Source: a virus
Lineage: Duplodnaviria; Heunggongvirae; Uroviricota; Caudoviricetes
Virus record (IMG/VR): IMGVR_UViG_3300011727_000001
Span: 19,900 to 83,899 of that record
DNA length: 64,000 nt
Reading direction: 5' to 3' (one strand)
This document shows positions 1 through 64,000 of this stretch, piece by piece (position 1 is the first letter of the stretch; every line of letters begins with the position of its first letter). The translations under genes and the position numbers were made by a program. Under the pieces are notes generated by a model, which saw only the letters and a list, made by a program, of their open reading frames with translations, was not told the origin of the DNA and did no database searches.

Positions 1-516
1 CGCAGCCGAGCTTCACGGCATCTTTCAGTTCATCAAGAGCTTCAAAGGAAATCGCGGCACCGTTATCACCAGCCGCCAGAACCTGATCAGCCGGAGTCAG
101 CTTGCGGATACCATCGAATTCCTTCGTATTGGTGCCGCTATCGCCGATGATCAGAGTGCGACGGAACTTACGGCCGAGTGCTTTCGACTTAGCAGCAAGC
201 TGAATGGCAATCTGGTCATTGAGCGCGGACTGAACTTCGGTTGTGAAGTTGTCCATATCGACCTGACCAGCCAGAACCTTCAGACGAGTGTCCACTGGAA
301 TGAACTTAGCTGCACCTTCCGGCACATCTTCGTATTCCGACAGGAACTCACCTTCGCTCAGTTCGCCTTCGCGAACATACGAGTAGACCTTATCCTTGGC
401 CTGAGTGAATGGCAGAAGGGCGAAGAGTTCATCATTGTCGATGATTTCCTCGATAACGCCACGCTGCCGGTCTTCAATCGACAGCTTGTTGGCTTCTTCG
501 ACAAGCAGCGGCATTT
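1..516 (-). CDS. Probable major capsid protein, N-terminal ~172 codons; gene continues past the window start
   Basis: Open frame from ATG at 514-516 (SD AAGGAG 8 nt upstream) runs to position 1 with no stop. It sits directly downstream of the scaffold gene, in the terminase-portal-scaffold-capsid order. Assigned by position only. Confidence 0.45.
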
Positions 517-534
517 TAAAACTCCTTATGTTAG

Positions 535-584
535 TCAGTGCCGTCATGGTAAGTAACTGATTACTTATAATACCGTGACGGCAC
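535..584 (-). promoter_or_regulatory. Copy of the conserved promoter-like motif (GGTAAGTAACTGATTACTTATAATA) sitting in the loop of a 12-bp inverted repeat (TGCCGTCATGG / CCGTGACGGCA), upstream of the capsid gene
   Basis: Motif and inverted-repeat arms read directly from the sequence. Confidence 0.5.
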
Positions 585-605
585 AGGTTATTGCAAGCGA
601 ATTTT

Positions 606-637
606 CTTAGTAAGCGCTTACTTATCTGCTATAAAGC
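606..637 (-). promoter_or_regulatory. Conserved promoter-like motif (CTTAGTAAGCGCTTACTTATCTGCTATAAAGC); second copy upstream of the capsid gene
   Basis: Matches the TAAGTnnnTTACTTAT..TATAGC consensus seen 26 or more times in the window. Confidence 0.5.
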
Positions 638-650
638 AAAAATTATGCCT

Positions 651-1604
651 TTAATTACTCTTAGCGAGACCGGCTGCGATGCGAGAAGCGCCAAAAAGCT
701 GGTCACCCCGCTTAGCAATTTCCTGCTGAGACTGTGTGCCAGAGTTATTATGGCGTGAACCTGCACCCGGCGTCATCTTTGCCTTCATCAGGGAATCTTT
801 ATCCGGATCAGCCTCTACGATCTTGCGCAAAGCTGCATCAAAAGACAAAGGTTCGCCACCGGCGTCGACAAGAGGCGTGCGGCCGGATGCGCCAGCGGGC
901 TTGTCATAAGCGACCGTCTTACCGTCCTTCATCTCAAAGTGACTGCCGTAAAGAACGCGAGCTTTTGTAGGCGTCAGAACCAGATCTTCAGAAATGAATT
1001 TGGAGGTCGCAAAGTTTTGACCAACGGTGAGATTGTCGATGTCGCCAGAAAGGGTCTTGATCGTTCCCTGAAGCGTATTGCGTTCTTCATCCCATGCCTT
1101 GCGTTCAGCTTCGCGCTCTTCAGCGATACGCTGCTTCAGACGATCATATTCGCCTTTAGCTTCGAGATCCTTCTCTTCACGGGTCTTTTCCGCTTCGAGC
1201 AGAGCCTTCACCTTATCGAGATCGATGCCTTTGAACTTGGCCAGCTCGGTATTAGCCGTCAGCAGAGCTTCTTCAGTTTCCTTCAGTTTGCCCTTCTTTT
1301 CCATGACTTCGCGCAGGAGTTTGCTTTTCTCCTTTTCGCTTTCGCTCATGTTTTTTTCGGCTTCTTCCTGAGCTTTGCGGTCAGCTTCCGCTTTTTCCGC
1401 GGCAGCCTTTTCAGCAGCAGCTTTCTCGGCACTAGCCTTTTCTGCGGCCGCCTGCTCAGCGGCAGCTTTTTCCGCTTCACTTGGCTCAGTCGCGCCGCCG
1501 CCTGCTCCGGTTTCTGGAGCCAGGAATGGTTTAGGGCCGCGGCCTGACATAATGGTAGCGATACCACCGCCAGCAGCCAATGCACGTTTCAGGACAACAC
1601 TCAT
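651..1604 (-). CDS. Probable head scaffolding protein (Ala/Glu/Lys-rich coiled coil)
   Basis: 317 aa. Low-complexity AEKAAAEK repeats and heptad-like charged segments. Lies between the portal and capsid genes. Confidence 0.5.
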   Translation of the reverse strand: MSVVLKRALAAGGGIATIMSGRGPKPFLAPETGAGGGATEPSEAEKAAAEQAAAEKASAEKAAAEKAAAEKAEADRKAQEEAEKNMSESEKEKSKLLREVMEKKGKLKETEEALLTANTELAKFKGIDLDKVKALLEAEKTREEKDLEAKGEYDRLKQRIAEEREAERKAWDEERNTLQGTIKTLSGDIDNLTVGQNFATSKFISEDLVLTPTKARVLYGSHFEMKDGKTVAYDKPAGASGRTPLVDAGGEPLSFDAALRKIVEADPDKDSLMKAKMTPGAGSRHNNSGTQSQQEIAKRGDQLFGASRIAAGLAKSN

Positions 1605-1637
1605 ATTATCTCCTTTGACCAGTATCTCGGTCTATCT

Positions 1638-3278
1638 TCATTTTCGTCCGGTATCTTGGACTTCCTTTTGGCCTTTAGTAGCCGGTGATTTTTCATTCGG
1701 AGTATCCTTCGTGACCTGCCCCTGGCGGGACTGACCGGCGACCGGAGTTGAGCCGAATGAGGTTGGCGGCTGAAGGGAAATTTCCTCCCCCTCAAGCCAG
1801 TTGTTGATATCTTCTTGGATCTTCTGTTTGATGTCATTGCGCAGTTGCGGGAACAGCTTCTCAATCATAAGGCGCATATGCTCGCGACGGATTTCCGCTG
1901 GAGCCGTCAATTTCGCCAATGCCTCAGCTGTCACAAGATCATCAACCAGACGCATAACGTCGAAAGTGGTTGGATAGGTTACGAGGTTGTCCGTAGGCGT
2001 GGGAATACCCGCCCAACGACAAACCAGATCGACAATCTTATTTTCAGCGTTCTGACAGGACTGCGCTTTCGTCAGCAGGAGTGAATTCACACGCTCAAAG
2101 TCATATGCTTTGGCAACACCAGATGAGTTATCAATACCGACCGCGTTGTCCTGCTTGGTGCGTTCACCTGCCAAACCAATGGTGTGATAAATCTCGTTGA
2201 TGATTTTGTTAATCACCGCAAGAATAACGCCGGCCTGTTTCGGATCAGGCGACAGATACTCAGGCTTGGCACTTGAACCGGCGCCTGGATCATAAACAAA
2301 GACGCGCTTGGTGCCGAGTTCCAACACCTTGCTATACATATCATCACCGGCGGAAATAGCATTTGCCGGAATAGCCAACTGAGAGAAGGTCTGATCTTGA
2401 ATAATCGCATCAAGGTTTGACAAATAGTTGGTTACTGCGCGATCCAGATAAGCAATATCATCAATAAGCCCCTGAGCCTCATATGGCTGGGACTCGATAG
2501 TGTGATCATGCAAGATGACCGGGACAATACCGAGATCATGCGTCTGGCGATCAATCTCGCGCACCACGCGCTCAACTTTTCGGCCAGATTTAACCTCATA
2601 TTCTTCGAACAACACCCATTCATTGCGTGTCCAGAGGCGCATACGTTCGATAACTTCGCCTGAATCCTCGATTGGATCGGCATCGTTTCGTGTTAGTTCC
2701 CGAAGCTTGATCCACAGCAGACCACCGTCGCCATCTTCATCGTAAGCGTAATCAAGAATGTCCAGAGCATTGACCACGTAAGCATAGATACGAATATCTT
2801 GCTTTTTGGCTTCCGCAACAGAAATGGCTCGATTTGCTCCATTCTCGGTCTCTGTAACTCTCATGTTGTTATCGACCACGATAGCAACACGTCCAAAAAT
2901 GGAATTAGCGCCAGCCGACGAGCGCATGAATTGCGAGATGTCGTGACCATTCAAAGTGGTTCGTGACCAAAACTTTTTGACAATATCAGGCGCATCATCG
3001 AGCTTGCGAGCAATCGAGCCTTTAAAAAGGTATTTCTGAACGAGGTCGACCACCTCGCGAGTGTGGTTGAAGCGATAGGCGCGCTGCAGTCGCTTACCAA
3101 ACTCTTCCTCGCCTTCCTTGTGATAGCGAAAAATATTGTCCGTAAACCATGCCCGGCCGCCATTGTAGCAAGCTGAGAGAAAATGCCAGTGAGCCGCCAT
3201 AATATTATAGCGAGGATGACGCCGATCGTAGAAGGCGCGAAGTTTATTATTATGGTCTGCTTGTTTTACCGTTGCCAT
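1638..3278 (-). CDS. Portal protein
   Basis: 546 aa, immediately downstream of the large terminase gene. Size and position are typical of a portal, with an acidic/Gln-rich C-terminal tail. Confidence 0.55.
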   Translation of the reverse strand: MATVKQADHNNKLRAFYDRRHPRYNIMAAHWHFLSACYNGGRAWFTDNIFRYHKEGEEEFGKRLQRAYRFNHTREVVDLVQKYLFKGSIARKLDDAPDIVKKFWSRTTLNGHDISQFMRSSAGANSIFGRVAIVVDNNMRVTETENGANRAISVAEAKKQDIRIYAYVVNALDILDYAYDEDGDGGLLWIKLRELTRNDADPIEDSGEVIERMRLWTRNEWVLFEEYEVKSGRKVERVVREIDRQTHDLGIVPVILHDHTIESQPYEAQGLIDDIAYLDRAVTNYLSNLDAIIQDQTFSQLAIPANAISAGDDMYSKVLELGTKRVFVYDPGAGSSAKPEYLSPDPKQAGVILAVINKIINEIYHTIGLAGERTKQDNAVGIDNSSGVAKAYDFERVNSLLLTKAQSCQNAENKIVDLVCRWAGIPTPTDNLVTYPTTFDVMRLVDDLVTAEALAKLTAPAEIRREHMRLMIEKLFPQLRNDIKQKIQEDINNWLEGEEISLQPPTSFGSTPVAGQSRQGQVTKDTPNEKSPATKGQKEVQDTGRK

Positions 3279-3303
3279 ATCACAATCCCGATGTTCCTTA
3301 GAT

Positions 3304-3330
3304 ATTAAGTCAGCGCTTACTTATTTGCAA
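3304..3330 (-). promoter_or_regulatory. Conserved promoter-like motif upstream of the portal gene
   Basis: TAAGTCAGCGCTTACTTATTTGCAAGG, between the terminase stop codon and the portal start. Confidence 0.45.
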
Positions 3331-3332
3331 GG

Positions 3333-4601
3333 TTACAAAGAAATACCGAGAATTTTGATATCGCGAACCGGATATTCGAGATCAGCAAAGTAACCGAACG
3401 CATCCGCGGCGTGTTCGACGCCGGCAGATTTATCAACCTCACGAGTGCCAGGTTTGTAAATTGTCTGCTCCAGGGCGTTGATGAAGTGACGGCATTTGCG
3501 GTTCACGCGTAAACGAACCACTCCCTCCGCTGTCTTCAGAAGACGATTAACCGAGTTAACGCGATCAGCGACGGCCGGATGCTTGCGCTTGAATTTGATA
3601 TTGGTGAAACCAGCCTCTCGAAGAATGTCCAAATCGGACTCCCCTCGCCCATGGGATCGGTTGTTGCCAGCAGGGTCGGGGTAGATCCGGATCTGGTTCA
3701 TCTGGCGATAATAGCGTTTGGCTAATTCATCCGCGGTCTCCTGCGTATTCGAACCAAACAGAACACACTCATCCACGACCCAGATTTCGCCATTCGGTTG
3801 CTCTTGAATAATCACCGATGACATTGGATCGATGTTAAAATCCTGACCGATGTAAATTGGCAAATGTGGATTGAATTCGTAATCACCGACATGAATTTTT
3901 CGATCGAAGGAGTAATAGACGCGACCAGACATCGTTTCAAAGGACGCTTCAAACTCTTGACGGAAGGATTTTTCATCCATATCTCGCCGAGCCTGCTCGA
4001 TCTCCTTTTTAGGAATGAAAGGCGAAGTAATTGTCGGAAACTGCCATGATTTCCAGGCGTTGACGACATTTCGACCTTTCTCATCCTTATAAGTATCGCC
4101 GCGCTGGCCTTCCATGTATTTTTCATAGAGCCAGTTGAACGATTTAGGCGTGCCAATAAATATAACGCGACCACCGGTGGTCGCCAAAGTCGGACGAAGA
4201 ACGGTTTCCCAAGTTTCCTCTTTAACGTCCTGCGCTTCATCAATAACCAGGAAGTTAATACCAACACCGCGGAGTGAATCCGGTTTGTCGGCGCCCTTGA
4301 GCATGATCTTCGATCCATTGATGAGATGGATTGTCATTCGCGTTTCGTTTACGCGTTTAATCCATTTCGCCGGAATAGAGTTCTTCAGATCATCCCAAAG
4401 AATGTCGCGTGCCATCTGATATGTCGGTGCTACATACCAGACTAATTGGTTCTTCTTTTCTGAGGCCGCCTGAATAAGGGCGATCTTACAAACCTGAGTT
4501 TTACCCCAGCGGCGCCCAGCCACAATCACTCGGTATCGACGAGGATCGCGAAGAACACGTTTTTGACCGAGATGAACCTTAAGCTGACCAGGCGCAATCA
4601 T
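3333..4601 (-). CDS. Terminase large subunit
   Basis: 422 aa. Walker A VIVAGRRWGKT near the N-terminus, Walker B-like VIDEAQ, and a C-terminal RNase-H-like nuclease region (GQDFNIDPMS...DPAG). Confidence 0.85.
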   Translation of the reverse strand: MIAPGQLKVHLGQKRVLRDPRRYRVIVAGRRWGKTQVCKIALIQAASEKKNQLVWYVAPTYQMARDILWDDLKNSIPAKWIKRVNETRMTIHLINGSKIMLKGADKPDSLRGVGINFLVIDEAQDVKEETWETVLRPTLATTGGRVIFIGTPKSFNWLYEKYMEGQRGDTYKDEKGRNVVNAWKSWQFPTITSPFIPKKEIEQARRDMDEKSFRQEFEASFETMSGRVYYSFDRKIHVGDYEFNPHLPIYIGQDFNIDPMSSVIIQEQPNGEIWVVDECVLFGSNTQETADELAKRYYRQMNQIRIYPDPAGNNRSHGRGESDLDILREAGFTNIKFKRKHPAVADRVNSVNRLLKTAEGVVRLRVNRKCRHFINALEQTIYKPGTREVDKSAGVEHAADAFGYFADLEYPVRDIKILGISL

Positions 4602-5263
4602 GCTGAAACTCCGGTCAGATCCTGATCGACAGACTTCAGCAACTCCTCGATATCAGTATCTTCATCAAGAGCGCCAATATCGCGATGATGTTGAACGATA
4701 TCTTCCGCGGTAAGATCGATCAGTGGCAGTTCAGGCAGATCCGCGACGTCAACTTCTTCATCAGCTCGCAGAATTTTATGTAGGCGAGCTTCAACGCCTT
4801 CGATCATCGTAAGCTGAAACCGACGAATGGCTTTAAGATCATCATCAATAGCCGCCATAGCGCCGCCAGCTTTGATCTGATCCTGGACAATCTTGGCCGC
4901 GATAGCGGAAGCTTGCTTAATCAGCTGGTAGCCCTGCAGCCGCGTTTCTTCGATCCAGCCTGCCTTCTTAGCCGCAAATGTTTCAGAGCGTGCTGCGGCC
5001 GCCGCTGCTTGATTTAACGCCGCTTGTTGAACAGCACTCTGCACCTCATGAGCACGCGAGCCGCGTTTAATGCCGTGATTTTTAAAACGCTGGGATAGAT
5101 TTTGCCGAGAAACGCCAAATTCGTCAGCGAGTTCGCCAACGCCCTTCGTTCCCAGTTCGTAGCATTCTACGATTTGAGCCCATTCCGCATCTGAAAGACG
5201 GCGGGACTTTTTGTCATCTCCGGACGTGTCCTCATTCAAACCGGAGATATTTTCATCAGACAT
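4598..5263 (-). CDS. Putative terminase small subunit (N-terminal HTH DNA-binding protein)
   Basis: 221 aa. Overlaps the TerL start by 4 nt. HTH-like segment EWAQIVECYELGTKGVGELADEFGVSRQNLSQR. Confidence 0.5.
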   Translation of the reverse strand: MSDENISGLNEDTSGDDKKSRRLSDAEWAQIVECYELGTKGVGELADEFGVSRQNLSQRFKNHGIKRGSRAHEVQSAVQQAALNQAAAAAARSETFAAKKAGWIEETRLQGYQLIKQASAIAAKIVQDQIKAGGAMAAIDDDLKAIRRFQLTMIEGVEARLHKILRADEEVDVADLPELPLIDLTAEDIVQHHRDIGALDEDTDIEELLKSVDQDLTGVSA

Positions 5264-5273
5264 AAACCTATAA

Positions 5274-5304
5274 CCTTAACTAAGCGCTTACTTATAGACT
5301 AGCC
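5274..5304 (-). promoter_or_regulatory. Conserved promoter-like motif upstream of the TerS gene
   Basis: CCTTAACTAAGCGCTTACTTATAGACTAGCC, 11 nt upstream of the start codon. Confidence 0.45.
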
Positions 5305-5329
5305 GGAGAAGCATTCCCTGTCCACTTTC

Positions 5330-5360
5330 TTAATAAGTAATTAATTACTTAATATAATAA
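5330..5360. promoter_or_regulatory. Perfectly palindromic variant of the motif (TAAGTAATTAATTACTTA)
   Basis: 18-bp perfect palindrome read directly; AT-rich surroundings. Confidence 0.4.
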
Positions 5361-5407
5361 CTATAAGATTAGTAAGAGAAAGGATGAGGGAAACTCTCCG
5401 GATCGTC

Positions 5408-5665
5408 TCAAAGACCCCCTACCCTAAACCAGTCATACGCTTTTATTGTCGGTCGAACGATTTTACTCATTCCGGAACGCTCAAGCTCGACGATGCCGCG
5501 TTTTGACAAAAATCTTAATGACGTTCGTAGCGAGCCGTAGGCACATTTGTAAGGAAGCGCCTGATGCAGCTCTGTTATAGTGTAGAAAGATCCGACATCT
5601 GCGGCCTCCAATACCAGAAACATAATTTGGCGCTGTTTATCTGTTCGCTTTGGTTTATACGACAT
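5408..5665 (-). CDS. Small winged-helix DNA-binding protein
   Basis: 85 aa. wHTH-like TITELHQALPYKCAYGSLRTSLRFLSKRGIVE. Overlaps the upstream GNAT gene stop. Confidence 0.35.
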   Translation of the reverse strand: MSYKPKRTDKQRQIMFLVLEAADVGSFYTITELHQALPYKCAYGSLRTSLRFLSKRGIVELERSGMSKIVRPTIKAYDWFRVGGL

Positions 5666-6575
5666 TGAGTTTCAGCCTTTCATTTGGACGCTGAAGATCA
5701 AACTGCGTAATGGGTAAACAATCCGGCACACTGCCTTTAGGATCTGGACATTTCCAAATTCCATACATTGGAGATGCGAGGCTCATCTGCTGGATACCTT
5801 TGATTACCTCAACAGTGGTCATAGCCGCCACGCGCGCTGCGCCTCGCTCGCGATTAGCGCCAGTATTTTCAAGCGCCGAGTTCTTTAGGTAGAAATCCTT
5901 ACAAGCTTGCACCAGCTTTTCAGCCGCCGCCGGGCTTTTACTTTCGATCTCTGATACGATCGCCAAGTAATCCTGCGGTGATGCCTCAAAATGCGAGCGG
6001 AAAAATTTCAGACCGGCTTCAAACTTGTTTGCGTTTCTAGGCTCGACAAAACGAAAGCCGGCCTTCTGTCCGAACAGATTAAACTTGGACATCGACGATT
6101 GAATTTCCATGAAGGTATTACCCTCCATGCGCGATACCAAATTCATCATGCGATAACCGACGCCAATTCCGCGATACATCGTGTCCACGACAAAACGAGA
6201 GATGACGCGAAAATTGGCGTTGATGTAGTTATATCTGTTCGTGTTTGTCAGCCGCGTCTCGCCTGAGCCCGGCGCCAGATTAGGAAACACCATATGGCGC
6301 TCACGCAGCATACCTTTTGGCGAACCAGTGACAATCACGCCGATCGTTTCATCGAATAATCTCAAGCGCCAGTATCGCGGCCCAAACGGAAGAGCTTCGG
6401 CTTTGTAATGAAGATCATGGAGTAGATCCCAATCGGCTTTAGTTCCGCGCTCAACAACCATTTCACGGGCGAGTGCGAAATTCGCTCTAGGGCTGGCATT
6501 ACGCTGAATAAGCGTGTCTGTATCAAAAGCGCTCATAACGCTTACCCTCGCGCTTCTGCGCTCGTTTACGCGCAT
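5655..6575 (-). CDS. GNAT-family acetyltransferase domain protein; true start possibly ATG at 6536
   Basis: GNAT motif A-like VVDTMYRGIGVGYRMMNLV. An internal ATG at 6536 overlaps the stop of the upstream small ORF. Confidence 0.4.
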   Translation of the reverse strand: MRVNERRSARVSVMSAFDTDTLIQRNASPRANFALAREMVVERGTKADWDLLHDLHYKAEALPFGPRYWRLRLFDETIGVIVTGSPKGMLRERHMVFPNLAPGSGETRLTNTNRYNYINANFRVISRFVVDTMYRGIGVGYRMMNLVSRMEGNTFMEIQSSMSKFNLFGQKAGFRFVEPRNANKFEAGLKFFRSHFEASPQDYLAIVSEIESKSPAAAEKLVQACKDFYLKNSALENTGANRERGAARVAAMTTVEVIKGIQQMSLASPMYGIWKCPDPKGSVPDCLPITQFDLQRPNERLKLNVV

Positions 6576-6687
6576 ACCAGTAGACGTGTGCTTTAGTAAT
6601 CAGCAAATGAGTGACGTTCTTCAGCCCGATTGCTAACCAGATCAGTAAGAATACGGTTACGAGAATAGAAAAACCTGTAGGTGTCAT
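6517..6687 (-). CDS. Small membrane peptide (~57 aa, one TM)
   Basis: MTPTGFSILVTVFLLIWLAIGLKN.... Overlaps neighbouring genes at both ends. Below the 60-aa cutoff of the ORF track. Confidence 0.3.
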
Positions 6688-6800
6688 TCGTCATCTCCAT
6701 TTCGCTTCTTCAAAACTTTGAATTCGAGATAAGCGACGAAGAGAATTATACCGACGAACCAAATCGTCAGTTCCTGAATGGCGTAGCTAAAATCGGCCAT
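6684..6800 (-). CDS. Small membrane peptide (~38 aa, one TM)
   Basis: MADFSYAIQELTIWFVGIILFVAYLEFKVLKK. Its start overlaps the stop of the upstream ORF (ATGGCCGATTTTAG). Confidence 0.3.
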   Translation of the reverse strand: MADFSYAIQELTIWFVGIILFVAYLEFKVLKKRNGDDE

Positions 6801-7011
6801 TATATTCTCTCCACCATTTAAGCGTTTTATCGCAGTGGTTATGATCCAGCCGATCAAGAACGTGGCAGAGAACACAACCCCACCGCTTGCGATGACTTCG
6901 AGCCTGCGCGGCGCGATAAGAAACTGTTTCCGTAGGTCGCCCGCCCAAAAGAGAATTTATGAGGATCGACAAAGCGACGCCGATCGTATGTAGGTAGCTA
7001 ATTACGGACAT
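6787..7011 (-). CDS. Small membrane protein (~74 aa)
   Basis: MSVISYLHTIGVALSILINSLLGG..., with a C-terminal CVLCHVLDRLDHNHC segment. Confidence 0.3.
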   Translation of the reverse strand: MSVISYLHTIGVALSILINSLLGGRPTETVSYRAAQARSHRKRWGCVLCHVLDRLDHNHCDKTLKWWREYNGRF

Positions 7012-7105
7012 AGACCAGCTCCTGATGAGCGATAACAGGCGCAACGCCTGAGCAGGTCGAAAGAAATAGCGCAATAGCTAAAGCGCCAAATAGCTTTTTA
7101 GGCAT
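7001..7105 (-). CDS. Small signal-peptide / lipoprotein-like peptide (~34 aa)
   Basis: MPKKLFGALAIALFLSTCSG.... Its ATG overlaps the ABC ATPase stop codon (ATGCCTAA). Confidence 0.25.
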
Positions 7106-7742
7106 TGTGACCTCCGCGCTCAATGTCGACCTTCTCGCGAAATCGCTTTGTGATGGTCAAATCCGGGCCGAGTTCTTCCGCCAAATCTGTGTGAGTTGTG
7201 GCGACCATGAGTGTTTTACCAAGCCGCCGGGCGATCTTTTGGATATTAAAAGCAACGATTTTGGCTGTGACGCGATCCAGAACGGCGCCAAACTCGTCGG
7301 CGATCCAAACATCAGCATCTTGCTCCATGATCTTTGCGAGCTTCAGCCGGTAGCGCTGGCCGTCCGACAACTCGGAAGGCTTGCGAATATAGATCCAGGC
7401 ATCGGAGATACCGGCTTTCGCCAGGAGATCGGTCGCCTCGACGGTGGAATTGCCAACCAGGTCGATTACGGGCTTCTCTTCGAGGACGATTTCACCGAGA
7501 TCTGCAATCTTTTTACCTTCGCTCAGCATTTGGGCTTTTAAATCGCGCAACAATAGCGACTTGCCAGAGCCCGACTGACCGGTGATGTAAACAACGTCGC
7601 CTTGATCGATATTAACCTTCAGGTTGTCGTAAATAACGAACTCTTTATCCGACAAAGCCAAACCAAAGCTCTCACCGATCTCAAGCACGCGCGGTGAGCG
7701 CTCAACATTGGATTTGAATGCGCGAGAGATGGTGTATTCCAT
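7098..7742 (-). CDS. Stand-alone ABC-type ATPase (nucleotide-binding domain only, 214 aa)
   Basis: Walker A GQSGSGKS, signature LSDGQRYRL, Walker B DVWIADE, H-loop TTHTD. No transmembrane domain. Confidence 0.7.
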   Translation of the reverse strand: MEYTISRAFKSNVERSPRVLEIGESFGLALSDKEFVIYDNLKVNIDQGDVVYITGQSGSGKSLLLRDLKAQMLSEGKKIADLGEIVLEEKPVIDLVGNSTVEATDLLAKAGISDAWIYIRKPSELSDGQRYRLKLAKIMEQDADVWIADEFGAVLDRVTAKIVAFNIQKIARRLGKTLMVATTHTDLAEELGPDLTITKRFREKVDIERGGHNA

Positions 7743-8075
7743 TTATTCTTCCATTTGCTCTGTAGTGGCGATATCGGCTAACGCAAGTCTGACGGTCTCC
7801 AGGTATCCAAGCATCATCATCGCTGAAACATCCGGTCTGTCGTCCTCAGGTAGAATTAGCTCCGAGATGAATTTCATTTCTTTCGCGTCCCATCCGAGTA
7901 TTAGACATCCGGTGTAGCGCCCTTCCCTCGCCTCCTTCGCGAACTCCTGAAAGGCGAGGGCGGTATCGACGTCATAGTCGCCCCGCTCTTCTTCAACTGA
8001 CACATCCGGATTAGTCGCCGGCGAAATCTCCTCTCGTGTTGTGATTGAGATTACTTTTCCCGGCGCCTCTTCCAT
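7743..8075 (-). CDS. Hypothetical acidic protein
   Basis: 110 aa; abuts the ABC ATPase start. Confidence 0.35.
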   Translation of the reverse strand: MEEAPGKVISITTREEISPATNPDVSVEEERGDYDVDTALAFQEFAKEAREGRYTGCLILGWDAKEMKFISELILPEDDRPDVSAMMMLGYLETVRLALADIATTEQMEE

Positions 8076-8089
8076 AAGTCACCTCTTAC

Positions 8090-8779
8090 TTATGATCTTT
8101 GATCAATATATGCGACAAAGGCATCCGCACCTTTCTGCCCCGTCTCATCTTCAATACGGGACATGAAATCGCGAATGATGCGTGATTGAGAGATGGATAC
8201 ACGTTTGAAACCGAGCGCATCAGCGACCGGCGCCGCAGTATCATCAACCTCTTCAGTTTTTTGAATATTAGCCTGCTGCTGAGCCTCAACCGCCTCACTA
8301 ATATTTTCTACGAAGAAATCATCATTGATTTCACCGAGGTCTGCAGTTGAAAAATCCAGCTCTTTTTCATCAAAACCAAGCGTGGTCAGATCGATATCTG
8401 TTTCCGCCAACCGGCGCAGTTCGTCTTGAATGAGAGCCATATCGTAAGATTGGCCCGTCACTCGGTTATCTGCCAAACGAAGTGCGTCGGCTTGGTCTTT
8501 GGTTAGGTCAGAACGAACAATAACCGGCACACGTTTACGACCGAGTTTGATGGCGGCCAGACGACGGCCATGACCTGCGATGATCTCGCCGTTTGTCCAA
8601 ATGACAATAGGCTGTGTCCAGCCATAGGTCAGAATAGAGTTTGCCAGTTTCTCGACTTCACCTTCAGGGTGATTTTTCGCATTAAGCGCATATGGAACGA
8701 GCTTATCGACATCCCATAGCTCAATTTTGGGCTGATCACTCATCATAGGTCTTTCTATAAATATCCATAAGTTCTTCAC
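8090..8779 (-). CDS. ParB-like nuclease domain protein 1; start probably at MMSDQ near 8746
   Basis: ParB N-terminal box GHGRRLAA, plus conserved ParB/Srx-like surroundings. Confidence 0.6.
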   Translation of the reverse strand: MKNLWIFIERPMMSDQPKIELWDVDKLVPYALNAKNHPEGEVEKLANSILTYGWTQPIVIWTNGEIIAGHGRRLAAIKLGRKRVPVIVRSDLTKDQADALRLADNRVTGQSYDMALIQDELRRLAETDIDLTTLGFDEKELDFSTADLGEINDDFFVENISEAVEAQQQANIQKTEEVDDTAAPVADALGFKRVSISQSRIIRDFMSRIEDETGQKGADAFVAYIDQRS

Positions 8780-8905
8780 GAGAAGGTTGGCGATTACTTA
8801 TGCGCGGTTCGAAGAATTCCCCTGCCCCACATTCGTCGCACTCCTCGCGCGTAAACTTCGTGGAATAAAAGCGACATCCTGTGCATTCGGGAAACTTCGG
8901 CTCTT

Positions 8906-9634
8906 TCACTCGGCGATCTCCGCCAATGCCGCATCAAGTTCTTTGTCGGTGATCTGGTCTTGGAGCCCTTTCACATCGAACTGATCAATCAGAAGATGAA
9001 CCAAGGCGTCACCGGCGTTTGTAAGATCATCAGCATCAGTGAAGGATTGGGCTTTTTGCGTTCGAGCGATCAAAGCGGTCAGCCGCTCTGCGTCACGCAG
9101 GGATAGTTTAAAGCGCATTACCGTATGAGTTTTGGGCGCCTTGGCGGCCGGAGGTTCAGGCGCCTCCTCAATCTCCGACGTTTCGAAATTCCCGTCAATT
9201 TCCAGATCGTCGAGCGCTATATTAACACTTGAGAAGATTGTTGTGAGATCCTCGTCCCCATAAGGAAGGAAGCTTTGCAGTTCGTTTGCATCACCCATGC
9301 TTTTAAGAAGTTCGGCAAAGCTCAAGGTGTCATCGGCGCCGTAACGAGCATTATCGAGAACCGAAATCTCTTTGGCGCGCTTATCATCAATCGGCCCCAG
9401 ATTTACGACTGGAATTTCAGAAAGTCCGAGTTTAACGGCTGCCTGCCATCGATGCTCGCCGCCGATAATCTCCAGCACACCATCAACTTCTCGAACAACA
9501 ACAGGCTTGAATAGCCCGTTTCGTTTAATCGACTCCTCAAGTTTCGCTTCATTATCAGGCGACACGAAATTCGTGTTCCAGGAGTTAGCCTGAAGCTTTT
9601 GAGGGGCAATATTGAGCAATTGTGGTTGCGGCAA
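8906..9634 (-). CDS. ParB-like nuclease domain protein 2
   Basis: ParB box GGEHRWQAA. 242 aa. Acidic C-terminal half. Confidence 0.6.
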   Translation of the reverse strand: MPQPQLLNIAPQKLQANSWNTNFVSPDNEAKLEESIKRNGLFKPVVVREVDGVLEIIGGEHRWQAAVKLGLSEIPVVNLGPIDDKRAKEISVLDNARYGADDTLSFAELLKSMGDANELQSFLPYGDEDLTTIFSSVNIALDDLEIDGNFETSEIEEAPEPPAAKAPKTHTVMRFKLSLRDAERLTALIARTQKAQSFTDADDLTNAGDALVHLLIDQFDVKGLQDQITDKELDAALAEIAE

Positions 9635-9646
9635 AGCATTATCCTC

Positions 9647-9669
9647 TGTTAAGTAACTACTTACTTACC
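9647..9669. promoter_or_regulatory. Promoter-like motif in a divergent intergenic region (ParB2 gene on minus strand, helicase gene on plus strand)
   Basis: GTTAAGTAACTACTTACTTACC. Confidence 0.4.
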
Positions 9670-9703
9670 ACAAAAGCCACAATAGGCAATAAGGATTTTT
9701 TCT

Positions 9704-11299
9704 ATGGCTGTTATTCAGCTCGCGCATAACGCAGTCGCAGCAAAACTGGTAAACCCACCGGCCGACGTCGCTCAGATCACCGCAGATCTGCTGTCTTATG
9801 TCGTGGATGGCGCTGATCATTTGTGGTCGGTGAATAGCGGCCGCTGGGATGGAAAGTCCTCTTTTTACGATACGGTCAAACATACCTTCCCGGCTGGGTT
9901 CGTTTATCTTGTCCACGCGGAGCTGAAAAAACGCGGCCATACTGTGCATCTTATCCGCAAGCCTCATCACGAACCTTTGGGGCCGGAGAATCCTATCGTT
10001 GATCAGTTCGGAAATGATGATCCTCGATATGACTATCAGATGCGTGCGCTTAGGCAGGTTGAGAAACACGGCCGCGGAATTATTCAGGTAGCCACCGGTG
10101 GGGGTAAGTCCAAGATCGCAAAGCTGATCATGGCTCGATACCGCCGCATGTCCTTGTTTCTAACAACTCGCGGCATTCTTCTCTATCAAATGGATGATCA
10201 ACTGAAAGAGATCGGTCTTAACACCGGCCAGATTGGCGATGGCGAATTCAAGGTTGTGCGCGGTGTTAACCTTGGAATGGTGCAGACGTTGGTTCAGGCG
10301 TTGGAAGTGCCGGATCTTAATGCAGAGATACGAGCGGTCGTGAAATCAATTCATTTGTCGAAGAACAAGGATGAAAATTTACCGCGTGAACGAATTGTCG
10401 AAATAGCTAAAGAGCGATTTGACGAAAAGACGAAAAAGCGAAATCGCATTCTCAAAGTGCTTGAAATGATTGAGGTTGTAATAGGTGAGGAAGCACATGA
10501 GGCCGGCGGTGAAAGCTATTACAAGATCCTGCAGCACTGTAAGAACGCTTCTATTCGAGTTGCGCTGACCGCCACTCCGTTTATGCGCGATAGCGCCGAA
10601 GATAATATGAGACTGATGGCTGCTTTTGGGCCGAAGCTGATCGTCATCACCGAGGAAATGCTGATCAACCGCGGCATCCTTGCAAAACCGTATTTCAAGT
10701 TTGTTGACTGCGCCCCTCACCCAAAATTGCGACGCACAAGCCCTTGGGAGCGCGCCTATAAGCTCGGCTATATCGATAATGACTTTATGCTGCAGGACGC
10801 ATTGAAGGATGCGCTGAGGGCAAAAAATGTCGGCTTGCCGGTTATGACGCTCTGCGTGCGTAAAGAGCACGGTCAAAAGATCGAGGACTATTACAACGCT
10901 AACGGTTTGCGTGCGAAATTTATCTACGGCGAAAGCAAGATGGAAATTCGCCGGCGTTACATCGACATGCTCGCGACCGGCGAGATCGATGTCCTGATCG
11001 GCACCACTATTCTTGATGTGGGTGTTGACGTGCCAGCTGTCGGATTGGTTCAGCGCCTGGGCGGCTATAAAGCTGAAGTGCAATTGCGCCAACAGATTGG
11101 TCGTGGATTGCGAGCAAAGAAGAATATGCCAAACTATGCCTTCATCGCTGATTACTCCTGCAACATTAACACCACTCTCTCCGACCACGCTCGGCAGCGT
11201 CGATCCATTGTGGAAGCAACTCCGGGTTTCGTTGAAGGCATTCTTCCTAAAGGACAGGATTTTGATTGGTCTATCTTCGAGACAAAGGCGGCCGCATGA
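9704..11299 (+). CDS. SF2 DNA/RNA helicase (DEAH/type III restriction-res-like)
   Basis: Motif I ATGGGKSK, motif II GEEAHE, motif VI QQIGRGLR. 531 aa. Confidence 0.7.
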   Translation: MAVIQLAHNAVAAKLVNPPADVAQITADLLSYVVDGADHLWSVNSGRWDGKSSFYDTVKHTFPAGFVYLVHAELKKRGHTVHLIRKPHHEPLGPENPIVDQFGNDDPRYDYQMRALRQVEKHGRGIIQVATGGGKSKIAKLIMARYRRMSLFLTTRGILLYQMDDQLKEIGLNTGQIGDGEFKVVRGVNLGMVQTLVQALEVPDLNAEIRAVVKSIHLSKNKDENLPRERIVEIAKERFDEKTKKRNRILKVLEMIEVVIGEEAHEAGGESYYKILQHCKNASIRVALTATPFMRDSAEDNMRLMAAFGPKLIVITEEMLINRGILAKPYFKFVDCAPHPKLRRTSPWERAYKLGYIDNDFMLQDALKDALRAKNVGLPVMTLCVRKEHGQKIEDYYNANGLRAKFIYGESKMEIRRRYIDMLATGEIDVLIGTTILDVGVDVPAVGLVQRLGGYKAEVQLRQQIGRGLRAKKNMPNYAFIADYSCNINTTLSDHARQRRSIVEATPGFVEGILPKGQDFDWSIFETKAAA

Positions 11300-11493
11300 C
11301 GCCGGATGAGAAACGTCTAGCCATTCACTTCTTTGACGCCCGTGGGAAGTCCATGCTTACACGGGATCATCAGGAGGAGCTAATTAACAAGCTTGAGGCT
11401 GAAAACCTTGAATTAAGGCGCTTGCTGAAGAAAGCAAGTGCGGCGCTAAAGGTCGAAAGAGCTAAATCGGTAATTACCGAAACCCTGAATTAG
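11266..11493 (+). CDS. Small coiled-coil protein
   Basis: 75 aa, overlaps the helicase 3' end. Leucine-zipper-like LINKLEAENLELRRLLKK. Confidence 0.3.
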   Translation: MVYLRDKGGRMTPDEKRLAIHFFDARGKSMLTRDHQEELINKLEAENLELRRLLKKASAALKVERAKSVITETLN

Positions 11494-11510
11494 CGCATTA
11501 TCCCGTAACT

Positions 11511-11550
11511 GCCCTGCTATAAGTAAGTGATTAGTTACTATTAGCAGGGC
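11511..11550 (+). promoter_or_regulatory. Promoter-like motif (TAAGTAAGTGATTAGTTACTA) in the loop of a perfect 9-bp inverted repeat (GCCCTGCTA / TAGCAGGGC), upstream of the plus-strand kinase gene
   Basis: Read directly. Same core as the motif at 40308-40336. Confidence 0.5.
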
Positions 11551-11556
11551 AACGAC

Positions 11557-12126
11557 ATGCAATACATCCCCTACCCTCGTTTTATTGCGCTTTGCGGCAA
11601 TCCGACATCCGGTAAATCAACGGCGCAAGAGATCCTTTCGAAGGATCTTAATTATCTCCCAATCGACGACGGTCATGTGCTGCGTGAATTCGCGGTGAAT
11701 AAGCTTGGTCTTTCATGGGACGATGTTCAGACAATCGACGGTAAGCTCCGCGAAACCGAAATTCTCGGAAAGACATGGCAGAACCGAAAACTACTGGGCG
11801 AGCTGGGCAATGTGCTTGAAGGCATGTTCGGCGAGCACATCATGCCGTTCATCGCCACTCGTAATCTTTATCCTAATGCCTTTTATTCATTTGGCTCTGT
11901 TCGCAAGACCCAGGGGCAGTTCTTCCGTGCCAATGGCGGCGTTGTAATTGAGATCGTAAATCCCCTCGCTCCGCCGAGCGGAAATGCTTTCGATGAATAC
12001 GACCGCAGCTGCATCAGCGCAACCGTCATTAATGACGGTCAGGTTCGTTATGACGATCCGGCCCAAGCCAAAGAGGTGCTGCGTCAAGACTTGCTGGCGA
12101 CAGTCGAGAGATTGCGCCATGGATAA
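11557..12126 (+). CDS. P-loop kinase, deoxynucleoside-monophosphate-kinase-like
   Basis: Walker A GNPTSGKST. ~190 aa, a size typical of phage dNMP kinases. Family assignment is tentative. Confidence 0.45.
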   Translation: MQYIPYPRFIALCGNPTSGKSTAQEILSKDLNYLPIDDGHVLREFAVNKLGLSWDDVQTIDGKLRETEILGKTWQNRKLLGELGNVLEGMFGEHIMPFIATRNLYPNAFYSFGSVRKTQGQFFRANGGVVIEIVNPLAPPSGNAFDEYDRSCISATVINDGQVRYDDPAQAKEVLRQDLLATVERLRHG

Positions 12127-12646
12127 GCCTTTAACTGCAACATGGCTCTCTGGTGTCGGGATTAAGCGGCCAGAAGCGCTCACCCTCAATGTTAAAAGCT
12201 TCTCACTTGGCGGGGTCGTGTCCCGAACGCAACAAGAGCCGGGATATCAGGTCTTTTGTGAAGGCGATTTCATTGGCTGGTTCAATTATCAAGGAGCGTT
12301 TCAAGGCAACTCCTTGAGCATTCCTATTTTGGAAATGGATGATCTATCACAATTGACGAGAGGCGCGCCTCATCAGGCCATCAAATCGCCTGTAAGCAAT
12401 CGAACAATTCATCTCAAATGCGAAACCATGCATCGAAAGCTTGACGAACTTGAACTCGCGTTGGCTCAAGACAGAGAAGTCGTGCATTCTGCCTTTAAAC
12501 AAAAGCACAACATTCCAACAAGCGCTGAAATCTCACGGGAGCCGCGTGATAACAGTATTCTCTACCGCTGGCGCGTATTCGTGGTTTCCTTGGATGATTC
12601 AGAGCTTCTCTTCGATCTTCCCGGCTTTACTCCCTCCCCTGACTAG
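12117..12646 (+). CDS. Hypothetical protein
   Basis: ~176 aa. ATG at 12118 overlaps the kinase stop codon. Confidence 0.35.
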
Positions 12647-12668
12647 ACTTTCTTAACCATTATGGTCT

Positions 12669-12708
12669 ATCCGTTTTTAGCTAGAACACGAAATAGCTAA
12701 AAACGGAT
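12669..12708. promoter_or_regulatory. 15-bp perfect inverted repeat (ATCCGTTTTTAGCTA n10 TAGCTAAAAACGGAT) just upstream of the ParA gene; candidate operator or centromere-like site
   Basis: Read directly. Contains the TAGCTAAA element that recurs elsewhere in the window. Confidence 0.5.
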
Positions 12709-12715
12709 ATAGCCA

Positions 12716-13375
12716 ATGAGCGAATTAGTGATCGCGTGCCTATCCCAGAAGGGCGGCGTAGGTAAATCTACCCTCGCTCGTTTGATCGCCAGAACTTATG
12801 CTTCTGCCGGCTGGCGCGTAAAAATAGCTGACTTCAATACCAAACAGCTCACCTCTGTCGATTGGGTGGGCATGAGAATGTCTACCGATATGGTGCCGGA
12901 GATTGCGGCGGAGCCATATACCTCGGTCAAGGGTTTCAAGCGCGAGCCGTTTGATTTGATCGTTGCCGATGGCAAGCCTGATAGTGATAACTCCAGTCTG
13001 GATATCGCTAAGGCCGCGCAGCTGGTGATTATTCCAACCGGTTTGGCTTTGGACGATCTTAAACCCCAAATCCTATTCGCGAACGAACTGGTTTCAAAAG
13101 GCGTTGACCGCAAGCGGATCTTAATCGTCCTGAATAAAATCACCGAAAGCACAACTGCTGTTCAAGAGGCGCGCGAATATCTGCGGTCAGCTGGGTATCA
13201 GATCGCGGAAAACGACCTTACTGCAAAGACCGGCTATCAGATGGCGCAGAATATCGGCCGGTCGGTAGCTGAAACGAATTTCCAATCTCTGAACGAGCGC
13301 GCCGATGAACTGGCCGCAGAAATTGTCCAGAAGATGAACGAATTATCGGAGGCCGCAAATGAGCAAGGCAAGTAA
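12716..13375 (+). CDS. parA: ParA/MinD-family partition ATPase
   Basis: Deviant Walker A LSQKGGVGKST. 219 aa. Confidence 0.8.
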   Translation: MSELVIACLSQKGGVGKSTLARLIARTYASAGWRVKIADFNTKQLTSVDWVGMRMSTDMVPEIAAEPYTSVKGFKREPFDLIVADGKPDSDNSSLDIAKAAQLVIIPTGLALDDLKPQILFANELVSKGVDRKRILIVLNKITESTTAVQEAREYLRSAGYQIAENDLTAKTGYQMAQNIGRSVAETNFQSLNERADELAAEIVQKMNELSEAANEQGK

Positions 13376-13616
13376 TCCAACCAAAGCCCCTGTGCCAAAG
13401 CCAGCCCGTTCGCTCAAAATGAGCTTTATGGGAGCCGCTGTAGCCCCGACAACTCCTGCAAGCAATATGACCGAAAAGCTGAAGGATATGAGCTTTAAAG
13501 TCGATCCGGAGTTTCACCGTCGCTACAAATCAGCGGCGGCGCTTAATGGCGTTCAAATGAAGGATATCCTTGAACAAAGCTTTGAACTCTGGCTGGAAAA
13601 GCAGAATTCAAAATGA
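13359..13616 (+). CDS. ParG-like small DNA-binding partner (putative ribbon-helix-helix C-terminus)
   Basis: 85 aa. Overlaps the ParA stop. Disordered basic N-terminus and structured C-terminus, typical of ParG/RHH centromere-binding proteins. Confidence 0.4.
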   Translation: MSKASNPTKAPVPKPARSLKMSFMGAAVAPTTPASNMTEKLKDMSFKVDPEFHRRYKSAAALNGVQMKDILEQSFELWLEKQNSK

Positions 13617-13730
13617 GGAGGCGCCCGTTACAGGGCGCTTTCGCTTTTTAGCGATAAGGCTAAAGGCCGAAATCGCGAAAACAATCATGGCAATCGAGAA
13701 GATGGCGTGCGTTACAATAACTTCAGTCAT
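13608..13730 (-). CDS. Small TM peptide (~40 aa), translationally coupled to the HslV-like gene
   Basis: MTEVIVTHAIFSIAMIVFAISAFSLIAKKRKR.... Its ATG overlaps the HslV-like stop (TATGACTGA). Confidence 0.3.
   Translation of the reverse strand: MTEVIVTHAIFSIAMIVFAISAFSLIAKKRKRPVTGASSF
13619..13649 (+). terminator. Rho-independent terminator ending the ParA/ParG operon
   Basis: GCGCCC-gttaca-GGGCGC followed by TTTCGCTTTTT. Confidence 0.6.
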
Positions 13731-14193
13731 AGCTGACAGTCTCCACTTTACCGCCAGTCCACGGATCAAGCTGAATTGCCAGCTCAACCGCTTCAACGGC
13801 ACTCCTGCCCAGAACCATAGCGGCAAGTGCAGTCTGCTCACCGCTGCCAATTGCGTAGTAATCGGCCTTTAGAGGGCCGCTGAAAGCCTGTCCATCATCC
13901 CAGTAGTAGGCATCACCGGCTTTATCGACAACGAGCGCCTGGACGCCGTATTCGCGATCTGCATTAATTCTGGTCAGATCGCTACTTCCAGTCCCAAGAT
14001 GCTCAACAAGAAGGTGTAGGAAGCACGTTGGCTCGCCAACCTTACTGGACGAGATGCCGATGAGAAAATCACCGATCTTAAAGACTTTGCTTTTGGAGCC
14101 GATCGGATGTTTATCACCAGACCATGCTCGGCTGTCTCCAGCCATAATTCCATCACGATAAGCAATTGTGGTCATTGGAACGCTTTCTGACAT
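13723..14193 (-). CDS. HslV/proteasome-beta-like Ntn-hydrolase peptidase; mature N-terminus probably the MTTIAY start near 14175
   Basis: TTIAYRDGIMAGDSR matches the HslV TTIVSVRRNGHVVIAGDGQ region. KVFKIGDFLIGISS matches KVRRLYNDKVIAGFAG. YAIGSGEQTALAA matches IAIGSGGPYAQAA. Confidence 0.65.
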   Translation of the reverse strand: MSESVPMTTIAYRDGIMAGDSRAWSGDKHPIGSKSKVFKIGDFLIGISSSKVGEPTCFLHLLVEHLGTGSSDLTRINADREYGVQALVVDKAGDAYYWDDGQAFSGPLKADYYAIGSGEQTALAAMVLGRSAVEAVELAIQLDPWTGGKVETVSYD

Positions 14194-14399
14194 TCGCGAA
14201 CAGCAGTGGCGAAAAGAGCAATCGCAAGTGCGGGATCGACACCGGCGGTCAGAGCTTCCTGAGCTGATATCTCGATTTTAGCATTGGCAGCAGTCATAGC
14301 CTCAATAATCTCCGCTTTGTAAGCTTCGAGGCTTTCGGTGTAGCGGAGTAGGGCGCTTGCTTTCTGAAGCTCCGGATCATGATTATCGACGTGAGACAT
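14172..14399 (-). CDS. Hypothetical protein
   Basis: 75 aa, all-alpha. Overlaps the HslV-like gene start. Confidence 0.35.
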   Translation of the reverse strand: MSHVDNHDPELQKASALLRYTESLEAYKAEIIEAMTAANAKIEISAQEALTAGVDPALAIALFATAVRECQKAFQ

Positions 14400-14423
14400 G
14401 AAACCTCTCTTTCAGTCATAACC

Positions 14424-14445
14424 ATAAGTAAGCGCTTACCTACAG
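14424..14445 (-). promoter_or_regulatory. Promoter-like motif (ATAAGTAAGCGCTTACCTACAG)
   Basis: Consensus core, 25 nt upstream of the 14399 start. Confidence 0.4.
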
Positions 14446-14740
14446 TCAATCGGAAATAGCGGTTTAGCTAAAGGGCGATAAGGCTATGTAGCGAAATAGC
14501 AGGAGCGGTGGTTAGAGAGGATATTCGGGTTCTGGGATTTCCCGGATGTCAACTTAAGCCAATGTCCGTCTCGATAAGTCCAGTAGGAGAGGTGGTTAGG
14601 AGCCGGAAGTGTGGCGAGCGATGTATGTATCCCCTTGATTTCATTACGTTTTTTCTAAGACTTCGCTTGCATCATGTGCAGCATATGCTATTCTCTAATC
14701 ATCAGAGAGCGAGACAAACAAACAAGCAATCTGACAAAAC

Positions 14741-14768
14741 AAATAATAAGTAATCAGTTACTAAATTA
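14741..14768 (+). promoter_or_regulatory. Promoter-like motif in plus orientation (AAATAATAAGTAATCAGTTACTAAATT), followed by the GAGAGAGAAA ribosome-binding site and the ATG at 14784
   Basis: Same sequence as the reverse complement of the minus-strand copies, which shows the motif follows the orientation of the downstream gene. Confidence 0.55.
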
Positions 14769-14783
14769 AGAGAGAGAAATATT

Positions 14784-15362
14784 ATGACAACTTCTGAAAA
14801 TGCATTCTTCATCGCTGTATCTAATCGCGCAAAAGACGTGAAAAGCGAAAGCAACAAACAGCTTGCTATGAAGTTAGCAACAGCAATATCGCTTTCGAAA
14901 AACACAAACTTTCTTGAAAAGCTGAATGTTTCATCTGCTGATTTTGTTGATACGAAACACGCTGCTGACAAGCTTTGCTTGTATAGCATCAGACAGATAG
15001 TCAATGTTGTATCTGCTATCACAAAAGCGACAGAACGCGCTTCACTGCATGACATAAGCGAAACAGTCTTTGCAGCGCTTCGCACAATGATCAACTTTTC
15101 AAACGCTGATCGCGCTTTCACAAAAGCTGACTTATGCGCTTGTATTGATAGCGCTGCGAAGATCAGCGACGATAAAAAAGCGCTGATCTATCGTAAGAAA
15201 GCAATGCACGACGCTGCTTATGCAAATCGTCAAATGACAATCGCGCTCAACGTAATGCGCGTTCTGAAAATGATCAAAACAGAAAACAAGTTTGAATATA
15301 CTGTAGCGAAGAATAACAGCGCAGTTAAAGCACTCAATAAGCTGTTTGATGAACATAAGTAA
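14784..15362 (+). CDS. Hypothetical all-alpha protein in an AT-rich island with atypical codon usage
   Basis: 192 aa. Strong preference for A-ending codons (GCA/ACA/AAA), unlike the surrounding genes. Confidence 0.5.
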   Translation: MTTSENAFFIAVSNRAKDVKSESNKQLAMKLATAISLSKNTNFLEKLNVSSADFVDTKHAADKLCLYSIRQIVNVVSAITKATERASLHDISETVFAALRTMINFSNADRAFTKADLCACIDSAAKISDDKKALIYRKKAMHDAAYANRQMTIALNVMRVLKMIKTENKFEYTVAKNNSAVKALNKLFDEHK

Positions 15363-15365
15363 TCA

Positions 15366-15399
15366 CTGACTTAGCGCGCTGAAATATGCGCGCTAAGTC
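15366..15399 (+). terminator. 13-bp perfect inverted repeat (TGACTTAGCGCGC n8 GCGCGCTAAGTCA) directly after the 14784 gene; possible terminator without a clear T-run
   Basis: Read directly. Confidence 0.35.
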
Positions 15400-15430
15400 A
15401 CTCAGAACCCCTCGGCGCATCCCGCGCCAC

Positions 15431-15607
15431 ATGACGAGTAGTTCCATGACATTGATTATTCTCAGTTCCTTGGCGGCTCTAGTCGCACGACGCTCATACC
15501 TCGCATTCGATTATCCGTCCGAGCGAAACATATTCGCCTTGGTGATGTCACTCACTCTGCTGGCCGTAATCGCTGTTGGAAGCATGGAAGTTCCTACGCA
15601 TGTATAG
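15431..15607 (+). CDS. Small membrane protein (two predicted TM segments)
   Basis: MTSSSMTLIILSSLAALVARR...LVMSLTLLAVIAVG. Confidence 0.3.
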   Translation: MTSSSMTLIILSSLAALVARRSYLAFDYPSERNIFALVMSLTLLAVIAVGSMEVPTHV

Positions 15608-15788
15608 CGTGATGCTTTTGACAGTGATCGGAACCGGTGCCGGCTCAGTGACGGAAACTCAGATCATTGAGACGGTGCCGACGATTGATGAATGTCTCGA
15701 TTTCAGTGGCCGCTTTCAGCCTCGAAAGATCATTTTACCGACCGGCCAGATGCTGACGATTAAACTGGCGTGTGAGAAGCAAGCATGA
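15576..15788 (+). CDS. Small hypothetical protein with a hydrophobic N-terminus
   Basis: 70 aa; overlaps both neighbouring genes. Confidence 0.3.
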   Translation: MEAWKFLRMYSVMLLTVIGTGAGSVTETQIIETVPTIDECLDFSGRFQPRKIILPTGQMLTIKLACEKQA

Positions 15789-15967
15789 GCAGGAAACAGA
15801 AAGACGCGCCGGAGCTGTATGTGGCTCCGCACAAATACAAACGCGAAACCTTGGCCGCTAGAACGGCGGCCTGGGACACTCTGGATCTGGATGACCTTAA
15901 TCCGCTGGCAGAGATGAATATTCCGATTGGTGTCCTGATTAAGTCCAGCTTTGAAAGGGAGTATTGA
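15785..15967 (+). CDS. Small hypothetical protein
   Basis: 60 aa, start/stop overlaps with neighbours. Confidence 0.3.
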   Translation: MSRKQKDAPELYVAPHKYKRETLAARTAAWDTLDLDDLNPLAEMNIPIGVLIKSSFEREY

Positions 15968-16139
15968 TATGGCTATGACTAATGCAGAAAAGGTGCGCGC
16001 CTATCGCGAACGCCAAAAGATCGCCAAGGGAAGTCCGATCCGGATCAGCCTCACCAAAGGCGAACGCGAAACCCTAATGAGGGCGCTGGAAACCACGGGT
16101 ATGCAGGACAATCCCCTATATGAGCGCCTGAAAGCCTAA
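15951..16139 (+). CDS. Small basic hypothetical protein
   Basis: 62 aa; last gene of the plus-strand island. Confidence 0.3.
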   Translation: MKGSIDMAMTNAEKVRAYRERQKIAKGSPIRISLTKGERETLMRALETTGMQDNPLYERLKA

Positions 16140-16149
16140 CACCCAATTA

Positions 16150-16172
16150 CCCGCTTCGGCGGGTTTCTTTTT
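16150..16172 (+). terminator. Rho-independent terminator
   Basis: CCCGC-ttcg-GCGGG followed by TTTCTTTTT. Confidence 0.7.
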
Positions 16173-16186
16173 GGCTAATCACCACC

Positions 16187-16588
16187 CCATGGCCGCCCCA
16201 AATTTGGACTATAGCCGAGGGAAGGGCGTTCCTCCGCCGGCTCCCATGGCTACACCATGGCGCTTTAGCTAAATGGCTGTAACGCTAAGCCTATAAATAG
16301 CTAAATCGTTACCATGGACACCCTAGGCAACCCACGGGACACCATGGAAAGGGTAGGGGCTAAAATCCCCACAGAAGCCCGTAGACGCGCCCCATGGGGA
16401 AATATAGAACACACTCGCACCCATGGGCTTAAAGCGCCCCTATGCCCCGTTATGTCGATCTGGGGTGGGTTTCTGACCTGTATATGGCGCACCCCGGTTC
16501 CATCCGGCGCCCGCTCCCATGGAGCCCACCGGTTCCAGAAAACCCCATGGGCCGACGTCACCAGGGATCTCCCATGGCAAACCATGGG
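16187..16588. repeat. Array of ~11 irregularly spaced CCATGG iterons, extended consensus (C/A)CCATGG(G/C)
   Basis: Hexamer at about 16187, 16236, 16255, 16312, 16345, 16395, 16425, 16519, 16548, 16572 and 16583. About 0.1 copies expected by chance in 400 bp. Confidence 0.6.
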
Positions 16589-16655
16589 CTGAGACTGGCC
16601 AAAAACAAAGGGTGACCCGTCGATCACCCTTGGTTCATTGAGCTGGACTGATGCT

Positions 16656-17447
16656 TTACGCCGCCAGCACCTCTTCGAGACGACGGGTCTGTGGACTGTC
16701 GATCAGTTCATAGACCGGTGCACGGAACGATCCGGAGTTCTTGACGATGCCCATAGTCTGAAGCGCAGTCATGGTAGAGGATGTCTGCGTAGACATGGTG
16801 CCTGGGTCAACTGTGTGCCGGATCAGAATGGCTTGCATCGCCTTGGACACTTTCACTTTGTCACACACCGCAGCTTTAGCCATCTCCCCTGTGAAGCTTT
16901 CACCTGCTTTGCGGAACGAGAACAAGGATTTGCACACCGCGATATTGACCTTGTTCGTCATTGTCCCGTCGCGCAGGGCCTTCACAATGTCCGCCAGCTT
17001 CTCCACGGCATAGACGTTGTAGCGTGAACCTTCGGATACTGAGCGGTTCACGAATTCAGGCTCGACCTGTGAGGCGATCAGAATTGCCGCTGCAGAAGGC
17101 ATGACCAGTTTCGCCCGTGATTTGTCGAGGTTCTTCTGGATGCGATCATTGTTTGGGTTCTTGGTGCGCTCATAGGCAGCGCGGTCATCAAAACCCTTGG
17201 CAACTTTGTTCGCCATCGCCAAGCGCTCCGCATCCGTGTAACCATCAGCCAATTGGGTGAGGGACTGTTCCGGATCGGTGCTTGTCGGGGCAGGGCCGGC
17301 CGAGACTTGGACTGTTTCCGGTGATTTCGCAGTATCTCCGGTGTCATCTTCAAGTGCCTGAAGCATTGCCAAGTCGTGATCTGTAAGTTCCGCCGCGTTA
17401 ACGGTTACAGGCGTTACTAATGCTTTATTGTTATTCTTGCGAGCCAT
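16656..17447 (-). CDS. Hypothetical protein (263 aa) embedded in the repeat-rich region
   Basis: The only long ORF between 16.2 and 18.7 kb. No motif recognised. Confidence 0.45.
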   Translation of the reverse strand: MARKNNNKALVTPVTVNAAELTDHDLAMLQALEDDTGDTAKSPETVQVSAGPAPTSTDPEQSLTQLADGYTDAERLAMANKVAKGFDDRAAYERTKNPNNDRIQKNLDKSRAKLVMPSAAAILIASQVEPEFVNRSVSEGSRYNVYAVEKLADIVKALRDGTMTNKVNIAVCKSLFSFRKAGESFTGEMAKAAVCDKVKVSKAMQAILIRHTVDPGTMSTQTSSTMTALQTMGIVKNSGSFRAPVYELIDSPQTRRLEEVLAA

Positions 17448-17559
17448 GATTTTTAACTTTCTCTCTTTTATTCGTAAGCGTTATTGCTTTCGATAATTAG
17501 AGAATAGAACGCTAATTCGTGGTTGTCGGCTGGTAAAACGAGGTTTGTTGCTATGGTTA

Positions 17560-18130
17560 TATTATGCGGAACGGCATCGCCGCGTGTGGAGCCGGAAGGT
17601 TCTTTGGTCAGGCCGTGGATTTCCATGGGCGCGCCGCGGCGTTTACGAGCCGGAGAATTCTTACCCTAGGAGGCGCGAAAAACCTCTTTACGAACCGGAG
17701 GATTTTAGCTGACCCTTAATTCGCGTCTCCATACTATGTATATAGTTATTTAAATAACTAATAAGTTACTTACTAAGTTTGGAAAAAAATTAAGGGTCAG
17801 CGTTTTCAAGGGAACTCTCCGGCTCGTATAAAACGTGGCGCGAAAGTTGGTGGGATGTTATATCCGCGGAGGTGCCGTGGTTGTTCCGAGGTCAGACCAT
17901 GGATGCGCCGCGGTGTTTCCTTGGTTGCTCCATGGGTGGATGGGGAAATTTGCTGGGAGATCCCGTTGAACCATGGCGCGGCCCACAATCCACCGCACTT
18001 ACTTCTCACCAACTTCTCACCAGCTTCTCTTTCATTTCCCACGCATATCTCCTTCACTTCTCATCAGCTCTATAACTCACCACACCTACGCAGCTATCTT
18101 CTCTATGGTGCATACGTCTCTACGCCATGG
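17560..18130. repeat. Complex repeat region: direct repeats of TTTACGARCCGGAGRATT (two copies plus one inverted), of CATGG(G)CGCCGCGGYGTTT (two copies), further CCATGG copies, CTTCTCACCA repeated twice, and a ~140-nt pyrimidine-rich tract (17990-18130)
   Basis: All repeats read directly. Candidate origin or regulatory region. Confidence 0.45.
17705..17802 (-). promoter_or_regulatory. Promoter-like motif (CTAATAAGTTACTTACTAAG) plus palindrome TAGTTATTTAAATAACTA, inside a 14-bp inverted repeat (GCTGACCCTTAATT / AATTAAGGGTCAGC)
   Basis: Read directly. Confidence 0.4.
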
Positions 18131-18570
18131 CTCTCTTGCGCTACTGGTCTGTTAGTGTCTTCTATCGCCGGATCGTCATTTAGCTTATTCCGTAAATAGC
18201 TATTTATTGACGTCATAACCCTTATCAGGCCAGTGTTGTGCGTGATCTATGATTATATGATCGCTAATTCGCTCAGATTTGCTCACCTGATAGCGTTTAT
18301 ATGTATTTGCTTATCAGTAATCATCTGGAGAGTGTTTGCGCTCTGGTGAGCTTCTATGCGCTTTTCTATATTCAGCTGATTAGCCTTATAGCGGTTTACA
18401 TATTTCGCTTTTTAGCGATATGGCGGTTTTCATGTAAACTTGCTGCTAACTTAGCGCTAAGGAGTTTCTTATTTGCCATAAGAAGGTCTATATCAATTAG
18501 AACTGTCATTCCGGAACCGTAACGATATCGTTCCATGGGATCGGGCGACCGTGGCTTGACATAATGTAAA

Positions 18571-18606
18571 GGAAAAGCCGAGACGCTTTCAGGAACGTCC
18601 CGGCTT
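18571..18606 (-). terminator. Rho-independent terminator on the minus strand (11-bp stem with one mismatch, U-run on the minus strand)
   Basis: GGAAAAGCCGAGACG...CGTCCCGGCTT. Confidence 0.45.
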
Positions 18607-18721
18607 AGGTTGACGAAGGATAGTGTTTAAGAGCGCTACCTCTTCGTCATTATCGGTGTTGTTCCACTACGCCGAAGAGCAAGGCATAGTTTGCACGACC
18701 GCCGACTGCGCGCTTAACTGA

Positions 18722-19102
18722 TTAGATCGTGGTGAGCAGCATTACCTCTGTGATGCCTTTGACAGCATGTTCCAGCGATTTCGCTTGCAGCTGTAGATTA
18801 AGCGACCGTTTTGATCCGTCACTCAGACATGACAGATTATGAGCGTCCGGCTCATATGCGATATCCACGACGTAGATCTCTTCCGGTTCGTTATCGAATT
18901 CCATACGCAGAATTTCGACGAGCACGCCTTGGTTGATCAGAAAGCTTCCGGATTCTGTGAGCGCGTCGTATTCCTTTAGCGTTAAGTGCGCCGGAAGTGG
19001 CTCGAAGCGATTGATTAGAGCGCTGTAAATTACAGTGTGATGATGCTCCAGCTGCGCGCGATCCGGACGCGTTTGAATGAAGTCCTTGGCTAATACAGTC
19101 AT
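18722..19102 (-). CDS. Hypothetical protein
   Basis: 126 aa. Confidence 0.35.
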   Translation of the reverse strand: MTVLAKDFIQTRPDRAQLEHHHTVIYSALINRFEPLPAHLTLKEYDALTESGSFLINQGVLVEILRMEFDNEPEEIYVVDIAYEPDAHNLSCLSDGSKRSLNLQLQAKSLEHAVKGITEVMLLTTI

Positions 19103-19330
19103 TGCGCTTTCCCCTCAGCCTTGCATGTATTCGTTGATTGAATCCACAGCAGCGTCGATTGCTTCGCGACGTGTCATAGTTCCGGCGCCAAAACGCTCGT
19201 TCATTTCACGATAGACACTACGCGCAACTGATAAGATCCATGCTTTGCTCATTGTTCTTCTCTGCTCTGTTTGTTTCGATAATTAGTTATCGCATGAGCA
19301 GAGAAGGGGATCGGTTGGATTGTTTAGGTA

Positions 19331-19498
19331 TTAGTCTTCCGACTGTTGCTCCTGCTTGAGGCGATCGGTTAAATCGCAAAGAGAGTTTTCTTCCTCTTCG
19401 GTAAGATTCCATTCACCGGCGCCGATCTGCATCTGAAACTCCGTTGACAAAATAGCCTTTCGGAGAGCCGCCTTTTCTGCCTCATTAAGATTGTTCAT
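19331..19498 (-). CDS. Small acidic hypothetical protein (~55 aa)
   Basis: MNNLNEAEKAALRK.... RBS AAGGAA. Below the ORF-track cutoff. Confidence 0.3.
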   Translation of the reverse strand: MNNLNEAEKAALRKAILSTEFQMQIGAGEWNLTEEEENSLCDLTDRLKQEQQSED

Positions 19499-19504
19499 TT
19501 GTAA

Positions 19505-19545
19505 TTCCTTCTATTTATTTAGCTAAATAGCTTATTAGTTAATTA
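19505..19545 (-). promoter_or_regulatory. Second-class intergenic motif TTTAGCTAAATAGCTTATTAGTTAATTAGC
   Basis: GCTAAATAGC family. Related copies at 12669-12708, 14455-14492, 16262-16312, 18176-18215 and 20600-20640. Confidence 0.4.
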
Positions 19546-19603
19546 GCCCTCATCATCAAATAGACGCCGAGGATCATGAGCGCTACACCGACCCATGTCA
19601 TGG

Positions 19604-19861
19604 TCAGCTCACGGCGCGCTCGTTCATCATCTGACGGGTTTCAAACATCGGATGCTTAAGTTTGGGCTCGAAGTCCCGTCTCCATTCGCGATAGTTCACC
19701 GGATCGAATTCGATTTGCTTCCTGCAACTGGCGCAATACCAACTGTGTGATCCGTGGTTCCACCACTCTGCCGGGGCGGTCTGACAAAGTGTTCTGTTGC
19801 AGCTGCCGCCTTCCTTGCCCTTGTCAGGCTTATCCGGCCCCTTATAATCACCGTATGCCAT
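19604..19861 (-). CDS. Small Cys-rich (zinc-binding?) protein
   Basis: 85 aa with CNRTLC and CASC pairs. Confidence 0.35.
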   Translation of the reverse strand: MAYGDYKGPDKPDKGKEGGSCNRTLCQTAPAEWWNHGSHSWYCASCRKQIEFDPVNYREWRRDFEPKLKHPMFETRQMMNERAVS

Positions 19862-20112
19862 TATTCGTTCTCCGGAGTGAAAATCGGACTTTCAGTAAAA
19901 TTGGCATCCTGTTCCGCGATACCTGTCGGATCAAAGATGTCACAGAACAAACCAATGGCGTCTTGCACAAATTGAGGCGCTTTCTCCAGGTCGTGAGCCT
20001 GAACGAACCAATCTGTGAAGGCTTTAATTTGCGCAACATCCTCTTTTCCGATTAAGTCACGCACGGCTTTGTAGTGGTCGATCGTCGCCTGGGTTTCTGC
20101 CGATATAGCCAT
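19861..20112 (-). CDS. Hypothetical protein
   Basis: 83 aa, acidic. Confidence 0.35.
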   Translation of the reverse strand: MAISAETQATIDHYKAVRDLIGKEDVAQIKAFTDWFVQAHDLEKAPQFVQDAIGLFCDIFDPTGIAEQDANFTESPIFTPENE

Positions 20113-20117
20113 TTCAC

Positions 20118-20594
20118 TTACTCCGTCGCATTGTTTCGATAATCATTTATAGCATACGAGTTTGAGGCAGTCGGTTGGTTTGCTAAGGCGCCAGCGAGGA
20201 AAATGAAGAGCAATACGACTAGACTGATGATTGAAAGAGGCGAGCTTTCTGACTGCGGCTTACCGTGGCTCTGTTCGCTGCGAGGATCTTCGTCGTAGCT
20301 AATGCCACGTTCATGGAGAACATCATTGACGGCACATCCGGCGCGATAGTGAAGCTGTATTAATTCGATACATGGCGCACCCCAGCCCGTTGGTCGAACC
20401 AAATGAGCCGTCGTGTGCAGGATTTCGCGGAGATCAAGAAAATCGTTAGTCGTCAGTAACGACCCTTGACCGTATTGATGTCGGCGAATTTTGTCATGCA
20501 TGGCGTGATAGGCGCTATTGGAAGACAATTCGCAAATAGCAAAGATGCCATCGGCAATCTCTTTCATCTGCTCATTATTGGGTTGCCGAAACAT
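20118..20594 (-). CDS. Hypothetical protein with a C-terminal TM segment
   Basis: 158 aa. LSIISLVVLLFIFLAGALA near the C-terminus. Confidence 0.35.
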   Translation of the reverse strand: MFRQPNNEQMKEIADGIFAICELSSNSAYHAMHDKIRRHQYGQGSLLTTNDFLDLREILHTTAHLVRPTGWGAPCIELIQLHYRAGCAVNDVLHERGISYDEDPRSEQSHGKPQSESSPLSIISLVVLLFIFLAGALANQPTASNSYAINDYRNNATE

Positions 20595-20599
20595 AGCTT

Positions 20600-20640
20600 T
20601 CCTTTGTCGCTAAATAGCCTATTAGCTAAATACCTATTTC
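20600..20640 (-). promoter_or_regulatory. Second-class motif GCTAAATAGCCTATTAGCTAAATACC
   Basis: Two tandem half-sites immediately upstream of the 20594 start. Confidence 0.4.
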
Positions 20641-20951
20641 AGTTTTGGAATATGCCAGATTTGGTTATTCGCAAGGCCATAAACCTGCCCTTCAAAGGTG
20701 CGCGCAATTTTTAGAGCGAACGCTTTGAGCTTCTCGTGCGGAAATCCCGAAGAGAAGATTGACGGCAGTTTGGTTTCGGTTTGCTCTTCGTAAACCTGTT
20801 GGAGACGATTGATATAGTCTTGAAACGGCTTATCTGGATTGTTGGGGTAGGTCATATAATCCCAGCGACATTGATCAGCCGCGTGACTTCGATTTGTCGC
20901 CGCGTAATGGTGATAATATTCGAGGCGCAACTCTTTAAAGGTCGTGATCAT
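20634..20951 (-). CDS. Hypothetical protein
   Basis: 105 aa. Confidence 0.35.
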   Translation of the reverse strand: MITTFKELRLEYYHHYAATNRSHAADQCRWDYMTYPNNPDKPFQDYINRLQQVYEEQTETKLPSIFSSGFPHEKLKAFALKIARTFEGQVYGLANNQIWHIPKLK

Positions 20952-21421
20952 GGTCGGCTCACGTCGTAGCGAGGATCGACATCCTTATCGCCGGGGTATT
21001 TCCCGCTTTTGTCACAGATCATGACCTGAAGGACGTCATAGTTCTCGCGATTAAGGAATTGACCGCACTGGACGGTGTAGTGCTCTTTTGCGCGAGCGCC
21101 GCACTTCCGGATCTTGAAAGGGAAAGACCAGTCGAGGTCGAGAAAGCCTTCCTCTGGAGCCTTCTCGCTTTTCCGCATATGTTCGCCAACGACGTTGAGG
21201 ATCATGCAGCCGATATCGAGCGGTATATTACCGACGATGAGGAGCTCCGGGAGTCCTCGGAGCGCGTTCCCGATCGTGTAAAGATAACCTTCATCATCAG
21301 GACTGATCGGGAAGATTCCGAATACGTGCTGTCCCACTCGGTCGATATTGCTTTGAATTTGCTGTTGGAACATCGTCTGTCCTTTCGTGTTTCTTGTTTT
21401 CACAATCGCACGATGCAGCAA
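20948..21421 (-). CDS. Hypothetical protein
   Basis: 157 aa. Confidence 0.35.
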   Translation of the reverse strand: MLHRAIVKTRNTKGQTMFQQQIQSNIDRVGQHVFGIFPISPDDEGYLYTIGNALRGLPELLIVGNIPLDIGCMILNVVGEHMRKSEKAPEEGFLDLDWSFPFKIRKCGARAKEHYTVQCGQFLNRENYDVLQVMICDKSGKYPGDKDVDPRYDVSRP

Positions 21422-21890
21422 GGATATCGGCTGGGATTTCGAGGCGTTTGGAGGTATCTTTCTCCATTATAGCAAGCTCTACGTCGCATTGGCGCGCTCG
21501 GGACGCGCCGAGGGCTCGTATTCTGATCAGAGTATGATTATTTTACCGTGGAGTCGAGAAGCTCGAATTGCGAGGTTGAAGTCGGGGAAAATCTCGCTAT
21601 ATTATGAAGGTGGAGAGCAGGCGCGAACCTGCTCCCCGACTAGCTAGAAAATCAGTTTGACCCGGACATCGAGTGACCAGCTCGTCCGGGTCTTTCTAAT
21701 TTTAAAGCTGACGTGTAAGGGTATTAACCACATGACGTCACCTCCATTTGAGAGCAAGGCTGTTGCCACAGCCGGGGAGCCTTATCTCCACGGTTGCGCC
21801 GGCTGGTGCGGCGCTGCTGCTTCGCTCTCAAATCTGATCTGATTATTTAAACAGACATTGATTTTAAAACAATGAATGGATTGAAATAAT

Positions 21891-22130
21891 TTATCTTCCA
21901 CCCTCGGTGAGGTGTTCAAGCGTGTTCATAAACACAGCCGCTTCATGCATTGGGTCGTCGGCTTGGCCAATCTGATCTACTTCTTCAACGTCGATCCTAA
22001 ATACCTGATCGCGTAGGCGCAGATAGATATGTCCATTGCTTGAAAAGCCAACTGAGGAATACTGATCTAGCATTCCCTGCGCGATGATGACATTGACGAT
22101 CTGGTTGCGGAGCTCGTTTCTGCTGGTCAT
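21891..22130 (-). CDS. Hypothetical protein
   Basis: 79 aa. Confidence 0.3.
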   Translation of the reverse strand: MTSRNELRNQIVNVIIAQGMLDQYSSVGFSSNGHIYLRLRDQVFRIDVEEVDQIGQADDPMHEAAVFMNTLEHLTEGGR

Positions 22131-22200
22131 GATATCTCCTTTGCGAGTAAAGCGATATCATTGCCATATTTTGCGGACTAAAGAAGCACCAAGAATGGGG

Positions 22201-22494
22201 CTAAAATCGTCCGTAATTAGGATTTGAACGCATCAGCGCCTGTTCGGCGGATTTTTCCTCCAAATATTGTTGAGTTTTCAACTTTTGGGCCATTTTCTCC
22301 GCTCTTTCTTGTTTTCTGATAGCCCTTTCTCGATCTGCAATAATTTGCTGAACGGTGGTAGCGCTCGGCGGGGAGGCGGGCATTACGCAATCACACTGGA
22401 TAAGAAATCGCTGACCTACAAAAGAAGTCCACCAACTGCCTGGATCGCCGGTTCCGCCGCACTTTTTACACAAAGGGTCAAATTCGTCATTCAT
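22201..22494 (-). CDS. Small zinc-ribbon-like protein
   Basis: CKKCGG...CDC motifs. Confidence 0.35.
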   Translation of the reverse strand: MNDEFDPLCKKCGGTGDPGSWWTSFVGQRFLIQCDCVMPASPPSATTVQQIIADRERAIRKQERAEKMAQKLKTQQYLEEKSAEQALMRSNPNYGRF

Positions 22495-23186
22495 GCCGAG
22501 GTCTTCACGTTGAGGGCTGTATCAACTAACGCTGAAATTACAGAGGATGGAACCATTGAACCGACCGCGTTCTTATCAATCTCTTTTAGCGCCGCGATCA
22601 ACCTTTCATTCTCCGCATCCTTCACTGCAAGCATTCGCTCGTATTCCCGAATAGCGGGAAGACGATCTACTGGCAGATCAGGGCGCTGGCTCAAAACAGA
22701 ATTACGCTGCGCCATATTATCATGATTGGCTTTCCAGTGATTTCTGTCAGCTTCTGCGGCTTCGGCGCGGATAGTCGCCTCGATTTTTTCATCGATGACT
22801 TTATCCATAGCGCTTTCAGTGGCTTTTAATCGCTTGGTAAGGTGCGTAACAACCTTGGCGGCTTCGGAGTGAAGGACGTATTCGCCGTTAGGGGCTTGCG
22901 ACCAATCAGGTGCGCGAAATGTGGCGAAGTCGCCTATGTGTTCTGCACCCACGAAATCATACTGCACCAATCCCGCCAGCGGATCGGCGGAAGGCGTGGC
23001 GCGAATGGTCTTTGGTTCGAGCGCTTTCTTTTCTGCGCACGATTTACAAGACCACGCTCTCTTATCCCCGGTGAAGGAAGCTTTGCAGTGGCTGCACTTA
23101 CCGATATAGCCGCCGTCTGCATAGCCAAAGTTAGACAGGTCGTGCTTTAATTCATTTGTCATGCTGCTAAACTCCAAACGAGCCAC
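22491..23186 (-). CDS. Hypothetical protein with an N-terminal Cys4 zinc ribbon
   Basis: 231 aa. CSHCKAS...CKSC. Confidence 0.35.
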   Translation of the reverse strand: MARLEFSSMTNELKHDLSNFGYADGGYIGKCSHCKASFTGDKRAWSCKSCAEKKALEPKTIRATPSADPLAGLVQYDFVGAEHIGDFATFRAPDWSQAPNGEYVLHSEAAKVVTHLTKRLKATESAMDKVIDEKIEATIRAEAAEADRNHWKANHDNMAQRNSVLSQRPDLPVDRLPAIREYERMLAVKDAENERLIAALKEIDKNAVGSMVPSSVISALVDTALNVKTSA

Positions 23187-23362
23187 GCGATTAGTGCCGG
23201 AATGGTGGCGATAAAATACAAAAGCAGATTGCCTACGAGCCTTCCGGCTTCAGCATAGTCGCCGCCTGTCGATTTATCTTGTTTCAGGTATGCCCACAGA
23301 AATGCCAGTGCCGTGACTACCACCGGTGCGATCCACCAGCCAAATGAGATTTCAACTGTCAT
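23159..23362 (-). CDS. Small two-TM membrane protein
   Basis: 67 aa, two hydrophobic helices. Confidence 0.35.
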   Translation of the reverse strand: MTVEISFGWWIAPVVVTALAFLWAYLKQDKSTGGDYAEAGRLVGNLLLYFIATIPALIAWLVWSLAA

Positions 23363-23582
23363 TCTGCTGTCCTTTCAGAGCTTGCTCTATCATTGCCTTA
23401 TCTGCTTGGATTTTTGCGTGCCGCTCACGCTTTGAGGCGCAATGCTCGTCAGGAATGCAATGATTGCCGGTTAATCCGCAGCCGAAACCGGCCATCGACC
23501 ACGCTGTTGGTTTCGGAGATACGGAATACTGAACCGGACATGACGTGCCGAAACTTGGGTGATTAGGATTAATCATTCCCAT
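23352..23582 (-). CDS. Small Cys-rich hypothetical protein
   Basis: 76 aa. Confidence 0.3.
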   Translation of the reverse strand: MGMINPNHPSFGTSCPVQYSVSPKPTAWSMAGFGCGLTGNHCIPDEHCASKRERHAKIQADKAMIEQALKGQQNDS

Positions 23583-23799
23583 CTCCTTGCGCCAAGGTCG
23601 CGCGGCTCGCCGGTCGTTCTAATTTAAACCCATAAAACTCAAGCGCCCTTAAAACGTCACGCATCTGGCGGCGACAATTATTGCGATATTTTGAGGTTTG
23701 CTTCCCCCAGCTCAGCGTGTAATCGCAAGAGTGGTAGCTATGAATCCTTTGGGCTAAGCTATCAATTTGCTCTTGTGATAGGTCGAATGGCTCTTTCAT
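23569..23799 (-). CDS. Hypothetical protein
   Basis: 76 aa. Confidence 0.3.
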   Translation of the reverse strand: MKEPFDLSQEQIDSLAQRIHSYHSCDYTLSWGKQTSKYRNNCRRQMRDVLRALEFYGFKLERPASRATLAQGDGND

Positions 23800-24347
23800 T
23801 TGCCTGCCTCCTTGGCCGTGACTGCAGGGAAAAGAGCGCGGATGGCGGCAGCTCCATGCTTAAGCCCGCTTTCTTGTCCTTTTTCAAATGCCTTCCAATC
23901 TGCTAATCCAGCGCAGTCAGCGACGTGATAGGAAAGCACAGCATTCTCAACGACCTCGGCACACTCTTCACGCACCGCTACCAGATCAACAGGCTTGGTG
24001 ACTACGCAGGTGAGAATGCGGCGCTCAAAATCAGCTTGCGCGGCGGTTTCAGCCGCGATGTCATCTTGAAATTCAGAATGGTGATCCTCTTGATGGGGAA
24101 GATATAAACGCCAGACCCCATTTTCATTTTGGATCACATAATCACCGAATGCCGTTTTCGCCTCGCGATTAAGAGAGCGAGAACAGAAAATCCGCCAATT
24201 CAGTTTTGTTATCTCTACTGCGCAAGGCATAGAGAGATGGGGAATAATTGCGAGTAACGCCTTTTCCAACATAACTGCCGGGATGTTACCTTGCGTCGCG
24301 TCAAGCGCATCCTGCATAGCAATATCCGGTATTTGAATCGCCGTCAT
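23796..24347 (-). CDS. Hypothetical protein
   Basis: 183 aa. Confidence 0.35.
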   Translation of the reverse strand: MTAIQIPDIAMQDALDATQGNIPAVMLEKALLAIIPHLSMPCAVEITKLNWRIFCSRSLNREAKTAFGDYVIQNENGVWRLYLPHQEDHHSEFQDDIAAETAAQADFERRILTCVVTKPVDLVAVREECAEVVENAVLSYHVADCAGLADWKAFEKGQESGLKHGAAAIRALFPAVTAKEAGK

Positions 24348-24943
24348 ACCGCGACCCCTTTCGTATCCAAATCATAGAGATGGGTTTTGCAGATCGACAT
24401 CGCCTTGTTCCAGAGCGTCGTATCGGCGTCGAGTAGAGCGCGCTCCAGCAATTCCTTTTTCTCACGCAGATAAAGCGGGGCGAATTGCGGATCGTGCTGA
24501 ACGATGGTGGACGTGTTATCTATAAGGTCGGCGACCTTGACGGTCTGCACCCATGCCGGCGCCTGCTTGATACGCTCAAGGTTCAGCTCAAACCGGGCTT
24601 TGCGATTTCCCGCCGACAAATCCACATTGGTCAAAGCCTTTACACCTCTTCCAACCTGTGGCCCGAATACCTGTTCGATGTATTCCAGCGTGACTTTGGT
24701 ATCTTCTACCACATCATGCAGATATGCCGTGGCGACAGCTGTCCAGGGAATGTTCGGCACTTCTTCGACAAGGCGCGCGACAGCGGTTGGATGGACGATA
24801 TATGGCTCACCGGTATATTTGCGAGTTTGACCGACCGCCATATGTGCGACTGTGGCTAAAAACATCGCTTCACGGATAATGGATTGGCCAAGCATTCCGG
24901 CTCTTACCATAACTCTCTCCTGTTGAACCTGACCCAAGGTCAA
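24344..24943 (-). CDS. HD-domain small alarmone hydrolase, (p)ppGpp-hydrolase-like (SpoT/Mesh1 family)
   Basis: GEPYIVHPTAVARLV...AYLHDVVEDT matches the RelA/SpoT hydrolase motif GEPYI(T)HPL(A)VA...LLHDV(I)EDT. ~190 aa single domain. Confidence 0.65.
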   Translation of the reverse strand: MTLGQVQQERVMVRAGMLGQSIIREAMFLATVAHMAVGQTRKYTGEPYIVHPTAVARLVEEVPNIPWTAVATAYLHDVVEDTKVTLEYIEQVFGPQVGRGVKALTNVDLSAGNRKARFELNLERIKQAPAWVQTVKVADLIDNTSTIVQHDPQFAPLYLREKKELLERALLDADTTLWNKAMSICKTHLYDLDTKGVAV

Positions 24944-25588
24944 AACGCTCTAGCCGAATAGAGCTTCCTTGGGTTTTCGGGTATTGCTACTAAACCTGCT
25001 CATTCGTCAGGAGTTTGCGCACCGTCGGCGTAACTGAAACTGGCGTGTTTAACCGGAGTATCACCTCTCCGCAGTCGGCCCATTTGCGCGGTTGGTCTAC
25101 TGCTACGTCTTTCCACTTCGAGCTGATATGGCGCCATCTATGCCAATCCTATGGCGTCGAAACCCTCGCGGTATTCGATCAGCTTCTCGTTCGTCCATTC
25201 GGACAAATACAAAGTCGGATTCTACTGAGGGAGAGCCGATATCCCGGTGAAGTTTTCTTTAATGTCGTTATCACCCTGACCGCGTTTGCCGCTCGACACT
25301 TCTCCTGATTGATCAGATCAGGGGCTGAGACTTCAGCCAAAGAACTAATTAATTTCGTGCCGAGGTGAGGAGTTGAACCTCAAGTCTTTTCCTTCATGCG
25401 TCATGACTGCCCTCCAAAATCGACTTTCCTCTTTAAAGCCCACGCTTCTCAACTTGGCCCCATACCGCGAATACTGAACGGTCGAGTTAGGAACCCCGGC
25501 ATATGTGCGGATCTCTCTCCGCTTGTCACGATTTCACTCGTCGCCGGAGGCGCGACCTCCAGGTGCCTGCTTGGCTTACTGTGAAGCC

Positions 25589-25708
25589 TTATTTCACGAG
25601 CTTTTCATTCCGGAAGGGTTCGTAACCTCGTCCCCATGCGACGACATATGCAAAGGCGCCGAGGGTCAAAATCCCTGCAAGGGAGAGAAGAAAATAGGTT
25701 CCAAACAT
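25589..25708 (-). CDS. Small TM peptide (39 aa)
   Basis: MFGTYFLLSLAGILTLGAFAYVVAWGRGYEPF.... RBS GAGG. Promoter-like motif upstream. Confidence 0.3.
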   Translation of the reverse strand: MFGTYFLLSLAGILTLGAFAYVVAWGRGYEPFRNEKLVK

Positions 25709-25740
25709 TCACACCTCATTCGTTCGTTTACGAGAAATTA

Positions 25741-25772
25741 TTAACTCACTGCTTACTTATTGTTTATAGCAA
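25741..25772 (-). promoter_or_regulatory. Promoter-like motif
   Basis: TTAACTCACTGCTTACTTATTGTTTATAGCAA. Confidence 0.45.
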
Positions 25773-25805
25773 TGCGAACGGAGGGTTAAAATAGGTTTCT
25801 TTCAA

Positions 25806-26399
25806 TTAAGAATGGTATTTAGCTTTAAATCTATCAAAATCCGGATCGGTCTCTTTGAGGTGTGCATACAAAGCATAATTCACACGACAATGGGTTCCGG
25901 GCGTAAGTGCGCGGCGAGGGGTATAAGTTGCTGTTTCACGATTTTCAATATTGATAAGATTAGCGTCTAAGAGGGCGTGAAATTCAGGGTATTCATCGGT
26001 TAGTTCTGGGGAGAGAAATCTTCCGCTTGGCTTTACCACATACTCGCACATTAACCGCTTCGATCCATCGCTAAGACGATCTAAGTTTTCCAGTAGCATT
26101 TGAGAAACTAACTTATATTTTGTAGACTTTCTTTTCTTTTCCGCTCGCGCTTTGCTTACCTCTGCGAGCCATGCGTAGGTGTAAAAAAATATACCCCAAA
26201 TTATAAGCGCTGATGAAAATGCAAATACAATGTAAATGATAGGAAGAAAATAAGAACCAAACTCTTTCATATTTACAAAAGTAGAGTAGTCCAACAGTAT
26301 AAGTATTGCAGCCGAAACGGCGCCTATAAAACCATATTTAAATGGTTTTTCGACAATCTTATCGCTAGTATTTAGCAATTCATTGGGATTAATTATCAT
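25806..26399 (-). CDS. Membrane protein, paralogue A (N-terminal two TM segments plus cytoplasmic domain with a PSGRFLSPE motif)
   Basis: 197 aa. Shares the KPSGRFLSPELTDEYPEF block with the adjacent ORF. AT-rich DNA. Confidence 0.45.
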   Translation of the reverse strand: MIINPNELLNTSDKIVEKPFKYGFIGAVSAAILILLDYSTFVNMKEFGSYFLPIIYIVFAFSSALIIWGIFFYTYAWLAEVSKARAEKKRKSTKYKLVSQMLLENLDRLSDGSKRLMCEYVVKPSGRFLSPELTDEYPEFHALLDANLINIENRETATYTPRRALTPGTHCRVNYALYAHLKETDPDFDRFKAKYHS

Positions 26400-26411
26400 A
26401 GCGTTCCGCGC

Positions 26412-26963
26412 TCACTTCTTTTTATTATTGTAGTAAATGCGATTTACGCGGTATGGTTTTCCTGCAAAGGATGAGTGTATTGTATATATTCCATATGCTG
26501 AATCGCTTTCGCTTTCCTCACCTTCCACAAGATCAGCGGTGCATAATTCATCAAACGCATCACCCCATTCAGGTGAAAGAAATCTACCGCTTGGCTCCTT
26601 CATGTAAAGTTTAAGCATAGATTTTGCATTAGGGCTTAATCTATTAGCGTTTTCTATGAGGCGTTTAAGCTCCTCTTTATTCGCGGATCTGCTACTCCAC
26701 TTGGAGTAAATCCAAGTGAGCGATATTTTAAAAACGTCTCTTAGGGCGTATAAAATTCCAAAACCTATTAAAAAACACGACATTACGCCCAAAATACGCG
26801 CTAACGGCAGAACCCAACTGCCTATGTCATTGGCGTCTATTCCTCCGCTACTATGTAGGGTTTCCACGGTAAGTGCTAAAATAAATAAAACAAAGCCGTA
26901 TATGAGCGGTTTTGAAAGCATAGATTCGATTGTATTCAGCCAATCTTTAGGGTTCGCGCTCAT
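26412..26963 (-). CDS. Membrane protein, paralogue B
   Basis: 183 aa. EPSGRFLSPEWGDAFDEL block and the same TM topology as paralogue A. Confidence 0.45.
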   Translation of the reverse strand: MSANPKDWLNTIESMLSKPLIYGFVLFILALTVETLHSSGGIDANDIGSWVLPLARILGVMSCFLIGFGILYALRDVFKISLTWIYSKWSSRSANKEELKRLIENANRLSPNAKSMLKLYMKEPSGRFLSPEWGDAFDELCTADLVEGEESESDSAYGIYTIHSSFAGKPYRVNRIYYNNKKK

Positions 26964-27031
26964 ATCTGATCCATTATCGCCGATGTTCTATACTCATTAC
27001 CGATCAGCAACTTTTAAGTAAAGCCGCAGAT

Positions 27032-27379
27032 TTAGTAATCCGCGGCATAAAACACTGACATAATACGAACAGTTACATTAGGATCATCCGGATGCTCGGA
27101 GCCGGAGCGTTCATCAAGGGCGTAATAGTCAATCTTGAACATATAACGCTCGCCATCGACGGTAAAAACACCAAAGTCATGCTCATGATGCGGATCATCG
27201 CCATCTGGGAAGTCGTTAAAGGCTTTCATAGCGTCAACGATGGAAAAAAGCTTCTCAGCCGTTGGCATCTCGGTTGCGAGGGAGCCGGCGACCACGACAC
27301 GAGCGTTCAGACCAAATCCGGTCATGCGCAGTTGGTCGTTAAGCGCGCGGATGCGCAAGGTCTTTTCTTCGTCAGCCAT
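27032..27379 (-). CDS. Hypothetical acidic protein (start at MADEEK)
   Basis: ~115 aa. Confidence 0.35.
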   Translation of the reverse strand: MADEEKTLRIRALNDQLRMTGFGLNARVVVAGSLATEMPTAEKLFSIVDAMKAFNDFPDGDDPHHEHDFGVFTVDGERYMFKIDYYALDERSGSEHPDDPNVTVRIMSVFYAADY

Positions 27380-27602
27380 TATTCTGTTTCCTGTATGAGA
27401 TATAACATTGCTCTTCGGAAACCTGAGAGGACTCCACATCACGCATAGGCGCGCGATCAAGTTCGCCCGTTTTCGCCCAGTCCTTTAGAAGCCGCTTGTG
27501 GAGCTCAACAGCTTCCTCTTCCGATCTGGCAAAAACTTCATCAGTAAAAACCGCGACCACTCTGAATGCTTGACCTTCTGATTTATCAGTCACCACATAT
27601 CC
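27372..27602 (-). CDS. Hypothetical protein (~76 aa, probable GTG start)
   Basis: Only the C-terminal ~75 aa of the 187-aa track ORF look protein-like. GGAGGA RBS and a GTG start overlap the upstream stop. Confidence 0.3.
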   Translation of the reverse strand, partial: GYVVTDKSEGQAFRVVAVFTDEVFARSEEEAVELHKRLLKDWAKTGELDRAPMRDVESSQVSEEQCYISYRKQNNG

Positions 27603-27865
27603 TCCGAATATAACTCTGGTGTTGGTTTGTCTTTGATCTGTCCGGCGCGAATAGCGATGTAATAAGCTTCGACGCGGCCGACATATCGTCCGGTGTTGGT
27701 GAGAAAGCCTTGCAGCTGTGGGATAGCGCCTGTTCCCTCGATACCCATGGATAGATCCATCGCGGCGATGATCGTGTGATGTCGGGCAGGGGGAGGAAGT
27801 GAGATAATCGCCCCGTAATAGATAGCGGCTGCCACAATACGCTCTTCTGTGACGGGTTTCGTCAT
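27590..27865 (-). CDS. Hypothetical protein
   Basis: 91 aa. Confidence 0.35.
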   Translation of the reverse strand: MTKPVTEERIVAAAIYYGAIISLPPPARHHTIIAAMDLSMGIEGTGAIPQLQGFLTNTGRYVGRVEAYYIAIRAGQIKDKPTPELYSEDMW

Positions 27866-28131
27866 GCGTCACCAATATGTTCAAGGATGAGCAATCGTGC
27901 GCCGTCAACGCTTGGCGCCTCAGAGAAATCCTCATCTGTGTTATCGGTGAGCCAGGCTTGAAGCTGATCGGCGAGACGGCGCAGCTCCGTTTCGGGGCGA
28001 TGAAGCTCTATCTTTTCAAAAGCGGAATTGGACTGTGCGACGAATTCATGCGCCGCCGCTTCTGAACCTGCTACAAACAGGCAAAGATCGTTACACCACA
28101 CTTCATCGTCATGTTGGACATGATACCTCAT
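27862..28131 (-). CDS. Hypothetical protein
   Basis: 89 aa, acidic. Confidence 0.35.
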   Translation of the reverse strand: MRYHVQHDDEVWCNDLCLFVAGSEAAAHEFVAQSNSAFEKIELHRPETELRRLADQLQAWLTDNTDEDFSEAPSVDGARLLILEHIGDA

Positions 28132-28132
28132 A

Positions 28133-28330
28133 TCACCACCAATCCGGCGATAGCTTCATGCCATTGCCTTCGATTGCGCGACGGGCTGCGCCATCGATAT
28201 TCTTGATCTGCTCAAGATTGATCAGCTTAATAGGGTTAGCCTGCTTCTTACGCTCAAGATTACGTTTCGTAAGGAGACCGGCGATGTATCCGCGTTTGAA
28301 GGCGAATTTTGCACGTATATTAGTTTTCAT
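28133..28330 (-). CDS. Small basic hypothetical protein
   Basis: 65 aa. Confidence 0.3.
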   Translation of the reverse strand: MKTNIRAKFAFKRGYIAGLLTKRNLERKKQANPIKLINLEQIKNIDGAARRAIEGNGMKLSPDWW

Positions 28331-28761
28331 TAAAACCTCCCAAAATGAGGGGTGAGTTTGCGCTGATCATCAACCAAGCCTTTAATCAGACGGTCGTGCA
28401 TTGGCTTTGCGATTGCTTTAGCGATCGCCAGTGATGCGTATTCACCGCCAACAGACCGATCTCCTACCTTGATGGTGTAGAAGATCCGTAGCCCGGCTTT
28501 TGGGTTAGGATTGCGCGGATCGTGGCGCTCGCCTCTGATCTGGTAAATATCGACGTTGGCGGCCGGATAGCGTTCGTCCTTGTAGGAGAACTCTGGCGCC
28601 GCTCTTGGTATCGACAGAACAGGACTGAATAGTTCGTCCATAGTGAGAAGCGAGACAGGACGGCCGAGTGAGAAGGGCGGAGAGCTTTTTAAAATCTCCG
28701 TAATGAGAGATTTCCTGCTTTGTCTTCCCATCATCGCAGTTACAAGATCACTCAGAGCCAT
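28330..28761 (-). CDS. Hypothetical protein
   Basis: 143 aa. Confidence 0.35.
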   Translation of the reverse strand: MALSDLVTAMMGRQSRKSLITEILKSSPPFSLGRPVSLLTMDELFSPVLSIPRAAPEFSYKDERYPAANVDIYQIRGERHDPRNPNPKAGLRIFYTIKVGDRSVGGEYASLAIAKAIAKPMHDRLIKGLVDDQRKLTPHFGRF

Positions 28762-28982
28762 TTCGGCACCGCGTAAACGATTTTGTCATAGGAAATATAA
28801 AAAACTGTGCCGACGATAAATCCGGGAACAACCTTCGTAGTCTCAAGAGTGAGAAAGGTATTATGTTCGCAGTTTAAAACTTTACCAACGATTTCAACGC
28901 CGCTCGTTAGGCCAATAGATAGCGTATAGGAGCGTTTATCAGCCTTATTATGGATCGTTTTGATTGCCAGAAACATACTCAT
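28752..28982 (-). CDS. Hypothetical protein
   Basis: 76 aa. Confidence 0.3.
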   Translation of the reverse strand: MSMFLAIKTIHNKADKRSYTLSIGLTSGVEIVGKVLNCEHNTFLTLETTKVVPGFIVGTVFYISYDKIVYAVPKWL

Positions 28983-29188
28983 GCTAATACCTCGCGGCGC
29001 GCACGACGGATTTGCGCGATAATGTTTTTCATCGCCCGACGATTGCTATCAGTGCATCGAAAAGGAAGGATACCGGCCAACTGACCGGCTATTCTTATGT
29101 GAAAATGTCTTGTTCCGCGCTCGACGCTCCAGTCATCACCCTTATCGAGTTCCTCACGTAACTGAGCCGGTATGCGAAAGTTGCTCAT
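28979..29188 (-). CDS. Hypothetical protein
   Basis: 69 aa. Confidence 0.3.
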   Translation of the reverse strand: MSNFRIPAQLREELDKGDDWSVERGTRHFHIRIAGQLAGILPFRCTDSNRRAMKNIIAQIRRARREVLA

Positions 29189-29409
29189 TAAGCGGCACCC
29201 CCTGGGAAAGGCACAACTTGAGCGGAAGTCGAATTCTCCTTCGGCGCAACTTCGAGCGGCATATCCTCTGCTGAAAGCAGTTGCACCGCGGATAAAGTTA
29301 TCCGTGCGCCACCTATGTTTGCTTGCAGAGCAAAACTGTTATCGCCTTGCTGCTTTAGCCTAAGTTTGCCAGACGCAAAGGCTGCTTCTAATAGGGCGTC
29401 AATTAACAC
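29188..29409 (-). CDS. Hypothetical protein
   Basis: 73 aa. Confidence 0.3.
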   Translation of the reverse strand: MLIDALLEAAFASGKLRLKQQGDNSFALQANIGGARITLSAVQLLSAEDMPLEVAPKENSTSAQVVPFPGGAA

Positions 29410-29418
29410 TTCTTACTC

Positions 29419-29450
29419 CTTATAAGTCATCAATTACTTATTTATAGCAG
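29419..29450 (-). promoter_or_regulatory. Promoter-like motif
   Basis: CCTTATAAGTCATCAATTACTTATTTATAGCAG. Confidence 0.45.
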
Positions 29451-29475
29451 AAGCGAAGTTGGATAACTTATGGGT

Positions 29476-29718
29476 TTATTCTGAGGTCGCTAATCTCCGC
29501 TCTGACCAGTTGTTAAATGCTTGGTCTGAATTAGGTTGTGTCAGGTTTATAGCGGATTGAACGGCATTAATAAGCGCGCCTCTGTCAGCTTCGCTATACT
29601 CTGCAAGGCTGCTTTTAATAGGGCATTCACGATCCGGATAGCGAGCCACATAGGAACGACGCATAGAGCGAAGAAATCCCTCGGCGGCAAACTCAAGGCG
29701 CAGTCGGCTCAAGTTCAA
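29476..29718 (-). CDS. Hypothetical protein
   Basis: 80 aa. Confidence 0.3.
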   Translation of the reverse strand: MNLSRLRLEFAAEGFLRSMRRSYVARYPDRECPIKSSLAEYSEADRGALINAVQSAINLTQPNSDQAFNNWSERRLATSE

Positions 29719-30073
29719 TTTTCAACTCCTTCAGCAATCGGCGAACATCAACATAAGTCCACTCTTTGCGGTATTTTGCAGGGCCGTAGTCGGTTTTGTT
29801 TAGCTCTATAGCAATCTCATGACCGTTTGCGTCCGCTTTTAGTCTGCGAACATTGACGATCACCGGTAGCAGAGCCGCTATCATCTCCTCGTGATATTTT
29901 CGGCGCGCTGCGTTCATCGCCGGAACAGCGGCGGCACCGCGCTCCTTAGGGGTCATAGGGCGACGAATAAGCACCATTCCGGGCGCAAGGTGTTCAATCA
30001 GGGTGGGATCGGCCGCCAAGGCTTGCTTGACGACCATCAGTGCCTTTCGCAGATCAATGTCGGATTGCATCAT
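29693..30073 (-). CDS. Hypothetical protein
   Basis: 126 aa. Confidence 0.35.
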   Translation of the reverse strand: MMQSDIDLRKALMVVKQALAADPTLIEHLAPGMVLIRRPMTPKERGAAAVPAMNAARRKYHEEMIAALLPVIVNVRRLKADANGHEIAIELNKTDYGPAKYRKEWTYVDVRRLLKELKIELEPTAP

Positions 30074-30377
30074 GCGCCTGCTCAGCGTCGATTACGCCGT
30101 TTGCGACATCGTAAAGGATCGCCATGAGTTGTTCATTGTTGAGGGCGATTGAGATAGCCATAAGTTTCTTACCTATCTCAATTTGTTTCAGCTCACGCTC
30201 ACCCCACTGTTCCGGATCGTTTAGAAGAGGCGAGAGCCCGGTTGAGAAAATTTCCGCTGTTCCATCAGCTCGAAGCACCACTCCGCAGTCACCTTCGCTA
30301 ATCAATGGCTTGTTTGATTCCGATTTTGCGGTTAGTGTAGTGAACAAACTGGGAACATTTGCACAAGGCATACGCAT
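30054..30377 (-). CDS. Hypothetical protein
   Basis: 107 aa. Confidence 0.35.
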   Translation of the reverse strand: MRMPCANVPSLFTTLTAKSESNKPLISEGDCGVVLRADGTAEIFSTGLSPLLNDPEQWGERELKQIEIGKKLMAISIALNNEQLMAILYDVANGVIDAEQAHDAIRH

Positions 30378-30565
30378 AAACTCCTGATATTGCTGTATTT
30401 TAATAAGTGTTCTTATTTTATTATAGCAAATTAAAATCGGGTCTCTGCGGAGATAATAATCGCGGAATTTGCACTGTAAGAATTGATTTTCCGGTCAAAG
30501 ATTAACGTGTTTGAGTTTTAAACAAGTTTTTAAGCTCATGTAAAAGTTTGGAGGTCGCTAAGTAA

Positions 30566-30778
30566 ATGCAGGAGCAGAAATTTGAAGGCGAAGTTAGCGC
30601 GCTTTGGATTACTATTATTGATGCCGTTGAAGGACATTTTGCAAGTCGCGGAATGACATTTTCGCGAGAGGCTTATTTAAATCAAGCCTCCGCGGATCAT
30701 GAACAAATGTGCCGAGAATTGCTGTTCTTCGGCACAGATACGTTTCCAACAGTATCGGAAAATGTGTTAGCGGCTTAA
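30566..30778 (+). CDS. Small hypothetical protein on the plus strand
   Basis: 70 aa. AT-rich upstream region (30380-30560). Confidence 0.3.
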   Translation: MQEQKFEGEVSALWITIIDAVEGHFASRGMTFSREAYLNQASADHEQMCRELLFFGTDTFPTVSENVLAA

Positions 30779-31029
30779 TTCGGCTGCGCTTCTAGCTCTT
30801 TAAGTGCTTTTGTGAGTTCAAAGTCACCCACGGTTGAACATACACGGCGCTCGAAAAGAATAATTTTACCATCTTCAGTATGGCGTGGGGGCGTAATGGT
30901 TTCGTTTAGAGCTTTAGCACGCTCGTCACATACATCAATCGGGGTGATAGATAACACTTTCGCCTCGACCGTAGGCTCTGCTCCGCCTCCAAGCATTTGA
31001 ATTAAAATCATTACGCCCGCTAACTTCAT
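30775..31029 (-). CDS. Small secreted protein (signal peptide)
   Basis: MKLAGVMILIQMLGGGAEP. Confidence 0.35.
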   Translation of the reverse strand: MKLAGVMILIQMLGGGAEPTVEAKVLSITPIDVCDERAKALNETITPPRHTEDGKIILFERRVCSTVGDFELTKALKELEAQPN

Positions 31030-31048
31030 ACTCAGTCCGCTTCCATTG

Positions 31049-31345
31049 CTATGTGCCTCGTTTCGAGGCCCAGTTCCGTTTCAACTCTATTATACCTTTT
31101 AGCGCAGCGTGATGCTCATACTTGGGATGACGGCGCCAGAAGGCTAGTGATTTCTCACACTGAACCAGTTCTTTTTCCGCCTGTCTTTTATCTGCAACGG
31201 TAGAAAGAGGATTGTCGCGAACAAATATGAGGAAGAGCTGCTGATCGTAATGTTTGAGATAGTGCTTTGTGCCATCCCAATTCCAAGGATTCAAGGCCGG
31301 TCGTGCTGAACCCGCTGTTCTTGACGTGTTATAAAAGAAAGTCAT
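31049..31345 (-). CDS. Hypothetical protein
   Basis: 98 aa. Confidence 0.35.
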   Translation of the reverse strand: MTFFYNTSRTAGSARPALNPWNWDGTKHYLKHYDQQLFLIFVRDNPLSTVADKRQAEKELVQCEKSLAFWRRHPKYEHHAALKGIIELKRNWASKRGT

Positions 31346-31501
31346 TTCATGCCTCGCTATTTAGCTTTATCGCTATTTAGATAATAAGCTAACAAACGAC
31401 GGCAGACGGCTGGAGACTTAAGGCGCACCCATGGGACGCGCCGGCCAGCAAAAAGCCCAGAGCTTTAACTCTGGGCTTCTCGCTGCGTCTGGGAGGACGG
31501 C

Positions 31502-32365
31502 TTATCGGATATTCAGAAATGGAACGGTTGAGCCGGGAACGAACTGCTGCGGCAGAGCGCCATCCCATTTTTGAGCTTTCGTCAGTTCAACCAGATTAGG
31601 ACTATCACGCAAGGCGTCTGATTTTGCTTTAATAGCCGACGCCTCCGCTTCACCTTTTAGACGAGTGGATTCGGCTTCAGCGGCTGCTTCCGCAAGTTTA
31701 ACCTTCGCATTTGCTTCCGCTTCATTTACCCGGATCTGGTTGTCAACTTCGGCGCGTTTCAACTCTTCACGACGTGTATTTGTTGCCATTTCAGCTCTGG
31801 CGCGATCTTCGGCTGCTCGCTCGACGGTATCGGAAAAATTGATATTCTCGATATTGATACCTTCGATCTTAATCTGACGATCGCCGATAACAGCAACAGC
31901 TGAGGATAGCTCGGTATTCAAACGGCCACGTTCGCGAATAGCAGCTTCTGCATTGAATTTGCCAAATACGCTTTTGATATGCTCACGAACCTGACGTTTA
32001 AGAACGCGATCTTCAAATCCGGCAAGCGTCTGATATTCCCGGTAGACAGACATAATCACATCGTCGGTGGAAACCGGGGCGTAATTGATTGAGAAGGTTA
32101 CATTCGCTGTCTGGCGATCTGAGGTGTAAACCGGCTCATTCGGAAATTCGATAACCTGGGTGCGTGTGGAGATGTATTTCACATCGTCAATGAATGGCTT
32201 TTTAAGGTGAAAGCCTGGCTGGGCAACACCGGCGATTTTACCCTGACTGACGATAACACCGCGCTCACCTTCATCGACGGTGTAGAACGAACCACCGAGA
32301 AGTCCGATAGCGAAAATTGCGACAATGCCAGCTACAATAAGCTTTGCGATGGATGATGGTTTCAT
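31502..32365 (-). CDS. SPFH/band-7 (prohibitin/HflKC-like) membrane protein
   Basis: N-terminal TM, then YTVDEGERGVIVSQGK and an SPFH core, then a coiled-coil Ala/Glu-rich tail. Confidence 0.7.
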   Translation of the reverse strand: MKPSSIAKLIVAGIVAIFAIGLLGGSFYTVDEGERGVIVSQGKIAGVAQPGFHLKKPFIDDVKYISTRTQVIEFPNEPVYTSDRQTANVTFSINYAPVSTDDVIMSVYREYQTLAGFEDRVLKRQVREHIKSVFGKFNAEAAIRERGRLNTELSSAVAVIGDRQIKIEGINIENINFSDTVERAAEDRARAEMATNTRREELKRAEVDNQIRVNEAEANAKVKLAEAAAEAESTRLKGEAEASAIKAKSDALRDSPNLVELTKAQKWDGALPQQFVPGSTVPFLNIR

Positions 32366-32478
32366 TTCTTGCCTTTCTTGGCAGTTGATTTGGAGAAATA
32401 ATCGAGAATTACTTTGACGCCTGTGGCTACCAGCACGGCAACGACGATGGCGCCTAAGACGGTCAGGAAGAACATTGG
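32362..32478 (-). CDS. Small TM peptide (38 aa) coupled to the SPFH gene
   Basis: MFFLTVLGAIVVAVLVATGVKV.... Overlaps the SPFH start (ATGA). Confidence 0.3.
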   Translation of the reverse strand, partial: PMFFLTVLGAIVVAVLVATGVKVILDYFSKSTAKKGKK

Positions 32479-32485
32479 AGCCTCC

Positions 32486-32616
32486 TAGAAAATCAGCTTA
32501 ACGAGGCCGATACAGCCAATAAGCAAGGCGAAAGCGACGGCCAGAAACACCGGACCGTAATTACCGTTAAACGCGGTTCCGTTTTCGTTGATGGTGTTCA
32601 TATCTTCGGGTTTCAT
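32486..32616 (-). CDS. Small TM peptide (43 aa)
   Basis: MKPEDMNTINENGTAFNGNYGPVFLAVAFALLIGCIGLVKLIF. Confidence 0.3.
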
Positions 32617-32707
32617 GACGGGCTTTCCTGAACATCAAAGCGGCACTCATCACCAAGCCGAGTAGAAGAGTTCCAATCCAGATGGTGATGAGGCGCTCAA
32701 GCATTGA

Positions 32708-33109
32708 TTAACCCAGTGTTGGGCGGTGGCCGGCTTTAGCAGCTGCAACTGCCTGACCGATGATATCTGCGATCACATGAGCCGGATGGAGACCGTCACC
32801 GATGTCCATGATGCTGACTGAAACCACCGGCTCTTCGCATGTAGAGCAGCAACCGGCTTCCGCTTCTTCATCAGCGTCTTCCACACCAAGTTCTGTCAGT
32901 TCATCGCAAAGATCCTGCTCGGCGACACCGGCGTCGAAAGAGAGAAGCTTGGTGATTGTGGCGAGGGTTTCAGCTGTAACTGGAATAGCCAGACCGGGAT
33001 TTGCACGGGTCGAAACGATGATGCCGCTTTCCATATCTTTCAGAACGCGACGAGCGCCGGCGAGCTGGGTTTTAACTTTGACGGCTTTTTCCAAGTTATT
33101 GATGTGCAT
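32708..33109 (-). CDS. Hypothetical protein
   Basis: 133 aa, acidic, Cys cluster. Confidence 0.35.
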   Translation of the reverse strand: MHINNLEKAVKVKTQLAGARRVLKDMESGIIVSTRANPGLAIPVTAETLATITKLLSFDAGVAEQDLCDELTELGVEDADEEAEAGCCSTCEEPVVSVSIMDIGDGLHPAHVIADIIGQAVAAAKAGHRPTLG

Positions 33110-33156
33110 GTCGCACTCCTTTTGATTTATCAGGGTAAGTAGCTGAGCTAAATAAA

Positions 33157-33187
33157 TTAACTCAGCGCTTACTTATTTTATAGCAAA
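33157..33187 (-). promoter_or_regulatory. Promoter-like motif
   Basis: TTAACTCAGCGCTTACTTATTTTATAGCAAAC. Confidence 0.45.
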
Positions 33188-33221
33188 CAAAATTCAGGAA
33201 TACATGAGGTTAGTTCAGGTA

Positions 33222-34664
33222 TTATGCGACTTTTTGTTGGGTTGTTTCATTAAAGCCAAGGCGAAGATCCAGCGCGTAACCGGCCTCATCACTGCGTTTA
33301 CGAACGGCTTCGAAGCTTTCACCTTCATAGTGACCATTCATATAGATCACCTTCAGGGCGTTGGCGTCGATCTGCTCCGGCGTGGCTTCACTTTCTTTCA
33401 GAACCACACTGGTATTGCCATCGCGAAGAACGATCTGACGACCAGCCTTGGACGTCTTAGAGGGATCGGTCGCTGGCTTTTTCTGAATATCTTCCCAGCC
33501 TGCACCGGTAGAAATTGCGTTGGCTTTCATGGCGAAATTCAGATCGTTACGAGTATGGCTTTGCAGCAATCCGCCGCCCATACCAAATGCGATATTGTCG
33601 ATGGAGAAACCAGCTGCAGCCATTTCAACCATAAGATTAGCAATCGATTCCGCGTTCATACCGTCGCCTTGAATGACGCCGACTTTCGAGTTCAGAACGC
33701 GATGACCTTTGCTGTTCACGGTGCCGCCGAATTTATCCCAAAGGATTTGCAGCGTTTTGATTGGTGTAAGAACCGGGTCTCCCGAATCCGGACGCACAAT
33801 CAGTTTCCCGCCGATCTTCATGATCTTATCGCGCAGCTCGCCGCCGTAGATATTTTCCAGGGCGTTAAACAGATCATAGCTGTCTGAAACAACCGAGAAC
33901 ATACCGTCCCCAAAGGCGTCGATCATATTGCTATAAGCTTTCGCCTCGCCATCGCGACCCCAAGAGGTCATAGTCGAGTGCTCTGAGGCAGGGATCGAAT
34001 AACCGGCGCAGATATTCCGATCATTATAAATACGGCGAACCGCGAGAAGTCCTTCGATCGTATCTGTGCCTTGGAAGTTAATCAGGTGCGCCATTGCGCC
34101 CAGACCGGCAGATTCACCGCTCGATACACCGCGTCCGCCGAAGTCATGCAATTTGAACGGCAGACCGTCCAGGTTATCGCATGTAAGGCGCATCATTCCC
34201 CGGATCATCGCTTTGACGTGGAAAGAGGTTGTCGCAACAGAGGTAGGATACCAGATGGCGCGAAGCATTGCTGTTTCAACGAAGCTTGTCAGCCAAGGCA
34301 GATCAGGGTCAGTGTTGCGAACCTGAACCAGAGGCACGCTCTTTTCCACATAGCTGCCTTCTGGCAGCGATTGAATCTCCAACGGCAGGTAACCGTTGTG
34401 CTTCATCACAATGTGCTCCCAGCCAGCGCGATTGAACGGCAGACCGTGTGTCTTCATCAACGCTTCGGCTTCGTCAATCATTGATGGCGTGATCTGATGC
34501 ATCAGATAATCGCGAATGAAGGCGTGAATGCCGACAAACAGGACGCCGCCTGGCTGATCAGTTGGGCGGGATTCGATATACGAGGACATGAACTTTGTGT
34601 TCGGCGGCAGCTGGAGAAAATGCGAGTGCTTATAGCTATCACTCGCCAGAATGATATTCGTCAT
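33222..34664 (-). CDS. nadV: Nicotinamide phosphoribosyltransferase (NAMPT/NadV family)
   Basis: 480 aa. N-terminal NIILASDSYKHSHF...PPNT matches the NAMPT NILLATDSYK signature. Length fits. Confidence 0.8.
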   Translation of the reverse strand: MTNIILASDSYKHSHFLQLPPNTKFMSSYIESRPTDQPGGVLFVGIHAFIRDYLMHQITPSMIDEAEALMKTHGLPFNRAGWEHIVMKHNGYLPLEIQSLPEGSYVEKSVPLVQVRNTDPDLPWLTSFVETAMLRAIWYPTSVATTSFHVKAMIRGMMRLTCDNLDGLPFKLHDFGGRGVSSGESAGLGAMAHLINFQGTDTIEGLLAVRRIYNDRNICAGYSIPASEHSTMTSWGRDGEAKAYSNMIDAFGDGMFSVVSDSYDLFNALENIYGGELRDKIMKIGGKLIVRPDSGDPVLTPIKTLQILWDKFGGTVNSKGHRVLNSKVGVIQGDGMNAESIANLMVEMAAAGFSIDNIAFGMGGGLLQSHTRNDLNFAMKANAISTGAGWEDIQKKPATDPSKTSKAGRQIVLRDGNTSVVLKESEATPEQIDANALKVIYMNGHYEGESFEAVRKRSDEAGYALDLRLGFNETTQQKVA

Positions 34665-34673
34665 AGTAACCTC

Positions 34674-35702
34674 TTAGAGCAGGTTGGAGATGAGGGTGAA
34701 GTGATCTTCGAAGAACCGGTCTGAACCGAGATCATCGAAGTAATACCAATCCGCGTGAGCGGCATCGTCGCCGCCGGCGACAGCGGGAAGATCAATGTGG
34801 TTCGGGATGACAAACATATACATCATCGAAACCACACGACCGCGCAGTGACCGTGACGGATTATCGGCAAGCTCGTGGCTGGCCAGATTATGTTCGATGT
34901 TGGACAGATCGAGACCGGTTTCTTCCTTCAGCTCACGCTTAGCGGCTTCAAGAAAAGTTTCACCGCTTTCAACGAAACCGCCGGGTGTCGCGAGCAATCC
35001 GCGTCCAATTGCTTTACCGCGTGTCACAAGCAGGATCTTACCGCGATGAACAACGAGAGCGTCTGCGGCGAGAAATGGCCCTGTGCCGTATTCTTCACGG
35101 TTACGCTGATATGTATCGACCTCAGCCACAAGGTTTTTGAACGCATCGCTGAAAGTGAATGCTTTCATCCAAGGCAAGAGGCGAGCGGAGACTGCATCTT
35201 GCGGCAGGCGCGGCAGGCGGCGCAAATATTCGATCCGAATATCGGAAGCGTTAATGGTGCCATGCTGGGCTGTCAGCTGAACGGAGTTCCATTCGGGAAA
35301 CATATTCAGATAGTAGGACGAGGCATCTTTGCCGTATCCGGTTAACGCAATCGTTACGTCGCGCAGACCATGATTACGAAAACCACCGCCGTTGAGATGA
35401 TCCAAGACAGCTTCGTTAACGGTTTTGCGCAGTTCATTCGCCCAACGATAGTCCGGCTGGTAATCGCGAAGAGGGGCGATGATAATGCGGCCGGACATTA
35501 CTTCGTGACGGAACACGCTTTCGATCATTTCTTTTCGTTCATCAAAGGTGAACGGGTTGATCGGCGTGCGAGCCTGATAGGCAGAGCCGACAATCAGAAT
35601 GAGAGTTTCAACCTTGTTCAAGGCTTCGCGAATAACGTGCTCATGCCCGATATGCAGTGGCTGGAAGCGCCCAATGTAAACGCCGTAATTGTAGTCAGCC
35701 AT
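34674..35702 (-). CDS. Bifunctional NMN adenylyltransferase (NadM-type) with C-terminal Nudix hydrolase
   Basis: N-terminal GRFQPLHIGH nucleotidyltransferase motif. C-terminal Nudix box GGFVESGETFLEAAKRELKEETGL. Confidence 0.8.
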   Translation of the reverse strand: MADYNYGVYIGRFQPLHIGHEHVIREALNKVETLILIVGSAYQARTPINPFTFDERKEMIESVFRHEVMSGRIIIAPLRDYQPDYRWANELRKTVNEAVLDHLNGGGFRNHGLRDVTIALTGYGKDASSYYLNMFPEWNSVQLTAQHGTINASDIRIEYLRRLPRLPQDAVSARLLPWMKAFTFSDAFKNLVAEVDTYQRNREEYGTGPFLAADALVVHRGKILLVTRGKAIGRGLLATPGGFVESGETFLEAAKRELKEETGLDLSNIEHNLASHELADNPSRSLRGRVVSMMYMFVIPNHIDLPAVAGGDDAAHADWYYFDDLGSDRFFEDHFTLISNLL

Positions 35703-35898
35703 GAAAGATATTCCTTTTTATGTTGAAGATTTTATCGCCGCATCGCGCCACTTCCCCGTCGAAATCATCAATAGGATCAGAGTAGTAGGTGCTGCCGTCT
35801 TTCACGCCGGATATCTTGTGAGCTACACCGGCGACGATTATGCGATCGCTTCCAATGTTGAGAAATCTTGCGCTATGCAGAGTTGCTTCGGTTTTCAT
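35695..35898 (-). CDS. Hypothetical protein
   Basis: 67 aa. Confidence 0.3.
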   Translation of the reverse strand: MKTEATLHSARFLNIGSDRIIVAGVAHKISGVKDGSTYYSDPIDDFDGEVARCGDKIFNIKRNIFHG

Positions 35899-35905
35899 GA
35901 TTAGC

Positions 35906-35932
35906 CTATGAGTAATCAGTTACTTATTACGC
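35906..35932 (-). promoter_or_regulatory. Promoter-like motif
   Basis: CTATGAGTAATCAGTTACTTATTACGC. Confidence 0.45.
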
Positions 35933-35938
35933 GGCTGA

Positions 35939-36280
35939 TTAAAAATCACCGTTGCTCTGTCTGGTGCTTAGAAGGTCGAGACCAAACTTAATTGCCGAAC
36001 AATACGAAGGTTTGGCTAAGTGGCTTTCGGGAAATTCGCGATTGGATAGAAGAGGTGAGCCGTCGGATGTCTTACGAGCCGGTTTGTATTCGCGATTAAT
36101 CAGAATACACCGTGCTGTATGATCGCCGAGTCCATAACAGGGTAATTCAGCCATCTTCGGCACACTTTCGCCGACTGTAGAAAGAGCTGAATACGTGGTC
36201 GCTAATGCGGGATTGCTAATCATAGCGAGTGCGGCGGTTGTTGCGAAAAACTTGGTGATCTTCATGATTTTCACTTTCAT
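35939..36280 (-). CDS. Small secreted protein (signal peptide, Cys-containing)
   Basis: MKVKIMKITKFFATTAALAMISNPALA. Confidence 0.4.
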   Translation of the reverse strand: MKVKIMKITKFFATTAALAMISNPALATTYSALSTVGESVPKMAELPCYGLGDHTARCILINREYKPARKTSDGSPLLSNREFPESHLAKPSYCSAIKFGLDLLSTRQSNGDF

Positions 36281-36368
36281 TTATTGCGATGATTATTTTT
36301 CGCATGATCAGACGAGGGATGCGGGAGGATAGTGAAGGAACTTTCGCTCCTTCACTATTTTGAGAGGG

Positions 36369-36789
36369 TTATTCTTCGTCGAGGGCGGCCAGCTCCTTCA
36401 TAAGTTCTTCCTTGGATTTCGCTTTCAGGTCGCCTTCTTCGCGAACCGAGATAGCTTCGAGAATGCGTTGGCGCTGAGCGGCCTTTTCGCGTTTCTTCAA
36501 CACGGCCGATGCTTCTTCGGTCTTGACCGCATAAACACGCTTCACGATTTCCAGCTCGGCTTCGAGCAGAGTTTTTCGGTCGTTATCCTTTTTCAGGATC
36601 GCGCCACCCAGGATACTACCGGTTGAAAGTTTTTCGATTTCCGAATTGATCTGCTGCGCGATAGCTTCAAGATCAAAGCCATCTTTCGAGGAGACCGGAA
36701 CCTCCCAAAGCTGCTCGGTATTGATGAAGCCACGATTGGTCGGAAAACGCGATTTACTGCGCGAGGCGAGTTCGAAAATATTCATATCC
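36369..36789 (-). CDS. Hypothetical protein (start probably the internal MDMNIF)
   Basis: The N-terminal part of the track ORF overlaps the upstream 668-aa gene in another frame. Confidence 0.35.
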
Positions 36790-36831
36790 ATCTTCCTTAT
36801 GGATTCGAGTTGAGAGGGATGCGGCGCCGGA

Positions 36832-38838
36832 TCAGAACTTGATCCGGTAAGCCTTACTGCCGCGAGTTGTATCGACAACGACAACAGCTTCATCTTTACG
36901 GGTTGAGGAGAAGCCAACGCCTGAAAGCTGCTCAGTTGACGGCTGTGTTTTTGTTTTCGCACCCAGCACTTCAAAGACCTTCCGATGTTCTTCGAGGTCG
37001 CCGCGCAGAAATTCATTGTAAATTCCGCGTGCCTGGTCGGGATTCAGACAATCCTTGAGGATAAAGAACCAGTGCTTGTTGCCGATCTGCTGGCTATCCC
37101 AGTGATTAGGGGAGGCGAGCAGTGTATTTACCGGCACAAGGGTCTCGGTTGAGACGCCCCATTTTTCGATCGATCCGGATGTCGGTGACAGCTTTTCGCT
37201 AGGTTTGAAGTCCGTTACCGTGCCATTCTTCACAATGAAACTGGCAAGGGTGATGCGTTCACCTGGGGTGACAATTTTCGGATAACTGAATGTCTTAGTT
37301 TCGCCGTTGAAGTAGAACTCAACTTCAAAACCAACATCTTCACGCCGACGCTGACTGTATTGATGCACTTCGATGGTGTAAGCGCCATCGCGTGGCTTGC
37401 GCCAGCTAAGATTTTCAACCGGTGCTTTTGGATCGTGCTTATCCATACCGTTCATGTCCACGTCCAAGACGCCATGACGATTGCGATAATAAATATGACC
37501 TTCTGGGGCAATGGCGTGCAGATCGAGATCGTCGGCGTTATGCCATGAAAGCGAGACACGCAGCGGAACGTCGATATTACCACCGGCGCGCTTAACGCGC
37601 TCTTTGATGGAGTCGGTCACATCGCCATTATAAGACCAGGCGAAATCATTATCCCATTTAAACAGCTTACCGGTGTTTTCCTGCAGCGGTGCCGTCATGC
37701 TCATGAAATTACCGAGGTGTTGATTTTCAACCAGCAATTTAATGGAGCGCGCGGTCGGCACGATGTTTGCCAAGAAATCATCAATTGAGATATTTTCGGC
37801 CTTATCGATTTTAACCGCTGTTGGTTTAACCGCTTCCATCAGAAGGTCAGTCAAACCGCCCTTCATTTGACCGCGCACAGCGTTATCAACGAACAGAACA
37901 TTATTGACGGATACATCGGACAGTTTTGCAAAGCGACGATGGATAGCGCCTTCCAGACCCAGCACATGCAGTTTAGCAACCGCCTGTTCGATCATCTTTG
38001 GCGTAATCAAAGAGGAGGAGCGCTTGTAATTCTGCGGTGCAACCTTGCTTTCGTATTTAGCAACTGCCTTTTCCAGCTCAACACCATCAGACAGATCCAC
38101 AACCAATGTGCCGATCACTGTATTGCGGAAGAGAGCTACCGGATTGATACGGTTACCGCCCAATGTGTGAGCGAGATTTGACCAGGAAAAGGCTTCTTTA
38201 TTGTCGGACTTATCAAAATCCGCTTTCAACTTCCGGAAGGCTTTCACAGCATCTGCGAATTCAGCGCCGCGATAGATACTGTTGGATTTGATCAGATCAT
38301 CGACCGTTGTAAGAGCGTCATTGGTCAGCTCTGTAAGGCCGCGCCAGAAAACACCGTAATTTGTATTGATTGAGCCGCGATCAGCGTCCGGCTTCGGCGA
38401 GAAATGACGATTTTCGATCGGAACCAGAAAGTGATTGAAGGTATGGGATGTGCCGTCAATCAGCTCATAATTCTGTTTGTGACCGAACTGACGTTCGCGA
38501 GTGCGGAATACACCGTTGATCAGGTGCGCTTGAACCACTTCGTGCAGTTTCTTCGCAACCACGTCATATGGATAAGGAAGGTTTGGAATATCCCAGAGTG
38601 TTTCAAGTTTGCCGTTGATGATAGCGACAACATGACCGACATTACGAATGAAGGAACGATCGTAAGAACCGTCGTGAACAGTGCGAACACGGAAAATAGG
38701 ATCAGTGCCTTCAGGAAAGGTTTCGAGATAGGTCTCCCACAGCTGGTCACGCTCTACACCGACGGTATAAAGCTCATGCTTTGACAGCTGGGCGAAACGA
38801 TGCGCCACAAGATTGGCGAACTTAACAAATTCAGACAT
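36832..38838 (-). CDS. Large protein of unknown function (668 aa)
   Basis: Long uninterrupted ORF, RBS and promoter motif upstream. No recognisable motif. Confidence 0.5.
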   Translation of the reverse strand: MSEFVKFANLVAHRFAQLSKHELYTVGVERDQLWETYLETFPEGTDPIFRVRTVHDGSYDRSFIRNVGHVVAIINGKLETLWDIPNLPYPYDVVAKKLHEVVQAHLINGVFRTRERQFGHKQNYELIDGTSHTFNHFLVPIENRHFSPKPDADRGSINTNYGVFWRGLTELTNDALTTVDDLIKSNSIYRGAEFADAVKAFRKLKADFDKSDNKEAFSWSNLAHTLGGNRINPVALFRNTVIGTLVVDLSDGVELEKAVAKYESKVAPQNYKRSSSLITPKMIEQAVAKLHVLGLEGAIHRRFAKLSDVSVNNVLFVDNAVRGQMKGGLTDLLMEAVKPTAVKIDKAENISIDDFLANIVPTARSIKLLVENQHLGNFMSMTAPLQENTGKLFKWDNDFAWSYNGDVTDSIKERVKRAGGNIDVPLRVSLSWHNADDLDLHAIAPEGHIYYRNRHGVLDVDMNGMDKHDPKAPVENLSWRKPRDGAYTIEVHQYSQRRREDVGFEVEFYFNGETKTFSYPKIVTPGERITLASFIVKNGTVTDFKPSEKLSPTSGSIEKWGVSTETLVPVNTLLASPNHWDSQQIGNKHWFFILKDCLNPDQARGIYNEFLRGDLEEHRKVFEVLGAKTKTQPSTEQLSGVGFSSTRKDEAVVVVDTTRGSKAYRIKF

Positions 38839-38854
38839 CGGGTTTTTCTACTCC

Positions 38855-38888
38855 GTTAAGTAATCAGTTACTGATTATTGCAAATAAA
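38855..38888 (-). promoter_or_regulatory. Promoter-like motif
   Basis: CCGTTAAGTAATCAGTTACTGATTATTGCAAATAAA. Confidence 0.45.
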
Positions 38889-38925
38889 ATCTAGCAATCT
38901 CTTGAGTGGATTGCGGGAGGGTTGT

Positions 38926-39150
38926 TTAGAAACCGCCTGGTTTAAGGTGGTTGCAGTGAGTGCAAATTTTGTCGTCGGAATACACAACGGTAAAAACGTG
39001 TGGGCCGCCAAATCGAGCGATTTCAATTCCAATTGAACGCCATTTATGTCGATTAAGACGACATAGAAGCTTCCTTACGAGCTTTCGCACGGGCTTGCCT
39101 TTCTCTGTATTGAGTAAGGAGAACATCGGATTCAGCCCAATCATGAACAT
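38926..39150 (-). CDS. Small zinc-finger-like protein
   Basis: 74 aa, C-terminal CTHCNH. Confidence 0.3.
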   Translation of the reverse strand: MFMIGLNPMFSLLNTEKGKPVRKLVRKLLCRLNRHKWRSIGIEIARFGGPHVFTVVYSDDKICTHCNHLKPGGF

Positions 39151-39361
39151 TCGCGATGTGGGTTGCGCAGTTGCAGCGCCAGCATTTGGCTTTTAGACGG
39201 ACGTGGTGGGTGCCTAGATTATCAACCACCCCAGGCTCTGGTTGAAGATATGGTTCACCTCCCCACCATCCAGCGCACCAGATGTGTCCGAAGAGACGGC
39301 ACATAATACCAGTCTTCTCCCATTTATTGGCTTTCCAACGAAGAACAACGCGCTCCGTCAT
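39053..39361 (-). CDS. Small Cys/His/Trp-rich protein
   Basis: 102 aa. CWRCNC. Confidence 0.3.
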   Translation of the reverse strand: MTERVVLRWKANKWEKTGIMCRLFGHIWCAGWWGGEPYLQPEPGVVDNLGTHHVRLKAKCWRCNCATHIANVHDWAESDVLLTQYRERQARAKARKEASMSS

Positions 39362-39954
39362 TCTTCTTCCACCGTTTCATCATCGCCGCCTGGATCGAAA
39401 TCGATCAATACTCGCCGCGGTCGGCCGCCTTCACCATATTCGATGTAAACGGGGTATGAACCATCACCATAAAAGGTCGAGATCATCACACCCATACCAT
39501 CGTGTCCGCCATCATGCTGAAAAGATGCGAAACCTTTATCAACCGTAGTTGGTGTGAAGGGATTTGCTGCTTCAAATTCTTTATAAATACGGTCGATCAG
39601 ATCACGTTTGGCGATATTCTCTGGCGTATTCCATTTTTGATGTTCAGGCTGAACACCTTCGATGCGTGGGTTGGCCATCAACCAGTTTCGCCACTCTGTA
39701 TGTTCATGAAGGAAGTTGTCGCGATTGTTAGCCCAGCGCTGAAATTCACGACTGCGGTCATTATATCCGGAGCGCTTAAAGAAGCGATCACAAATGCCAT
39801 GCCAGTTATCGCCCAGATCTTTCGGACGAGCTTCGTTATTATCCTTCAGAACATAGCAGCCATCACCGATCCAGATAGAGCCGGCGTCAACATCAATGGA
39901 ACTTACTTCCAAGAAATTTGGAAATTTTGGATGAGAGTTTTGAACATCAGCCAT
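39358..39954 (-). CDS. Hypothetical protein
   Basis: ~198 aa from MADVQ. Confidence 0.35.
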   Translation of the reverse strand: MADVQNSHPKFPNFLEVSSIDVDAGSIWIGDGCYVLKDNNEARPKDLGDNWHGICDRFFKRSGYNDRSREFQRWANNRDNFLHEHTEWRNWLMANPRIEGVQPEHQKWNTPENIAKRDLIDRIYKEFEAANPFTPTTVDKGFASFQHDGGHDGMGVMISTFYGDGSYPVYIEYGEGGRPRRVLIDFDPGGDDETVEEE

Positions 39955-40304
39955 CACGCATACTCCTCCGCCCAAGTCTCTGCGAAACGGCAGTTCCCCG
40001 GCATGTCAGCAAACATCGGGCGAATTTCTTCGCGCTTATAACCGGCCAAACCACAGCCGATCGGCGTGACATAAAAGGTCATTTCCTGGTGGGATCGGGC
40101 GAAGGTTTTAAATTCTTCGACTGATTTGCGAATGCGTTCGAGTGGCAAGGTGCGGATCTGATGATCCTTGGTTGGAATGGCATAACTGCGCCCCTGCAAG
40201 CCTTCACCTTGAAACAGAATTGCTCCGTGTTTGCGCAGCGCGTCCAATGCAGCTCCGGCACCGTGTCGTCCAGCGAGGTTGGAGCCAAAAACAAAAATAT
40301 CCAT
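39954..40304 (-). CDS. Hypothetical protein, possible Rossmann-like nucleotide-binding fold (tentative)
   Basis: Pattern IFVFGSNLAGRHGAGAA...GRSYAIPTKD...VTPIGCGLAGY. No firm family assignment. Confidence 0.3.
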   Translation of the reverse strand: MDIFVFGSNLAGRHGAGAALDALRKHGAILFQGEGLQGRSYAIPTKDHQIRTLPLERIRKSVEEFKTFARSHQEMTFYVTPIGCGLAGYKREEIRPMFADMPGNCRFAETWAEEYA

Positions 40305-40307
40305 TTT

Positions 40308-40336
40308 CTTTCTCTCTATCAGTAAGTGATTAGTTA
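40308..40336 (-). promoter_or_regulatory. Promoter-like motif (variant AGTAAGTGATTAGTTACTATTA)
   Basis: Near-identical to the copy at 11521-11545. Confidence 0.45.
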
Positions 40337-40770
40337 CTATTATCGACGGAATTAATGCCTAATGTGGCCAAATAATCCGCTCTTTCATTTAGCGAATGAC
40401 CGGTATGACCTCGAATCCAGTTGAAGCTGACCTCATGCGCCTTGCAAAGCGCGTCAAGTTCCTTCCAGAGGTCGACGTTCTTGATGGCTTTACCTTTTGT
40501 TTTCCAGCCACGCTTTACCCAGCCATCGATCCATTTAGTCATACCATTCCGCACATATTGGCTATCGGTATAAACTTCGACGATCTGCCTTGGTCGCGTA
40601 ATAGCTTTCAATCCTTGAATTACAGCCATCAGCTCCATACGATTATTGGTCGTATCAATTTCCCCGCCATAAATTTCTTTTGAATGGCCTTTGTATCGAA
40701 GTATCGCCGCCCACCCGCCAACTCCCGGATTTGGTCTGCAGCCGCCATCTGTGTAAATTTCAATTGTCAT
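40330..40770 (-). CDS. rnhA: Ribonuclease HI
   Basis: IEIYTDGGCRPNPGVGGWAAIL, TNNRMEL, YTDSQYV and HTGHSLNERAD active-site motifs. Confidence 0.85.
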   Translation of the reverse strand: MTIEIYTDGGCRPNPGVGGWAAILRYKGHSKEIYGGEIDTTNNRMELMAVIQGLKAITRPRQIVEVYTDSQYVRNGMTKWIDGWVKRGWKTKGKAIKNVDLWKELDALCKAHEVSFNWIRGHTGHSLNERADYLATLGINSVDNSN

Positions 40771-41276
40771 TAAGGTTCAACCCTTTCAGCAAAAGCGACC
40801 ACTTGAACGCCCTTCGAGGTATTCCAATCGATGCAGCCACGAGCTGGCTCATCCGGAACGAGAAAGATCCGGAGCGTATGCTCGTCAGCGTTTTTAGGTT
40901 CTTCTGGGGAGAGAGTGGCTTCGAACGTATCTACCGCGTTCATTGTCTCCCAAAACTTACGCCACATATCGAACGCAACTTCGGGGTTTTCAGCGCGAAC
41001 AAACTGATCTGCGCTGTCGCCGTTGGCATCGTAGCCGGTGATGAAGTAGAGATTGAAGGCCGGAGTGATTTCAGCATCCTCGGCTTTCTCGGTTTCACCT
41101 TCCATAATAATCGTGTCGTCAAACGTGCGAATATCGTCCGTTTCGGCCCAATCCAACTTGGAGGCGTTTTCCCGAAGGGCGGCGAATTTCTCAGCGTCCT
41201 CGGCAGATTTTGCTTGAACAATAGCCTGTTCAATAAGGTAGGCGTCGCGACCGCGCTTAACCAAGTAATTCTGCAT
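40770..41276 (-). CDS. Hypothetical acidic protein
   Basis: 168 aa. Confidence 0.35.
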   Translation of the reverse strand: MQNYLVKRGRDAYLIEQAIVQAKSAEDAEKFAALRENASKLDWAETDDIRTFDDTIIMEGETEKAEDAEITPAFNLYFITGYDANGDSADQFVRAENPEVAFDMWRKFWETMNAVDTFEATLSPEEPKNADEHTLRIFLVPDEPARGCIDWNTSKGVQVVAFAERVEP

Positions 41277-41290
41277 TTTCTCTCTCCTGC

Positions 41291-41316
41291 ACTAAGTGCT
41301 TACTTATTTATAGCGG
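41291..41316 (-). promoter_or_regulatory. Promoter-like motif
   Basis: ACTAAGTGCTTACTTATTTATAGCGG. Confidence 0.45.
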
Positions 41317-41391
41317 ACTTAAAAAGGGTCGCATCGGGTTTCTTATTTGCGGCGTATTTATTTTCACGAATACGCCGCAAACTCTTCGATC

Positions 41392-42174
41392 TTAGGGTGC
41401 TGGATTGAGGATAGCTCGGAGTTTTACGGCTACTGCAGAGTTTGCATTCAGCTCAAGGGACTGTTTTGTGCGCGTGGCGATCTTCACAGTGTCGAACAGG
41501 TTCATAATCTGTCCGGCTTGACTACGAGCCGTTCCCTCGTTGTAACCTTCAGTATCAGATTTGGCACCGGCCATTTTATAAGCCGCAACAAGCTCGGTGG
41601 AGGACATCGTGCCGGTCTTTTCGAGCAGATTGAATGCCATCACGACGAATGTAGATGGCGCGCGGCCGGAGGCCAGTGACGTAAAGAGATTTTCAAACTT
41701 CTCCGCAACTTTCTTCTGTGTAGGGATGAGTTTAAGCGTATCAGCTTTGACTTGATCCAACGCCGCATCATCGAGCGGAACGCTGCTGACTTCGAGCAGA
41801 AAGTATTCCGAGGCGACACTGTTAAGGTCACGCGCTACGCGCGGCGCGGCTGGCGCACGGGGAGTTTTTGACGCCTTAACGACTGTCTGTGTCGTAGCGG
41901 GCGCGGCTGCGATAGCGCTCTCCTGTTCCGCATACGCCTCCTGGCGTTCGATTGTTGCCTCAACCTTGCGAAGATCGCTTTCGTCCAGCGTAAGATCATC
42001 CAGGCTTGTATCGATTTCCGGGTTTTCGACGACAACATCGGCAACAGCCTGATCAACGGCTTCGATTAATTCTTCCAGATCATCATCAGAGCCGCTAATT
42101 TCGAGATCGCCCAGAAGATTATCAATCTCCGACATATCAGTGGCGCTTACTGTTTTATTATTCGCATCCATCAT
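41392..42174 (-). CDS. Hypothetical protein with a strongly acidic N-terminal half
   Basis: 260 aa. First ~90 aa very rich in Asp/Glu. Confidence 0.35.
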   Translation of the reverse strand: MMDANNKTVSATDMSEIDNLLGDLEISGSDDDLEELIEAVDQAVADVVVENPEIDTSLDDLTLDESDLRKVEATIERQEAYAEQESAIAAAPATTQTVVKASKTPRAPAAPRVARDLNSVASEYFLLEVSSVPLDDAALDQVKADTLKLIPTQKKVAEKFENLFTSLASGRAPSTFVVMAFNLLEKTGTMSSTELVAAYKMAGAKSDTEGYNEGTARSQAGQIMNLFDTVKIATRTKQSLELNANSAVAVKLRAILNPAP

Positions 42175-42253
42175 ATTTCTCCGTTTCGCTCTGCGCTTTA
42201 TTGCGCTTGTTACTTTTTATAGATCAGAGCGAAACGGGGTGCGGCTGGGTTGT

Positions 42254-42505
42254 TTAGGAAGTTTTATTATCCTTTTCACGTTCAAGAAAAGCGTCAACAG
42301 CCTCGCTGATCAAGGTCGTGCCGATACCTTGCATATATGAGGGAATAAGGAATGGAACGATCGTTTTACGTCCATTACTGAAACTAAACATATATACCGT
42401 GGCGCAGCGACCACGGGTTAAACCGCTTGATACTTCCAAGGTTTCGCTATCAAGGCGTGTAACGGTGAGATCCTTGATGCTAGGCGGCATTTTTCTCATC
42501 CTCAA
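42254..42505 (-). CDS. Hypothetical protein
   Basis: 83 aa. Confidence 0.3.
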   Translation of the reverse strand: MRMRKMPPSIKDLTVTRLDSETLEVSSGLTRGRCATVYMFSFSNGRKTIVPFLIPSYMQGIGTTLISEAVDAFLEREKDNKTS

Positions 42506-43034
42506 GAGAGAACCAGTTCTGTTTGAAACCTTTGAAAAAGCACGCCATCATGCGGTCAACGTCATATGCCGCAGCGTGAGCCTTTGACGGGTCATATTCC
42601 TCATTCATCGCGAAACAAAGCTCTTGGAGAGTGGGTTTCTTACCATCCGGTGTAGCCCACACGCCTTTGAGCATTGTATCGATCATAGGACGGTCAGGAA
42701 GAGCCAGTCCTGCGCGTTTCAACTCGTAAGCGAGGAAAGGGCCGTCAAAGCTTTCGCCGTTGTGTGCGACGAAGTGTGTGGCTTTTGACAGCACCTTGTA
42801 GACAGCTGGCGCGACTGCTTCCCAGGTTGGCTTTCCAATAAGATCAGCCGATGAAATACCATGAACACGCTGTGCATCAACCGCAATTGAGCGCTCCGGA
42901 TCGATGCGTTGTTCAAAAGCGAAGACCTTTGTGCCATCTTCGCGCCATAGACCAATATAAACTTCAATCAAGCGATGATCCCCGATCTCAAGACCGGTGG
43001 TTTCGGTATCAAGCCCGGCAATTAGAGCGGCCAT
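42480..43034 (-). CDS. DnaQ-like 3'-5' exonuclease (DEDDh, DNA polymerase III epsilon family)
   Basis: Exo I GLDTETTGL, Exo II HNGESFDGPFL, Exo III HAAAYDVD. Confidence 0.8.
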   Translation of the reverse strand: MAALIAGLDTETTGLEIGDHRLIEVYIGLWREDGTKVFAFEQRIDPERSIAVDAQRVHGISSADLIGKPTWEAVAPAVYKVLSKATHFVAHNGESFDGPFLAYELKRAGLALPDRPMIDTMLKGVWATPDGKKPTLQELCFAMNEEYDPSKAHAAAYDVDRMMACFFKGFKQNWFSLEDEKNAA

Positions 43035-43044
43035 ATTATACTCC

Positions 43045-43587
43045 TCAGACGTGTTTCCACGTCGTGCGTTTAATGATGTTACTAAGGGTTGATCGAGCTA
43101 TCCCGAATTGATCCATAAGATCAGGCACACTCTTTGTTTCCGCCAACTTGCGAATTTCGATCACTTGATCGGCAGTAAGTTTGGCGTTTGAATTTTGGGA
43201 GCCTCGGCCGGTCTTAAGACCGTTGCGATGAGCATGGCGCTCGTTATCGCTTCCGGATGACCATTCGAGATTGGTTAGAGCGTTATTCTCTTTGTCGCCG
43301 TCGATATGGTTCACTTGCGGAAGATTACTCGGATTAGGCAGAAAGCGCAGAGCGACCGCTCGGTTCACAAGAACGGACTTTGTAAATCCCATCCAAGTCA
43401 TGTTGAAATAAACACGACCGGATTTCTTGTGAACGCGAACCTTGATTGGGTCATACTGATCTGAAACCAACTCGCCTTTATTCGTAGCCCTGCGGCAGCG
43501 TAAAATGGAGCCATCCTCTTTCGGAACGAGATAGCGATATTTGATCGCGTGAAGAATCCATTTGTCCTTATTAAAACGGCGCGTCAC
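43045..43587 (-). CDS. HNH homing-type endonuclease
   Basis: NHIDGDKENNALTNLEW...RHAHRNG HNH motif, plus a C-terminal HTH-like region. Confidence 0.65.
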   Translation of the reverse strand: MTRRFNKDKWILHAIKYRYLVPKEDGSILRCRRATNKGELVSDQYDPIKVRVHKKSGRVYFNMTWMGFTKSVLVNRAVALRFLPNPSNLPQVNHIDGDKENNALTNLEWSSGSDNERHAHRNGLKTGRGSQNSNAKLTADQVIEIRKLAETKSVPDLMDQFGIARSTLSNIIKRTTWKHV

Positions 43588-43895
43588 TTCTTACCCTTCT
43601 CGCGGATATCAGCGATGATCTGTTCGAGAATGCGAAGAAATTCTTCCTCACAAAGACCGGACATCGTATCCCAGAGCCCATCAGAGAGAATGAGTAATTC
43701 CCGGTCATTGATTTTTCCGGCTTCATAGGCCGTCACCCACTTATCGAGAGCAGCGCTACCTTTGCGCGTCAGCTCGGCTGCGAATGACGGCCAATTATCC
43801 GTGTCAGATTGCTTCACAGACATAGAGACCAACCAAATTTCCGTTTTCATCCTCTTGGCCGTCGAGGTAGTGTTTACCATCGGCGCAGCTGACAA
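43584..43895 (-). CDS. Hypothetical protein
   Basis: 103 aa. Confidence 0.3.
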   Translation of the reverse strand: MSAAPMVNTTSTAKRMKTEIWLVSMSVKQSDTDNWPSFAAELTRKGSAALDKWVTAYEAGKINDRELLILSDGLWDTMSGLCEEEFLRILEQIIADIREKGKK

Positions 43896-44010
43896 AAAGT
43901 CCCTCTTCGTCTTCCTGAACGACGACTTTGGTGTGGGGTTTTAAACACGTAAAACCTTCATCACATTTCAAGTGATCACCGGCTTTGACTTCATTGGCTT
44001 TAGCAAACAT
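43804..44010 (-). CDS. Small Cys-containing hypothetical protein
   Basis: 68 aa; overlaps the previous ORF in another frame. Confidence 0.3.
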   Translation of the reverse strand: MFAKANEVKAGDHLKCDEGFTCLKPHTKVVVQEDEEGLFVSCADGKHYLDGQEDENGNLVGLYVCEAI

Positions 44011-44021
44011 TTAGACCTCAT

Positions 44022-44050
44022 ATTAGCTAATTGATTACTTATTATAGCAA
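44022..44050 (-). promoter_or_regulatory. Promoter-like motif
   Basis: ATTAGCTAATTGATTACTTATTATAGCAA. Confidence 0.45.
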
Positions 44051-44055
44051 GCTGA

Positions 44056-44706
44056 TTAAAGGGTGTCGGGTGGGTTTGCGAAATGACGTCGCCGGTTCAT
44101 AGCGACTTCAAATGCGTCGAGAAAATACTCTTTGGCTTCGTAGGCGCTCAGCATTGCGATTTCGTATGGCGCGCAAAGTGTCTCTGCGTGTAGCATGTCT
44201 GATGGATCATCCGGCGAGTGCGGCACGATCTGTCGGAATTCTGCAGTGCAAACGGCCTTATCCGCGATCTTAATCTCAGGAGGGAAGGGGTTGGCCAAAT
44301 TGAAGCGCTTGGCGAATACCAAGTCCGCCCGATCTTCGATAGGCTTCATGATAGCGTGAACAGCCGGATGATGTTTCACTGGCTGGATCATATCGCCAGT
44401 CATGTATTCCGGAGCGTCATGCAGTAACGCCTCAAGCTCTAAATCCGGGCGATTAAGATACTCGACCATGAATTTAGCACAGAGAACAGAATGTTCGGCC
44501 ACGGAGAATGAAATACGGCTGCGAAACTGTTTGTGCTGCGTAGCGCCATTCCAGCGATTGGCGTTAGCCAAATGATGCGCCACGACTTCAATATCGATCT
44601 CCTCGGCACTTGGATGAAATGGGTAAATCTTACGCCCATTCGCTGTGTTCATGGACGGGCCGCGATCTGTGGGATGCGCCGGAGGTTGATAAAAAGGAGA
44701 CATCAT
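44056..44706 (-). CDS. HD-domain phosphohydrolase (YfbR-like 5'-deoxynucleotidase family)
   Basis: VAEHSV...LLHDAPEYMTGD, an HD motif with the YfbR-type H...HD...E...D spacing. Confidence 0.6.
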   Translation of the reverse strand: MMSPFYQPPAHPTDRGPSMNTANGRKIYPFHPSAEEIDIEVVAHHLANANRWNGATQHKQFRSRISFSVAEHSVLCAKFMVEYLNRPDLELEALLHDAPEYMTGDMIQPVKHHPAVHAIMKPIEDRADLVFAKRFNLANPFPPEIKIADKAVCTAEFRQIVPHSPDDPSDMLHAETLCAPYEIAMLSAYEAKEYFLDAFEVAMNRRRHFANPPDTL

Positions 44707-44758
44707 TGCTTTTCTTTCTTTGTGAAATGATCGTGGGGAAGATTGTCTAACCCACGAT

Positions 44759-44782
44759 CATAACTAAGTAATTACTTACCTT
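44759..44782 (-). promoter_or_regulatory. Promoter-like motif preceded by a 9-bp inverted repeat
   Basis: CATAACTAAGTAATTACTTACC. IR GATCGTGGG / CCCACGATC at 44730-44759. Confidence 0.45.
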
Positions 44783-46145
44783 CTCGCGCACGACGAAGGG
44801 CGCGAAGTTTCTTACCGCATACACCGTAGAGCTTTTCGGCCTGTCGTTGCGAGATTTCACCAGCTTCAACACGCGTGTAAGCCTCACGATACTTCTCCGG
44901 AATTTCAGTCGGATCAGACTTTGCTTTCGGAGCAGGAGTGGCCGCCTTTACTGGCTTCTTGGCTGGCTTTTTCTTTTTCACAACCGCCTGTTTAGCTTTC
45001 TTCTCAGCCACCGCTTCTGCGACAACCTTTTTCACCTCTTTTACCGAAACACTTTCTTCAGGTTTCTTGTCATCGAGCGCAGCAACAGGTTTCGCATCCT
45101 TCTTGATTTCAGCCACCTTCGGCAGGCTGTTGCCCACAACTTCAACCTTCGGGGTGATAGAAAGATCGGTGCCTTTAGGGCCGCCGATAATAACTGCCTC
45201 AATCACTCCGATATGATCACCAGCAATAACATTGGCGAGGATTTGGGCTGATGGGGCGTGAGACGTCATAGGTTTGTTATTAATCAGCAGCGAATATGCT
45301 TCTTGAGGAAGCTTAGCCACGATGTGATAAGCAGCGGCGCGCATCTTATCCGGCTCGTTATATGGAACCGCGATCACATCTTCCGGTGCAACTTTAATCA
45401 GCGTGACCAGATCGCCGCCAAATCCGCGAATATAGCCGCGGCGCGCGACGTGCAAACCGGTCGAGCACTCAACACGACGGCTATCATCAACCATCTTTTC
45501 TGCCATAGACACGCGAGAGCCAACGCGTTGTGGCACATTCCGACTGTGGCAATCGTGAAAGAGATCGGCGGCTTTGTCGCGATATTTCAGGATCTTGTAA
45601 GCAACGATCGAGCCATCATCGGCAATCGGCAAATCGCCGCGTTCCATGAAGTTCAAAAGTTCCTGCACAGAATGCTTGCGTTTATCGATAACTTTGGAGA
45701 GACGTTCCAGAAACTTCTCAAGACCTTTGGAGTTCTGAAACGCTGCATATTCAAGCTGTTTTTCGAGCTTTTCGACGCCGGGAATTTCAACACCATTCAC
45801 CACAGCGACAGTTGTTTCCGCTTCGGGATTGACCGTTGGAGCGACGTAATGACGATCCGTTTCCTGATTGCCATTACCGAGATTGAAGTGCGAGGCAAAA
45901 TCTTTGAATTTGCGTTTGATGAAGCGAATGAAACCGCCGGACTGTTTCTCGATTTTGCTTTCGAGCGAATAATTATCCAGGTCGATCTCAACGGTTTTGT
46001 GCTTGGCGAGTGGGCGCACGATGTCGTCCATGATCGACTTGGTGCGCCAGCCAGACGCCGGCAGATTAATCTCCTTGCCTTCAGAGGTGTAGAGGGTGAC
46101 GCCATCCTTACTTGTGATGGCGGATACAATGCGAACCTTACTCAT
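44772..46145 (-). CDS. rIIB: rIIB-like protein
   Basis: Block STGLHVARRGYIRGFGG...VAPEDVIAVPYNEPDKMRAAAYHIV aligns with T4 rIIB SRGLHVCSKSYIRHFGS...VHPRDVVSIPIDYNDAKMRTCQYEV. It lies directly downstream of the rIIA-like gene. Lys/Ala-rich C-terminal tail. Confidence 0.7.
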   Translation of the reverse strand: MSKVRIVSAITSKDGVTLYTSEGKEINLPASGWRTKSIMDDIVRPLAKHKTVEIDLDNYSLESKIEKQSGGFIRFIKRKFKDFASHFNLGNGNQETDRHYVAPTVNPEAETTVAVVNGVEIPGVEKLEKQLEYAAFQNSKGLEKFLERLSKVIDKRKHSVQELLNFMERGDLPIADDGSIVAYKILKYRDKAADLFHDCHSRNVPQRVGSRVSMAEKMVDDSRRVECSTGLHVARRGYIRGFGGDLVTLIKVAPEDVIAVPYNEPDKMRAAAYHIVAKLPQEAYSLLINNKPMTSHAPSAQILANVIAGDHIGVIEAVIIGGPKGTDLSITPKVEVVGNSLPKVAEIKKDAKPVAALDDKKPEESVSVKEVKKVVAEAVAEKKAKQAVVKKKKPAKKPVKAATPAPKAKSDPTEIPEKYREAYTRVEAGEISQRQAEKLYGVCGKKLRALRRAREGK

Positions 46146-48610
46146 GCTGCTTCCTTTTCAACTACTGCGATTTTGTTGATGGTGATTGGCGCAGGAGCCG
46201 GAACTGGCTCTGCGTCAGGAATTGCTTTGATTTTGGGAGTTTGGGCGGCAAGGGTTGCCGCTTTGGCTTCAGCTTTCGCTTGTGCCTGATATTTTCGTTG
46301 AAGAGCCTTCACAACGATCATAAAGTCGTCCAGCGATGCGGCGTCATCAACATTTGCGTAAGGAAATGACTTTGCAAAGACGCTCAGATAGGCAAATTTC
46401 CGGTTCGCCTCTCTACGCTCCAAACGCAAATATCCGTAAACACTTTGCGCGGCATTAATCACCGCCTCCAGCATTTCTGAAATCCGGGCGTGTTCGCCCT
46501 GATCTTGTTTTTTGCGCTGATATTGCCCGTGCAAGCGCTCTTTCAGCCTTTGAGTGCAAAACAATGCCTTTTCAAAAACTTCGGTAAGTTTAGTTTTAGG
46601 CGGGAAAAACCATTCAGCAGCCGATCGATGATGTATAACGGATTGAACGAGCTGCGACGGTTCGCGATATCCGACGTTCTCAGCGACAAATCCCTGAGCC
46701 ATCATGACCGCGTAAAGCACCTCTTTCTTCTTGATATTTTCATGAAGAAACTCCGCCATTGCGGCATAAAGATTAACCGAACCACGCGCCTTTAACGCCG
46801 CTTCATCTTTGACATCACATGCAATCGCGACATCGCCGAAATAATTTGTAACCGTCTTCGCATAGTTCGTAACCGGCCCCACGCCATAACTGTGATACCA
46901 GTCATTTACCTGGCGAAGATAATATCGTGCTGTGACGAGAGCTGGCTCGCCCTGCTCTTTTTTATTCGGTTTCAAATTCATCAAGCTGATGAAACGAGCG
47001 TCTTCCGGCGTTTTCTTTGCGCGTTTAGGCGGTGCGGTGATCGCAACCTCTTCAACGCTGATGCCATAGCGTTGAGCTTCCTGTTTGATTTTAGCAATCA
47101 TGCCGTGTTGGCTGCGCTTCAAAACAAATGTCATGTAGCTATGAGCGTTGCCATATTCCGGATCTTTAATTTTCGCGCGTTTCCGTTCATCCGCAATAGT
47201 CGAAATCACGTCCCGTTGATTAAAACTGATATAGAGCTTTGGCATCACCTCGGCATCGGATTGATCTACCGTATCGATGCGCTTCGGCTTCGCCAGTCCA
47301 GCCCAACTGCCGACTTCGAAAGAAAATAAATTTCTATGCAAAGCCAATTTATTTGCAATGCGAAGATACAGGCGGCTTTCGACTTTAAAATCATCAATTC
47401 CACGATCCCTCGCGCGGCGGAAAACGCGACGATAATCAGGGCGAAGTTTCGCAAACTCACGTCGAACGGCCTTAACTTGGTTGCGAACCAAACGCTCAAT
47501 ATGAAAAACGGCCAGTTTCGCTGCAATGTCCTCGATCCGAACAACTGCAGCTTTTGGGCTATCATCAACCTGACGCGTTATTTCGCGATAGTCCTGGTAG
47601 TTAATTCTGCGATTCCAAATTCGCTTCTCGTTGGTCGAGATCACCGCGGCGGTATCCTTGATAATCGTCTTGGCCACCGGCTTCATGCTTTGTTCGAGAA
47701 CGCGATGGGCGCGCTGCATCAAACCAAGCAGAGTATTTTTAGTCTTATCTGTATAAGACAGGGACTCACGAGAGGGTGTTACGCCGACCGAATTAGCGGC
47801 CGCCATTACAATTAAACGATATTGATGCGGAATAAGGTTTCCGATTTTAACCAGACTGTCATGAATCTCTTTATCTGTGGTGGAGACCGGATAAAGAACG
47901 GTGCCATAAAGACAATAAACATGGCTTTCATTCATTCCGGCTCTTGGTGCCAGAATGAAATTATGCGTGGCGTTCTCGTAGTCGAAACGGTTGATCAAAT
48001 CGCCATTCAGATTGGCGACCATTCCGCCCTGCATAACTACAGAGCGAATAATCTCCTCAAACTCGGCGCGATCTTTTTCGTTTTTCAACGGAATAGAGAC
48101 GGTGACGCCGGTTTCTTCACTCGGCACTTTTACCATCTGTCGGAAGTCAGGTTTACCATCCGTCTCAGCGCCGCCGCGCGAGATCGCAAACACATGACGA
48201 AAACCACCGTTACAAGATGTCACGGAGAAGTGGTCGGAATAAGCAAATGGGGCTTTCGAACCGAGGCCGAAACCGCCGGTCTGACTGGAGTCCTGGATCT
48301 TAGTGGTGCCACCGTAGCGACAATAGATCGTGCCGATCTTGTCAGCGGGAATACCTGGGCCAAAGTCCTTAATGACCAGCTCTGTGTCAGTTAGGGTGAT
48401 TTCTACCGGAATATCACGCTTATTGGACACGATGTGCGCGTCATAGGCGTTACATACAACCTCGCGCACAACGGCGCGCTTCTTATCACGGTAAAGAGTG
48501 TCAGAAAGAACGGTAAAGAATTCTGCGGATTCTGACATTGTGAATGCGTGGGCTTTGCCACCGCCAATAATGGCGTGAGTATCGAGCCCTGCTATCTGCG
48601 ATACTTCCAT
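46142..48610 (-). CDS. rIIA: rIIA-like protein (N-terminal GHKL/HATPase_c domain)
   Basis: N-box REVVCNAYDAH (ExxxNAxDA) and G1 box KDFGPGIP. 822 aa. Adjacent to the rIIB homologue. Confidence 0.7.
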   Translation of the reverse strand: MEVSQIAGLDTHAIIGGGKAHAFTMSESAEFFTVLSDTLYRDKKRAVVREVVCNAYDAHIVSNKRDIPVEITLTDTELVIKDFGPGIPADKIGTIYCRYGGTTKIQDSSQTGGFGLGSKAPFAYSDHFSVTSCNGGFRHVFAISRGGAETDGKPDFRQMVKVPSEETGVTVSIPLKNEKDRAEFEEIIRSVVMQGGMVANLNGDLINRFDYENATHNFILAPRAGMNESHVYCLYGTVLYPVSTTDKEIHDSLVKIGNLIPHQYRLIVMAAANSVGVTPSRESLSYTDKTKNTLLGLMQRAHRVLEQSMKPVAKTIIKDTAAVISTNEKRIWNRRINYQDYREITRQVDDSPKAAVVRIEDIAAKLAVFHIERLVRNQVKAVRREFAKLRPDYRRVFRRARDRGIDDFKVESRLYLRIANKLALHRNLFSFEVGSWAGLAKPKRIDTVDQSDAEVMPKLYISFNQRDVISTIADERKRAKIKDPEYGNAHSYMTFVLKRSQHGMIAKIKQEAQRYGISVEEVAITAPPKRAKKTPEDARFISLMNLKPNKKEQGEPALVTARYYLRQVNDWYHSYGVGPVTNYAKTVTNYFGDVAIACDVKDEAALKARGSVNLYAAMAEFLHENIKKKEVLYAVMMAQGFVAENVGYREPSQLVQSVIHHRSAAEWFFPPKTKLTEVFEKALFCTQRLKERLHGQYQRKKQDQGEHARISEMLEAVINAAQSVYGYLRLERREANRKFAYLSVFAKSFPYANVDDAASLDDFMIVVKALQRKYQAQAKAEAKAATLAAQTPKIKAIPDAEPVPAPAPITINKIAVVEKEAA

Positions 48611-48635
48611 TGTTTTCTCTCTCTCTCTCGATCTG

Positions 48636-48666
48636 TAACTAAGTGATTACTTATTGTTTATAGCAG
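48636..48666 (-). promoter_or_regulatory. Promoter-like motif upstream of rIIA, followed upstream by a 12-bp perfect hairpin (48676-48704)
   Basis: CTAAGTGATTACTTATTGTTTATAGCAGACG. Hairpin ATACTCGCGGAT / ATCCGCGAGTAT. Confidence 0.5.
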
Positions 48667-48709
48667 ACGTTGAGAGGGATACTCGCGGATTCTGCATCCG
48701 CGAGTATGG

Positions 48710-49330
48710 TTAGTTGAGGTATGTCGCGGAACGACGCTCTTTATGAATATCGTTGAGGCGACATACGATAGCGTCATGGACAAACTGTTCGCGAATGTCC
48801 CAAGCAGTTTCGAAGATCAATGAGGAATTGATACTATCGCGGAGCTGCTGAATACCGCCCAGCACGACAAGAGCGTGGTGTTGTTGATAGATGGGATTGT
48901 CCGCCGGTTTTCCATCTTCAACGACATAATCCGGAAGTGGCGCGAGATAATAAAGCGTGTCGTAGTAATGCCGTGTGGCGTTCAGACAGGTATCGATAAA
49001 CTGCGCGGCGCGCTGGAGAACTTCCGGACTGACACCACTCCCATTGCTCATGGTAAACTCGCAAGCGAGGTATCCCATAAAATCAAGCGGTGTTCGATCA
49101 GTGATCAGCGGTCGTGGAAGTTTGCTAATCTGATCGATATGATTTTCCAGAAGCTTTGTCTGAAGGTAAAGGCGATCCTCCAAAGGAAGATCGCCAACGG
49201 CATTATAGCCAAGCTCCTTGGCGATTTGAGAGGTTGAAGTCTCGTAGAACTCAATTCCCAAATCGTCAGCTACCGCGCGCGCCAACGTCGTTTTGCCCGA
49301 TCTGTGAGCGCCAGTAAGCCCAAAAAGCAT
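48710..49330 (-). CDS. P-loop nucleoside/nucleotide kinase family protein (exact specificity unclear)
   Basis: Walker A GLTGAHRSGKTT. 206 aa. Adjacent to the dUTPase and ThyX genes. Confidence 0.45.
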   Translation of the reverse strand: MLFGLTGAHRSGKTTLARAVADDLGIEFYETSTSQIAKELGYNAVGDLPLEDRLYLQTKLLENHIDQISKLPRPLITDRTPLDFMGYLACEFTMSNGSGVSPEVLQRAAQFIDTCLNATRHYYDTLYYLAPLPDYVVEDGKPADNPIYQQHHALVVLGGIQQLRDSINSSLIFETAWDIREQFVHDAIVCRLNDIHKERRSATYLN

Positions 49331-49824
49331 TAATTCACCCCTGTAGAGCCGAAGCCGCCTTCACCGCGTTCAGTTTCGGAGAAATCACCACCGGTAAATG
49401 CAAACTCACCCTTGGTAACAGGTGCGATAACCATCTGGGCAATGCGGTCGCCCGGATTGACGTAGAAGGTCTGATCGGAGGTGTTCAGCAGGATAACGCC
49501 GATCTCGCCACGATAATCGCTATCAATGGTTCCCGGAGTATTCAGAACCGTCACGCCATGTTTCAGCGCGAGACCGGAGCGAGGGCGAATTTGCGCTTCA
49601 AAGCCAGGCTGCAATTCAATGGCGATACCGGTTTTGATTAAACGGCGCTGACCTGGAAGGATTGGAAGGGCCTCATGACCTGGCTGTGGGCCGTGGCTGC
49701 CGTAATCCTCTGGATAAGTTACCGCAGAAAGATCGGCACCAGCAGCGCCATCGGTGCCATAAACAGGCGCTTTGGCGTTTGGGTGCAACTTTTTAACACC
49801 AACGAGAGTTTTAGACATGATCAT
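49330..49824 (-). CDS. dut: dUTP diphosphatase
   Basis: Motif 3 GTIDSDYRGEIGVILLN and motif 5 FxxTxRGxxGFGS-like C-terminus (TERGEGGFGSTG). Confidence 0.85.
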   Translation of the reverse strand: MIMSKTLVGVKKLHPNAKAPVYGTDGAAGADLSAVTYPEDYGSHGPQPGHEALPILPGQRRLIKTGIAIELQPGFEAQIRPRSGLALKHGVTVLNTPGTIDSDYRGEIGVILLNTSDQTFYVNPGDRIAQMVIAPVTKGEFAFTGGDFSETERGEGGFGSTGVN

Positions 49825-50030
49825 CCTTTCAGGATTGTTTCCGCAGCGGCGGCATATCCGGCTGCGAGGGATTCAACTGCTGCTGTTTTGGCAGCGTCGG
49901 GAGAGAGGTGAGGCCCAGACCAGAAACATTCATCTTCGGGGCCATCATCGAGCGTCCAGTAAAAGCCTGGCTTGAGATCGGGATGGCTCCCGATCTCCTT
50001 AATTCGAAGGCTCAGAGAGACTGTCGTCAT
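49821..50030 (-). CDS. Hypothetical protein
   Basis: 69 aa. Confidence 0.3.
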   Translation of the reverse strand: MTTVSLSLRIKEIGSHPDLKPGFYWTLDDGPEDECFWSGPHLSPDAAKTAAVESLAAGYAAAAETILKG

Positions 50031-51040
50031 CCCGGCACGTATTCGTTAGGGAGCGTTTTGCGATACTGAATCCAACCTTCGCCGAGGTTGCCGGCGAGTT
50101 CAGAATGTTTCCAAGTTTTAACGCCATCACGGGAGAAGCTATCCTCGATCATGTGTCCGAAATGATCGAAGACATCAGGTTTCGCTTGATGTTCGGCAGG
50201 GGAGGCATGAAGCGGCTCAGATCCGACAAGATCGTCATATCGTTGCAATTCACGCTCATATGAAGCATCGCCGTCGAACGGAGTGTAGGAGATACGCGCA
50301 CACCGTGCAGTGGAGAGTTTGAGCAGAAGCTCCCAGAACTTCTCTGTAGAACCGGCACGACTGCCAACACGAGCGCGCGCCTCTTCGCGATCTTCATTGG
50401 TGATGTATGGCAGATGCCACTGATCGCCTTCCAGCTCCTGATATACGGCATTATCGAGCGCCTCACCGACCAGAACGGCCAGATCGCGAATATGCGGCTC
50501 GGCGTCCTTATGATCGCGCAGATGTCGGAAGTTCGCCCACTGTGTTGAAGTAACCAGAACATCAATAAACATGAACGGCTCAAGCAAGCGATTGACGATT
50601 TGCTTGTGGTAATCAGCCTTCATGAAGGCTTCCGCAACCTCTACAGCCGCATCACGCGCCTTCAACCATGCTTCTTCTGGCGACACTGACTCCTTATAAC
50701 GCGACCAGACTTCAATTCCGTCGTAATCATCCGGATTCTCGGCGTTGGAACCAAAATTAAAGACATCAACAAGCGCGTTCCAATCTTCACCGGCTTGCAT
50801 ACCTGGCTGGTTTTTACCCCAATGCCAAGGAATAAACGGCGCTGTAGTGACTTCAAGCAGCATCTTATGAGCCGGCACGGCACGCGAGGAACGCGCATTG
50901 CGGCTAAATACACGGTGCGTCATAAGCTCGGAGTGAATGATCCGAGGATAGCGCAAGTGCATGGTGACGATCGGTGGTGCGCCATTGGTGGGTTTACTGG
51001 CAAGAATTACCTTAGCGAACATCAAATCCTTAGAGGACAT
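50027..51040 (-). CDS. thyX: Flavin-dependent thymidylate synthase ThyX
   Basis: ThyX signature RHRVFSRNARSSRAVP (RHRxxxxxxxSxR). Confidence 0.85.
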   Translation of the reverse strand: MSSKDLMFAKVILASKPTNGAPPIVTMHLRYPRIIHSELMTHRVFSRNARSSRAVPAHKMLLEVTTAPFIPWHWGKNQPGMQAGEDWNALVDVFNFGSNAENPDDYDGIEVWSRYKESVSPEEAWLKARDAAVEVAEAFMKADYHKQIVNRLLEPFMFIDVLVTSTQWANFRHLRDHKDAEPHIRDLAVLVGEALDNAVYQELEGDQWHLPYITNEDREEARARVGSRAGSTEKFWELLLKLSTARCARISYTPFDGDASYERELQRYDDLVGSEPLHASPAEHQAKPDVFDHFGHMIEDSFSRDGVKTWKHSELAGNLGEGWIQYRKTLPNEYVPG

Positions 51041-51042
51041 GA

Positions 51043-51270
51043 TTACCCTTTCAGAGTTTCATCGGACACTTCCAGAAGGATCTCAGGGATCTCTTTCGTG
51101 CCTTCGTTGATTTTGGAGTGAATTGCGTCGGAGAAGATTTTCATCTCCCGATAGGAGAGACCTTGAATAATGCCGGCGAGTTGCTTGAGCTTTGCATTGG
51201 GATCTGGCTGCTTTGGAGTCGCCTCGATGCGGCGTTGATCGCGCATGTAGTCATTTAGCGACATCTTCAC
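51043..51270 (-). CDS. Hypothetical protein
   Basis: 75 aa. Confidence 0.3.
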   Translation of the reverse strand: MKMSLNDYMRDQRRIEATPKQPDPNAKLKQLAGIIQGLSYREMKIFSDAIHSKINEGTKEIPEILLEVSDETLKG

Positions 51271-51541
51271 CCCGCGCCTTCATCACAGCGACAACGGTGC
51301 GCTTCTCAAGCTCACAGCCGCAATAGCCGGTGTGTTCAGAGTGATCGATCAACAGATTGTGGTTCTCAATCGCGCAGTGAGCTAGTTCCTTAATCAGAAC
51401 CCGTTGAGCGCGGTTTTCGTTCACCAGCTTGTTGTTATGTTCAAGCAGCTCGGTAACACGGCGATCATGTTCTGCCGAATTGTCGATTGTGGAGATAAAA
51501 TTAATGCTGAAATTCGGGCGACTGCGAAACCATCCAAACAT
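51251..51541 (-). CDS. Hypothetical protein
   Basis: 96 aa. Confidence 0.3.
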   Translation of the reverse strand: MFGWFRSRPNFSINFISTIDNSAEHDRRVTELLEHNNKLVNENRAQRVLIKELAHCAIENHNLLIDHSEHTGYCGCELEKRTVVAVMKARGEDVAK

Positions 51542-51558
51542 TTCTGACTCCTGATTAT

Positions 51559-51586
51559 ATCTAAGTGCTTACTTATTATATAGCGC
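51559..51586 (-). promoter_or_regulatory. Promoter-like motif abutting a 10-bp hairpin (51583-51612) that may terminate the upstream Grx/RNR transcript
   Basis: CTAAGTGCTTACTTATTATATAGCGCG. Hairpin GCGCGTGTGA / TCACACGCGC. Confidence 0.45.
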
Positions 51587-51629
51587 GTGTGAAATGGGTC
51601 ACACGCGCTATTTTCGCTTATTTCACGGA

Positions 51630-51878
51630 TTAAAAATCATCCGACATGGTGTCGAGATACGCGGCAAGATCGTCAGCGCCGCCCACAAGTTTGTCACCAT
51701 GGAATACTTGCGGGAATGAAGTATATCCTTCAGCTTTAAAAGCGGCTCGTTGTTCGTCGGTCACCCGATGATCAACACTGTAGCCAAGGCCGCGATCGTC
51801 CAGCATCTTTTTGGCGCGATCACAATGGCTACAGCCTGGGCGAGTAATGATGTGATACTCGTTCATCATGCCTCGCAA
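51630..51878 (-). CDS. Glutaredoxin/NrdH-like redoxin
   Basis: CSHC active site in a ~80-aa thioredoxin-fold-sized protein, adjacent to the RNR genes. Confidence 0.65.
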   Translation of the reverse strand: MRGMMNEYHIITRPGCSHCDRAKKMLDDRGLGYSVDHRVTDEQRAAFKAEGYTSFPQVFHGDKLVGGADDLAAYLDTMSDDF

Positions 51879-53647
51879 GCCACACAGGCATTTTCACGCG
51901 CCTTCTTTTGCGCCGCGTTTTCACCATTGCGATAGTAAAGCGATTTCAGACCGCCCCGCCATGCTGCGCGGATAATGTCGATATCGTCCTTCATGGTAGC
52001 TTCGTTGCGAAGAACGATGTTCATGGACTGTCCCTGATCGACATAAACGCCACGATCAATGCCCTGTCGGACAACTTCATGCTGATCAATGTCGATCCAC
52101 GGTTTGAAGACTTCCTTTTCCAGATCGGTCAGAAAATCGAGATGATCAACGCGACCGCCTTGCTTCATAACTGAACGCCAGACGTCGGCGGTATCTTTTC
52201 CGTGACGCTGGAGAACTTCGCGGAAGATTGGACAGTATTGCGTGAAGATAACCTTCGCAGCATCATTTTCAAAAACGACAGCCTCTTCCGGCTCAATCGA
52301 CTTCGAAACCTGTCCACAAATGACTGAGGAGGATTGCGTCGGCGCGATAGCGTTAACGGTCAGATTACGCATACCGTAACCCTTCATCCCCTCTGGCTCA
52401 CCAAATTTCTCCGCCAGCCAGCGGGACGCGGCGATGGATTCTTCGTGAATATACTTATGAACTTCGATGTTCAAAGCCCGTGCATCTTCACTTTCGAACG
52501 GGATCATCTTCGATTTAAGCAGTGAGTGATAACCCAGGGTGCCAAGACCGAGCGCACGCCAGCGAACGGCAAAACGATGAGCATCTGCCAGCAAACGATA
52601 CTTAGGATTTTTATCCGGCTCAATCTTGTCGATGTAATCCGACATCACAGCATCGAGGAAATAAATCATTTCACGAATGAATGGGGTATTTTTCCATTCA
52701 TCATAATAGAGAAGATTTGCCGATGAGAGATTGCACACAAAACTTTCATTCGGGCTGGAAGGCAGCATGATTTCGGTGCAGAGATTTGATGCGTGAATAT
52801 CGATTCCAAGGTCTTTCAGAACCTGTGGCTTTGCGCGATTAGCGTTGCCTGGGAAGAAGATAAACGGACGACCGGTTTCGCGGCGTTTATTACGAATTTT
52901 CGCCATCAAATTACGACGAGGAGAGCCTTTTGGATCTGTTTCAAGGGCTTCCATAAATTCGTCAGTGAGACCAACAGCGAAATCAAGATGCTGGATCTTA
53001 TGATGCACACCGCCAGCGATGGAGCGCATTTTCAGCCATTCTTCAATGTCCGGATGATCAACATTGAGATAAATGCAGCATGAGCCGCGACGAACGGACG
53101 ACTGCGAAACCACCTCGATATCCTCCTGAAGGAGGCGTGCGAAGTGAACCGGCCCGTTGGACTCGCCACCTTTGCTGATCGGTGTTCCAAACGGACGCAA
53201 TGCGCTCATGGCAACCGATGTGCCAGCACCGGCACCGGTCATAGCGCCAACTTCTGCAACCTTCCACAGAATGGAGTCGAGATTGTCGTCCATATAGGAG
53301 CCGTTACATGAAATTGGCAGCGCACGTCCGGCGCCAAAGTTTGACCAGACCGGCGAAGATGGCGAGAACCAGCCACGCTTGGCGCCATGGCGCAAGGTCG
53401 GAAGAGGAAAGCCGAGAATATTTTCGGCAGCTTCAATCATATCTTCCAAGCGATCCACAGCGGCGGCGAGGAGGGCGTCATGCGCCACTCCCGCTTTTAA
53501 ATAACCGCGTGAAAGCACCTGTAGAGAGATTTCATTGAGGTGGTGATAATCTGGACGGCTCATATGTTTCTTATCCTTAAAAGTCATCGTCTTCCGCGGC
53601 ATCTGCTTGCGTGTAGCTGGTTGGTTCGGAGTTGAAGAAATCGACAC
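51866..53647 (-). CDS. nrdA: Ribonucleotide reductase class I alpha subunit (no ATP cone); real start probably an internal Met (about 53587 or 53563), to avoid overlap with nrdB
   Basis: Active-site NLCTEI, a downstream active-site Cys region, and a C-terminal CVAC redox pair. Confidence 0.75.
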   Translation of the reverse strand: MSISSTPNQPATRKQMPRKTMTFKDKKHMSRPDYHHLNEISLQVLSRGYLKAGVAHDALLAAAVDRLEDMIEAAENILGFPLPTLRHGAKRGWFSPSSPVWSNFGAGRALPISCNGSYMDDNLDSILWKVAEVGAMTGAGAGTSVAMSALRPFGTPISKGGESNGPVHFARLLQEDIEVVSQSSVRRGSCCIYLNVDHPDIEEWLKMRSIAGGVHHKIQHLDFAVGLTDEFMEALETDPKGSPRRNLMAKIRNKRRETGRPFIFFPGNANRAKPQVLKDLGIDIHASNLCTEIMLPSSPNESFVCNLSSANLLYYDEWKNTPFIREMIYFLDAVMSDYIDKIEPDKNPKYRLLADAHRFAVRWRALGLGTLGYHSLLKSKMIPFESEDARALNIEVHKYIHEESIAASRWLAEKFGEPEGMKGYGMRNLTVNAIAPTQSSSVICGQVSKSIEPEEAVVFENDAAKVIFTQYCPIFREVLQRHGKDTADVWRSVMKQGGRVDHLDFLTDLEKEVFKPWIDIDQHEVVRQGIDRGVYVDQGQSMNIVLRNEATMKDDIDIIRAAWRGGLKSLYYRNGENAAQKKARENACVACEA

Positions 53648-54572
53648 GCGTTGGCGCCAGAAGACCCTCGGTCATCCAGAAGGTCGCCTGCTTCTGCTCC
53701 GGCGTGACGTCGAATGTTGGGGTGTAGCCAATATCCAAAAGGCTCTCATTGAGGCGCTCGCGCACATAGCCCTTAAGGATGTCGGCGTTTAAACCAGGGG
53801 CTTCATAACCATCGAGCATCCAATCAATCAGATTGCACTCTGCGGTGTATGTGACCTCAGTTTCTTCCTTAACGCGTTGCAACAGTTCATCATCGAAAAG
53901 CTCCGGATATTGCTCGCGAAGGGTATTGATGATTTTACTGCCGGCCTGACCGTGGAGCAGTTCTTCGTTACGGGTATATTTGACCTGCTGAGAGGTGTCC
54001 TTCAGGACGTTTTTGTTACGGTTGAGCCGCAAAATCACGTAGAAGGGAGCGAAAAGACTGACATTTTCCACGAAAAGCGTGAAAAGGATCAGGCTGTAAA
54101 TATACTGCTTACGCTGATTATGAGGATAGACACGCTCGGCGTGTTTGTTGAGATAGATTACTCGACCGGCGAGGGCCGGAACCTTCATAATTTCGCGGAA
54201 AATACCGAAAAGACCGAGCTTTTTGAGGAGCTTTTCATAAGCATTGTTATGAATGGTCTCCACATATGCCATGGTAATACCAAGGTCTTTAATCGATGGA
54301 TGCGGAAGATGGTCACCGAGACGCTTCCAGAATTCTTTTACGGAGATTTCAATCTGAGCGATTGCTGCCAAAACGCGCGTTACCACAAGGCGCTCGTGGT
54401 CGGTCAGTTTGAGCTTAAAGTCCACCACATCGCTATCGAAGGTAAACTTCTTCGCAGTCCAGAAGCCATCTTGCATGGCTTCGATGAATGTCTGCGCCCA
54501 CGGATAGTAATCAGGCATCCGCTCGATCTGCGGATCGAACAGCTTAACGATCTGGGTATCAGTCGCTTTCAT
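53577..54572 (-). CDS. nrdB: Ribonucleotide reductase class I beta subunit
   Basis: Ferritin-like di-iron ligand spacing (EISVKEFW...E..H) and the acidic C-terminal tail EDDDF used for alpha binding. Confidence 0.75.
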   Translation of the reverse strand: MKATDTQIVKLFDPQIERMPDYYPWAQTFIEAMQDGFWTAKKFTFDSDVVDFKLKLTDHERLVVTRVLAAIAQIEISVKEFWKRLGDHLPHPSIKDLGITMAYVETIHNNAYEKLLKKLGLFGIFREIMKVPALAGRVIYLNKHAERVYPHNQRKQYIYSLILFTLFVENVSLFAPFYVILRLNRNKNVLKDTSQQVKYTRNEELLHGQAGSKIINTLREQYPELFDDELLQRVKEETEVTYTAECNLIDWMLDGYEAPGLNADILKGYVRERLNESLLDIGYTPTFDVTPEQKQATFWMTEGLLAPTRVDFFNSEPTSYTQADAAEDDDF

Positions 54573-54603
54573 ATTTTCACCTTATAAGGAAACAAGATTT
54601 AGA

Positions 54604-54634
54604 TAATAACTAATTGCTTACTTATTATCTAGGG
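54604..54634 (-). promoter_or_regulatory. Promoter-like motif upstream of nrdB
   Basis: ATAATAACTAATTGCTTACTTATTATCTAGG. Confidence 0.45.
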
Positions 54635-54645
54635 TAAATAAAAAA

Positions 54646-55212
54646 TCAGGCTACTCGCTGAGCCAAAATTGCCTGAACCTGCTTGAAAGCAGGTGTCTGA
54701 ATACCGGCGTGACAGATAGCGGCCGCGTCAGCCAAGTGCTCATTCTTCAAAGTAGGAACCATCACACCGCCGCGTTTAGTCGTCAGCCATGGCGCGTTTG
54801 GGTAGGTCTCGTTCGCCCACTCAATCATCTCCTGCTTGCTTGCAGTCCGGGTGCCTACGGTAGTTTTCTTCGTTTCAACCGGTGCTACTTCGAGAAGCGG
54901 AATTTTGATGCTGGCGTAAATACCAATGGTAATGCCGAAACCCAGAACGGCGTTGTAATCTTGTCCGCCAGATGGCACCTCTGCAAAGCAAACAGTAACG
55001 TCGGAAAGAAAGTCGCTAACACCCTTGGCGATTTCTTGTGCGCGTAAAAGATTGTCCGAGGACGAGCGAACGGACTTATTTTTGTTTTTCTGGGTCTCGA
55101 TAAGCCTCATGCCGATAACATCAAGCTCTTCGGTGCCGAGGTCGTAGCTCATTTTGGTCATACCGAAATTGCGCAGACTCCCATCGAGGCCGCAGATGAT
55201 AATCTTAGCCAT
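54646..55212 (-). CDS. RuvC-like Holliday junction resolvase (RNase-H fold)
   Basis: N-terminal KIIICGLDGSLRNFGM resembles the RuvC motif IILGIDPGSRVTGY. 188 aa. Confidence 0.5.
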   Translation of the reverse strand: MAKIIICGLDGSLRNFGMTKMSYDLGTEELDVIGMRLIETQKNKNKSVRSSSDNLLRAQEIAKGVSDFLSDVTVCFAEVPSGGQDYNAVLGFGITIGIYASIKIPLLEVAPVETKKTTVGTRTASKQEMIEWANETYPNAPWLTTKRGGVMVPTLKNEHLADAAAICHAGIQTPAFKQVQAILAQRVA

Positions 55213-55685
55213 TAAAATCTTCCGAATTTTTCATTGTTTGCGTAAACCTCGGCCGCATTTCGCTTTTCAGCTTCCGCATCCGAGATGATCTTTTGTTCGG
55301 TTTTCTCGATGAAATCCGTAACAAGAGTTGGAAGATGTTCACCTTCCAAATTGAGTTTTTCGGCAAAAACGCCGCCAAAGAGAGGGACAGCCTGATCGAG
55401 TTTTACAGCATCCCATTCGCATTGCTTCCAAGGCATGTCGTCTACAGGAGTGAAAGAGAAAATAATCTTCCCGCTCTTACCGATCCGAACGTCCTTAAAG
55501 AACAGCTCTTGGTCGCCAAACACCGGCTTCGTTTTATAAGTGCCATCATTCTGTAGTAGCGACGCTTGCGGCGCACCTTCAACAACGTGAACCGTGTCTT
55601 TCATGGATGTGTTGATCTGCTCAACCACTCGTTCGAACAGCTTATCGCGGTCGATCTTGGTTTCAGTTAAATGAACATTGGCCAT
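55212..55685 (-). CDS. Hypothetical protein
   Basis: 157 aa. Confidence 0.35.
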   Translation of the reverse strand: MANVHLTETKIDRDKLFERVVEQINTSMKDTVHVVEGAPQASLLQNDGTYKTKPVFGDQELFFKDVRIGKSGKIIFSFTPVDDMPWKQCEWDAVKLDQAVPLFGGVFAEKLNLEGEHLPTLVTDFIEKTEQKIISDAEAEKRNAAEVYANNEKFGRF

Positions 55686-55696
55686 TGTGTTACCTA

Positions 55697-55726
55697 TCTA
55701 AGTGATTACTTATTAAATTATAGCAA
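55697..55726 (-). promoter_or_regulatory. Promoter-like motif
   Basis: TCTAAGTGATTACTTATTAAATTATAGCAA. Confidence 0.45.
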
Positions 55727-55854
55727 TCGGGTAGCGCGATGCGCTTATAATTTACTGAGCGGGATGAGCCGCTGGAGTGTGTTAAAAAGCCGGCCGAGCA
55801 TAACCCGGCCGGACATAACCTTCATATTTGCCCATAACGCGATATGTTATGAAG

Positions 55855-56151
55855 TCAGTCACTAAGCGCGCCCTGACTTCTGGCATATTCGAGAAACTTC
55901 TCAATCTTTTGGCGCTTTTCCTCCATAGCTGGAAGGTCTGCCTCATTAACCCGCTCGATCGCGCCTGTTTCAACCAGCAACATCATAACGGTTAGAAGAT
56001 CCACGAATTCGACGCGAATACGCTCTGCATTGGTCAGTTCCTGACCGGGCTGTATCTCACCCAATCCGAAGCGAAGCGCTTTTGAAACGCGTTGTCCGAC
56101 CTCACAGCATTCTTCCGCAAGGCAGCTCAAAAGATGTTCTTGGCGGTTCAT
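55855..56151 (-). CDS. MazG-like nucleotide pyrophosphohydrolase (small all-alpha)
   Basis: LAEECCEVGQRVSKAL resembles the MazG EExxE..K motif. 98 aa. Confidence 0.45.
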   Translation of the reverse strand: MNRQEHLLSCLAEECCEVGQRVSKALRFGLGEIQPGQELTNAERIRVEFVDLLTVMMLLVETGAIERVNEADLPAMEEKRQKIEKFLEYARSQGALSD

Positions 56152-58085
56152 ACTGTGATCTCCGAAACGATGGTTTTATTGTTCTTGGACTCAACCTGAA
56201 TGATATTGGAGATCCAGTCTTTGAGGTTGTTATGGGAGATAACGAACACGGAGCCGCGCTCTTTTGCTTTATCTTCCAAAATCTGCATCAGGCGCTCAAG
56301 TCCGGCAGGGTCAAGCGCGTCGTCAATCTCGTCACCAATGAACAATTCAATTGGCTTGGTTGCGCGTGTCGCGACCAGATCCTGCAGCGCGAGTGCCGCG
56401 GAGATACGAACCTTTCGTTTTTCACCGCCTGACAAACCGGCAAAAGACTTCGAACGATCCTTTTTCTCCACTTCAATGGAGAACTTCTCACGCAATTCGC
56501 CTTTGGCGTTCTTTACCAAGGTCGTCCAATTTGCCTGAATGTTATTATCCGACAATGTAGCCAGATATTTCGACGTTTGCTGATTAAGAAACGGCGTAAC
56601 TTCATCAAGAATATGGGCGCGAACACCGGCTGGAGAGAACACCTTGGATACGCTTTCGGCGATTTTCAATTCGGTATCGACTTGCTTGAGCTTATCGAGG
56701 AGATCTTGCCCCGCGCCGTCGGCTTCCTGCAGTTTCTTTCGATGCTTATCGAGCGTAGCCTCATGCGGATTAAGCTCTGCTGTAATCGCTTTAACGCGCT
56801 CACCAGTCGCTTTTGCAGTGCTTGCGAGTTGCGCACGTTGAGACTTCAAGCGCTCACCGGCGTTGATCTGTGACTGAATCTGAGCGCGTTCCTGAGTGAC
56901 TTTCGATGTATCAGTCATTGTGGCCTGAAAATCAGAGACTGCTTTCTGAGCATCAGCTATTTTCCGCTGCTCTTTAATCAACTCAGCCTTCGCCTCATCG
57001 CGGATTTTGGTCGAGTGCTCAATCTTTTCATTGACGGATTTCTTGGCCGCGCCCAACTCATTTTCGGTCATTGGGCGACCGCACTCATTGCACGGACAGC
57101 CAACTTTGTGCTGTATCCCGGTAAGTTCCGCGGTGAGACGCTGCAAGTCGCGCTCACTGGACTGGATTGTCTGCTGAACAATCTGCGCGGCGTGCTGCGC
57201 AGATACAACCGCGGAGTTCAGCTGTTGCAGCTTTACACCTTCCTGACTAACAGCCGCAATTCGTGTATCACAATCAGCAACGGAGGCGGCGAGAGCGACG
57301 AAATCAACTTTGGCAATCTGCGCGTCCAGCTCTTTAATATCCCGAACCAGATTGGTGACTTCAACCTTACCAGCATCAATGCGCGTCTTTTGGTTATTTT
57401 GCCACTGAACCGACAAAGCGGTCTCGTTCGTGATCTGGTCTTGAATCCACGTCTTCTGCTGTTCGGTCTGGGCGATAACCGCTGATACTTGATCACGTTC
57501 TGCTTTTTTCGCCGCCATGCGCTTATTGGCTTCTTTGTAAGCCTCTTCGAGCAGGGTCACGCCGGACGCCTCCTCAAGCAGCAGTTTGAGTTGCTTGTCG
57601 GTCATTGCCGGAAGATCGGGCATCTTTTCCTGACCGGCGTAGATCGCACCGGTAAACACGTCGAGGGACGCGCCGAGGATCTTCGTGAGAATTTCCTGCG
57701 TGAGCTTATCAGTGCCTTTGGTCAGATCGTTGATTGTGCCGTCAGACTTCAAATGTTGGACATTAAGACCGTTCTTACCCTTCGAATGCTTGCGATAGCG
57801 TGTGACGCGGTAAATCTCACCAGCATCGTCAATATCGACCTGACCCATCGTGCCTTTACCGGCGGTGAAATTGATAACATCGTCGCCGGACACGCCGCGC
57901 GCTGTCACGCCATATAAAGTCCAGCAAAGACCGTCAGCCAATGATGATTTGCCGGCGCCGTTGGAATCTGACGATGTATCGTCGCTGTTAATTCCTTGAA
58001 TAAGAACCAAACCGCGATCATCAAACTTAACTTCCGCATCCGTGAGTGTGAGGAAGTTTTCAAGCTTCATTTTGGTGAATTTCAT
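56148..58085 (-). CDS. sbcC: SbcC/Rad50-family ATPase (start at MKFTKMK)
   Basis: Walker A GAGKSS, coiled coil with zinc hook CPCNECGRP, signature LSGGEKRK, Walker B IGDEIDDALD. Confidence 0.8.
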   Translation of the reverse strand: MKFTKMKLENFLTLTDAEVKFDDRGLVLIQGINSDDTSSDSNGAGKSSLADGLCWTLYGVTARGVSGDDVINFTAGKGTMGQVDIDDAGEIYRVTRYRKHSKGKNGLNVQHLKSDGTINDLTKGTDKLTQEILTKILGASLDVFTGAIYAGQEKMPDLPAMTDKQLKLLLEEASGVTLLEEAYKEANKRMAAKKAERDQVSAVIAQTEQQKTWIQDQITNETALSVQWQNNQKTRIDAGKVEVTNLVRDIKELDAQIAKVDFVALAASVADCDTRIAAVSQEGVKLQQLNSAVVSAQHAAQIVQQTIQSSERDLQRLTAELTGIQHKVGCPCNECGRPMTENELGAAKKSVNEKIEHSTKIRDEAKAELIKEQRKIADAQKAVSDFQATMTDTSKVTQERAQIQSQINAGERLKSQRAQLASTAKATGERVKAITAELNPHEATLDKHRKKLQEADGAGQDLLDKLKQVDTELKIAESVSKVFSPAGVRAHILDEVTPFLNQQTSKYLATLSDNNIQANWTTLVKNAKGELREKFSIEVEKKDRSKSFAGLSGGEKRKVRISAALALQDLVATRATKPIELFIGDEIDDALDPAGLERLMQILEDKAKERGSVFVISHNNLKDWISNIIQVESKNNKTIVSEITV

Positions 58086-58101
58086 GTTCTTCTCTCTTTC
58101 A

Positions 58102-58575
58102 TCAGGAACGAAATTCATCGTGTGACAGATGAGTAATCGCCTTCAGGGACAGCACCTTGGTTCTGCAACCGGTAGGCATATCGTAGCTAAATTTATCCAG
58201 AAGACTGTCCATATCGGATGTGACTGCTTTGATATAAAGCTTAATATACCCAGAGTGAGACAGGTTATTCTCCAGCTCTCTCAATAAGGCAGAGCCAATT
58301 CCAATCTTTCTGAAAGCTGGTTTTAGATAGATAAAGGTAACAGTTGCCTCGATCGCTGACCCGTAATTGTCATAGGTCGCCATCCCCACAATCTCGTCAT
58401 TTATTTCGACAAAAATACCTTTTGAAGGTAATGAGTTTGAGCGTTGGGGAATAATTTTCTCGTAAAACATATTTTCGAGAAAGCTTTTAGCCGCCGCGGC
58501 ATATCGGCCGCGGCAGGAAGCTTTGATAAAGCAAATATTATTTTGCATATTGATTGTCCTAGATATGACAATCAA
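58102..58575 (-). CDS. GNAT-family N-acetyltransferase (AT-rich insert)
   Basis: Motif A FRKIGIGSALLRELE. 157 aa. Local AT content higher than neighbours. Confidence 0.55.
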   Translation of the reverse strand: MIVISRTINMQNNICFIKASCRGRYAAAAKSFLENMFYEKIIPQRSNSLPSKGIFVEINDEIVGMATYDNYGSAIEATVTFIYLKPAFRKIGIGSALLRELENNLSHSGYIKLYIKAVTSDMDSLLDKFSYDMPTGCRTKVLSLKAITHLSHDEFRS

Positions 58576-59410
58576 CGATGGAAATCAGAGCGTCTTCGGG
58601 GAGCGCATCGAGGAATTTACCGATACGTTCGTTCCATTCGTCTGCATCGGTCTCATTACTGACGATGCCGAACCAACCCATGCTGCCGCGTTCGGCCCAT
58701 TTACGATCGGTTACGATTGCAAGGGTGGAGATTGCACGATCACGGGCGGCCTGAATGTATTTTTCACGACCCACAAGCAAAGCATCTTTGTCGAAAAAGA
58801 AGCCATCGCTACCAAGATTTTCAGCAATTTTTACGATTTGCGGCTGAGAGTGATATTGCTCGCGCGCCTTCTGATGATCTTTTGAGTTTTCATCAAAAAC
58901 CTGCTGCCAGCTCTTCCAAGCTTCTTCAACGCCGGTCATCGCTTTATCGTATGCTTCACCAGCCTGCTTACCGGCTTCATCACGCATACCATCGATATCG
59001 ATTTCGCACTTTTTCAGACTGTCGTGGCGCTTGCCGTCTTTACCGAGCAAGAAGCCGCTCCAGCGACCACCAACAGTGTAATAATCCCACTTTTTATCTG
59101 GGTTGGTGCGATTGATCGCTTTTACCAGTTCACCAGCCTCATCAACGGTATGATAGCCGTATTTATGCTCGTCATCTGTATCCGGTTCGCTGCCGAATTC
59201 GACCTTTTTCAGACCGTAATAGTCTGTCGCGAAAGCGGAGATCGTTGGATAATCCGGATCGTCTTTGCGACCTTCGTAATCGGCGCGGATCTCTTCGGTT
59301 TGATCGACATCCTGAATGAATTCATCGTCGTGACCGGTGCATTCAAATTCATGGAAAGGCGCGAGGTTGTGATCTACGTCACCAATGACCATTGCTGCAA
59401 AATGTGACAT
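58559..59410 (-). CDS. Hypothetical protein (283 aa) between sbcC and sbcD
   Basis: No motif recognised. Trp/Asp-rich. Confidence 0.4.
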   Translation of the reverse strand: MSHFAAMVIGDVDHNLAPFHEFECTGHDDEFIQDVDQTEEIRADYEGRKDDPDYPTISAFATDYYGLKKVEFGSEPDTDDEHKYGYHTVDEAGELVKAINRTNPDKKWDYYTVGGRWSGFLLGKDGKRHDSLKKCEIDIDGMRDEAGKQAGEAYDKAMTGVEEAWKSWQQVFDENSKDHQKAREQYHSQPQIVKIAENLGSDGFFFDKDALLVGREKYIQAARDRAISTLAIVTDRKWAERGSMGWFGIVSNETDADEWNERIGKFLDALPEDALISIVDCHI

Positions 59411-59412
59411 GC

Positions 59413-59769
59413 TTATTCTCCTTGATTAATCGCAGCCGACAGATCGCCGGACATTGCTGCGCGTTGAATATTGGTCTCGCGTGCGGGACGAGCCGTTGGT
59501 TTCTTTTGTGTGGATGTGACGTTGGCCGAAGAATGCTTCGCACTGCGCGTGGAGATATTGGCGCGAGGATTACGATCACCGGTCTGCTCGGTTTGTTTGA
59601 TTACCGTGCAGCGATCGCCGTCTTTGTTTTTATACATTTGGGCGGTCGGGTAGGGCAGATCGCGAATGACCTGCTCAACAATGGTGGTCTTTTCGCCAGT
59701 TTTCTTACCCTTTGCATCGAAAACCGATACAATGTGCTGGTTTGCGAGTTTGACGGTATAGAGTTGCAC
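59413..59769 (-). CDS. Hypothetical protein (GTG start)
   Basis: 118 aa, basic C-terminal half. Confidence 0.35.
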   Translation of the reverse strand: MQLYTVKLANQHIVSVFDAKGKKTGEKTTIVEQVIRDLPYPTAQMYKNKDGDRCTVIKQTEQTGDRNPRANISTRSAKHSSANVTSTQKKPTARPARETNIQRAAMSGDLSAAINQGE

Positions 59770-59778
59770 TTTTCTCTC

Positions 59779-59806
59779 CTAAGTATTTGATTACTTACTG
59801 TAACAA
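59779..59806 (-). promoter_or_regulatory. Promoter-like motif
   Basis: CCTAAGTATTTGATTACTTACTGTAACA. Confidence 0.45.
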
Positions 59807-59834
59807 ATACAAAAATGGCGCGCGGTTGGGTTTG

Positions 59835-60926
59835 TTAGGATTCTTCGTAAACTGATCGGGCAGCTTTCAGCACGTCATTGGCGGCTTTTTTAACCGCATC
59901 GCGATCAACATCAGGCTCAAGATCGACCTTATCCACGTAAGCGGTAACGGACTGATCCAGTGTCTGGCCGGACTTAGCTGGTGTCGCGCCTTGACGTTGG
60001 GAGGTCTGAGCCGGCGGTGCCTGAATTGAAGTGCCGAGCGCGCCGTGCGTTTCAAAGAACCGTTTCAACTCGGCCATATCTTCGGACGTCATTTGACTGC
60101 CACGAAAGCGAACATAATTCCCATCGCAAATGAGTTTAATTTCATCCTCGTCACGACCAGATACGTCGATGAATTTCGGCGCATGGGTATCCATGAAACG
60201 AACAGATTCATCATTCACCAACAGAAAGCCTGCTTTTGAACCAATATCGCCCCAGGTTTGATGCGTCGTGGCGCCGATTGAGTAAACTCCACCCTGCATG
60301 ACTTTATGATTGTGATAGTCACCGGCCATTACACGGCGAAACCCGAACTTGGACAATGCGACATCAGTCAGTCCGTGATCAGGCATACCCGGAATAACTC
60401 CGTCGATACCGGCGTGAATGAAAACGTCTGTTTGGTCGATAAGACCGGTAGCAGTGGCGATGCTCTGCAAATCTCGCAGAAGTTCGTCGCGCGACGAGCG
60501 CCAAGGCACAAAGCCGAGATAGTAATCATCTTCGGTATGCACGAGCTGAGGCTCATTGATCACGATAAAGCGGCCTTTATCGGATTGTGTTTGCGCCAAT
60601 GTTTGAATTGCTGAGGACAGCTCACTGGTATCTTTGGATTTAAGATCGTGATTTCCTGGAATGGCATAAATCGTAACGCCCATATCCAAGATTTCTTTGA
60701 TCGTCGCTTGTGTAGGATTAAGAACCTCTGGATCGATCGAGCCTCGAACGTGAAACACGTCTCCGGCGATTACCATCACCTTACCATCGAGCTTGGTTAA
60801 CTCAGTGGCAGCGCGCTTCATTTCATCCAAAATAATGCGCAAGCGGTTATTCACGCCATCCGGATTGATGCGTGAGAACATTGACCAGTTATGGCAGTGA
60901 ATGTCTGATAGAACGGCGTAAGTCAT
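59835..60926 (-). CDS. sbcD: SbcD/Mre11-family nuclease (calcineurin-like phosphoesterase)
   Basis: Motif I LSDIHCH, II AGDVFH, III GNHD, and later H/GD motifs. Confidence 0.8.
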   Translation of the reverse strand: MTYAVLSDIHCHNWSMFSRINPDGVNNRLRIILDEMKRAATELTKLDGKVMVIAGDVFHVRGSIDPEVLNPTQATIKEILDMGVTIYAIPGNHDLKSKDTSELSSAIQTLAQTQSDKGRFIVINEPQLVHTEDDYYLGFVPWRSSRDELLRDLQSIATATGLIDQTDVFIHAGIDGVIPGMPDHGLTDVALSKFGFRRVMAGDYHNHKVMQGGVYSIGATTHQTWGDIGSKAGFLLVNDESVRFMDTHAPKFIDVSGRDEDEIKLICDGNYVRFRGSQMTSEDMAELKRFFETHGALGTSIQAPPAQTSQRQGATPAKSGQTLDQSVTAYVDKVDLEPDVDRDAVKKAANDVLKAARSVYEES

Positions 60927-61210
60927 AACGCGGGAACTTCCACTTTAATAGGCTCAGGAAACCAAAAACCTTGACGATGATAAGTGTCTTGTTTGATGAG
61001 AAATATTTGAGCGTCGTGAAGGTCGAACTTTTGCTCGACCAGCTTCTCCAACACGCACATTCTTCGAGATTTTTGGCGACCGGTAACACACTCTGACCCT
61101 GCAAACGCAGTCTCAAAGAACATTGATCCAACCACGAATTCGTTGGTTGCGCGTTTAGCTGCGGAATACATCATATAAACGCCACGTATATGGGGAGTTG
61201 GAACAATCAT
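60923..61210 (-). CDS. Hypothetical protein
   Basis: 95 aa. Confidence 0.3.
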   Translation of the reverse strand: MIVPTPHIRGVYMMYSAAKRATNEFVVGSMFFETAFAGSECVTGRQKSRRMCVLEKLVEQKFDLHDAQIFLIKQDTYHRQGFWFPEPIKVEVPAL

Positions 61211-61226
61211 CTTTCTCTCTCGTGTT

Positions 61227-61255
61227 CACTAAGTGATTACTTATTATTTATAGCG
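61227..61255 (-). promoter_or_regulatory. Promoter-like motif (closest to consensus)
   Basis: CTAAGTGATTACTTATTATTTATAGCGC. The reverse complement is followed by GAGAGAGAAAG and the ATG. Confidence 0.5.
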
Positions 61256-61278
61256 CTTTTTATGAGGAATGACTGTGG

Positions 61279-62235
61279 TTATTTCACAGAGTTTTTGAAA
61301 TTATCCAGGTTGATCAATTTAGGCCGGCAACTGAGTGTTGCGTTTCCATTTTTAACCGCTTTAAGCATGTAAGTGATGATCTTGTGCATGGCTCGTTGAG
61401 CATCACCATTCCCGGTTCCAAACTTACCGTTCCAGGTTTTTGTATCATCTTCATCTCCATTAACTCCGCACTGAAGATAAGAGTTGAGATAATAATGCGC
61501 ATTACCCTGGCCATTCATCAAAACAGCGCCGGTTTTATCATTGTAGGCTTCAAGCATCATAAGGGTAGAAGAACCCGAATCCCGCCGAAGCATCAGGAGC
61601 GCGCTTGCCAAGAATGGAACTTTAAATCGAGAACTAACAGGGTTAATTTGATCCAAAATCTCTAGCTCGGTTTGGAAAAATTTAAGCTGAGAGTCGCGGT
61701 CATTCTTGCCAGGCGCGCTTTTTACGTAGGAGCTCGCAAGTGTTAACGCTTCTCCAAAACTTCCTTTCGCCAACCAGCTGGTTTTTAAATTCATACCGGC
61801 GGCGCTCATGAAACCCTGAATCGCATCAGGAGAGGTTTTGACTGAACGGCGACTGTCGTAACTGTTATAAAGTCTTTCCGATTCAGCTTTTAAACTAATT
61901 TTAGGATCAAGAATGTCATAAACAATAACAAGCAATTCATCGAGGAAGCTAGCCTTACGATCAATCAAATACGAGCGCGTATGACCATCGACTTTGACGC
62001 AATTTCCATATGTATCTCGCGCCATAAATGCAACAGCATGTTCAGGCTGAAGGGTTTTAAGGTGCAAAGCTGCGCGTAAAGTCTCATTTCTCTGAATTGA
62101 GTTGCGTGGAATTTTCACCCATTCAGTAGCTTTCATAACCTCAGCGGAAACTCGAATATTGTTAACTACAATAGAGGTCGCCGGTGTAACCGGCGACACG
62201 ATTTTAGGTGATGCTGCGCGAAGTGCTTGTGCCAT
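61279..62235 (-). CDS. Hypothetical protein with a DGHTR motif; possible DUF262/ParB-like nuclease superfamily (tentative)
   Basis: GNCVKVDGHTRSY resembles the DGQHR/DGQQR motif of ParB-superfamily DUF262/DndB proteins. Confidence 0.3.
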   Translation of the reverse strand: MAQALRAASPKIVSPVTPATSIVVNNIRVSAEVMKATEWVKIPRNSIQRNETLRAALHLKTLQPEHAVAFMARDTYGNCVKVDGHTRSYLIDRKASFLDELLVIVYDILDPKISLKAESERLYNSYDSRRSVKTSPDAIQGFMSAAGMNLKTSWLAKGSFGEALTLASSYVKSAPGKNDRDSQLKFFQTELEILDQINPVSSRFKVPFLASALLMLRRDSGSSTLMMLEAYNDKTGAVLMNGQGNAHYYLNSYLQCGVNGDEDDTKTWNGKFGTGNGDAQRAMHKIITYMLKAVKNGNATLSCRPKLINLDNFKNSVK

Positions 62236-62249
62236 TTCTATCTCGCTTT

Positions 62250-62277
62250 CTAAGTAAACAATGACTTATTCATAAAG
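62250..62277 (-). promoter_or_regulatory. Promoter-like motif
   Basis: CTAAGTAAACAATGACTTATTCATAAAG. Confidence 0.4.
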
Positions 62278-62305
62278 CGAAATAAAAAGGCAGTCGGTTG
62301 GATAA

Positions 62306-62692
62306 TTAAGGCCGAGCGATGGAAGTTTTTCGCTTGAATTCTTTCAACGGTAAATACCTTTGCAATGCGCCGCCGCGGCTCTCATAGTTCATAATTCGCG
62401 CATGATTTGTGTCGAAGAACCGCTCGATAGGCGCCAGCCAAATATCATCACTCTCCTTACAAAGAACGCCGACAACTTTAATACCTTCGAGGCGGCGTTC
62501 TCGTAGCGTTTCCTCATCGATAGCCCACGCGGCAACACCTTCCCGAATAGCTTCGGAAAGGTTGCGCTTGCCCGACCTGAAAATCTCACCGAGCTTTCGA
62601 TAAGCCAGATACACATTTGTCCCGTTAGGCAATGTATAAACGGCTCCGTAAAGTCTCCGGCCTCTCTTGATTACCCGTTTGGGCAACTTGTC
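62306..62692 (-). CDS. Hypothetical basic protein (start probably the internal MDKLPKR)
   Basis: The track ORF N-terminus overlaps the ASCH gene. ~129 aa from the internal Met. Confidence 0.3.
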   Translation of the reverse strand, partial: DKLPKRVIKRGRRLYGAVYTLPNGTNVYLAYRKLGEIFRSGKRNLSEAIREGVAAWAIDEETLRERRLEGIKVVGVLCKESDDIWLAPIERFFDTNHARIMNYESRGGALQRYLPLKEFKRKTSIARP

Positions 62693-63155
62693 CATTTGCT
62701 TGCGCAGCGAGGGAGGTTTGCGCGCCACTTTCAAAGCCTTTCCATTCGTATAAGCCTTGTTTTCCCTGAATAGGGATCGGATGTTCCAAAATTTCCGGAT
62801 AACGCATCCGCCAGGCATAATTACCAAGATCATACCAGCCGTAAGATTGCTCTTCCTCGGTGATATCATTGAGAAATTCTTCGGTGACAGGCTCGAAACT
62901 ATGCAGCAATGCTGTGCCAATGAGATATCCTCGCGGCAGCTCCTCCAATGGCGGTAACCCGGTCTGAGCGTAATACTTCTGCATAAGCGGATCGGCGAAC
63001 GCGCCTCTTTGATCCGGCGTTATGTTCTTTGTAGCTGCTATTCCAATACGCTGACCTATTGCCGATTTTGGCGGAGCCCAAGTTCGCGTCTCGAAGAATT
63101 TAAAGCCGTGGACAACAAGTGATGCCCACGGCTGCCATATTGAAATAACCTTCAT
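62625..63155 (-). CDS. ASCH-domain (PUA-like) protein
   Basis: N-terminal MKVISIWQPWASLVVHGFKFFETRTW is a typical ASCH signature. Confidence 0.55.
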   Translation of the reverse strand: MKVISIWQPWASLVVHGFKFFETRTWAPPKSAIGQRIGIAATKNITPDQRGAFADPLMQKYYAQTGLPPLEELPRGYLIGTALLHSFEPVTEEFLNDITEEEQSYGWYDLGNYAWRMRYPEILEHPIPIQGKQGLYEWKGFESGAQTSLAAQANGQVAQTGNQERPETLRSRLYIA

Positions 63156-63226
63156 TCCCGCTCCGTCATGCTAAAATCTAATGTATAGCAATAAAGGAGC
63201 TGAAAATTCAGGGAAATGGATTTTCC

Positions 63227-63439
63227 TTATTCGGATAGCTCAGCGAGAACTTCCACTTCACCAGCTTTTAATTCGCGATTTGGCAGGTCTTTAATCGCTT
63301 CCGACCATTCAAGCTGATCATAGGGGGTTTGAAGCGCAAGTGATCGCGCTTCTTCTTCCGTGACAGCTTCAACATTGACCGTGGCGCGCTGCACCTGTTC
63401 GACACGCCGGATCAGGACGACCTCGTAGAGTTTCTTCAT
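63227..63439 (-). CDS. Hypothetical protein
   Basis: 70 aa. Confidence 0.3.
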   Translation of the reverse strand: MKKLYEVVLIRRVEQVQRATVNVEAVTEEEARSLALQTPYDQLEWSEAIKDLPNRELKAGEVEVLAELSE

Positions 63440-64000
63440 GCGGCGTCCTTTTCTTCCGGATCGTCAGTAGAAATATCTACCTCAGCAACAACCGGCGGTG
63501 TGTATTCTGGAGGAAGCAGTTTAACGAGACTGGCAAAACCTGTATCGCCTTCCTCTTCGATCAAACGAGCCAGAGCTTCACGGCTGACCTGCTTACCAGC
63601 CCAAAGAACGTGTCCCTTTTTAACCGACTTCTCTTCACCTTTTTCATTGGTGTATTTTGTGCCTTCGCCGTCGAGAAGATTTTGATCATTCAAAAACTCG
63701 ACCAGTGAGCGCTCACGGTCAAAACGACCTGTTCCGTCTTGCTGGAACATGAACCGCCATTTTGCAGTCTGAAACGGACGGTTGACTTTGTTCTTACGGA
63801 ACCCGCCGGTGACTTCCATACCGATAACATCAGTGCCGAGTTTGATTTGAGCGGCGGACAGCCAGAGACGTTGTGAGAAGTAAAACTCTGGAGCATCTCC
63901 ACCGGTAGTTTTGCGCGGATCGCCGAACATAACGCCAATCTTGTTACGCATCTGATTGAGGAAGATTGAGCACACGCCGTAATCTTCGGAGATCTGCGCA
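63436..64000 (-). CDS. recA: RecA-family recombinase, C-terminal part; gene continues beyond the window end
   Basis: [31 protein letters not shown] aligns with E. coli RecA [53 protein letters not shown] aligns with [22 protein letters not shown]. Confidence 0.75.
   Translation of the reverse strand, partial: [187 protein letters not shown]

What the first reader, a model, noticed from the sequence alone, without database searches (positions are those of the whole stretch)
33222..35702. Two-gene NAD+ salvage module (NAMPT plus NMNAT-Nudix), matching the phage NAD+-reconstitution anti-defence strategy
A NadV-type nicotinamide phosphoribosyltransferase is followed at a 10-bp gap by a NadM-type NMN adenylyltransferase fused to a Nudix ADP-ribose pyrophosphatase. 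This is the gene pair first seen in vibriophage KVP40. It is now understood to rebuild NAD+ after NAD+-depleting host immunity such as Thoeris, DSR and SIR2-type effectors (the NARP2 pathway). Its presence suggests the host carries NADase-based defence.
Basis: established knowledge. Interest (0 to 1): 0.6.

Follow-up and report, generated by a model that had tools for sequence, protein, structure and literature searches.

The report
Phage NAD+ salvage operon (NARP2-type)
A virus of bacteria carries two adjacent, intact enzyme genes that should rebuild the cofactor NAD+ from nicotinamide, a trick already shown in related phages to defeat bacterial immune systems that destroy NAD+; so this is a clear but ordinary new example of a known system.

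Summary
Two intact minus-strand genes are separated by 9 bp. The first (34674-35702, 342 aa) is a NadM-type NMN adenylyltransferase fused to a Nudix hydrolase. The second (33222-34664, 480 aa) is a NadV/NAMPT-type nicotinamide phosphoribosyltransferase.

- **Corrections:** transcription order is NMNAT-Nudix, then NAMPT. The gap is 9 bp, not 10.
- **Active sites:** every catalytic residue or motif I checked is conserved in both proteins.
- **Clade:** the NAMPT groups with the "Nmnat-associated" (NARP2) and cellular NAMPT clade, 100/100 bootstraps, against the NARP1 Namat clade.
- **Closest relative:** Rhizobium phage B1VFA, about 62% identity. It is already listed as NARP2-type in the paper that defined the pathway.
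- **Context:** the window is a ~110-kb lytic-type phage with portal, terminase, rIIA/B, RNR and SbcCD genes. It is colinear with Rhizobium phage RHEph10, which lacks the module. The module therefore sits in a ~10-kb variable island.

The NARP2 reading is supported by homology only; neither enzyme activity nor anti-defence was tested here. The host is unknown, because the window's GC (49%) does not match its 60%-GC Rhizobium-phage relatives. The claim that the host carries NADase defences therefore cannot be tested.

Verdict: new member of a known kind, low interest.

The parts
34674..35702 (-). Gene 1 of the pair: a bifunctional NadM-type NMN adenylyltransferase (about aa 1-191, nt 35130-35702) fused to a Nudix hydrolase (aa 212-336, nt 34695-35069). 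342 aa.
   Evidence: - Pfam CTP_transf_like 9.8e-11 and NUDIX 7.3e-18.
- NCBIfam PRK05379 bifunctional NMNAT/Nudix models aligned end to end (best 261.7 bits, 1.1e-77). This is below the curated equivalog cut-off of 397.
- Full-length alignment to PDB 2QJO (4e-53) and 2QJT (5e-46).
- Motif GRFQPLHIGH at aa 11-20.
- Perfect Nudix box GX5EX7REUXEEXGU at aa 242-264.
34665..34673 (-). 9-bp intercistronic spacer (GAGGTTACT) that carries the Shine-Dalgarno sequence for NAMPT.
   Evidence: Read directly from the sequence: TAA-GAGGTTACT-ATG.
33222..34664 (-). Gene 2 of the pair: NadV/NAMPT-type nicotinamide phosphoribosyltransferase, 480 aa.
   Evidence: - Pfam NAMPT_N plus NAPRTase.
- NCBIfam PRK09198, 564.6 bits, above the cut-off of 405.
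- phrog_448, 1.8e-151.
- Human NAMPT residues conserved (human position to window position): Y18 = Y11, F193 = F175, R196 = R178, D219 = D201, H247 = H229, R311 = R291, D313 = D293, G353/D354 = G333/D334, G383-385 = G363-365, R392 = R372 (read from the alignment).
- 44% identity to KVP40 NadV.
- Falls in the NARP2-type clade, 100/100 bootstraps.
35695..35898 (-). 67-aa ORF of unknown function. Its stop codon overlaps the NMNAT-Nudix start codon (ATGGCTGA). It may be a lineage-specific third gene of the operon.
   Evidence: - Called as a gene on the Logan contig.
- The overlap is read directly from the sequence.
- Homologues (37-39% identity, E 5e-5 to 1e-4 against the whole phage collection) occur only in the three B1VFA-like Rhizobium phages. 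In each they sit immediately upstream of the NMNAT-Nudix gene.
- No family hit in Pfam, NCBIfam, PHROGs or PADLOC.
33142..33166 (-). 10-bp-stem hairpin in the 112-bp intergenic region downstream of NAMPT. Possibly the 3' boundary of the transcript. There is no T-tract, so it is not a canonical intrinsic terminator.
   Evidence: The 116-nt region folds to -29.6 kcal/mol, z = -4.3, and 0 of 200 shuffles fold as well. The consensus terminator scan did not call it.
36329..36358 (-). 13-bp perfect-stem hairpin upstream of the 113-aa ORF. Possibly the end of the preceding transcription unit, which would make it the 5' boundary of the unit holding the module.
   Evidence: The 92-nt region folds to -24.7 kcal/mol, z = -6.3, and 0 of 200 shuffles fold as well. 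Its function is inferred only.

Best explanation
The locus is a phage-encoded two-enzyme nicotinamide salvage operon of the NARP2 type.

**Proposed mechanism**
1. NAMPT (33222-34664) condenses nicotinamide with PRPP to give NMN. Nicotinamide is one of the two products of TIR, SIR2 and SEFIR NADase effectors.
2. The N-terminal NadM domain of the upstream protein (34674-35702) adenylylates NMN with ATP to give NAD+.
3. The C-terminal Nudix domain most likely hydrolyses ADP-ribose, the other NADase product, to AMP and ribose-5-phosphate. Host PRPP synthetase could turn ribose-5-phosphate back into PRPP.

The two genes are translationally linked through a 9-bp spacer with its own SD. They are transcribed within the long leftward early/middle gene array, together with the nucleotide-metabolism genes. 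The net effect is to keep NAD+ available during infection even when an abortive-infection system is depleting it.

**Shown here**
- Gene integrity and domain architecture.
- Conservation of catalytic motifs.
- Clade membership.
- Operon arrangement, and its conservation in other phages.
- Accessory (variable-island) status.

**Inferred from homologues**
- The enzymatic activities.
- The substrate of the Nudix domain.
- The timing of expression.
- The anti-defence benefit.
For: **Identity of the enzymes**
- Searches give the domain, family and structure matches.
- All canonical NAMPT residues are conserved, including D219 (window D201) and H247 (window H229). From memory, D219 is associated with nicotinamide specificity and H247 is the autophosphorylated histidine.
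- The HxGH motif and a perfect Nudix box are present.

**NARP2 clade**
- NJ tree built from sequences in Table S2 of the NARP paper: window, Nmnat-associated phage Nampt, human NAMPT and bacterial NAMPT together against Adps-associated Namat, 100/100 bootstraps.
- The closest homologue, B1VFA, is labelled 'Nmnat-associated' in that table.
- 44% identity to the characterised KVP40 NadV.

**Pathway function in homologues**
- The KVP40 pair abolished type I Thoeris and DSR2 defence and raised NAD+ (bioRxiv 10.1101/2024.02.11.579819).

**Operon arrangement**
- The order NMNAT-Nudix then NAMPT recurs in B1VFA.
- It recurs in two unrelated IMG/VR contigs at 45-46% identity.
- By coordinates, it also recurs in Mesorhizobium, Ruegeria and Ralstonia phages.

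**Accessory nature**
- The window is colinear with Rhizobium phage RHEph10 (TerL 75% identical).
- RHEph10's complete genome has no NAMPT or NMNAT-Nudix; the best tblastn E-value is above 0.1.
Against: - No biochemical or phenotypic data exist for these proteins.
- The NMNAT-Nudix protein scores below every curated NCBIfam equivalog cut-off (261.7 against 397). It is therefore a divergent member.
- The Nudix substrate is not established. One review suggests the Nudix domain trims NAD+ itself.
- Only 64 kb of a genome of about 110 kb was examined, so an Adps gene or an NAD+-consuming phage enzyme elsewhere cannot be excluded.
- NARP2 raises NAD+ even without any defence system. Counter-defence is therefore not the only possible selective benefit.
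- The host and its defence repertoire are unknown.
Confidence: 0.78

Rival explanations
1. The module is a general auxiliary metabolic module. It has no specific link to immunity.
For: - NARP2 increased NAD+ even in cells without a defence system.
- The module lies in the same leftward gene array as RNR, a thymidylate synthase homologue, dUTPase and a dNMP phosphatase.
- Earlier literature treated these genes as metabolic.
Against: - The module is absent from the backbone relative RHEph10, which has the same nucleotide-metabolism set. It sits in a variable island, as expected for an accessory, host-specific function.
- Homologues have a demonstrated anti-defence effect.
- No NAD+-consuming phage enzyme (ADP-ribosyltransferase or NAD-dependent ligase) was found in the window.
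- This reading is not mutually exclusive with the main explanation.
Confidence: 0.15
2. The key anti-defence activity is the Nudix domain. It would destroy ADP-ribose-derived immune signals such as Thoeris gcADPR or His-ADPR, or toxic ADPR. NAD+ synthesis would be secondary.
For: - The Nudix box is perfectly conserved.
- Phage Nudix domains of the NadM clade are discussed as possible ADPr-derivative processors.
- A weak PADLOC hit covers only the generic Nudix core.
Against: - The fusion partner and the adjacent NAMPT are both intact and conserved as a unit across distant phages.
- I found no report that NadM-type Nudix domains cleave cyclic ADPR signals.
Confidence: 0.05
3. The phosphoribosyltransferase is either a NARP1-type Namat (ADPR-PP plus nicotinamide gives NAD+) or a nicotinate-specific NAPRT, as the NCBIfam product name 'nicotinate phosphoribosyltransferase' would suggest.
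For: - The NCBIfam PRK09198 description reads 'nicotinate phosphoribosyltransferase'.
- Namat and Nampt are homologous, and the KVP40 Nampt has weak activity on ADPR-PP.
Against: - 100/100 bootstrap separation from Adps-associated Namat.
- The motif HDFGGRGVSS matches Nampt, not the Namat form HDF(S/A)xRGM.
- No PRPS-like Adps gene in the window.
- A true NAPRT model (TIGR01513) scores only 31.8 bits against a cut-off of 297.
- The NAMPT_N domain and the D219 equivalent are present.
Confidence: 0.02

Closest known systems
NARP2 (NAD+ reconstitution pathway 2) of Vibrio phage KVP40: NadV (Nampt) plus NatV (Nmnat-Nudix). Sources: Osterman et al., bioRxiv 10.1101/2024.02.11.579819; Lee, Li & Miller 2017, J Bacteriol, cited.
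   Same: - The same two enzyme families and the same domain architectures.
- NAMPT is 44% identical to KVP40 NadV over 416 aa (7e-115).
- NatV homologues of KVP40-like vibriophages (nt-1, Va3, phi-Grn1, V09) match the 342-aa protein at 29-32% identity over 98% of its length.
- The NAMPT belongs to the same Nmnat-associated clade.
   Different: - Here the genes form a tight operon with a 9-bp spacer.
- In KVP40, no NMNAT-Nudix homologue lies within 6 kb of nadV.
- In T4-like Klebsiella phage RCIP0002, the two genes are about 100 kb apart.
- The host phage type differs: a ~110-kb phage of the RHEph10/B1VFA group rather than a 245-kb T4-like myovirus.
- Activity is untested here.
NadM-Nudix / NAMPT pair of Rhizobium phages B1VFA, V1VFA-S and RHph_X66 (B1VFA_020 and B1VFA_021).
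   Same: - Closest relatives: 63% (NMNAT-Nudix) and 60-63% (NAMPT) identity.
- Same gene order.
- Same small upstream ORF.
- A DUF8224-like protein upstream and an SPFH/prohibitin protein downstream.
- The B1VFA Nampt is already catalogued as 'Nmnat-associated'.
   Different: - The window's GC is 49%, against 59% for the B1VFA locus.
- There is no DNA-level match.
- B1VFA has RtcB ligase and an extra stand-alone Nudix in the island, and the window lacks both.
- The DUF8224 proteins are only 24% identical.
Bacterial bifunctional NadM-Nudix (Synechocystis slr0787, PDB 2QJO; Francisella, PDB 2QJT) and NadV/NAMPT (bacterial 7YQO; human 2GVG and related entries).
   Same: - Full-length alignments.
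- Conserved HxGH motif, Nudix box and NAMPT active-site residues.
- 45-47% identity to cellular NAMPTs.
   Different: - The genes are phage-borne.
- The NMNAT-Nudix falls below the curated bacterial equivalog thresholds.
- The presumed role is counter-defence rather than housekeeping salvage.
NARP1 (Adps plus Namat) and NARP3 (PnuC plus NadR-like).
   Same: The same strategic outcome: rebuilding NAD+ during infection. Namat is a homologue of NAMPT.
   Different: - No Adps, PnuC or NadR-type RNK domain is present in the window.
- The NAMPT is separated from Namat at 100/100 bootstraps.
- The substrates are PRPP plus nicotinamide, rather than ADPR-PP or nicotinamide riboside.

Membership tests
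NARP2 (Osterman et al.) | The phosphoribosyltransferase belongs to the Nmnat-associated Nampt clade (KVP40 type), not the Adps-associated Namat clade. | tested here: met
   - NJ tree with labelled sequences from the paper's Table S2: 100/100 bootstrap split.
- 62.6% identity to the 'Nmnat-associated' B1VFA protein.
- 44% identity to KVP40 NadV.
NARP2 (Osterman et al.) | An Nmnat gene is present in the same phage genome. | tested here: met
   It lies directly upstream, separated by a 9-bp spacer, and has CTP_transf_like plus NUDIX domains. It gives full-length matches to 2QJO and 2QJT.
NARP2 (Osterman et al.) | No Adps (PRPS-like) partner. NARP1 and NARP2 were never found together. | tested here: met
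   No PRPS-like PHROG hit at E<=1e-5 among the window ORFs of at least 95 aa that were scanned; a few likely antisense plus-strand ORFs were left out. This covers only 64 kb of a genome of about 110 kb, so the rest remains unseen.
NARP2 (Osterman et al.) | The pair converts nicotinamide plus PRPP plus ATP to NAD+ and rescues phage from NAD+-depleting defence. | not testable with these tools
   Requires enzyme assays and plaque assays.
NAMPT / NadV (EC 2.4.2.12) | NAMPT_N plus type II PRTase barrel architecture, with a score above the curated family threshold. | tested here: met
   Pfam PF18127 plus PF04095. NCBIfam PRK09198, 564.6 bits, above 405.
NAMPT / NadV (EC 2.4.2.12) | Catalytic and substrate residues of human NAMPT: Y18, F193, R196, D219, H247, R311, D313, G353/D354, G383-385, R392. 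| tested here: met
   All are identical in the HMMER alignment to 5NSD and 8DSC. The window positions are Y11, F175, R178, D201, H229, R291, D293, G333/D334, G363-365 and R372. The residue list and the roles of these residues come from memory of the NAMPT structural literature.
Bifunctional NadM-Nudix (NMNAT / ADP-ribose pyrophosphatase) | N-terminal HIGH-superfamily NMNAT domain with the (H/T)xGH motif, plus a C-terminal Nudix domain with an intact Nudix box. | tested here: met
   GRFQPLHIGH at aa 11-20. GFVESGETFLEAAKRELKEETGL at aa 242-264 fits GX5EX7REUXEEXGU. Pfam domains are above threshold.
Bifunctional NadM-Nudix (NMNAT / ADP-ribose pyrophosphatase) | Score above the curated NCBIfam equivalog cut-off (PRK05379 sub-models). 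| tested here: not met
   The best score is 261.7 bits against a cut-off of 397. All seven sub-models are below their cut-offs, although they align end to end. The protein is a divergent, phage-type member.
Bifunctional NadM-Nudix (NMNAT / ADP-ribose pyrophosphatase) | The Nudix domain is specific for ADP-ribose. | not tested
   I did not map ADPR-contact residues of 2QJO or 2QJT, and the substrate has to be measured. This is inferred from family membership only.

The most novel reading that the evidence does not exclude
The module may be part of a larger counter-defence unit.

First, a 67-aa gene is translationally coupled to the NMNAT-Nudix gene. Its homologues occur only beside NMNAT-Nudix: this phage plus three others, four of four occurrences. 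It could be a lineage-specific third component, for example a regulator that limits the PRPP drain or toxicity reported for NARP2.

Second, the ~10-kb variable island around it (about 31.35-41.39 kb) could be an NAD+/ADP-ribose-centred anti-defence island. It also holds an A1S_2505-family, possibly macro-like, 116-aa protein that is 85% identical to its B1VFA homologue. It further holds a DUF4241 protein and a 668-aa DUF8224 protein.
Probability: 0.15. Interest if true: 0.45.

Novelty: new member of a known kind. Interest (0 to 1): 0.2.

Why it matters
The locus adds one more well-preserved, operon-organised NARP2 instance. It lies in a phage lineage (the ~110-120-kb RHEph10/B1VFA group) where the module is clearly accessory: present in some members and absent in others. 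That pattern fits an arms-race gene rather than core metabolism.

Practically, it flags this phage as likely resistant to NAD+-depleting abortive-infection systems such as Thoeris, DSR and SIR2-type systems. It also offers a compact 2.5-kb cassette, distant from the KVP40 genes, for comparative biochemistry or for arming therapeutic phages.

It does not open a new question. The pathway, its logic and even its nearest homologue are already described.

Tried and rejected
- **Megablast of the locus against 50,697 phage records:** no match. Relatives could only be found at protein level.
- **tRNA scan:** none in the window.
- **Sigma-70 promoter and intrinsic-terminator scans of 31-39.5 kb:** counts at or below the shuffled expectation (7 against 8.7, and 6 against 9.0). 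No promoter or terminator is claimed. Only two statistically strong hairpins are reported.
- **Host inference:**
  - The genome-contig scan with the NAMPT found nothing.
  - IMG/VR gave only relatives at 45-46% identity.
  - The exact protein occurs on ~110-kb contigs from Logan, ENA and IMG, and in one NCBI record labelled Galbibacter sp. BG1. That does not establish a host.
- **NARP1 or NAPRT reading of the transferase:** rejected.
- **DUF8224 (668 aa) as a functional partner:** rejected as a specific partner. It occurs in 528 phage records from many groups, including Salmonella, Klebsiella, Escherichia, Bacillus and Caulobacter phages. I did not check whether those phages carry NARP2.
- **SPFH/prohibitin as a partner:** unlikely. 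In RHEph10 it sits elsewhere and without the module.
- **Structure of the 116-aa A1S_2505 protein:** the single-sequence AlphaFold model had pLDDT 56, too poor for a fold search. The PDB sequence search was not significant (E 0.64). The macro-like assignment therefore rests on a weak DarG hit (0.007) and on other depositors' annotations.
- **Lee et al. 2017 (PMC5388814):** not held. Its content is cited only through papers that quote it.
- **First guess at the KVP40 nadV position:** wrong. The gene was located through a second tblastn.
- **PADLOC:** only a generic Nudix hit.
Full report
**1. What is in the sequence**

The interval 33222-35702 holds two long minus-strand ORFs: 34674..35702 (342 aa) and 33222..34664 (480 aa). 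The sequence between them reads TAA-GAGGTTACT-ATG. That is a 9-bp spacer carrying a GAGG ribosome-binding site.

On the coding strand the order is therefore the 342-aa gene first and the 480-aa gene second.

A 67-aa ORF (35695..35898) ends inside the start of the 342-aa gene (ATGGCTGA overlap). The gene caller used for the public contig that carries the same proteins also called it.

**2. Identity of the two proteins**

The 480-aa protein:
- Pfam NAMPT_N (2.7e-20) plus NAPRTase (1.1e-52).
- It passes the curated NCBIfam model PRK09198 (564.6 bits, cut-off 405).
- It matches phrog_448 'nicotinamide phosphoribosyl transferase' at 1.8e-151.
- It aligns over 456-460 residues to solved bacterial (7YQO, 5e-117) and human (about 1e-110) NAMPT structures.

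I read residue correspondences from the alignment to human NAMPT chains that keep native numbering. Every residue I know to be catalytic or substrate-binding is identical (human position to window position): Y18 = Y11, F193 = F175, R196 = R178, D219 = D201, H247 = H229, R311 = R291, D313 = D293, G353/D354 = G333/D334, G383-385 = G363-365, R392 = R372. The roles of these residues come from my memory of the NAMPT structural literature. A true nicotinate PRTase model (TIGR01513) scores only 31.8 bits against a cut-off of 297.

The 342-aa protein:
- Pfam CTP_transf_like (aa 8-66) and NUDIX (aa 212-336).
- It aligns end to end with all PRK05379 'bifunctional NMN adenylyltransferase/Nudix hydrolase' models. 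The best score, 261.7 bits, is below the curated cut-off of 397.
- It aligns over its full length to the two solved bifunctional enzymes: Synechocystis 2QJO (4e-53) and Francisella 2QJT (5e-46).
- It has the nucleotidyltransferase motif GRFQPLHIGH (aa 11-20).
- It has a Nudix box that fits GX5EX7REUXEEXGU exactly (aa 242-264).

Both genes are therefore intact, and by every sequence criterion available they encode active-looking enzymes.

**3. Context: what kind of genome this is**

PHROG scans of the window's ORFs of at least 95 aa identify the following:
- portal, scaffold and large terminase;
- two ParB-like proteins and a ParA-like protein;
- a helicase and an HslV-like peptidase;
- an HD phosphohydrolase;
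- rIIA and rIIB;
- both RNR subunits, a thymidylate synthase, dUTPase and a dNMP phosphatase;
- a DnaQ-like exonuclease, an HNH endonuclease, a RuvC-like resolvase and SbcCD.

There are no tRNA genes and no DNA-level match in 50,697 phage records.

By protein similarity the nearest phages are the 115-122-kb Rhizobium phages: TerL is 75% identical to RHEph10 and 71% to B1VFA. The exact NAMPT, NMNAT-Nudix and TerL sequences occur on a 110.5-kb contig from Logan run SRR1749133 and in IMG. NAMPTs and TerLs at least 90% identical occur on other ~110-kb contigs, and in an NCBI record labelled Galbibacter sp. BG1 on a 116.5-kb contig.

The window's GC is 49%, against 60% for RHEph10 and 59% for the B1VFA locus. 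The host is therefore probably not Rhizobium, and I could not identify it.

**4. The module is accessory**

I fetched the complete RHEph10 genome and ran tblastn with the window's proteins. Forty of them have homologues, in colinear order. The NAMPT, the NMNAT-Nudix, the 668-aa DUF8224 protein, the 116-aa protein and the DUF4241 protein have none; the best E-values are 0.07 or worse.

The flanking backbone genes are window 41392-42174 and 31049-31345. In RHEph10 they are 3.3 kb apart, and that interval holds RtcB and small ORFs. In the window they are about 10 kb apart. B1VFA carries a union of both contents: A1S_2505-like, RtcB, DUF8224-like, small ORF, NMNAT-Nudix, NAMPT, prohibitin, and a stand-alone Nudix.

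The module thus sits in a variable island of an otherwise conserved early/middle gene array.

**5. Comparison with the known pathway**

The NARP paper defines NARP2 as a KVP40-type Nampt plus an Nmnat. It reports the following:
- The Nampt clade is distinct from the Adps-associated Namat clade of NARP1.
- 94% of phages with that Nampt also have an Nmnat.
- No phage carries both pathways.
- NARP2 is present in about 1.1% of phages.
- The KVP40 pair abolished type I Thoeris and DSR2 defence and raised NAD+, even without a defence system present.

Its Table S2 labels the B1VFA protein 'Nmnat-associated'. I took labelled sequences from that table (3 Nmnat-associated, 6 Adps-associated) and added human and bacterial NAMPT. 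In this set the window protein groups with B1VFA inside the Nampt/cellular clade. The split from the Adps-associated proteins has 100/100 bootstrap support. The window protein shares the HDFGxRGVSS motif rather than the Namat form HDF(S/A)xRGM.

The window NAMPT is 44% identical (7e-115) to the biochemically characterised KVP40 NadV. NatV homologues of KVP40-like vibriophages match the 342-aa protein at 29-32% identity over 98% of its length. [quoted passage not shown] No PRPS-like Adps gene was detected in the window.

**6. Gene arrangement**

The order NMNAT-Nudix then NAMPT, adjacent and on the same strand, recurs in:
- B1VFA;
- two unrelated IMG/VR contigs of 126 and 165 kb whose NAMPTs are only 45-46% identical;
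- by coordinates, Mesorhizobium phage Cp1R7A-A1, Ruegeria/Roseobacter phages and Ralstonia phiRSL1.

In KVP40 itself no NMNAT-Nudix homologue lies within 6 kb of nadV. In T4-like Klebsiella phage RCIP0002 the two genes are about 100 kb apart. The tight operon is thus a feature of this and related phage groups, not of the KVP40 prototype.

**7. Mechanism proposed**

NADase effectors split NAD+ into nicotinamide and ADP-ribose. I propose three steps:
1. NAMPT joins nicotinamide to PRPP to give NMN.
2. The NadM domain adds AMP from ATP to give NAD+.
3. The Nudix domain, by family membership, most likely cleaves ADP-ribose to AMP and ribose-5-phosphate. Host PRPP synthetase can recycle ribose-5-phosphate to PRPP.

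Steps 1 and 2 are inferred from conserved active sites and from the KVP40 biochemistry as reported in the NARP paper. Step 3 is an inference, and one review instead suggests that the Nudix domain trims NAD+.

Consensus promoter and terminator scans gave nothing above chance. Two unusually stable hairpins bracket a possible unit of the 113-aa ORF, the 67-aa ORF, NMNAT-Nudix and NAMPT:
- 36329-36358, z = -6.3;
- 33142-33166, z = -4.3.

Their function is unknown.

**8. Rivals**

- **Purely metabolic role.** This cannot be excluded and is not exclusive of counter-defence. The accessory distribution and the experimental data on homologues favour counter-defence.
- **Nudix-centred signal degradation.** This has no direct support.
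- **NARP1-type or nicotinate-specific chemistry.** The clade placement, the motifs and the model scores contradict it.

**9. Side observations**

- The 67-aa ORF has homologues only in the three B1VFA-like phages, always directly upstream of NMNAT-Nudix.
- The 116-aa ORF (39954-40304) belongs to the NCBIfam 'A1S_2505 family phage non-structural protein' (7e-46) and has a weak DarG-macrodomain hit (0.007).
  - It is 85% identical to its B1VFA homologue, far more conserved than its neighbours.
  - It occurs in 427 phage records, many from ~70-77-kb phages, and some depositors annotate it as a macro domain.
- In IMG/VR contig L006, a bona fide Pfam Macro gene lies about 0.8 kb downstream of NAMPT.
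- My single-sequence structure model of the 116-aa protein was too poor to test the fold.

These points leave open, at low probability, a broader NAD+/ADP-ribose counter-defence island.

**10. Verdict**

The system is of a known kind, and its nearest relative is already catalogued as NARP2. This is a new member rather than a new variant. A specialist would not be surprised, so interest is low (0.2).

Noticed in passing
window 39954-40304 (-): A 116-aa protein of the NCBIfam 'A1S_2505 family phage non-structural protein' (7e-46), with a weak DarG-macrodomain hit (E 0.007). It is 85% identical to B1VFA_015, far more conserved than the neighbouring genes. It occurs in 427 phage records, and some depositors annotate it as a macro domain. 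It may be an ADP-ribose-binding or -processing protein in the same variable island as the NAD+ module. The AlphaFold single-sequence model was unusable (pLDDT 56)..
   Followed up: partly
window 36832-38838 (-): A 668-aa protein of unknown function (phrog_1735, 1.8e-232; Pfam DUF8224 on the public contig), upstream of the module in the same island. A distant homologue (24% identity) occupies the equivalent place in B1VFA. Homologues occur in 528 phage records from many groups (Salmonella, Klebsiella, Escherichia, Bacillus, Caulobacter and other phages), so a specific link to NAD+ salvage is unlikely..
   Followed up: partly
window ~31346-41391: A ~10-kb variable island between backbone genes that are only 3.3 kb apart in Rhizobium phage RHEph10. 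The island holds the NAD+ module, DUF8224, DUF4241, the A1S_2505-like protein, an SPFH/prohibitin protein (31502-32365, located elsewhere in RHEph10) and several ORFs with no family match. RHEph10 and B1VFA carry an RtcB RNA ligase here, and the window does not..
   Followed up: partly
whole window: GC is 49%, whereas the closest phages (RHEph10 and the B1VFA locus) are 59-60% GC, matching their Rhizobium hosts. The host is therefore probably a lower-GC bacterium. The exact proteins occur on ~110-kb contigs in several public runs. Near-identical proteins (at least 90% identity) are in an NCBI assembly labelled Galbibacter sp. BG1 on a 116.5-kb contig, which may be a phage contig inside a bacterial assembly..
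   Followed up: partly
L006 8217-8681 (+) (IMGVR_UViG_3300046457_000084): In an unrelated 165-kb viral contig with the same NMNAT-Nudix then NAMPT operon, a Pfam Macro-domain gene (5.9e-6) lies about 0.8 kb downstream of NAMPT. This fits the reported association of ADPr-processing domains with phage NAD+ salvage genes..
   Followed up: partly
window 24344-24943 (-): A 199-aa HD_4-domain protein (Pfam 3.7e-11; phrog_990 metal-dependent phosphohydrolase). HD_4 is, from memory, the RelA/SpoT-type (p)ppGpp hydrolase domain. B1VFA annotates a '(p)ppGpp synthetase/hydrolase' gene at the edge of the fetched locus; I did not test whether it is homologous. This could be another host-takeover or counter-defence gene..
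   Followed up: no
window 8090-9634 (-), 12716-13375 (+), 13723-14193 (-): Two ParB-like proteins, a ParA-like ATPase and an HslV-family peptidase sit next to the packaging genes. RHEph10 additionally annotates a RepC-type replication protein. This raises the question of a plasmid-like (phage-plasmid) maintenance mode for this phage group..
   Followed up: no
window 33142-33166 and 36329-36358 (-): Two very stable hairpins without T-tracts (region z-scores -4.3 and -6.3) lie in intergenic regions flanking the unit that contains the module. They could be RNA-stability or termination elements. The consensus terminator scan did not detect them..
   Followed up: partly
L001 11748-12314 (+) (Rhizobium phage B1VFA_025): B1VFA carries an additional stand-alone Nudix protein (Pfam NUDIX 8.1e-11) downstream of its prohibitin gene. 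It is 50% identical over 52 aa to the Nudix core of the window's NMNAT-Nudix. The window has no counterpart..
   Followed up: partly
window 35939-36280 (-): A 113-aa ORF with a hydrophobic N-terminus resembling a signal peptide (MKVKIMKITKFFATTAALAMISNPALA). It has no family match and lies between the upstream hairpin and the 67-aa ORF, so it may be co-transcribed with the NAD+ module..
   Followed up: no

Follow-up and report, generated by a model that had tools for sequence, protein, structure and literature searches.

A palindrome overlapping predicted promoters before many genes in a family of phage-plasmids

What is the role of a short, nearly symmetric sequence that recurs just ahead of gene after gene in a phage genome? 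The locus raising this question lies at 61227-61255 of the window (the whole 64,000-nucleotide stretch of Caudoviricetes DNA that was analysed). On the minus strand it reads CGCTATAAATAATAAGTAATCACTTAGTG, and the ATG of ORF 60923-61210 follows 16 nt downstream. The original prediction took the motif for a conserved promoter of a phage-encoded single-subunit RNA polymerase, or of a dedicated sigma or transcription factor. Our best reading is that the motif consists of two modules, a symmetric palindrome and a sigma-70-type promoter. The palindrome is probably the operator of a dimeric regulator that the phage itself encodes, and it overlaps promoters of the host sigma-70 type. Where transcription starts, what binds the sites and whether binding represses or activates are inferences here, and the promoter elements are assigned by consensus.

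A recurrent intergenic palindrome

The window encodes portal, TerL, TerS, rIIA, rIIB, NAMPT, NadM-Nudix, both the alpha and beta subunits of RNR, ThyX, dUTPase, SbcCD, a UvsW-like helicase, two ParB_N proteins and a ParA/ParG-type partition pair. The 16-nt core proposed originally matched this DNA 23 times with at most two mismatches, versus 0.04 matches expected. After aligning the copies in gene-sense orientation, we redefined the core as AAGTAA-N4-TTACTT. Perfect matches to the redefined core numbered 3 in the window and 0 in block shuffles. With at most one mismatch the numbers were 21 and 0.2, and with at most two they were 31 and 3.1. For the intergenic DNA, which amounts to 7.6 kb or 12% of the window and has a GC content of 44%, we found 26 matches with at most two mismatches against 0.56 in shuffles. 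With at most one mismatch there were 19 against 0.04; this comparison with shuffled intergenic sequence had been named as one that could refute the motif, and it came out in the motif's favour. Coding DNA, the other 88% of the window, contained 0 and 2 matches at the one- and two-mismatch thresholds, respectively. Overall, the window has about 28 distinct intergenic sites preceding at least 25 ORFs, which bears out the claim that the motif is repeated before many genes. Between the palindrome's end and the start codon lie 0-71 nt, in most cases 10-28 nt.

The palindrome, (T)AAGTAA-N4-TTACTT(A), is 16-18 bp long and two-fold symmetric, with TAAG/CTTA boxes and half-sites one helical turn apart. 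It can be written as four tetramers, TAAG-TAAK-NN-MTTA-CTTA. The outer right box is degenerate in many window copies (TTAGTG, TTAGAT), leaving over the shorter symmetric reading TAAGT-N4-ACTTA. There are 9 perfect instances of TAAGT-N8-ACTTA in the window and 7 of TAAGT-N4-ACTTA. The inverted repeat TAAGT/ACTTA described originally as the core is thus real, but it is only one register of the longer four-box palindrome. The three flanking inverted repeats reported around copies of the motif also exist: 538-551/571-584 (14 nt, 93%), 11510-26/11535-51 (17 nt, 88%, motif included) and 17708-21/17788-801 (14 nt, 100%). The sites and the genes discussed below are listed in Table 1.

Table 1. Palindromic sites, predicted promoters and candidate regulator genes in the window (strand as assigned; a dot where neither strand is assigned)
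Position	Strand	Feature	Details
551..566	-	Proximal major-capsid site	Directly after TTGCAA-N18-TATTAT; between the 14-nt arms of inverted repeat 538-584
608..623	-	Distal capsid site	57 bp upstream of the proximal site; centre at about -55
3302..3330	-	Portal promoter, predicted class B	TTGCAA 3330-3325, 17-bp spacer with palindrome 3322-3307, -10 TAATAT
5278..5293	-	Site 14 nt before terS start	terS ORF 4598-5263
5335..5350	-	Perfect palindrome AAGTAATTAATTACTT	Between winged-helix gene and terS; B1VFA 54299
5408..5665	-	Candidate regulator, 85-aa winged-helix protein	Last gene of ParB_N-ParB_N-ABC-ATPase operon; directly upstream of sites 5335/5278 and terS
8076..8091	-	Intra-operon site	Spacer is the SD (GAGG), end abuts ATG of ORF 7743-8075
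8090..9634	-	Two ParB_N genes, alternative candidate binders	8906-9634 and 8090-8746
9651..9666	.	Perfect palindrome	Divergent region, ParB_N operon (-) / UvsW-like helicase (+)
11516..11536	+	Predicted class A	Inside 17-nt inverted repeat 11510-11551; B1VFA orthologous site 47836
14426..14441	.	Divergent intergenic site	ORFs 14172-14399 (-) and 14508 (+)
14748..14763	+	Site	20 nt before ORF 14784-15362
15357..15372	+	Site	13 nt before ORF 15386-15607
17756..17771	.	Degenerate copy	AT-rich core of 14-bp perfect inverted repeat 17708-17801; 450-bp non-coding region
25743..25770	-	Predicted class A	Right arm TGAGTT
29424..29448	-	Predicted class A	SD directly after palindrome
33159..33184	-	Predicted class A	Before ORF 32708-33109
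35910..35925	-	Site	Before ORF 35695-35898; B1VFA 13375
38858..38873	-	Site	Before 668-aa ORF 36832-38838; -10-like GCAATAA
40320..40335	-	Site	Before ORF 39954-40304
41290..41314	-	Predicted class A	Before ORF 40770-41276
44025..44048	-	Predicted class A	TGCTATAAT joined to palindrome, 0-nt gap; among the top two sigma-70-like matches, 10/12, with TG
44766..44781	-	Site at rIIB stop codon	Then TATGAT and a 5' hairpin, before ORF 44056-44706
48637..48664	-	Predicted class A before rIIA	ATG 48610; B1VFA site 487 before its rIIA
51559..51584	-	Predicted class A	GCTATAT and palindrome; -10 in 3' arm of hairpin 51580-51611, CCC box in loop
54608..54623	-	Site	Before RNR small subunit gene 53577-54572; B1VFA 115903
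55696..55724	-	Predicted class A	GCTATAA, 5 nt, AAGTAATCACTTAGAT; ATG 55685; B1VFA orthologue also with site (114794)
59781..59796	-	Site	Before ORF 59413-59769
61227..61254	-	Promoter-operator, predicted class A	GCTATAA 61254-61248, 4 nt, palindrome 61242-61227; ATG 61210
62252..62267	-	Site	Before ORF 61279-62235

Two classes of predicted promoter and their relatives

The palindrome occurs in two promoter-like contexts. In the first, which we call class A, the layout is aaACC-N8-9-CCC-N10-(T)GCTATAA(A), followed after 0-5 nt by the palindrome, the SD and the ATG. Such copies, 10-12 in the window, precede rIIA, the operons of RNR and the nuclease, and other DNA-metabolism genes. GCTATAA is a good -10 element, and in 8 of the 12 window copies TGCTATAAA forms an extended -10. 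A conserved -35 hexamer was not found in class A. AACC and CCC boxes are conserved at about -38 and -27, both in the window and in the related Rhizobium phage B1VFA; they may indicate that another factor, such as the phage sigma, reads these promoters, which counts against the main reading. Because only 0-5 bp separate the -10-like element from the site downstream, the palindrome would sit over the predicted transcription start. Taking the start as about 7 nt past the -10, it spans roughly -5 to +13.

GCTATA[AT] appears 28 times in the window versus 16.5 expected, and 11 of these occurrences are followed by the palindrome. All 11 lie upstream of it on the gene's strand, so the orientation with the downstream gene that was claimed originally holds for this asymmetric flank. 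A class A-like promoter at 20153 lacks the palindrome, and palindromes without GCTATAA also occur. Together with the gap of 0-5 nt, this suggests that the two modules are separable. A scan for E. coli-type promoters showed no overall enrichment (14 matches versus 19.5 in shuffles); the two best matches in 40-60 kb were class A copies.

In the second context, class B, a near-consensus CTTGCA/CTTGAC-N17-TAnnAT has its spacer filled by the palindrome, which overlaps the first two bases of the -10. The centre of this class B box falls at about -20.5, and the box contains AAGTnA, as do the P1 late-promoter boxes described below, but a good -35 is present as well. Within the window, class B is represented by the portal promoter only, and for post-capsid and tail genes our examples are from relatives (in B1VFA, 60130 and 73108; in the Shinella plasmid, 19585, 638 and 9484). 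The paired sites before the major capsid gene recur in B1VFA (59109/59160) and in the Shinella plasmid. The motif as a single promoter of fixed register, as first proposed, is not supported by this comparison, since the site has two-fold symmetry, lies differently with respect to the -10 in the two classes, and shifts by 0-5 nt within class A. This suits an operator beside a sigma-70-type promoter and not the recognition sequence of a polymerase. Two sequence-level marks expected of a sigma-70-type promoter with an overlapping operator are present: a conserved -35/-10 or extended -10, and an inverted repeat over the spacer, the -10 or the +1.

We then considered how widely this arrangement is distributed. 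Megablast of the window revealed no near-identical DNA in the phage collection and only short matches in the plasmid collection. By portal identity, the closest relative is an IMG/VR contig (83%), the nearest named phages are the Rhizobium phages B1VFA, V1VFA-S and RHEph10 (63%), and SSU5-like phage-plasmids come next at about 51%. A syntenic 117-kb circular plasmid is present in Shinella zoogloeoides. Further relatives occur on contigs of about 112-114 kb from Ancylobacter, Magnetospirillum and Massilia, and on shorter contigs of Chelativorans, Methylocystis and Oxalobacter; the scan of genome contigs gave no relative above 65% portal identity. Phage-plasmids of the SSU5-like and related groups are often met with in Proteobacteria, Enterobacteria and Rhizobiales among them, and resistance genes are present on some.

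B1VFA (59% GC) contains 30 perfect copies of AAGTAA-N4-TTACTT and about 11 copies with one mismatch. They precede orthologues of portal, terS (two), capsid (two), the helicase, rIIA, RNR-beta and others, in both promoter contexts. The same syntenic sites are found in the Shinella plasmid and in IMG/VR relatives. In Cyrano, an SSU5-like E. coli phage, the short form TAAGTA-NN-TACTTA occurs in about 17 distinct copies. No site was found before the maintenance genes parA-parG of the window or before parA and repC of B1VFA. The spacer between TerL and portal was aligned for about 57 relatives, of which about 45 have CTTGnn-N17-TAnnAT. In the aligned spacers the -35 (CTTGAC/CTTGCA) and the -10 (TAnnAT) stay constant, and the palindrome changes symmetrically by lineage: TAAGTAA..TTACTTA in one, TCAGTCA..TGACTTA, AAGTCAC..GTGAnTT or GTCAATCAATATTGA / GGTCAATCAATATTGATTTA in others. 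AAGTCA..TGACTT is another such symmetric variant. An IMG/VR scan with TAAGTAANNNNTTACTTA yielded mostly single chance matches in AT-rich contigs, and the few contigs with several matches were the informative ones. The authors of the B1VFA study report phage-plasmid features and no motif (PMC12509600), and we found no mention of the motif in the open-access literature searched.

On these comparisons, the same predicted promoter-operator arrangement is conserved across a family of phage-plasmids of about 110-120 kb. The motif's invariance within a genome, its symmetric change between lineages and its spread across host classes together point to recognition by a phage-encoded dimer, and make a nucleic-acid structure, a sigma element or a host factor less likely. 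Of the original prediction, the association with promoters is supported. A dedicated transcription factor encoded by the phage is suggested by conservation across phages whose hosts belong to different bacterial classes, and close relatives also encode a sigma-70 region-2 protein, described below. The motif is, as far as these genomes indicate, a family-wide promoter-operator code, more general than could be seen from the window at first.

Candidate binders and competing explanations

Our best candidate for the binder is the predicted 85-aa winged-helix protein encoded upstream of terS. Against the Pfam family Penicillinase_R (BlaI/MecI) it scored E=2.4e-4 and 21.8 bits, compared with a curated cut-off of 22.6, and one 90%-identical homologue has a precomputed PF03965 match. 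Its AF2 model is a winged helix (pLDDT 85.8). Foldseek of this model returned dimeric winged-helix DNA binders at TM 0.75-0.80, with AF1382, the pNOB8 centromere binder AspA and MarR/ArsR-type proteins among the matches. The fold is a generic winged helix, without the C-terminal dimerisation/sensor domain of BlaI. An orthologue is found at the same position in B1VFA (084), the Shinella plasmid, Cyrano (CYRAN_123) and IMG/VR relatives of every palindrome type, within the conserved operon order ParB_N, ParB_N, ABC-type ATPase(s), ..., winged helix. The recognition helix varies between some lineages (YGSLRTSLRF versus YGSLRKIIKL), and near-identical helices TKQSLQFSIRAL accompany both TAAGTA and AAGTCA half-sites. 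A helix-to-half-site code gave no clean match, the helix differences tracking phylogeny.

The operon also encodes the two ParB_N proteins, which are as well conserved in the family and are alternative candidates. A Pfam scan of the window ORFs found no classical HTH_3, Cro/CI or sigma domain. The ParG-like RHH protein (13359-13616) was set aside, as it more likely binds the AAATAGC/TAGCTA repeats beside parA. RNA-seq of a Cyrano lysogen provides an expression context: the ParB-ParB-ABC-ABC-winged-helix operon is at background, with values of 5-9.5 versus a median of 9.8, and the CI-like repressor CYRAN_45 and the RHH-like CYRAN_117 are expressed (PMC9928086 S1 table). Neither of the latter two was taken as a family-wide binder, for no homologue was detectable in the window or B1VFA. 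Given the silence of the operon in the lysogen, if the winged-helix protein or a ParB_N protein does bind, the system would be part of the lytic programme, and lysogenic maintenance would not be its role. A pure repressor produced in the lytic cycle would then shut off late genes too, a consideration that runs against the main reading.

In the reading we prefer, a phage dimer bound to the palindromes would gate the access of RNA polymerase, or its promoter escape, at nearly every lytic promoter. Sites lying over the +1 or filling a near-consensus spacer favour negative control by a phage-encoded dimer. For class A, the position over the predicted +1 suggests repression. Class B is probably repressed as well, with activation as a temporal switch being the other possibility.

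Other explanations have to be weighed against this one. The hypothesis closest to the original prediction, that the motif is the promoter of a T7-like or N4-like phage single-subunit RNA polymerase, might draw on the high conservation of some 25 bp directly before genes and on an ending, ...CACTTAG, with a loose resemblance to ...CACTATAG. However, two-fold symmetry, a register relative to the -10 that varies by 0-5 nt, and a placement inside canonical -35/-10 elements at late genes are unlike an asymmetric T7-type promoter of about 23 bp in fixed register. The statement that the window holds no such polymerase gene agrees with our search of its ORFs, which found none, and none is annotated in complete B1VFA, 100 kb of Cyrano or a 39-kb segment of the Shinella plasmid either; we regard this hypothesis as scarcely credible. 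The sigma option fared better. A T4 gp55-like phage sigma-70_r2 protein could read GCTATAA with or without the AACC/CCC boxes, so that class A would be sigma-dependent and the palindrome secondary. B1VFA_132 is indeed a Sigma70_r2 protein (E=4.4e-7), and the closest relative has a sigma orthologue in the order CobS-like, sigma, p133, PolIII-alpha, about 9 kb beyond the position of the window's right end, so the window phage very probably has one too. The lack of a -35 and the conserved non-canonical upstream boxes of class A, in both the window and B1VFA, fit this proposal. On the other hand, the 100 kb of Cyrano that we examined yielded no sigma and yet the palindrome is present there, and GCTATAA, often with its extended form, fits an ordinary -10. 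Moreover, the symmetry of the palindrome and its variable distance to GCTATAA suggest that it is not itself a sigma element. We therefore consider it unlikely that a phage sigma accounts for the motif: it may read the class A promoters, with their AACC/CCC boxes and no -35, but it cannot explain the palindrome. A sigma would cover the promoter module of class A at best, and is compatible with the operator explanation.

Activation in place of repression would make the palindrome the site of a late-gene activator resembling P1 Lpa, turning class B on from the spacer and possibly class A off, as in a phi29 p4-like switch. The P1 late promoters have a conserved '-22 region' 4 nt upstream of the -10, the P1 box shares the AAGTnA half-site, and LPpac and pacA are immediately preceded by lpa, so that the gene order regulator-sites-terS matches. 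The silence of the winged-helix operon in the Cyrano lysogen, which assigns it to the lytic programme, also agrees with an activator. However, class B has near-consensus -35 and -10 elements with an optimal 17-bp spacer, unlike activator-dependent promoters, whereas the P1 late promoters have no -35 and the P1 box is not palindromic. The proteins differ as well (Pfam BPP1_LPA versus Penicillinase_R); hhalign of Lpa against the alignment of the winged-helix protein gave a probability of 0.1%, and homology between them was rejected. Such an activator seems unlikely to us. Finally, the motif could act as RNA, a 5' leader or hairpin of class A mRNAs that controls stability or translation. The predicted class A start places the motif at the extreme 5' end of the mRNA beside the SD, and at site 8076 the SD lies inside the palindrome with the ATG abutted, an arrangement kept in B1VFA (51169) and the Shinella plasmid (28680). 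However, the hairpins of the sites are weak and inconsistent in shape (mean -1.9 kcal/mol, several at 0), variation breaks pairs without compensation, and the common right arm TTAG disrupts pairing. In class B, the predicted start is downstream of the palindrome, which would not be transcribed from that promoter, and Rfam gave no match for the motif. An RNA function is thus very unlikely.

Returning to an operator read by a phage-encoded dimer, a bolder version can be formulated. A single small winged-helix protein might recognise a palindromic address, specific to its lineage, at essentially all lytic promoters in the widespread phage-plasmids of about 110-120 kb of Alpha-, Beta- and Gammaproteobacteria. 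It would work as a single-factor temporal switch, shutting class A, where the site lies over the +1, and licensing or timing class B, where it lies in the spacer. We offer this as a speculation that we ourselves rate as doubtful. If it is true, the half-site variants AAGTAA, AAGTCA, CAGTCA and TCAATC would define regulatory incompatibility groups.

The transcriptional programme of SSU5-like and related phage-plasmids is essentially undescribed. One operator at nearly all lytic promoters would allow promoters to be mapped across the whole family, would narrow the candidate master regulators to a few, and would offer a handle to control or detect induction. The half-sites, changing symmetrically from lineage to lineage, would also make the family a natural case in which to follow how a regulator and its operator evolve together.

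Comparison with known systems

The closest analogue among the systems compared is the set of P1 late promoters controlled by Lpa, which also represents the rival mechanism of activation; we take the resemblance as analogy and not as membership. The P1 record annotates these promoters as a -10 plus a 9-bp '-22 region', with the boxes AAGTGACTA (LPpro), AAGTGATTT (LPlyz) and ATGTGACTT (LPpac). Both systems belong to phage-plasmids, and both have an AAGTnA box between the -35 position and the -10 of late promoters and a regulator gene (a candidate here) directly upstream of a late promoter and the small-terminase gene. By contrast, the box in our family is a palindrome, a good -35 is kept at the late promoters, and the site also appears downstream of the -10 at early and DNA-metabolism promoters. 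The candidate here is a winged-helix protein unrelated to Lpa. P1 Lpa itself matches BPP1_LPA (PF25716) at 3e-57, and no window ORF matched that family.

Partial parallels are offered by two further systems. PeSLs are promoter-early stem-loops of T4-type phages, and three window copies similarly lie between inverted repeats of 14-17 nt with the promoter inside the stem-loop. However, such arms flank only 3 of about 28 copies, and the conserved part is the palindrome-promoter core and not the stem. The IncP plasmid RK2 has KorA/KorB, with palindromic operators at many plasmid promoters and an autoregulated central operon encoding a ParB-family protein. Our family likewise has palindromes at many promoters and ParB-family (ParB_N) proteins, as candidates, in a central operon. 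The operator sequence and positions are different, the targets here are phage lytic genes, and the ParB_N proteins are candidate binders.

Genome-wide operators of phage repressors are known from the 'stoperators' of mycobacteriophage L5 gp71 and from the conserved inverted repeats of Streptomyces phiC31; the operators of P1 C1 can be seen in the P1 record. As in these three systems, the window has tens of short conserved intergenic sites at or just downstream of promoters, in the known cases read by one phage protein. The P1 and L5 sites are asymmetric, whereas the site here is a palindrome. Furthermore, unlike these lysogeny repressors, our best candidate is unexpressed in a related lysogen, and late structural promoters carry the site too. 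With these differences, the motif belongs among the known sets of phage global regulators and operators, and it is new in a poorly studied, widespread group of phage-plasmids.

Regulatory sequences around the class A promoters and inside the ParB_N operon

Class A promoters (AACC and CCC boxes and a GCTATAA -10 element, then the palindrome) are often directly preceded or enclosed by GC-rich hairpins without a T-run. In the hairpin at 51580-51611, the 3' arm includes the -10 element and the CCC box lies in the loop. In the related Rhizobium phage B1VFA (segments L001-L003), the class A module is conserved across about 70 bp and reads GCGCTCAyCACCTG..CTCCC..GCGCTATAA..palindrome. Several of its copies are about 80% identical among themselves, and this likeness over such a length suggests that the module is a regulatory cassette spread via duplication or recombination. 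Before many early genes of the window, unusual purine-repeat leaders, GAGAGAGA(AA), replace the classical AGGAGG Shine-Dalgarno (SD) sequence.

The palindrome also occurs within the ParB_N operon. There the SD sequence (GAGG/GGAC) forms its 4-nt spacer, and the palindrome runs right up to the ATG of the gene that follows the second ParB_N gene. This arrangement is kept in three genomes, namely the window, B1VFA and a Shinella plasmid segment (L224), and the element could serve as a roadblock to transcription or in the control of translation.

Coordinates of the features (window positions unless stated otherwise)
Feature	Position	Remark
GC-rich hairpins at class A promoters	51580-51611, 48665-48700, 55730-55745	
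B1VFA class A promoters, examples	104700-104765, 114750-114810, 118890-118950	record positions
GAGAGAGA(AA) leaders	48611-48636, 61211-61226, 41277-41289, 40305-40319, 14764-14783	
Intra-operon palindrome	8076-8091; B1VFA (L002) ~1169-1184; L224 28680-28695	
HNH_3 endonuclease-like ORF	43045-43587	Pfam E=2.5e-5; coordinates as deduced from ORF order in the concatenated query
Perfect inverted repeat, 14 bp	17708-21/17788-801	flanks AT-rich core
ParA (219 aa) and ParG-like RHH protein (85 aa)	12716-13616	type Ib partition module; Pfam ParG E=1.1e-4 for RHH protein
AAATAGC/TAGCTA repeats	12678-12697; 14454-14500	first set upstream of parA

Base composition and a putative homing endonuclease

Overall, the GC content of the window is 49%, versus mostly about 55-65% in the relatives sampled. 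The portal gene (1638-3278) has a GC of 0.49 and a GC3 of 0.51, versus 0.60 and 0.79 for that of an 83%-identical IMG/VR relative (L124:10001-11640). Such a large compositional shift suggests adaptation to a host of much lower GC. Among the DNA-metabolism genes, the HNH_3 endonuclease-like ORF probably encodes a homing endonuclease.

Non-coding region and partition module

The 450 bp at 17448-17900 are non-coding and hold several approximately 20-mers containing CCGGAG/CTCCGG, together with the 14-bp inverted repeat; the region could be an origin, a pac site or an iteron region. A similar element, aactctccggatcg, lies at about 5390-5410, adjoining the perfect palindrome at 5335 between the winged-helix gene and terS.

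No copy of the palindrome precedes parA in the window. The AAATAGC/TAGCTA repeats may be centromere boxes.
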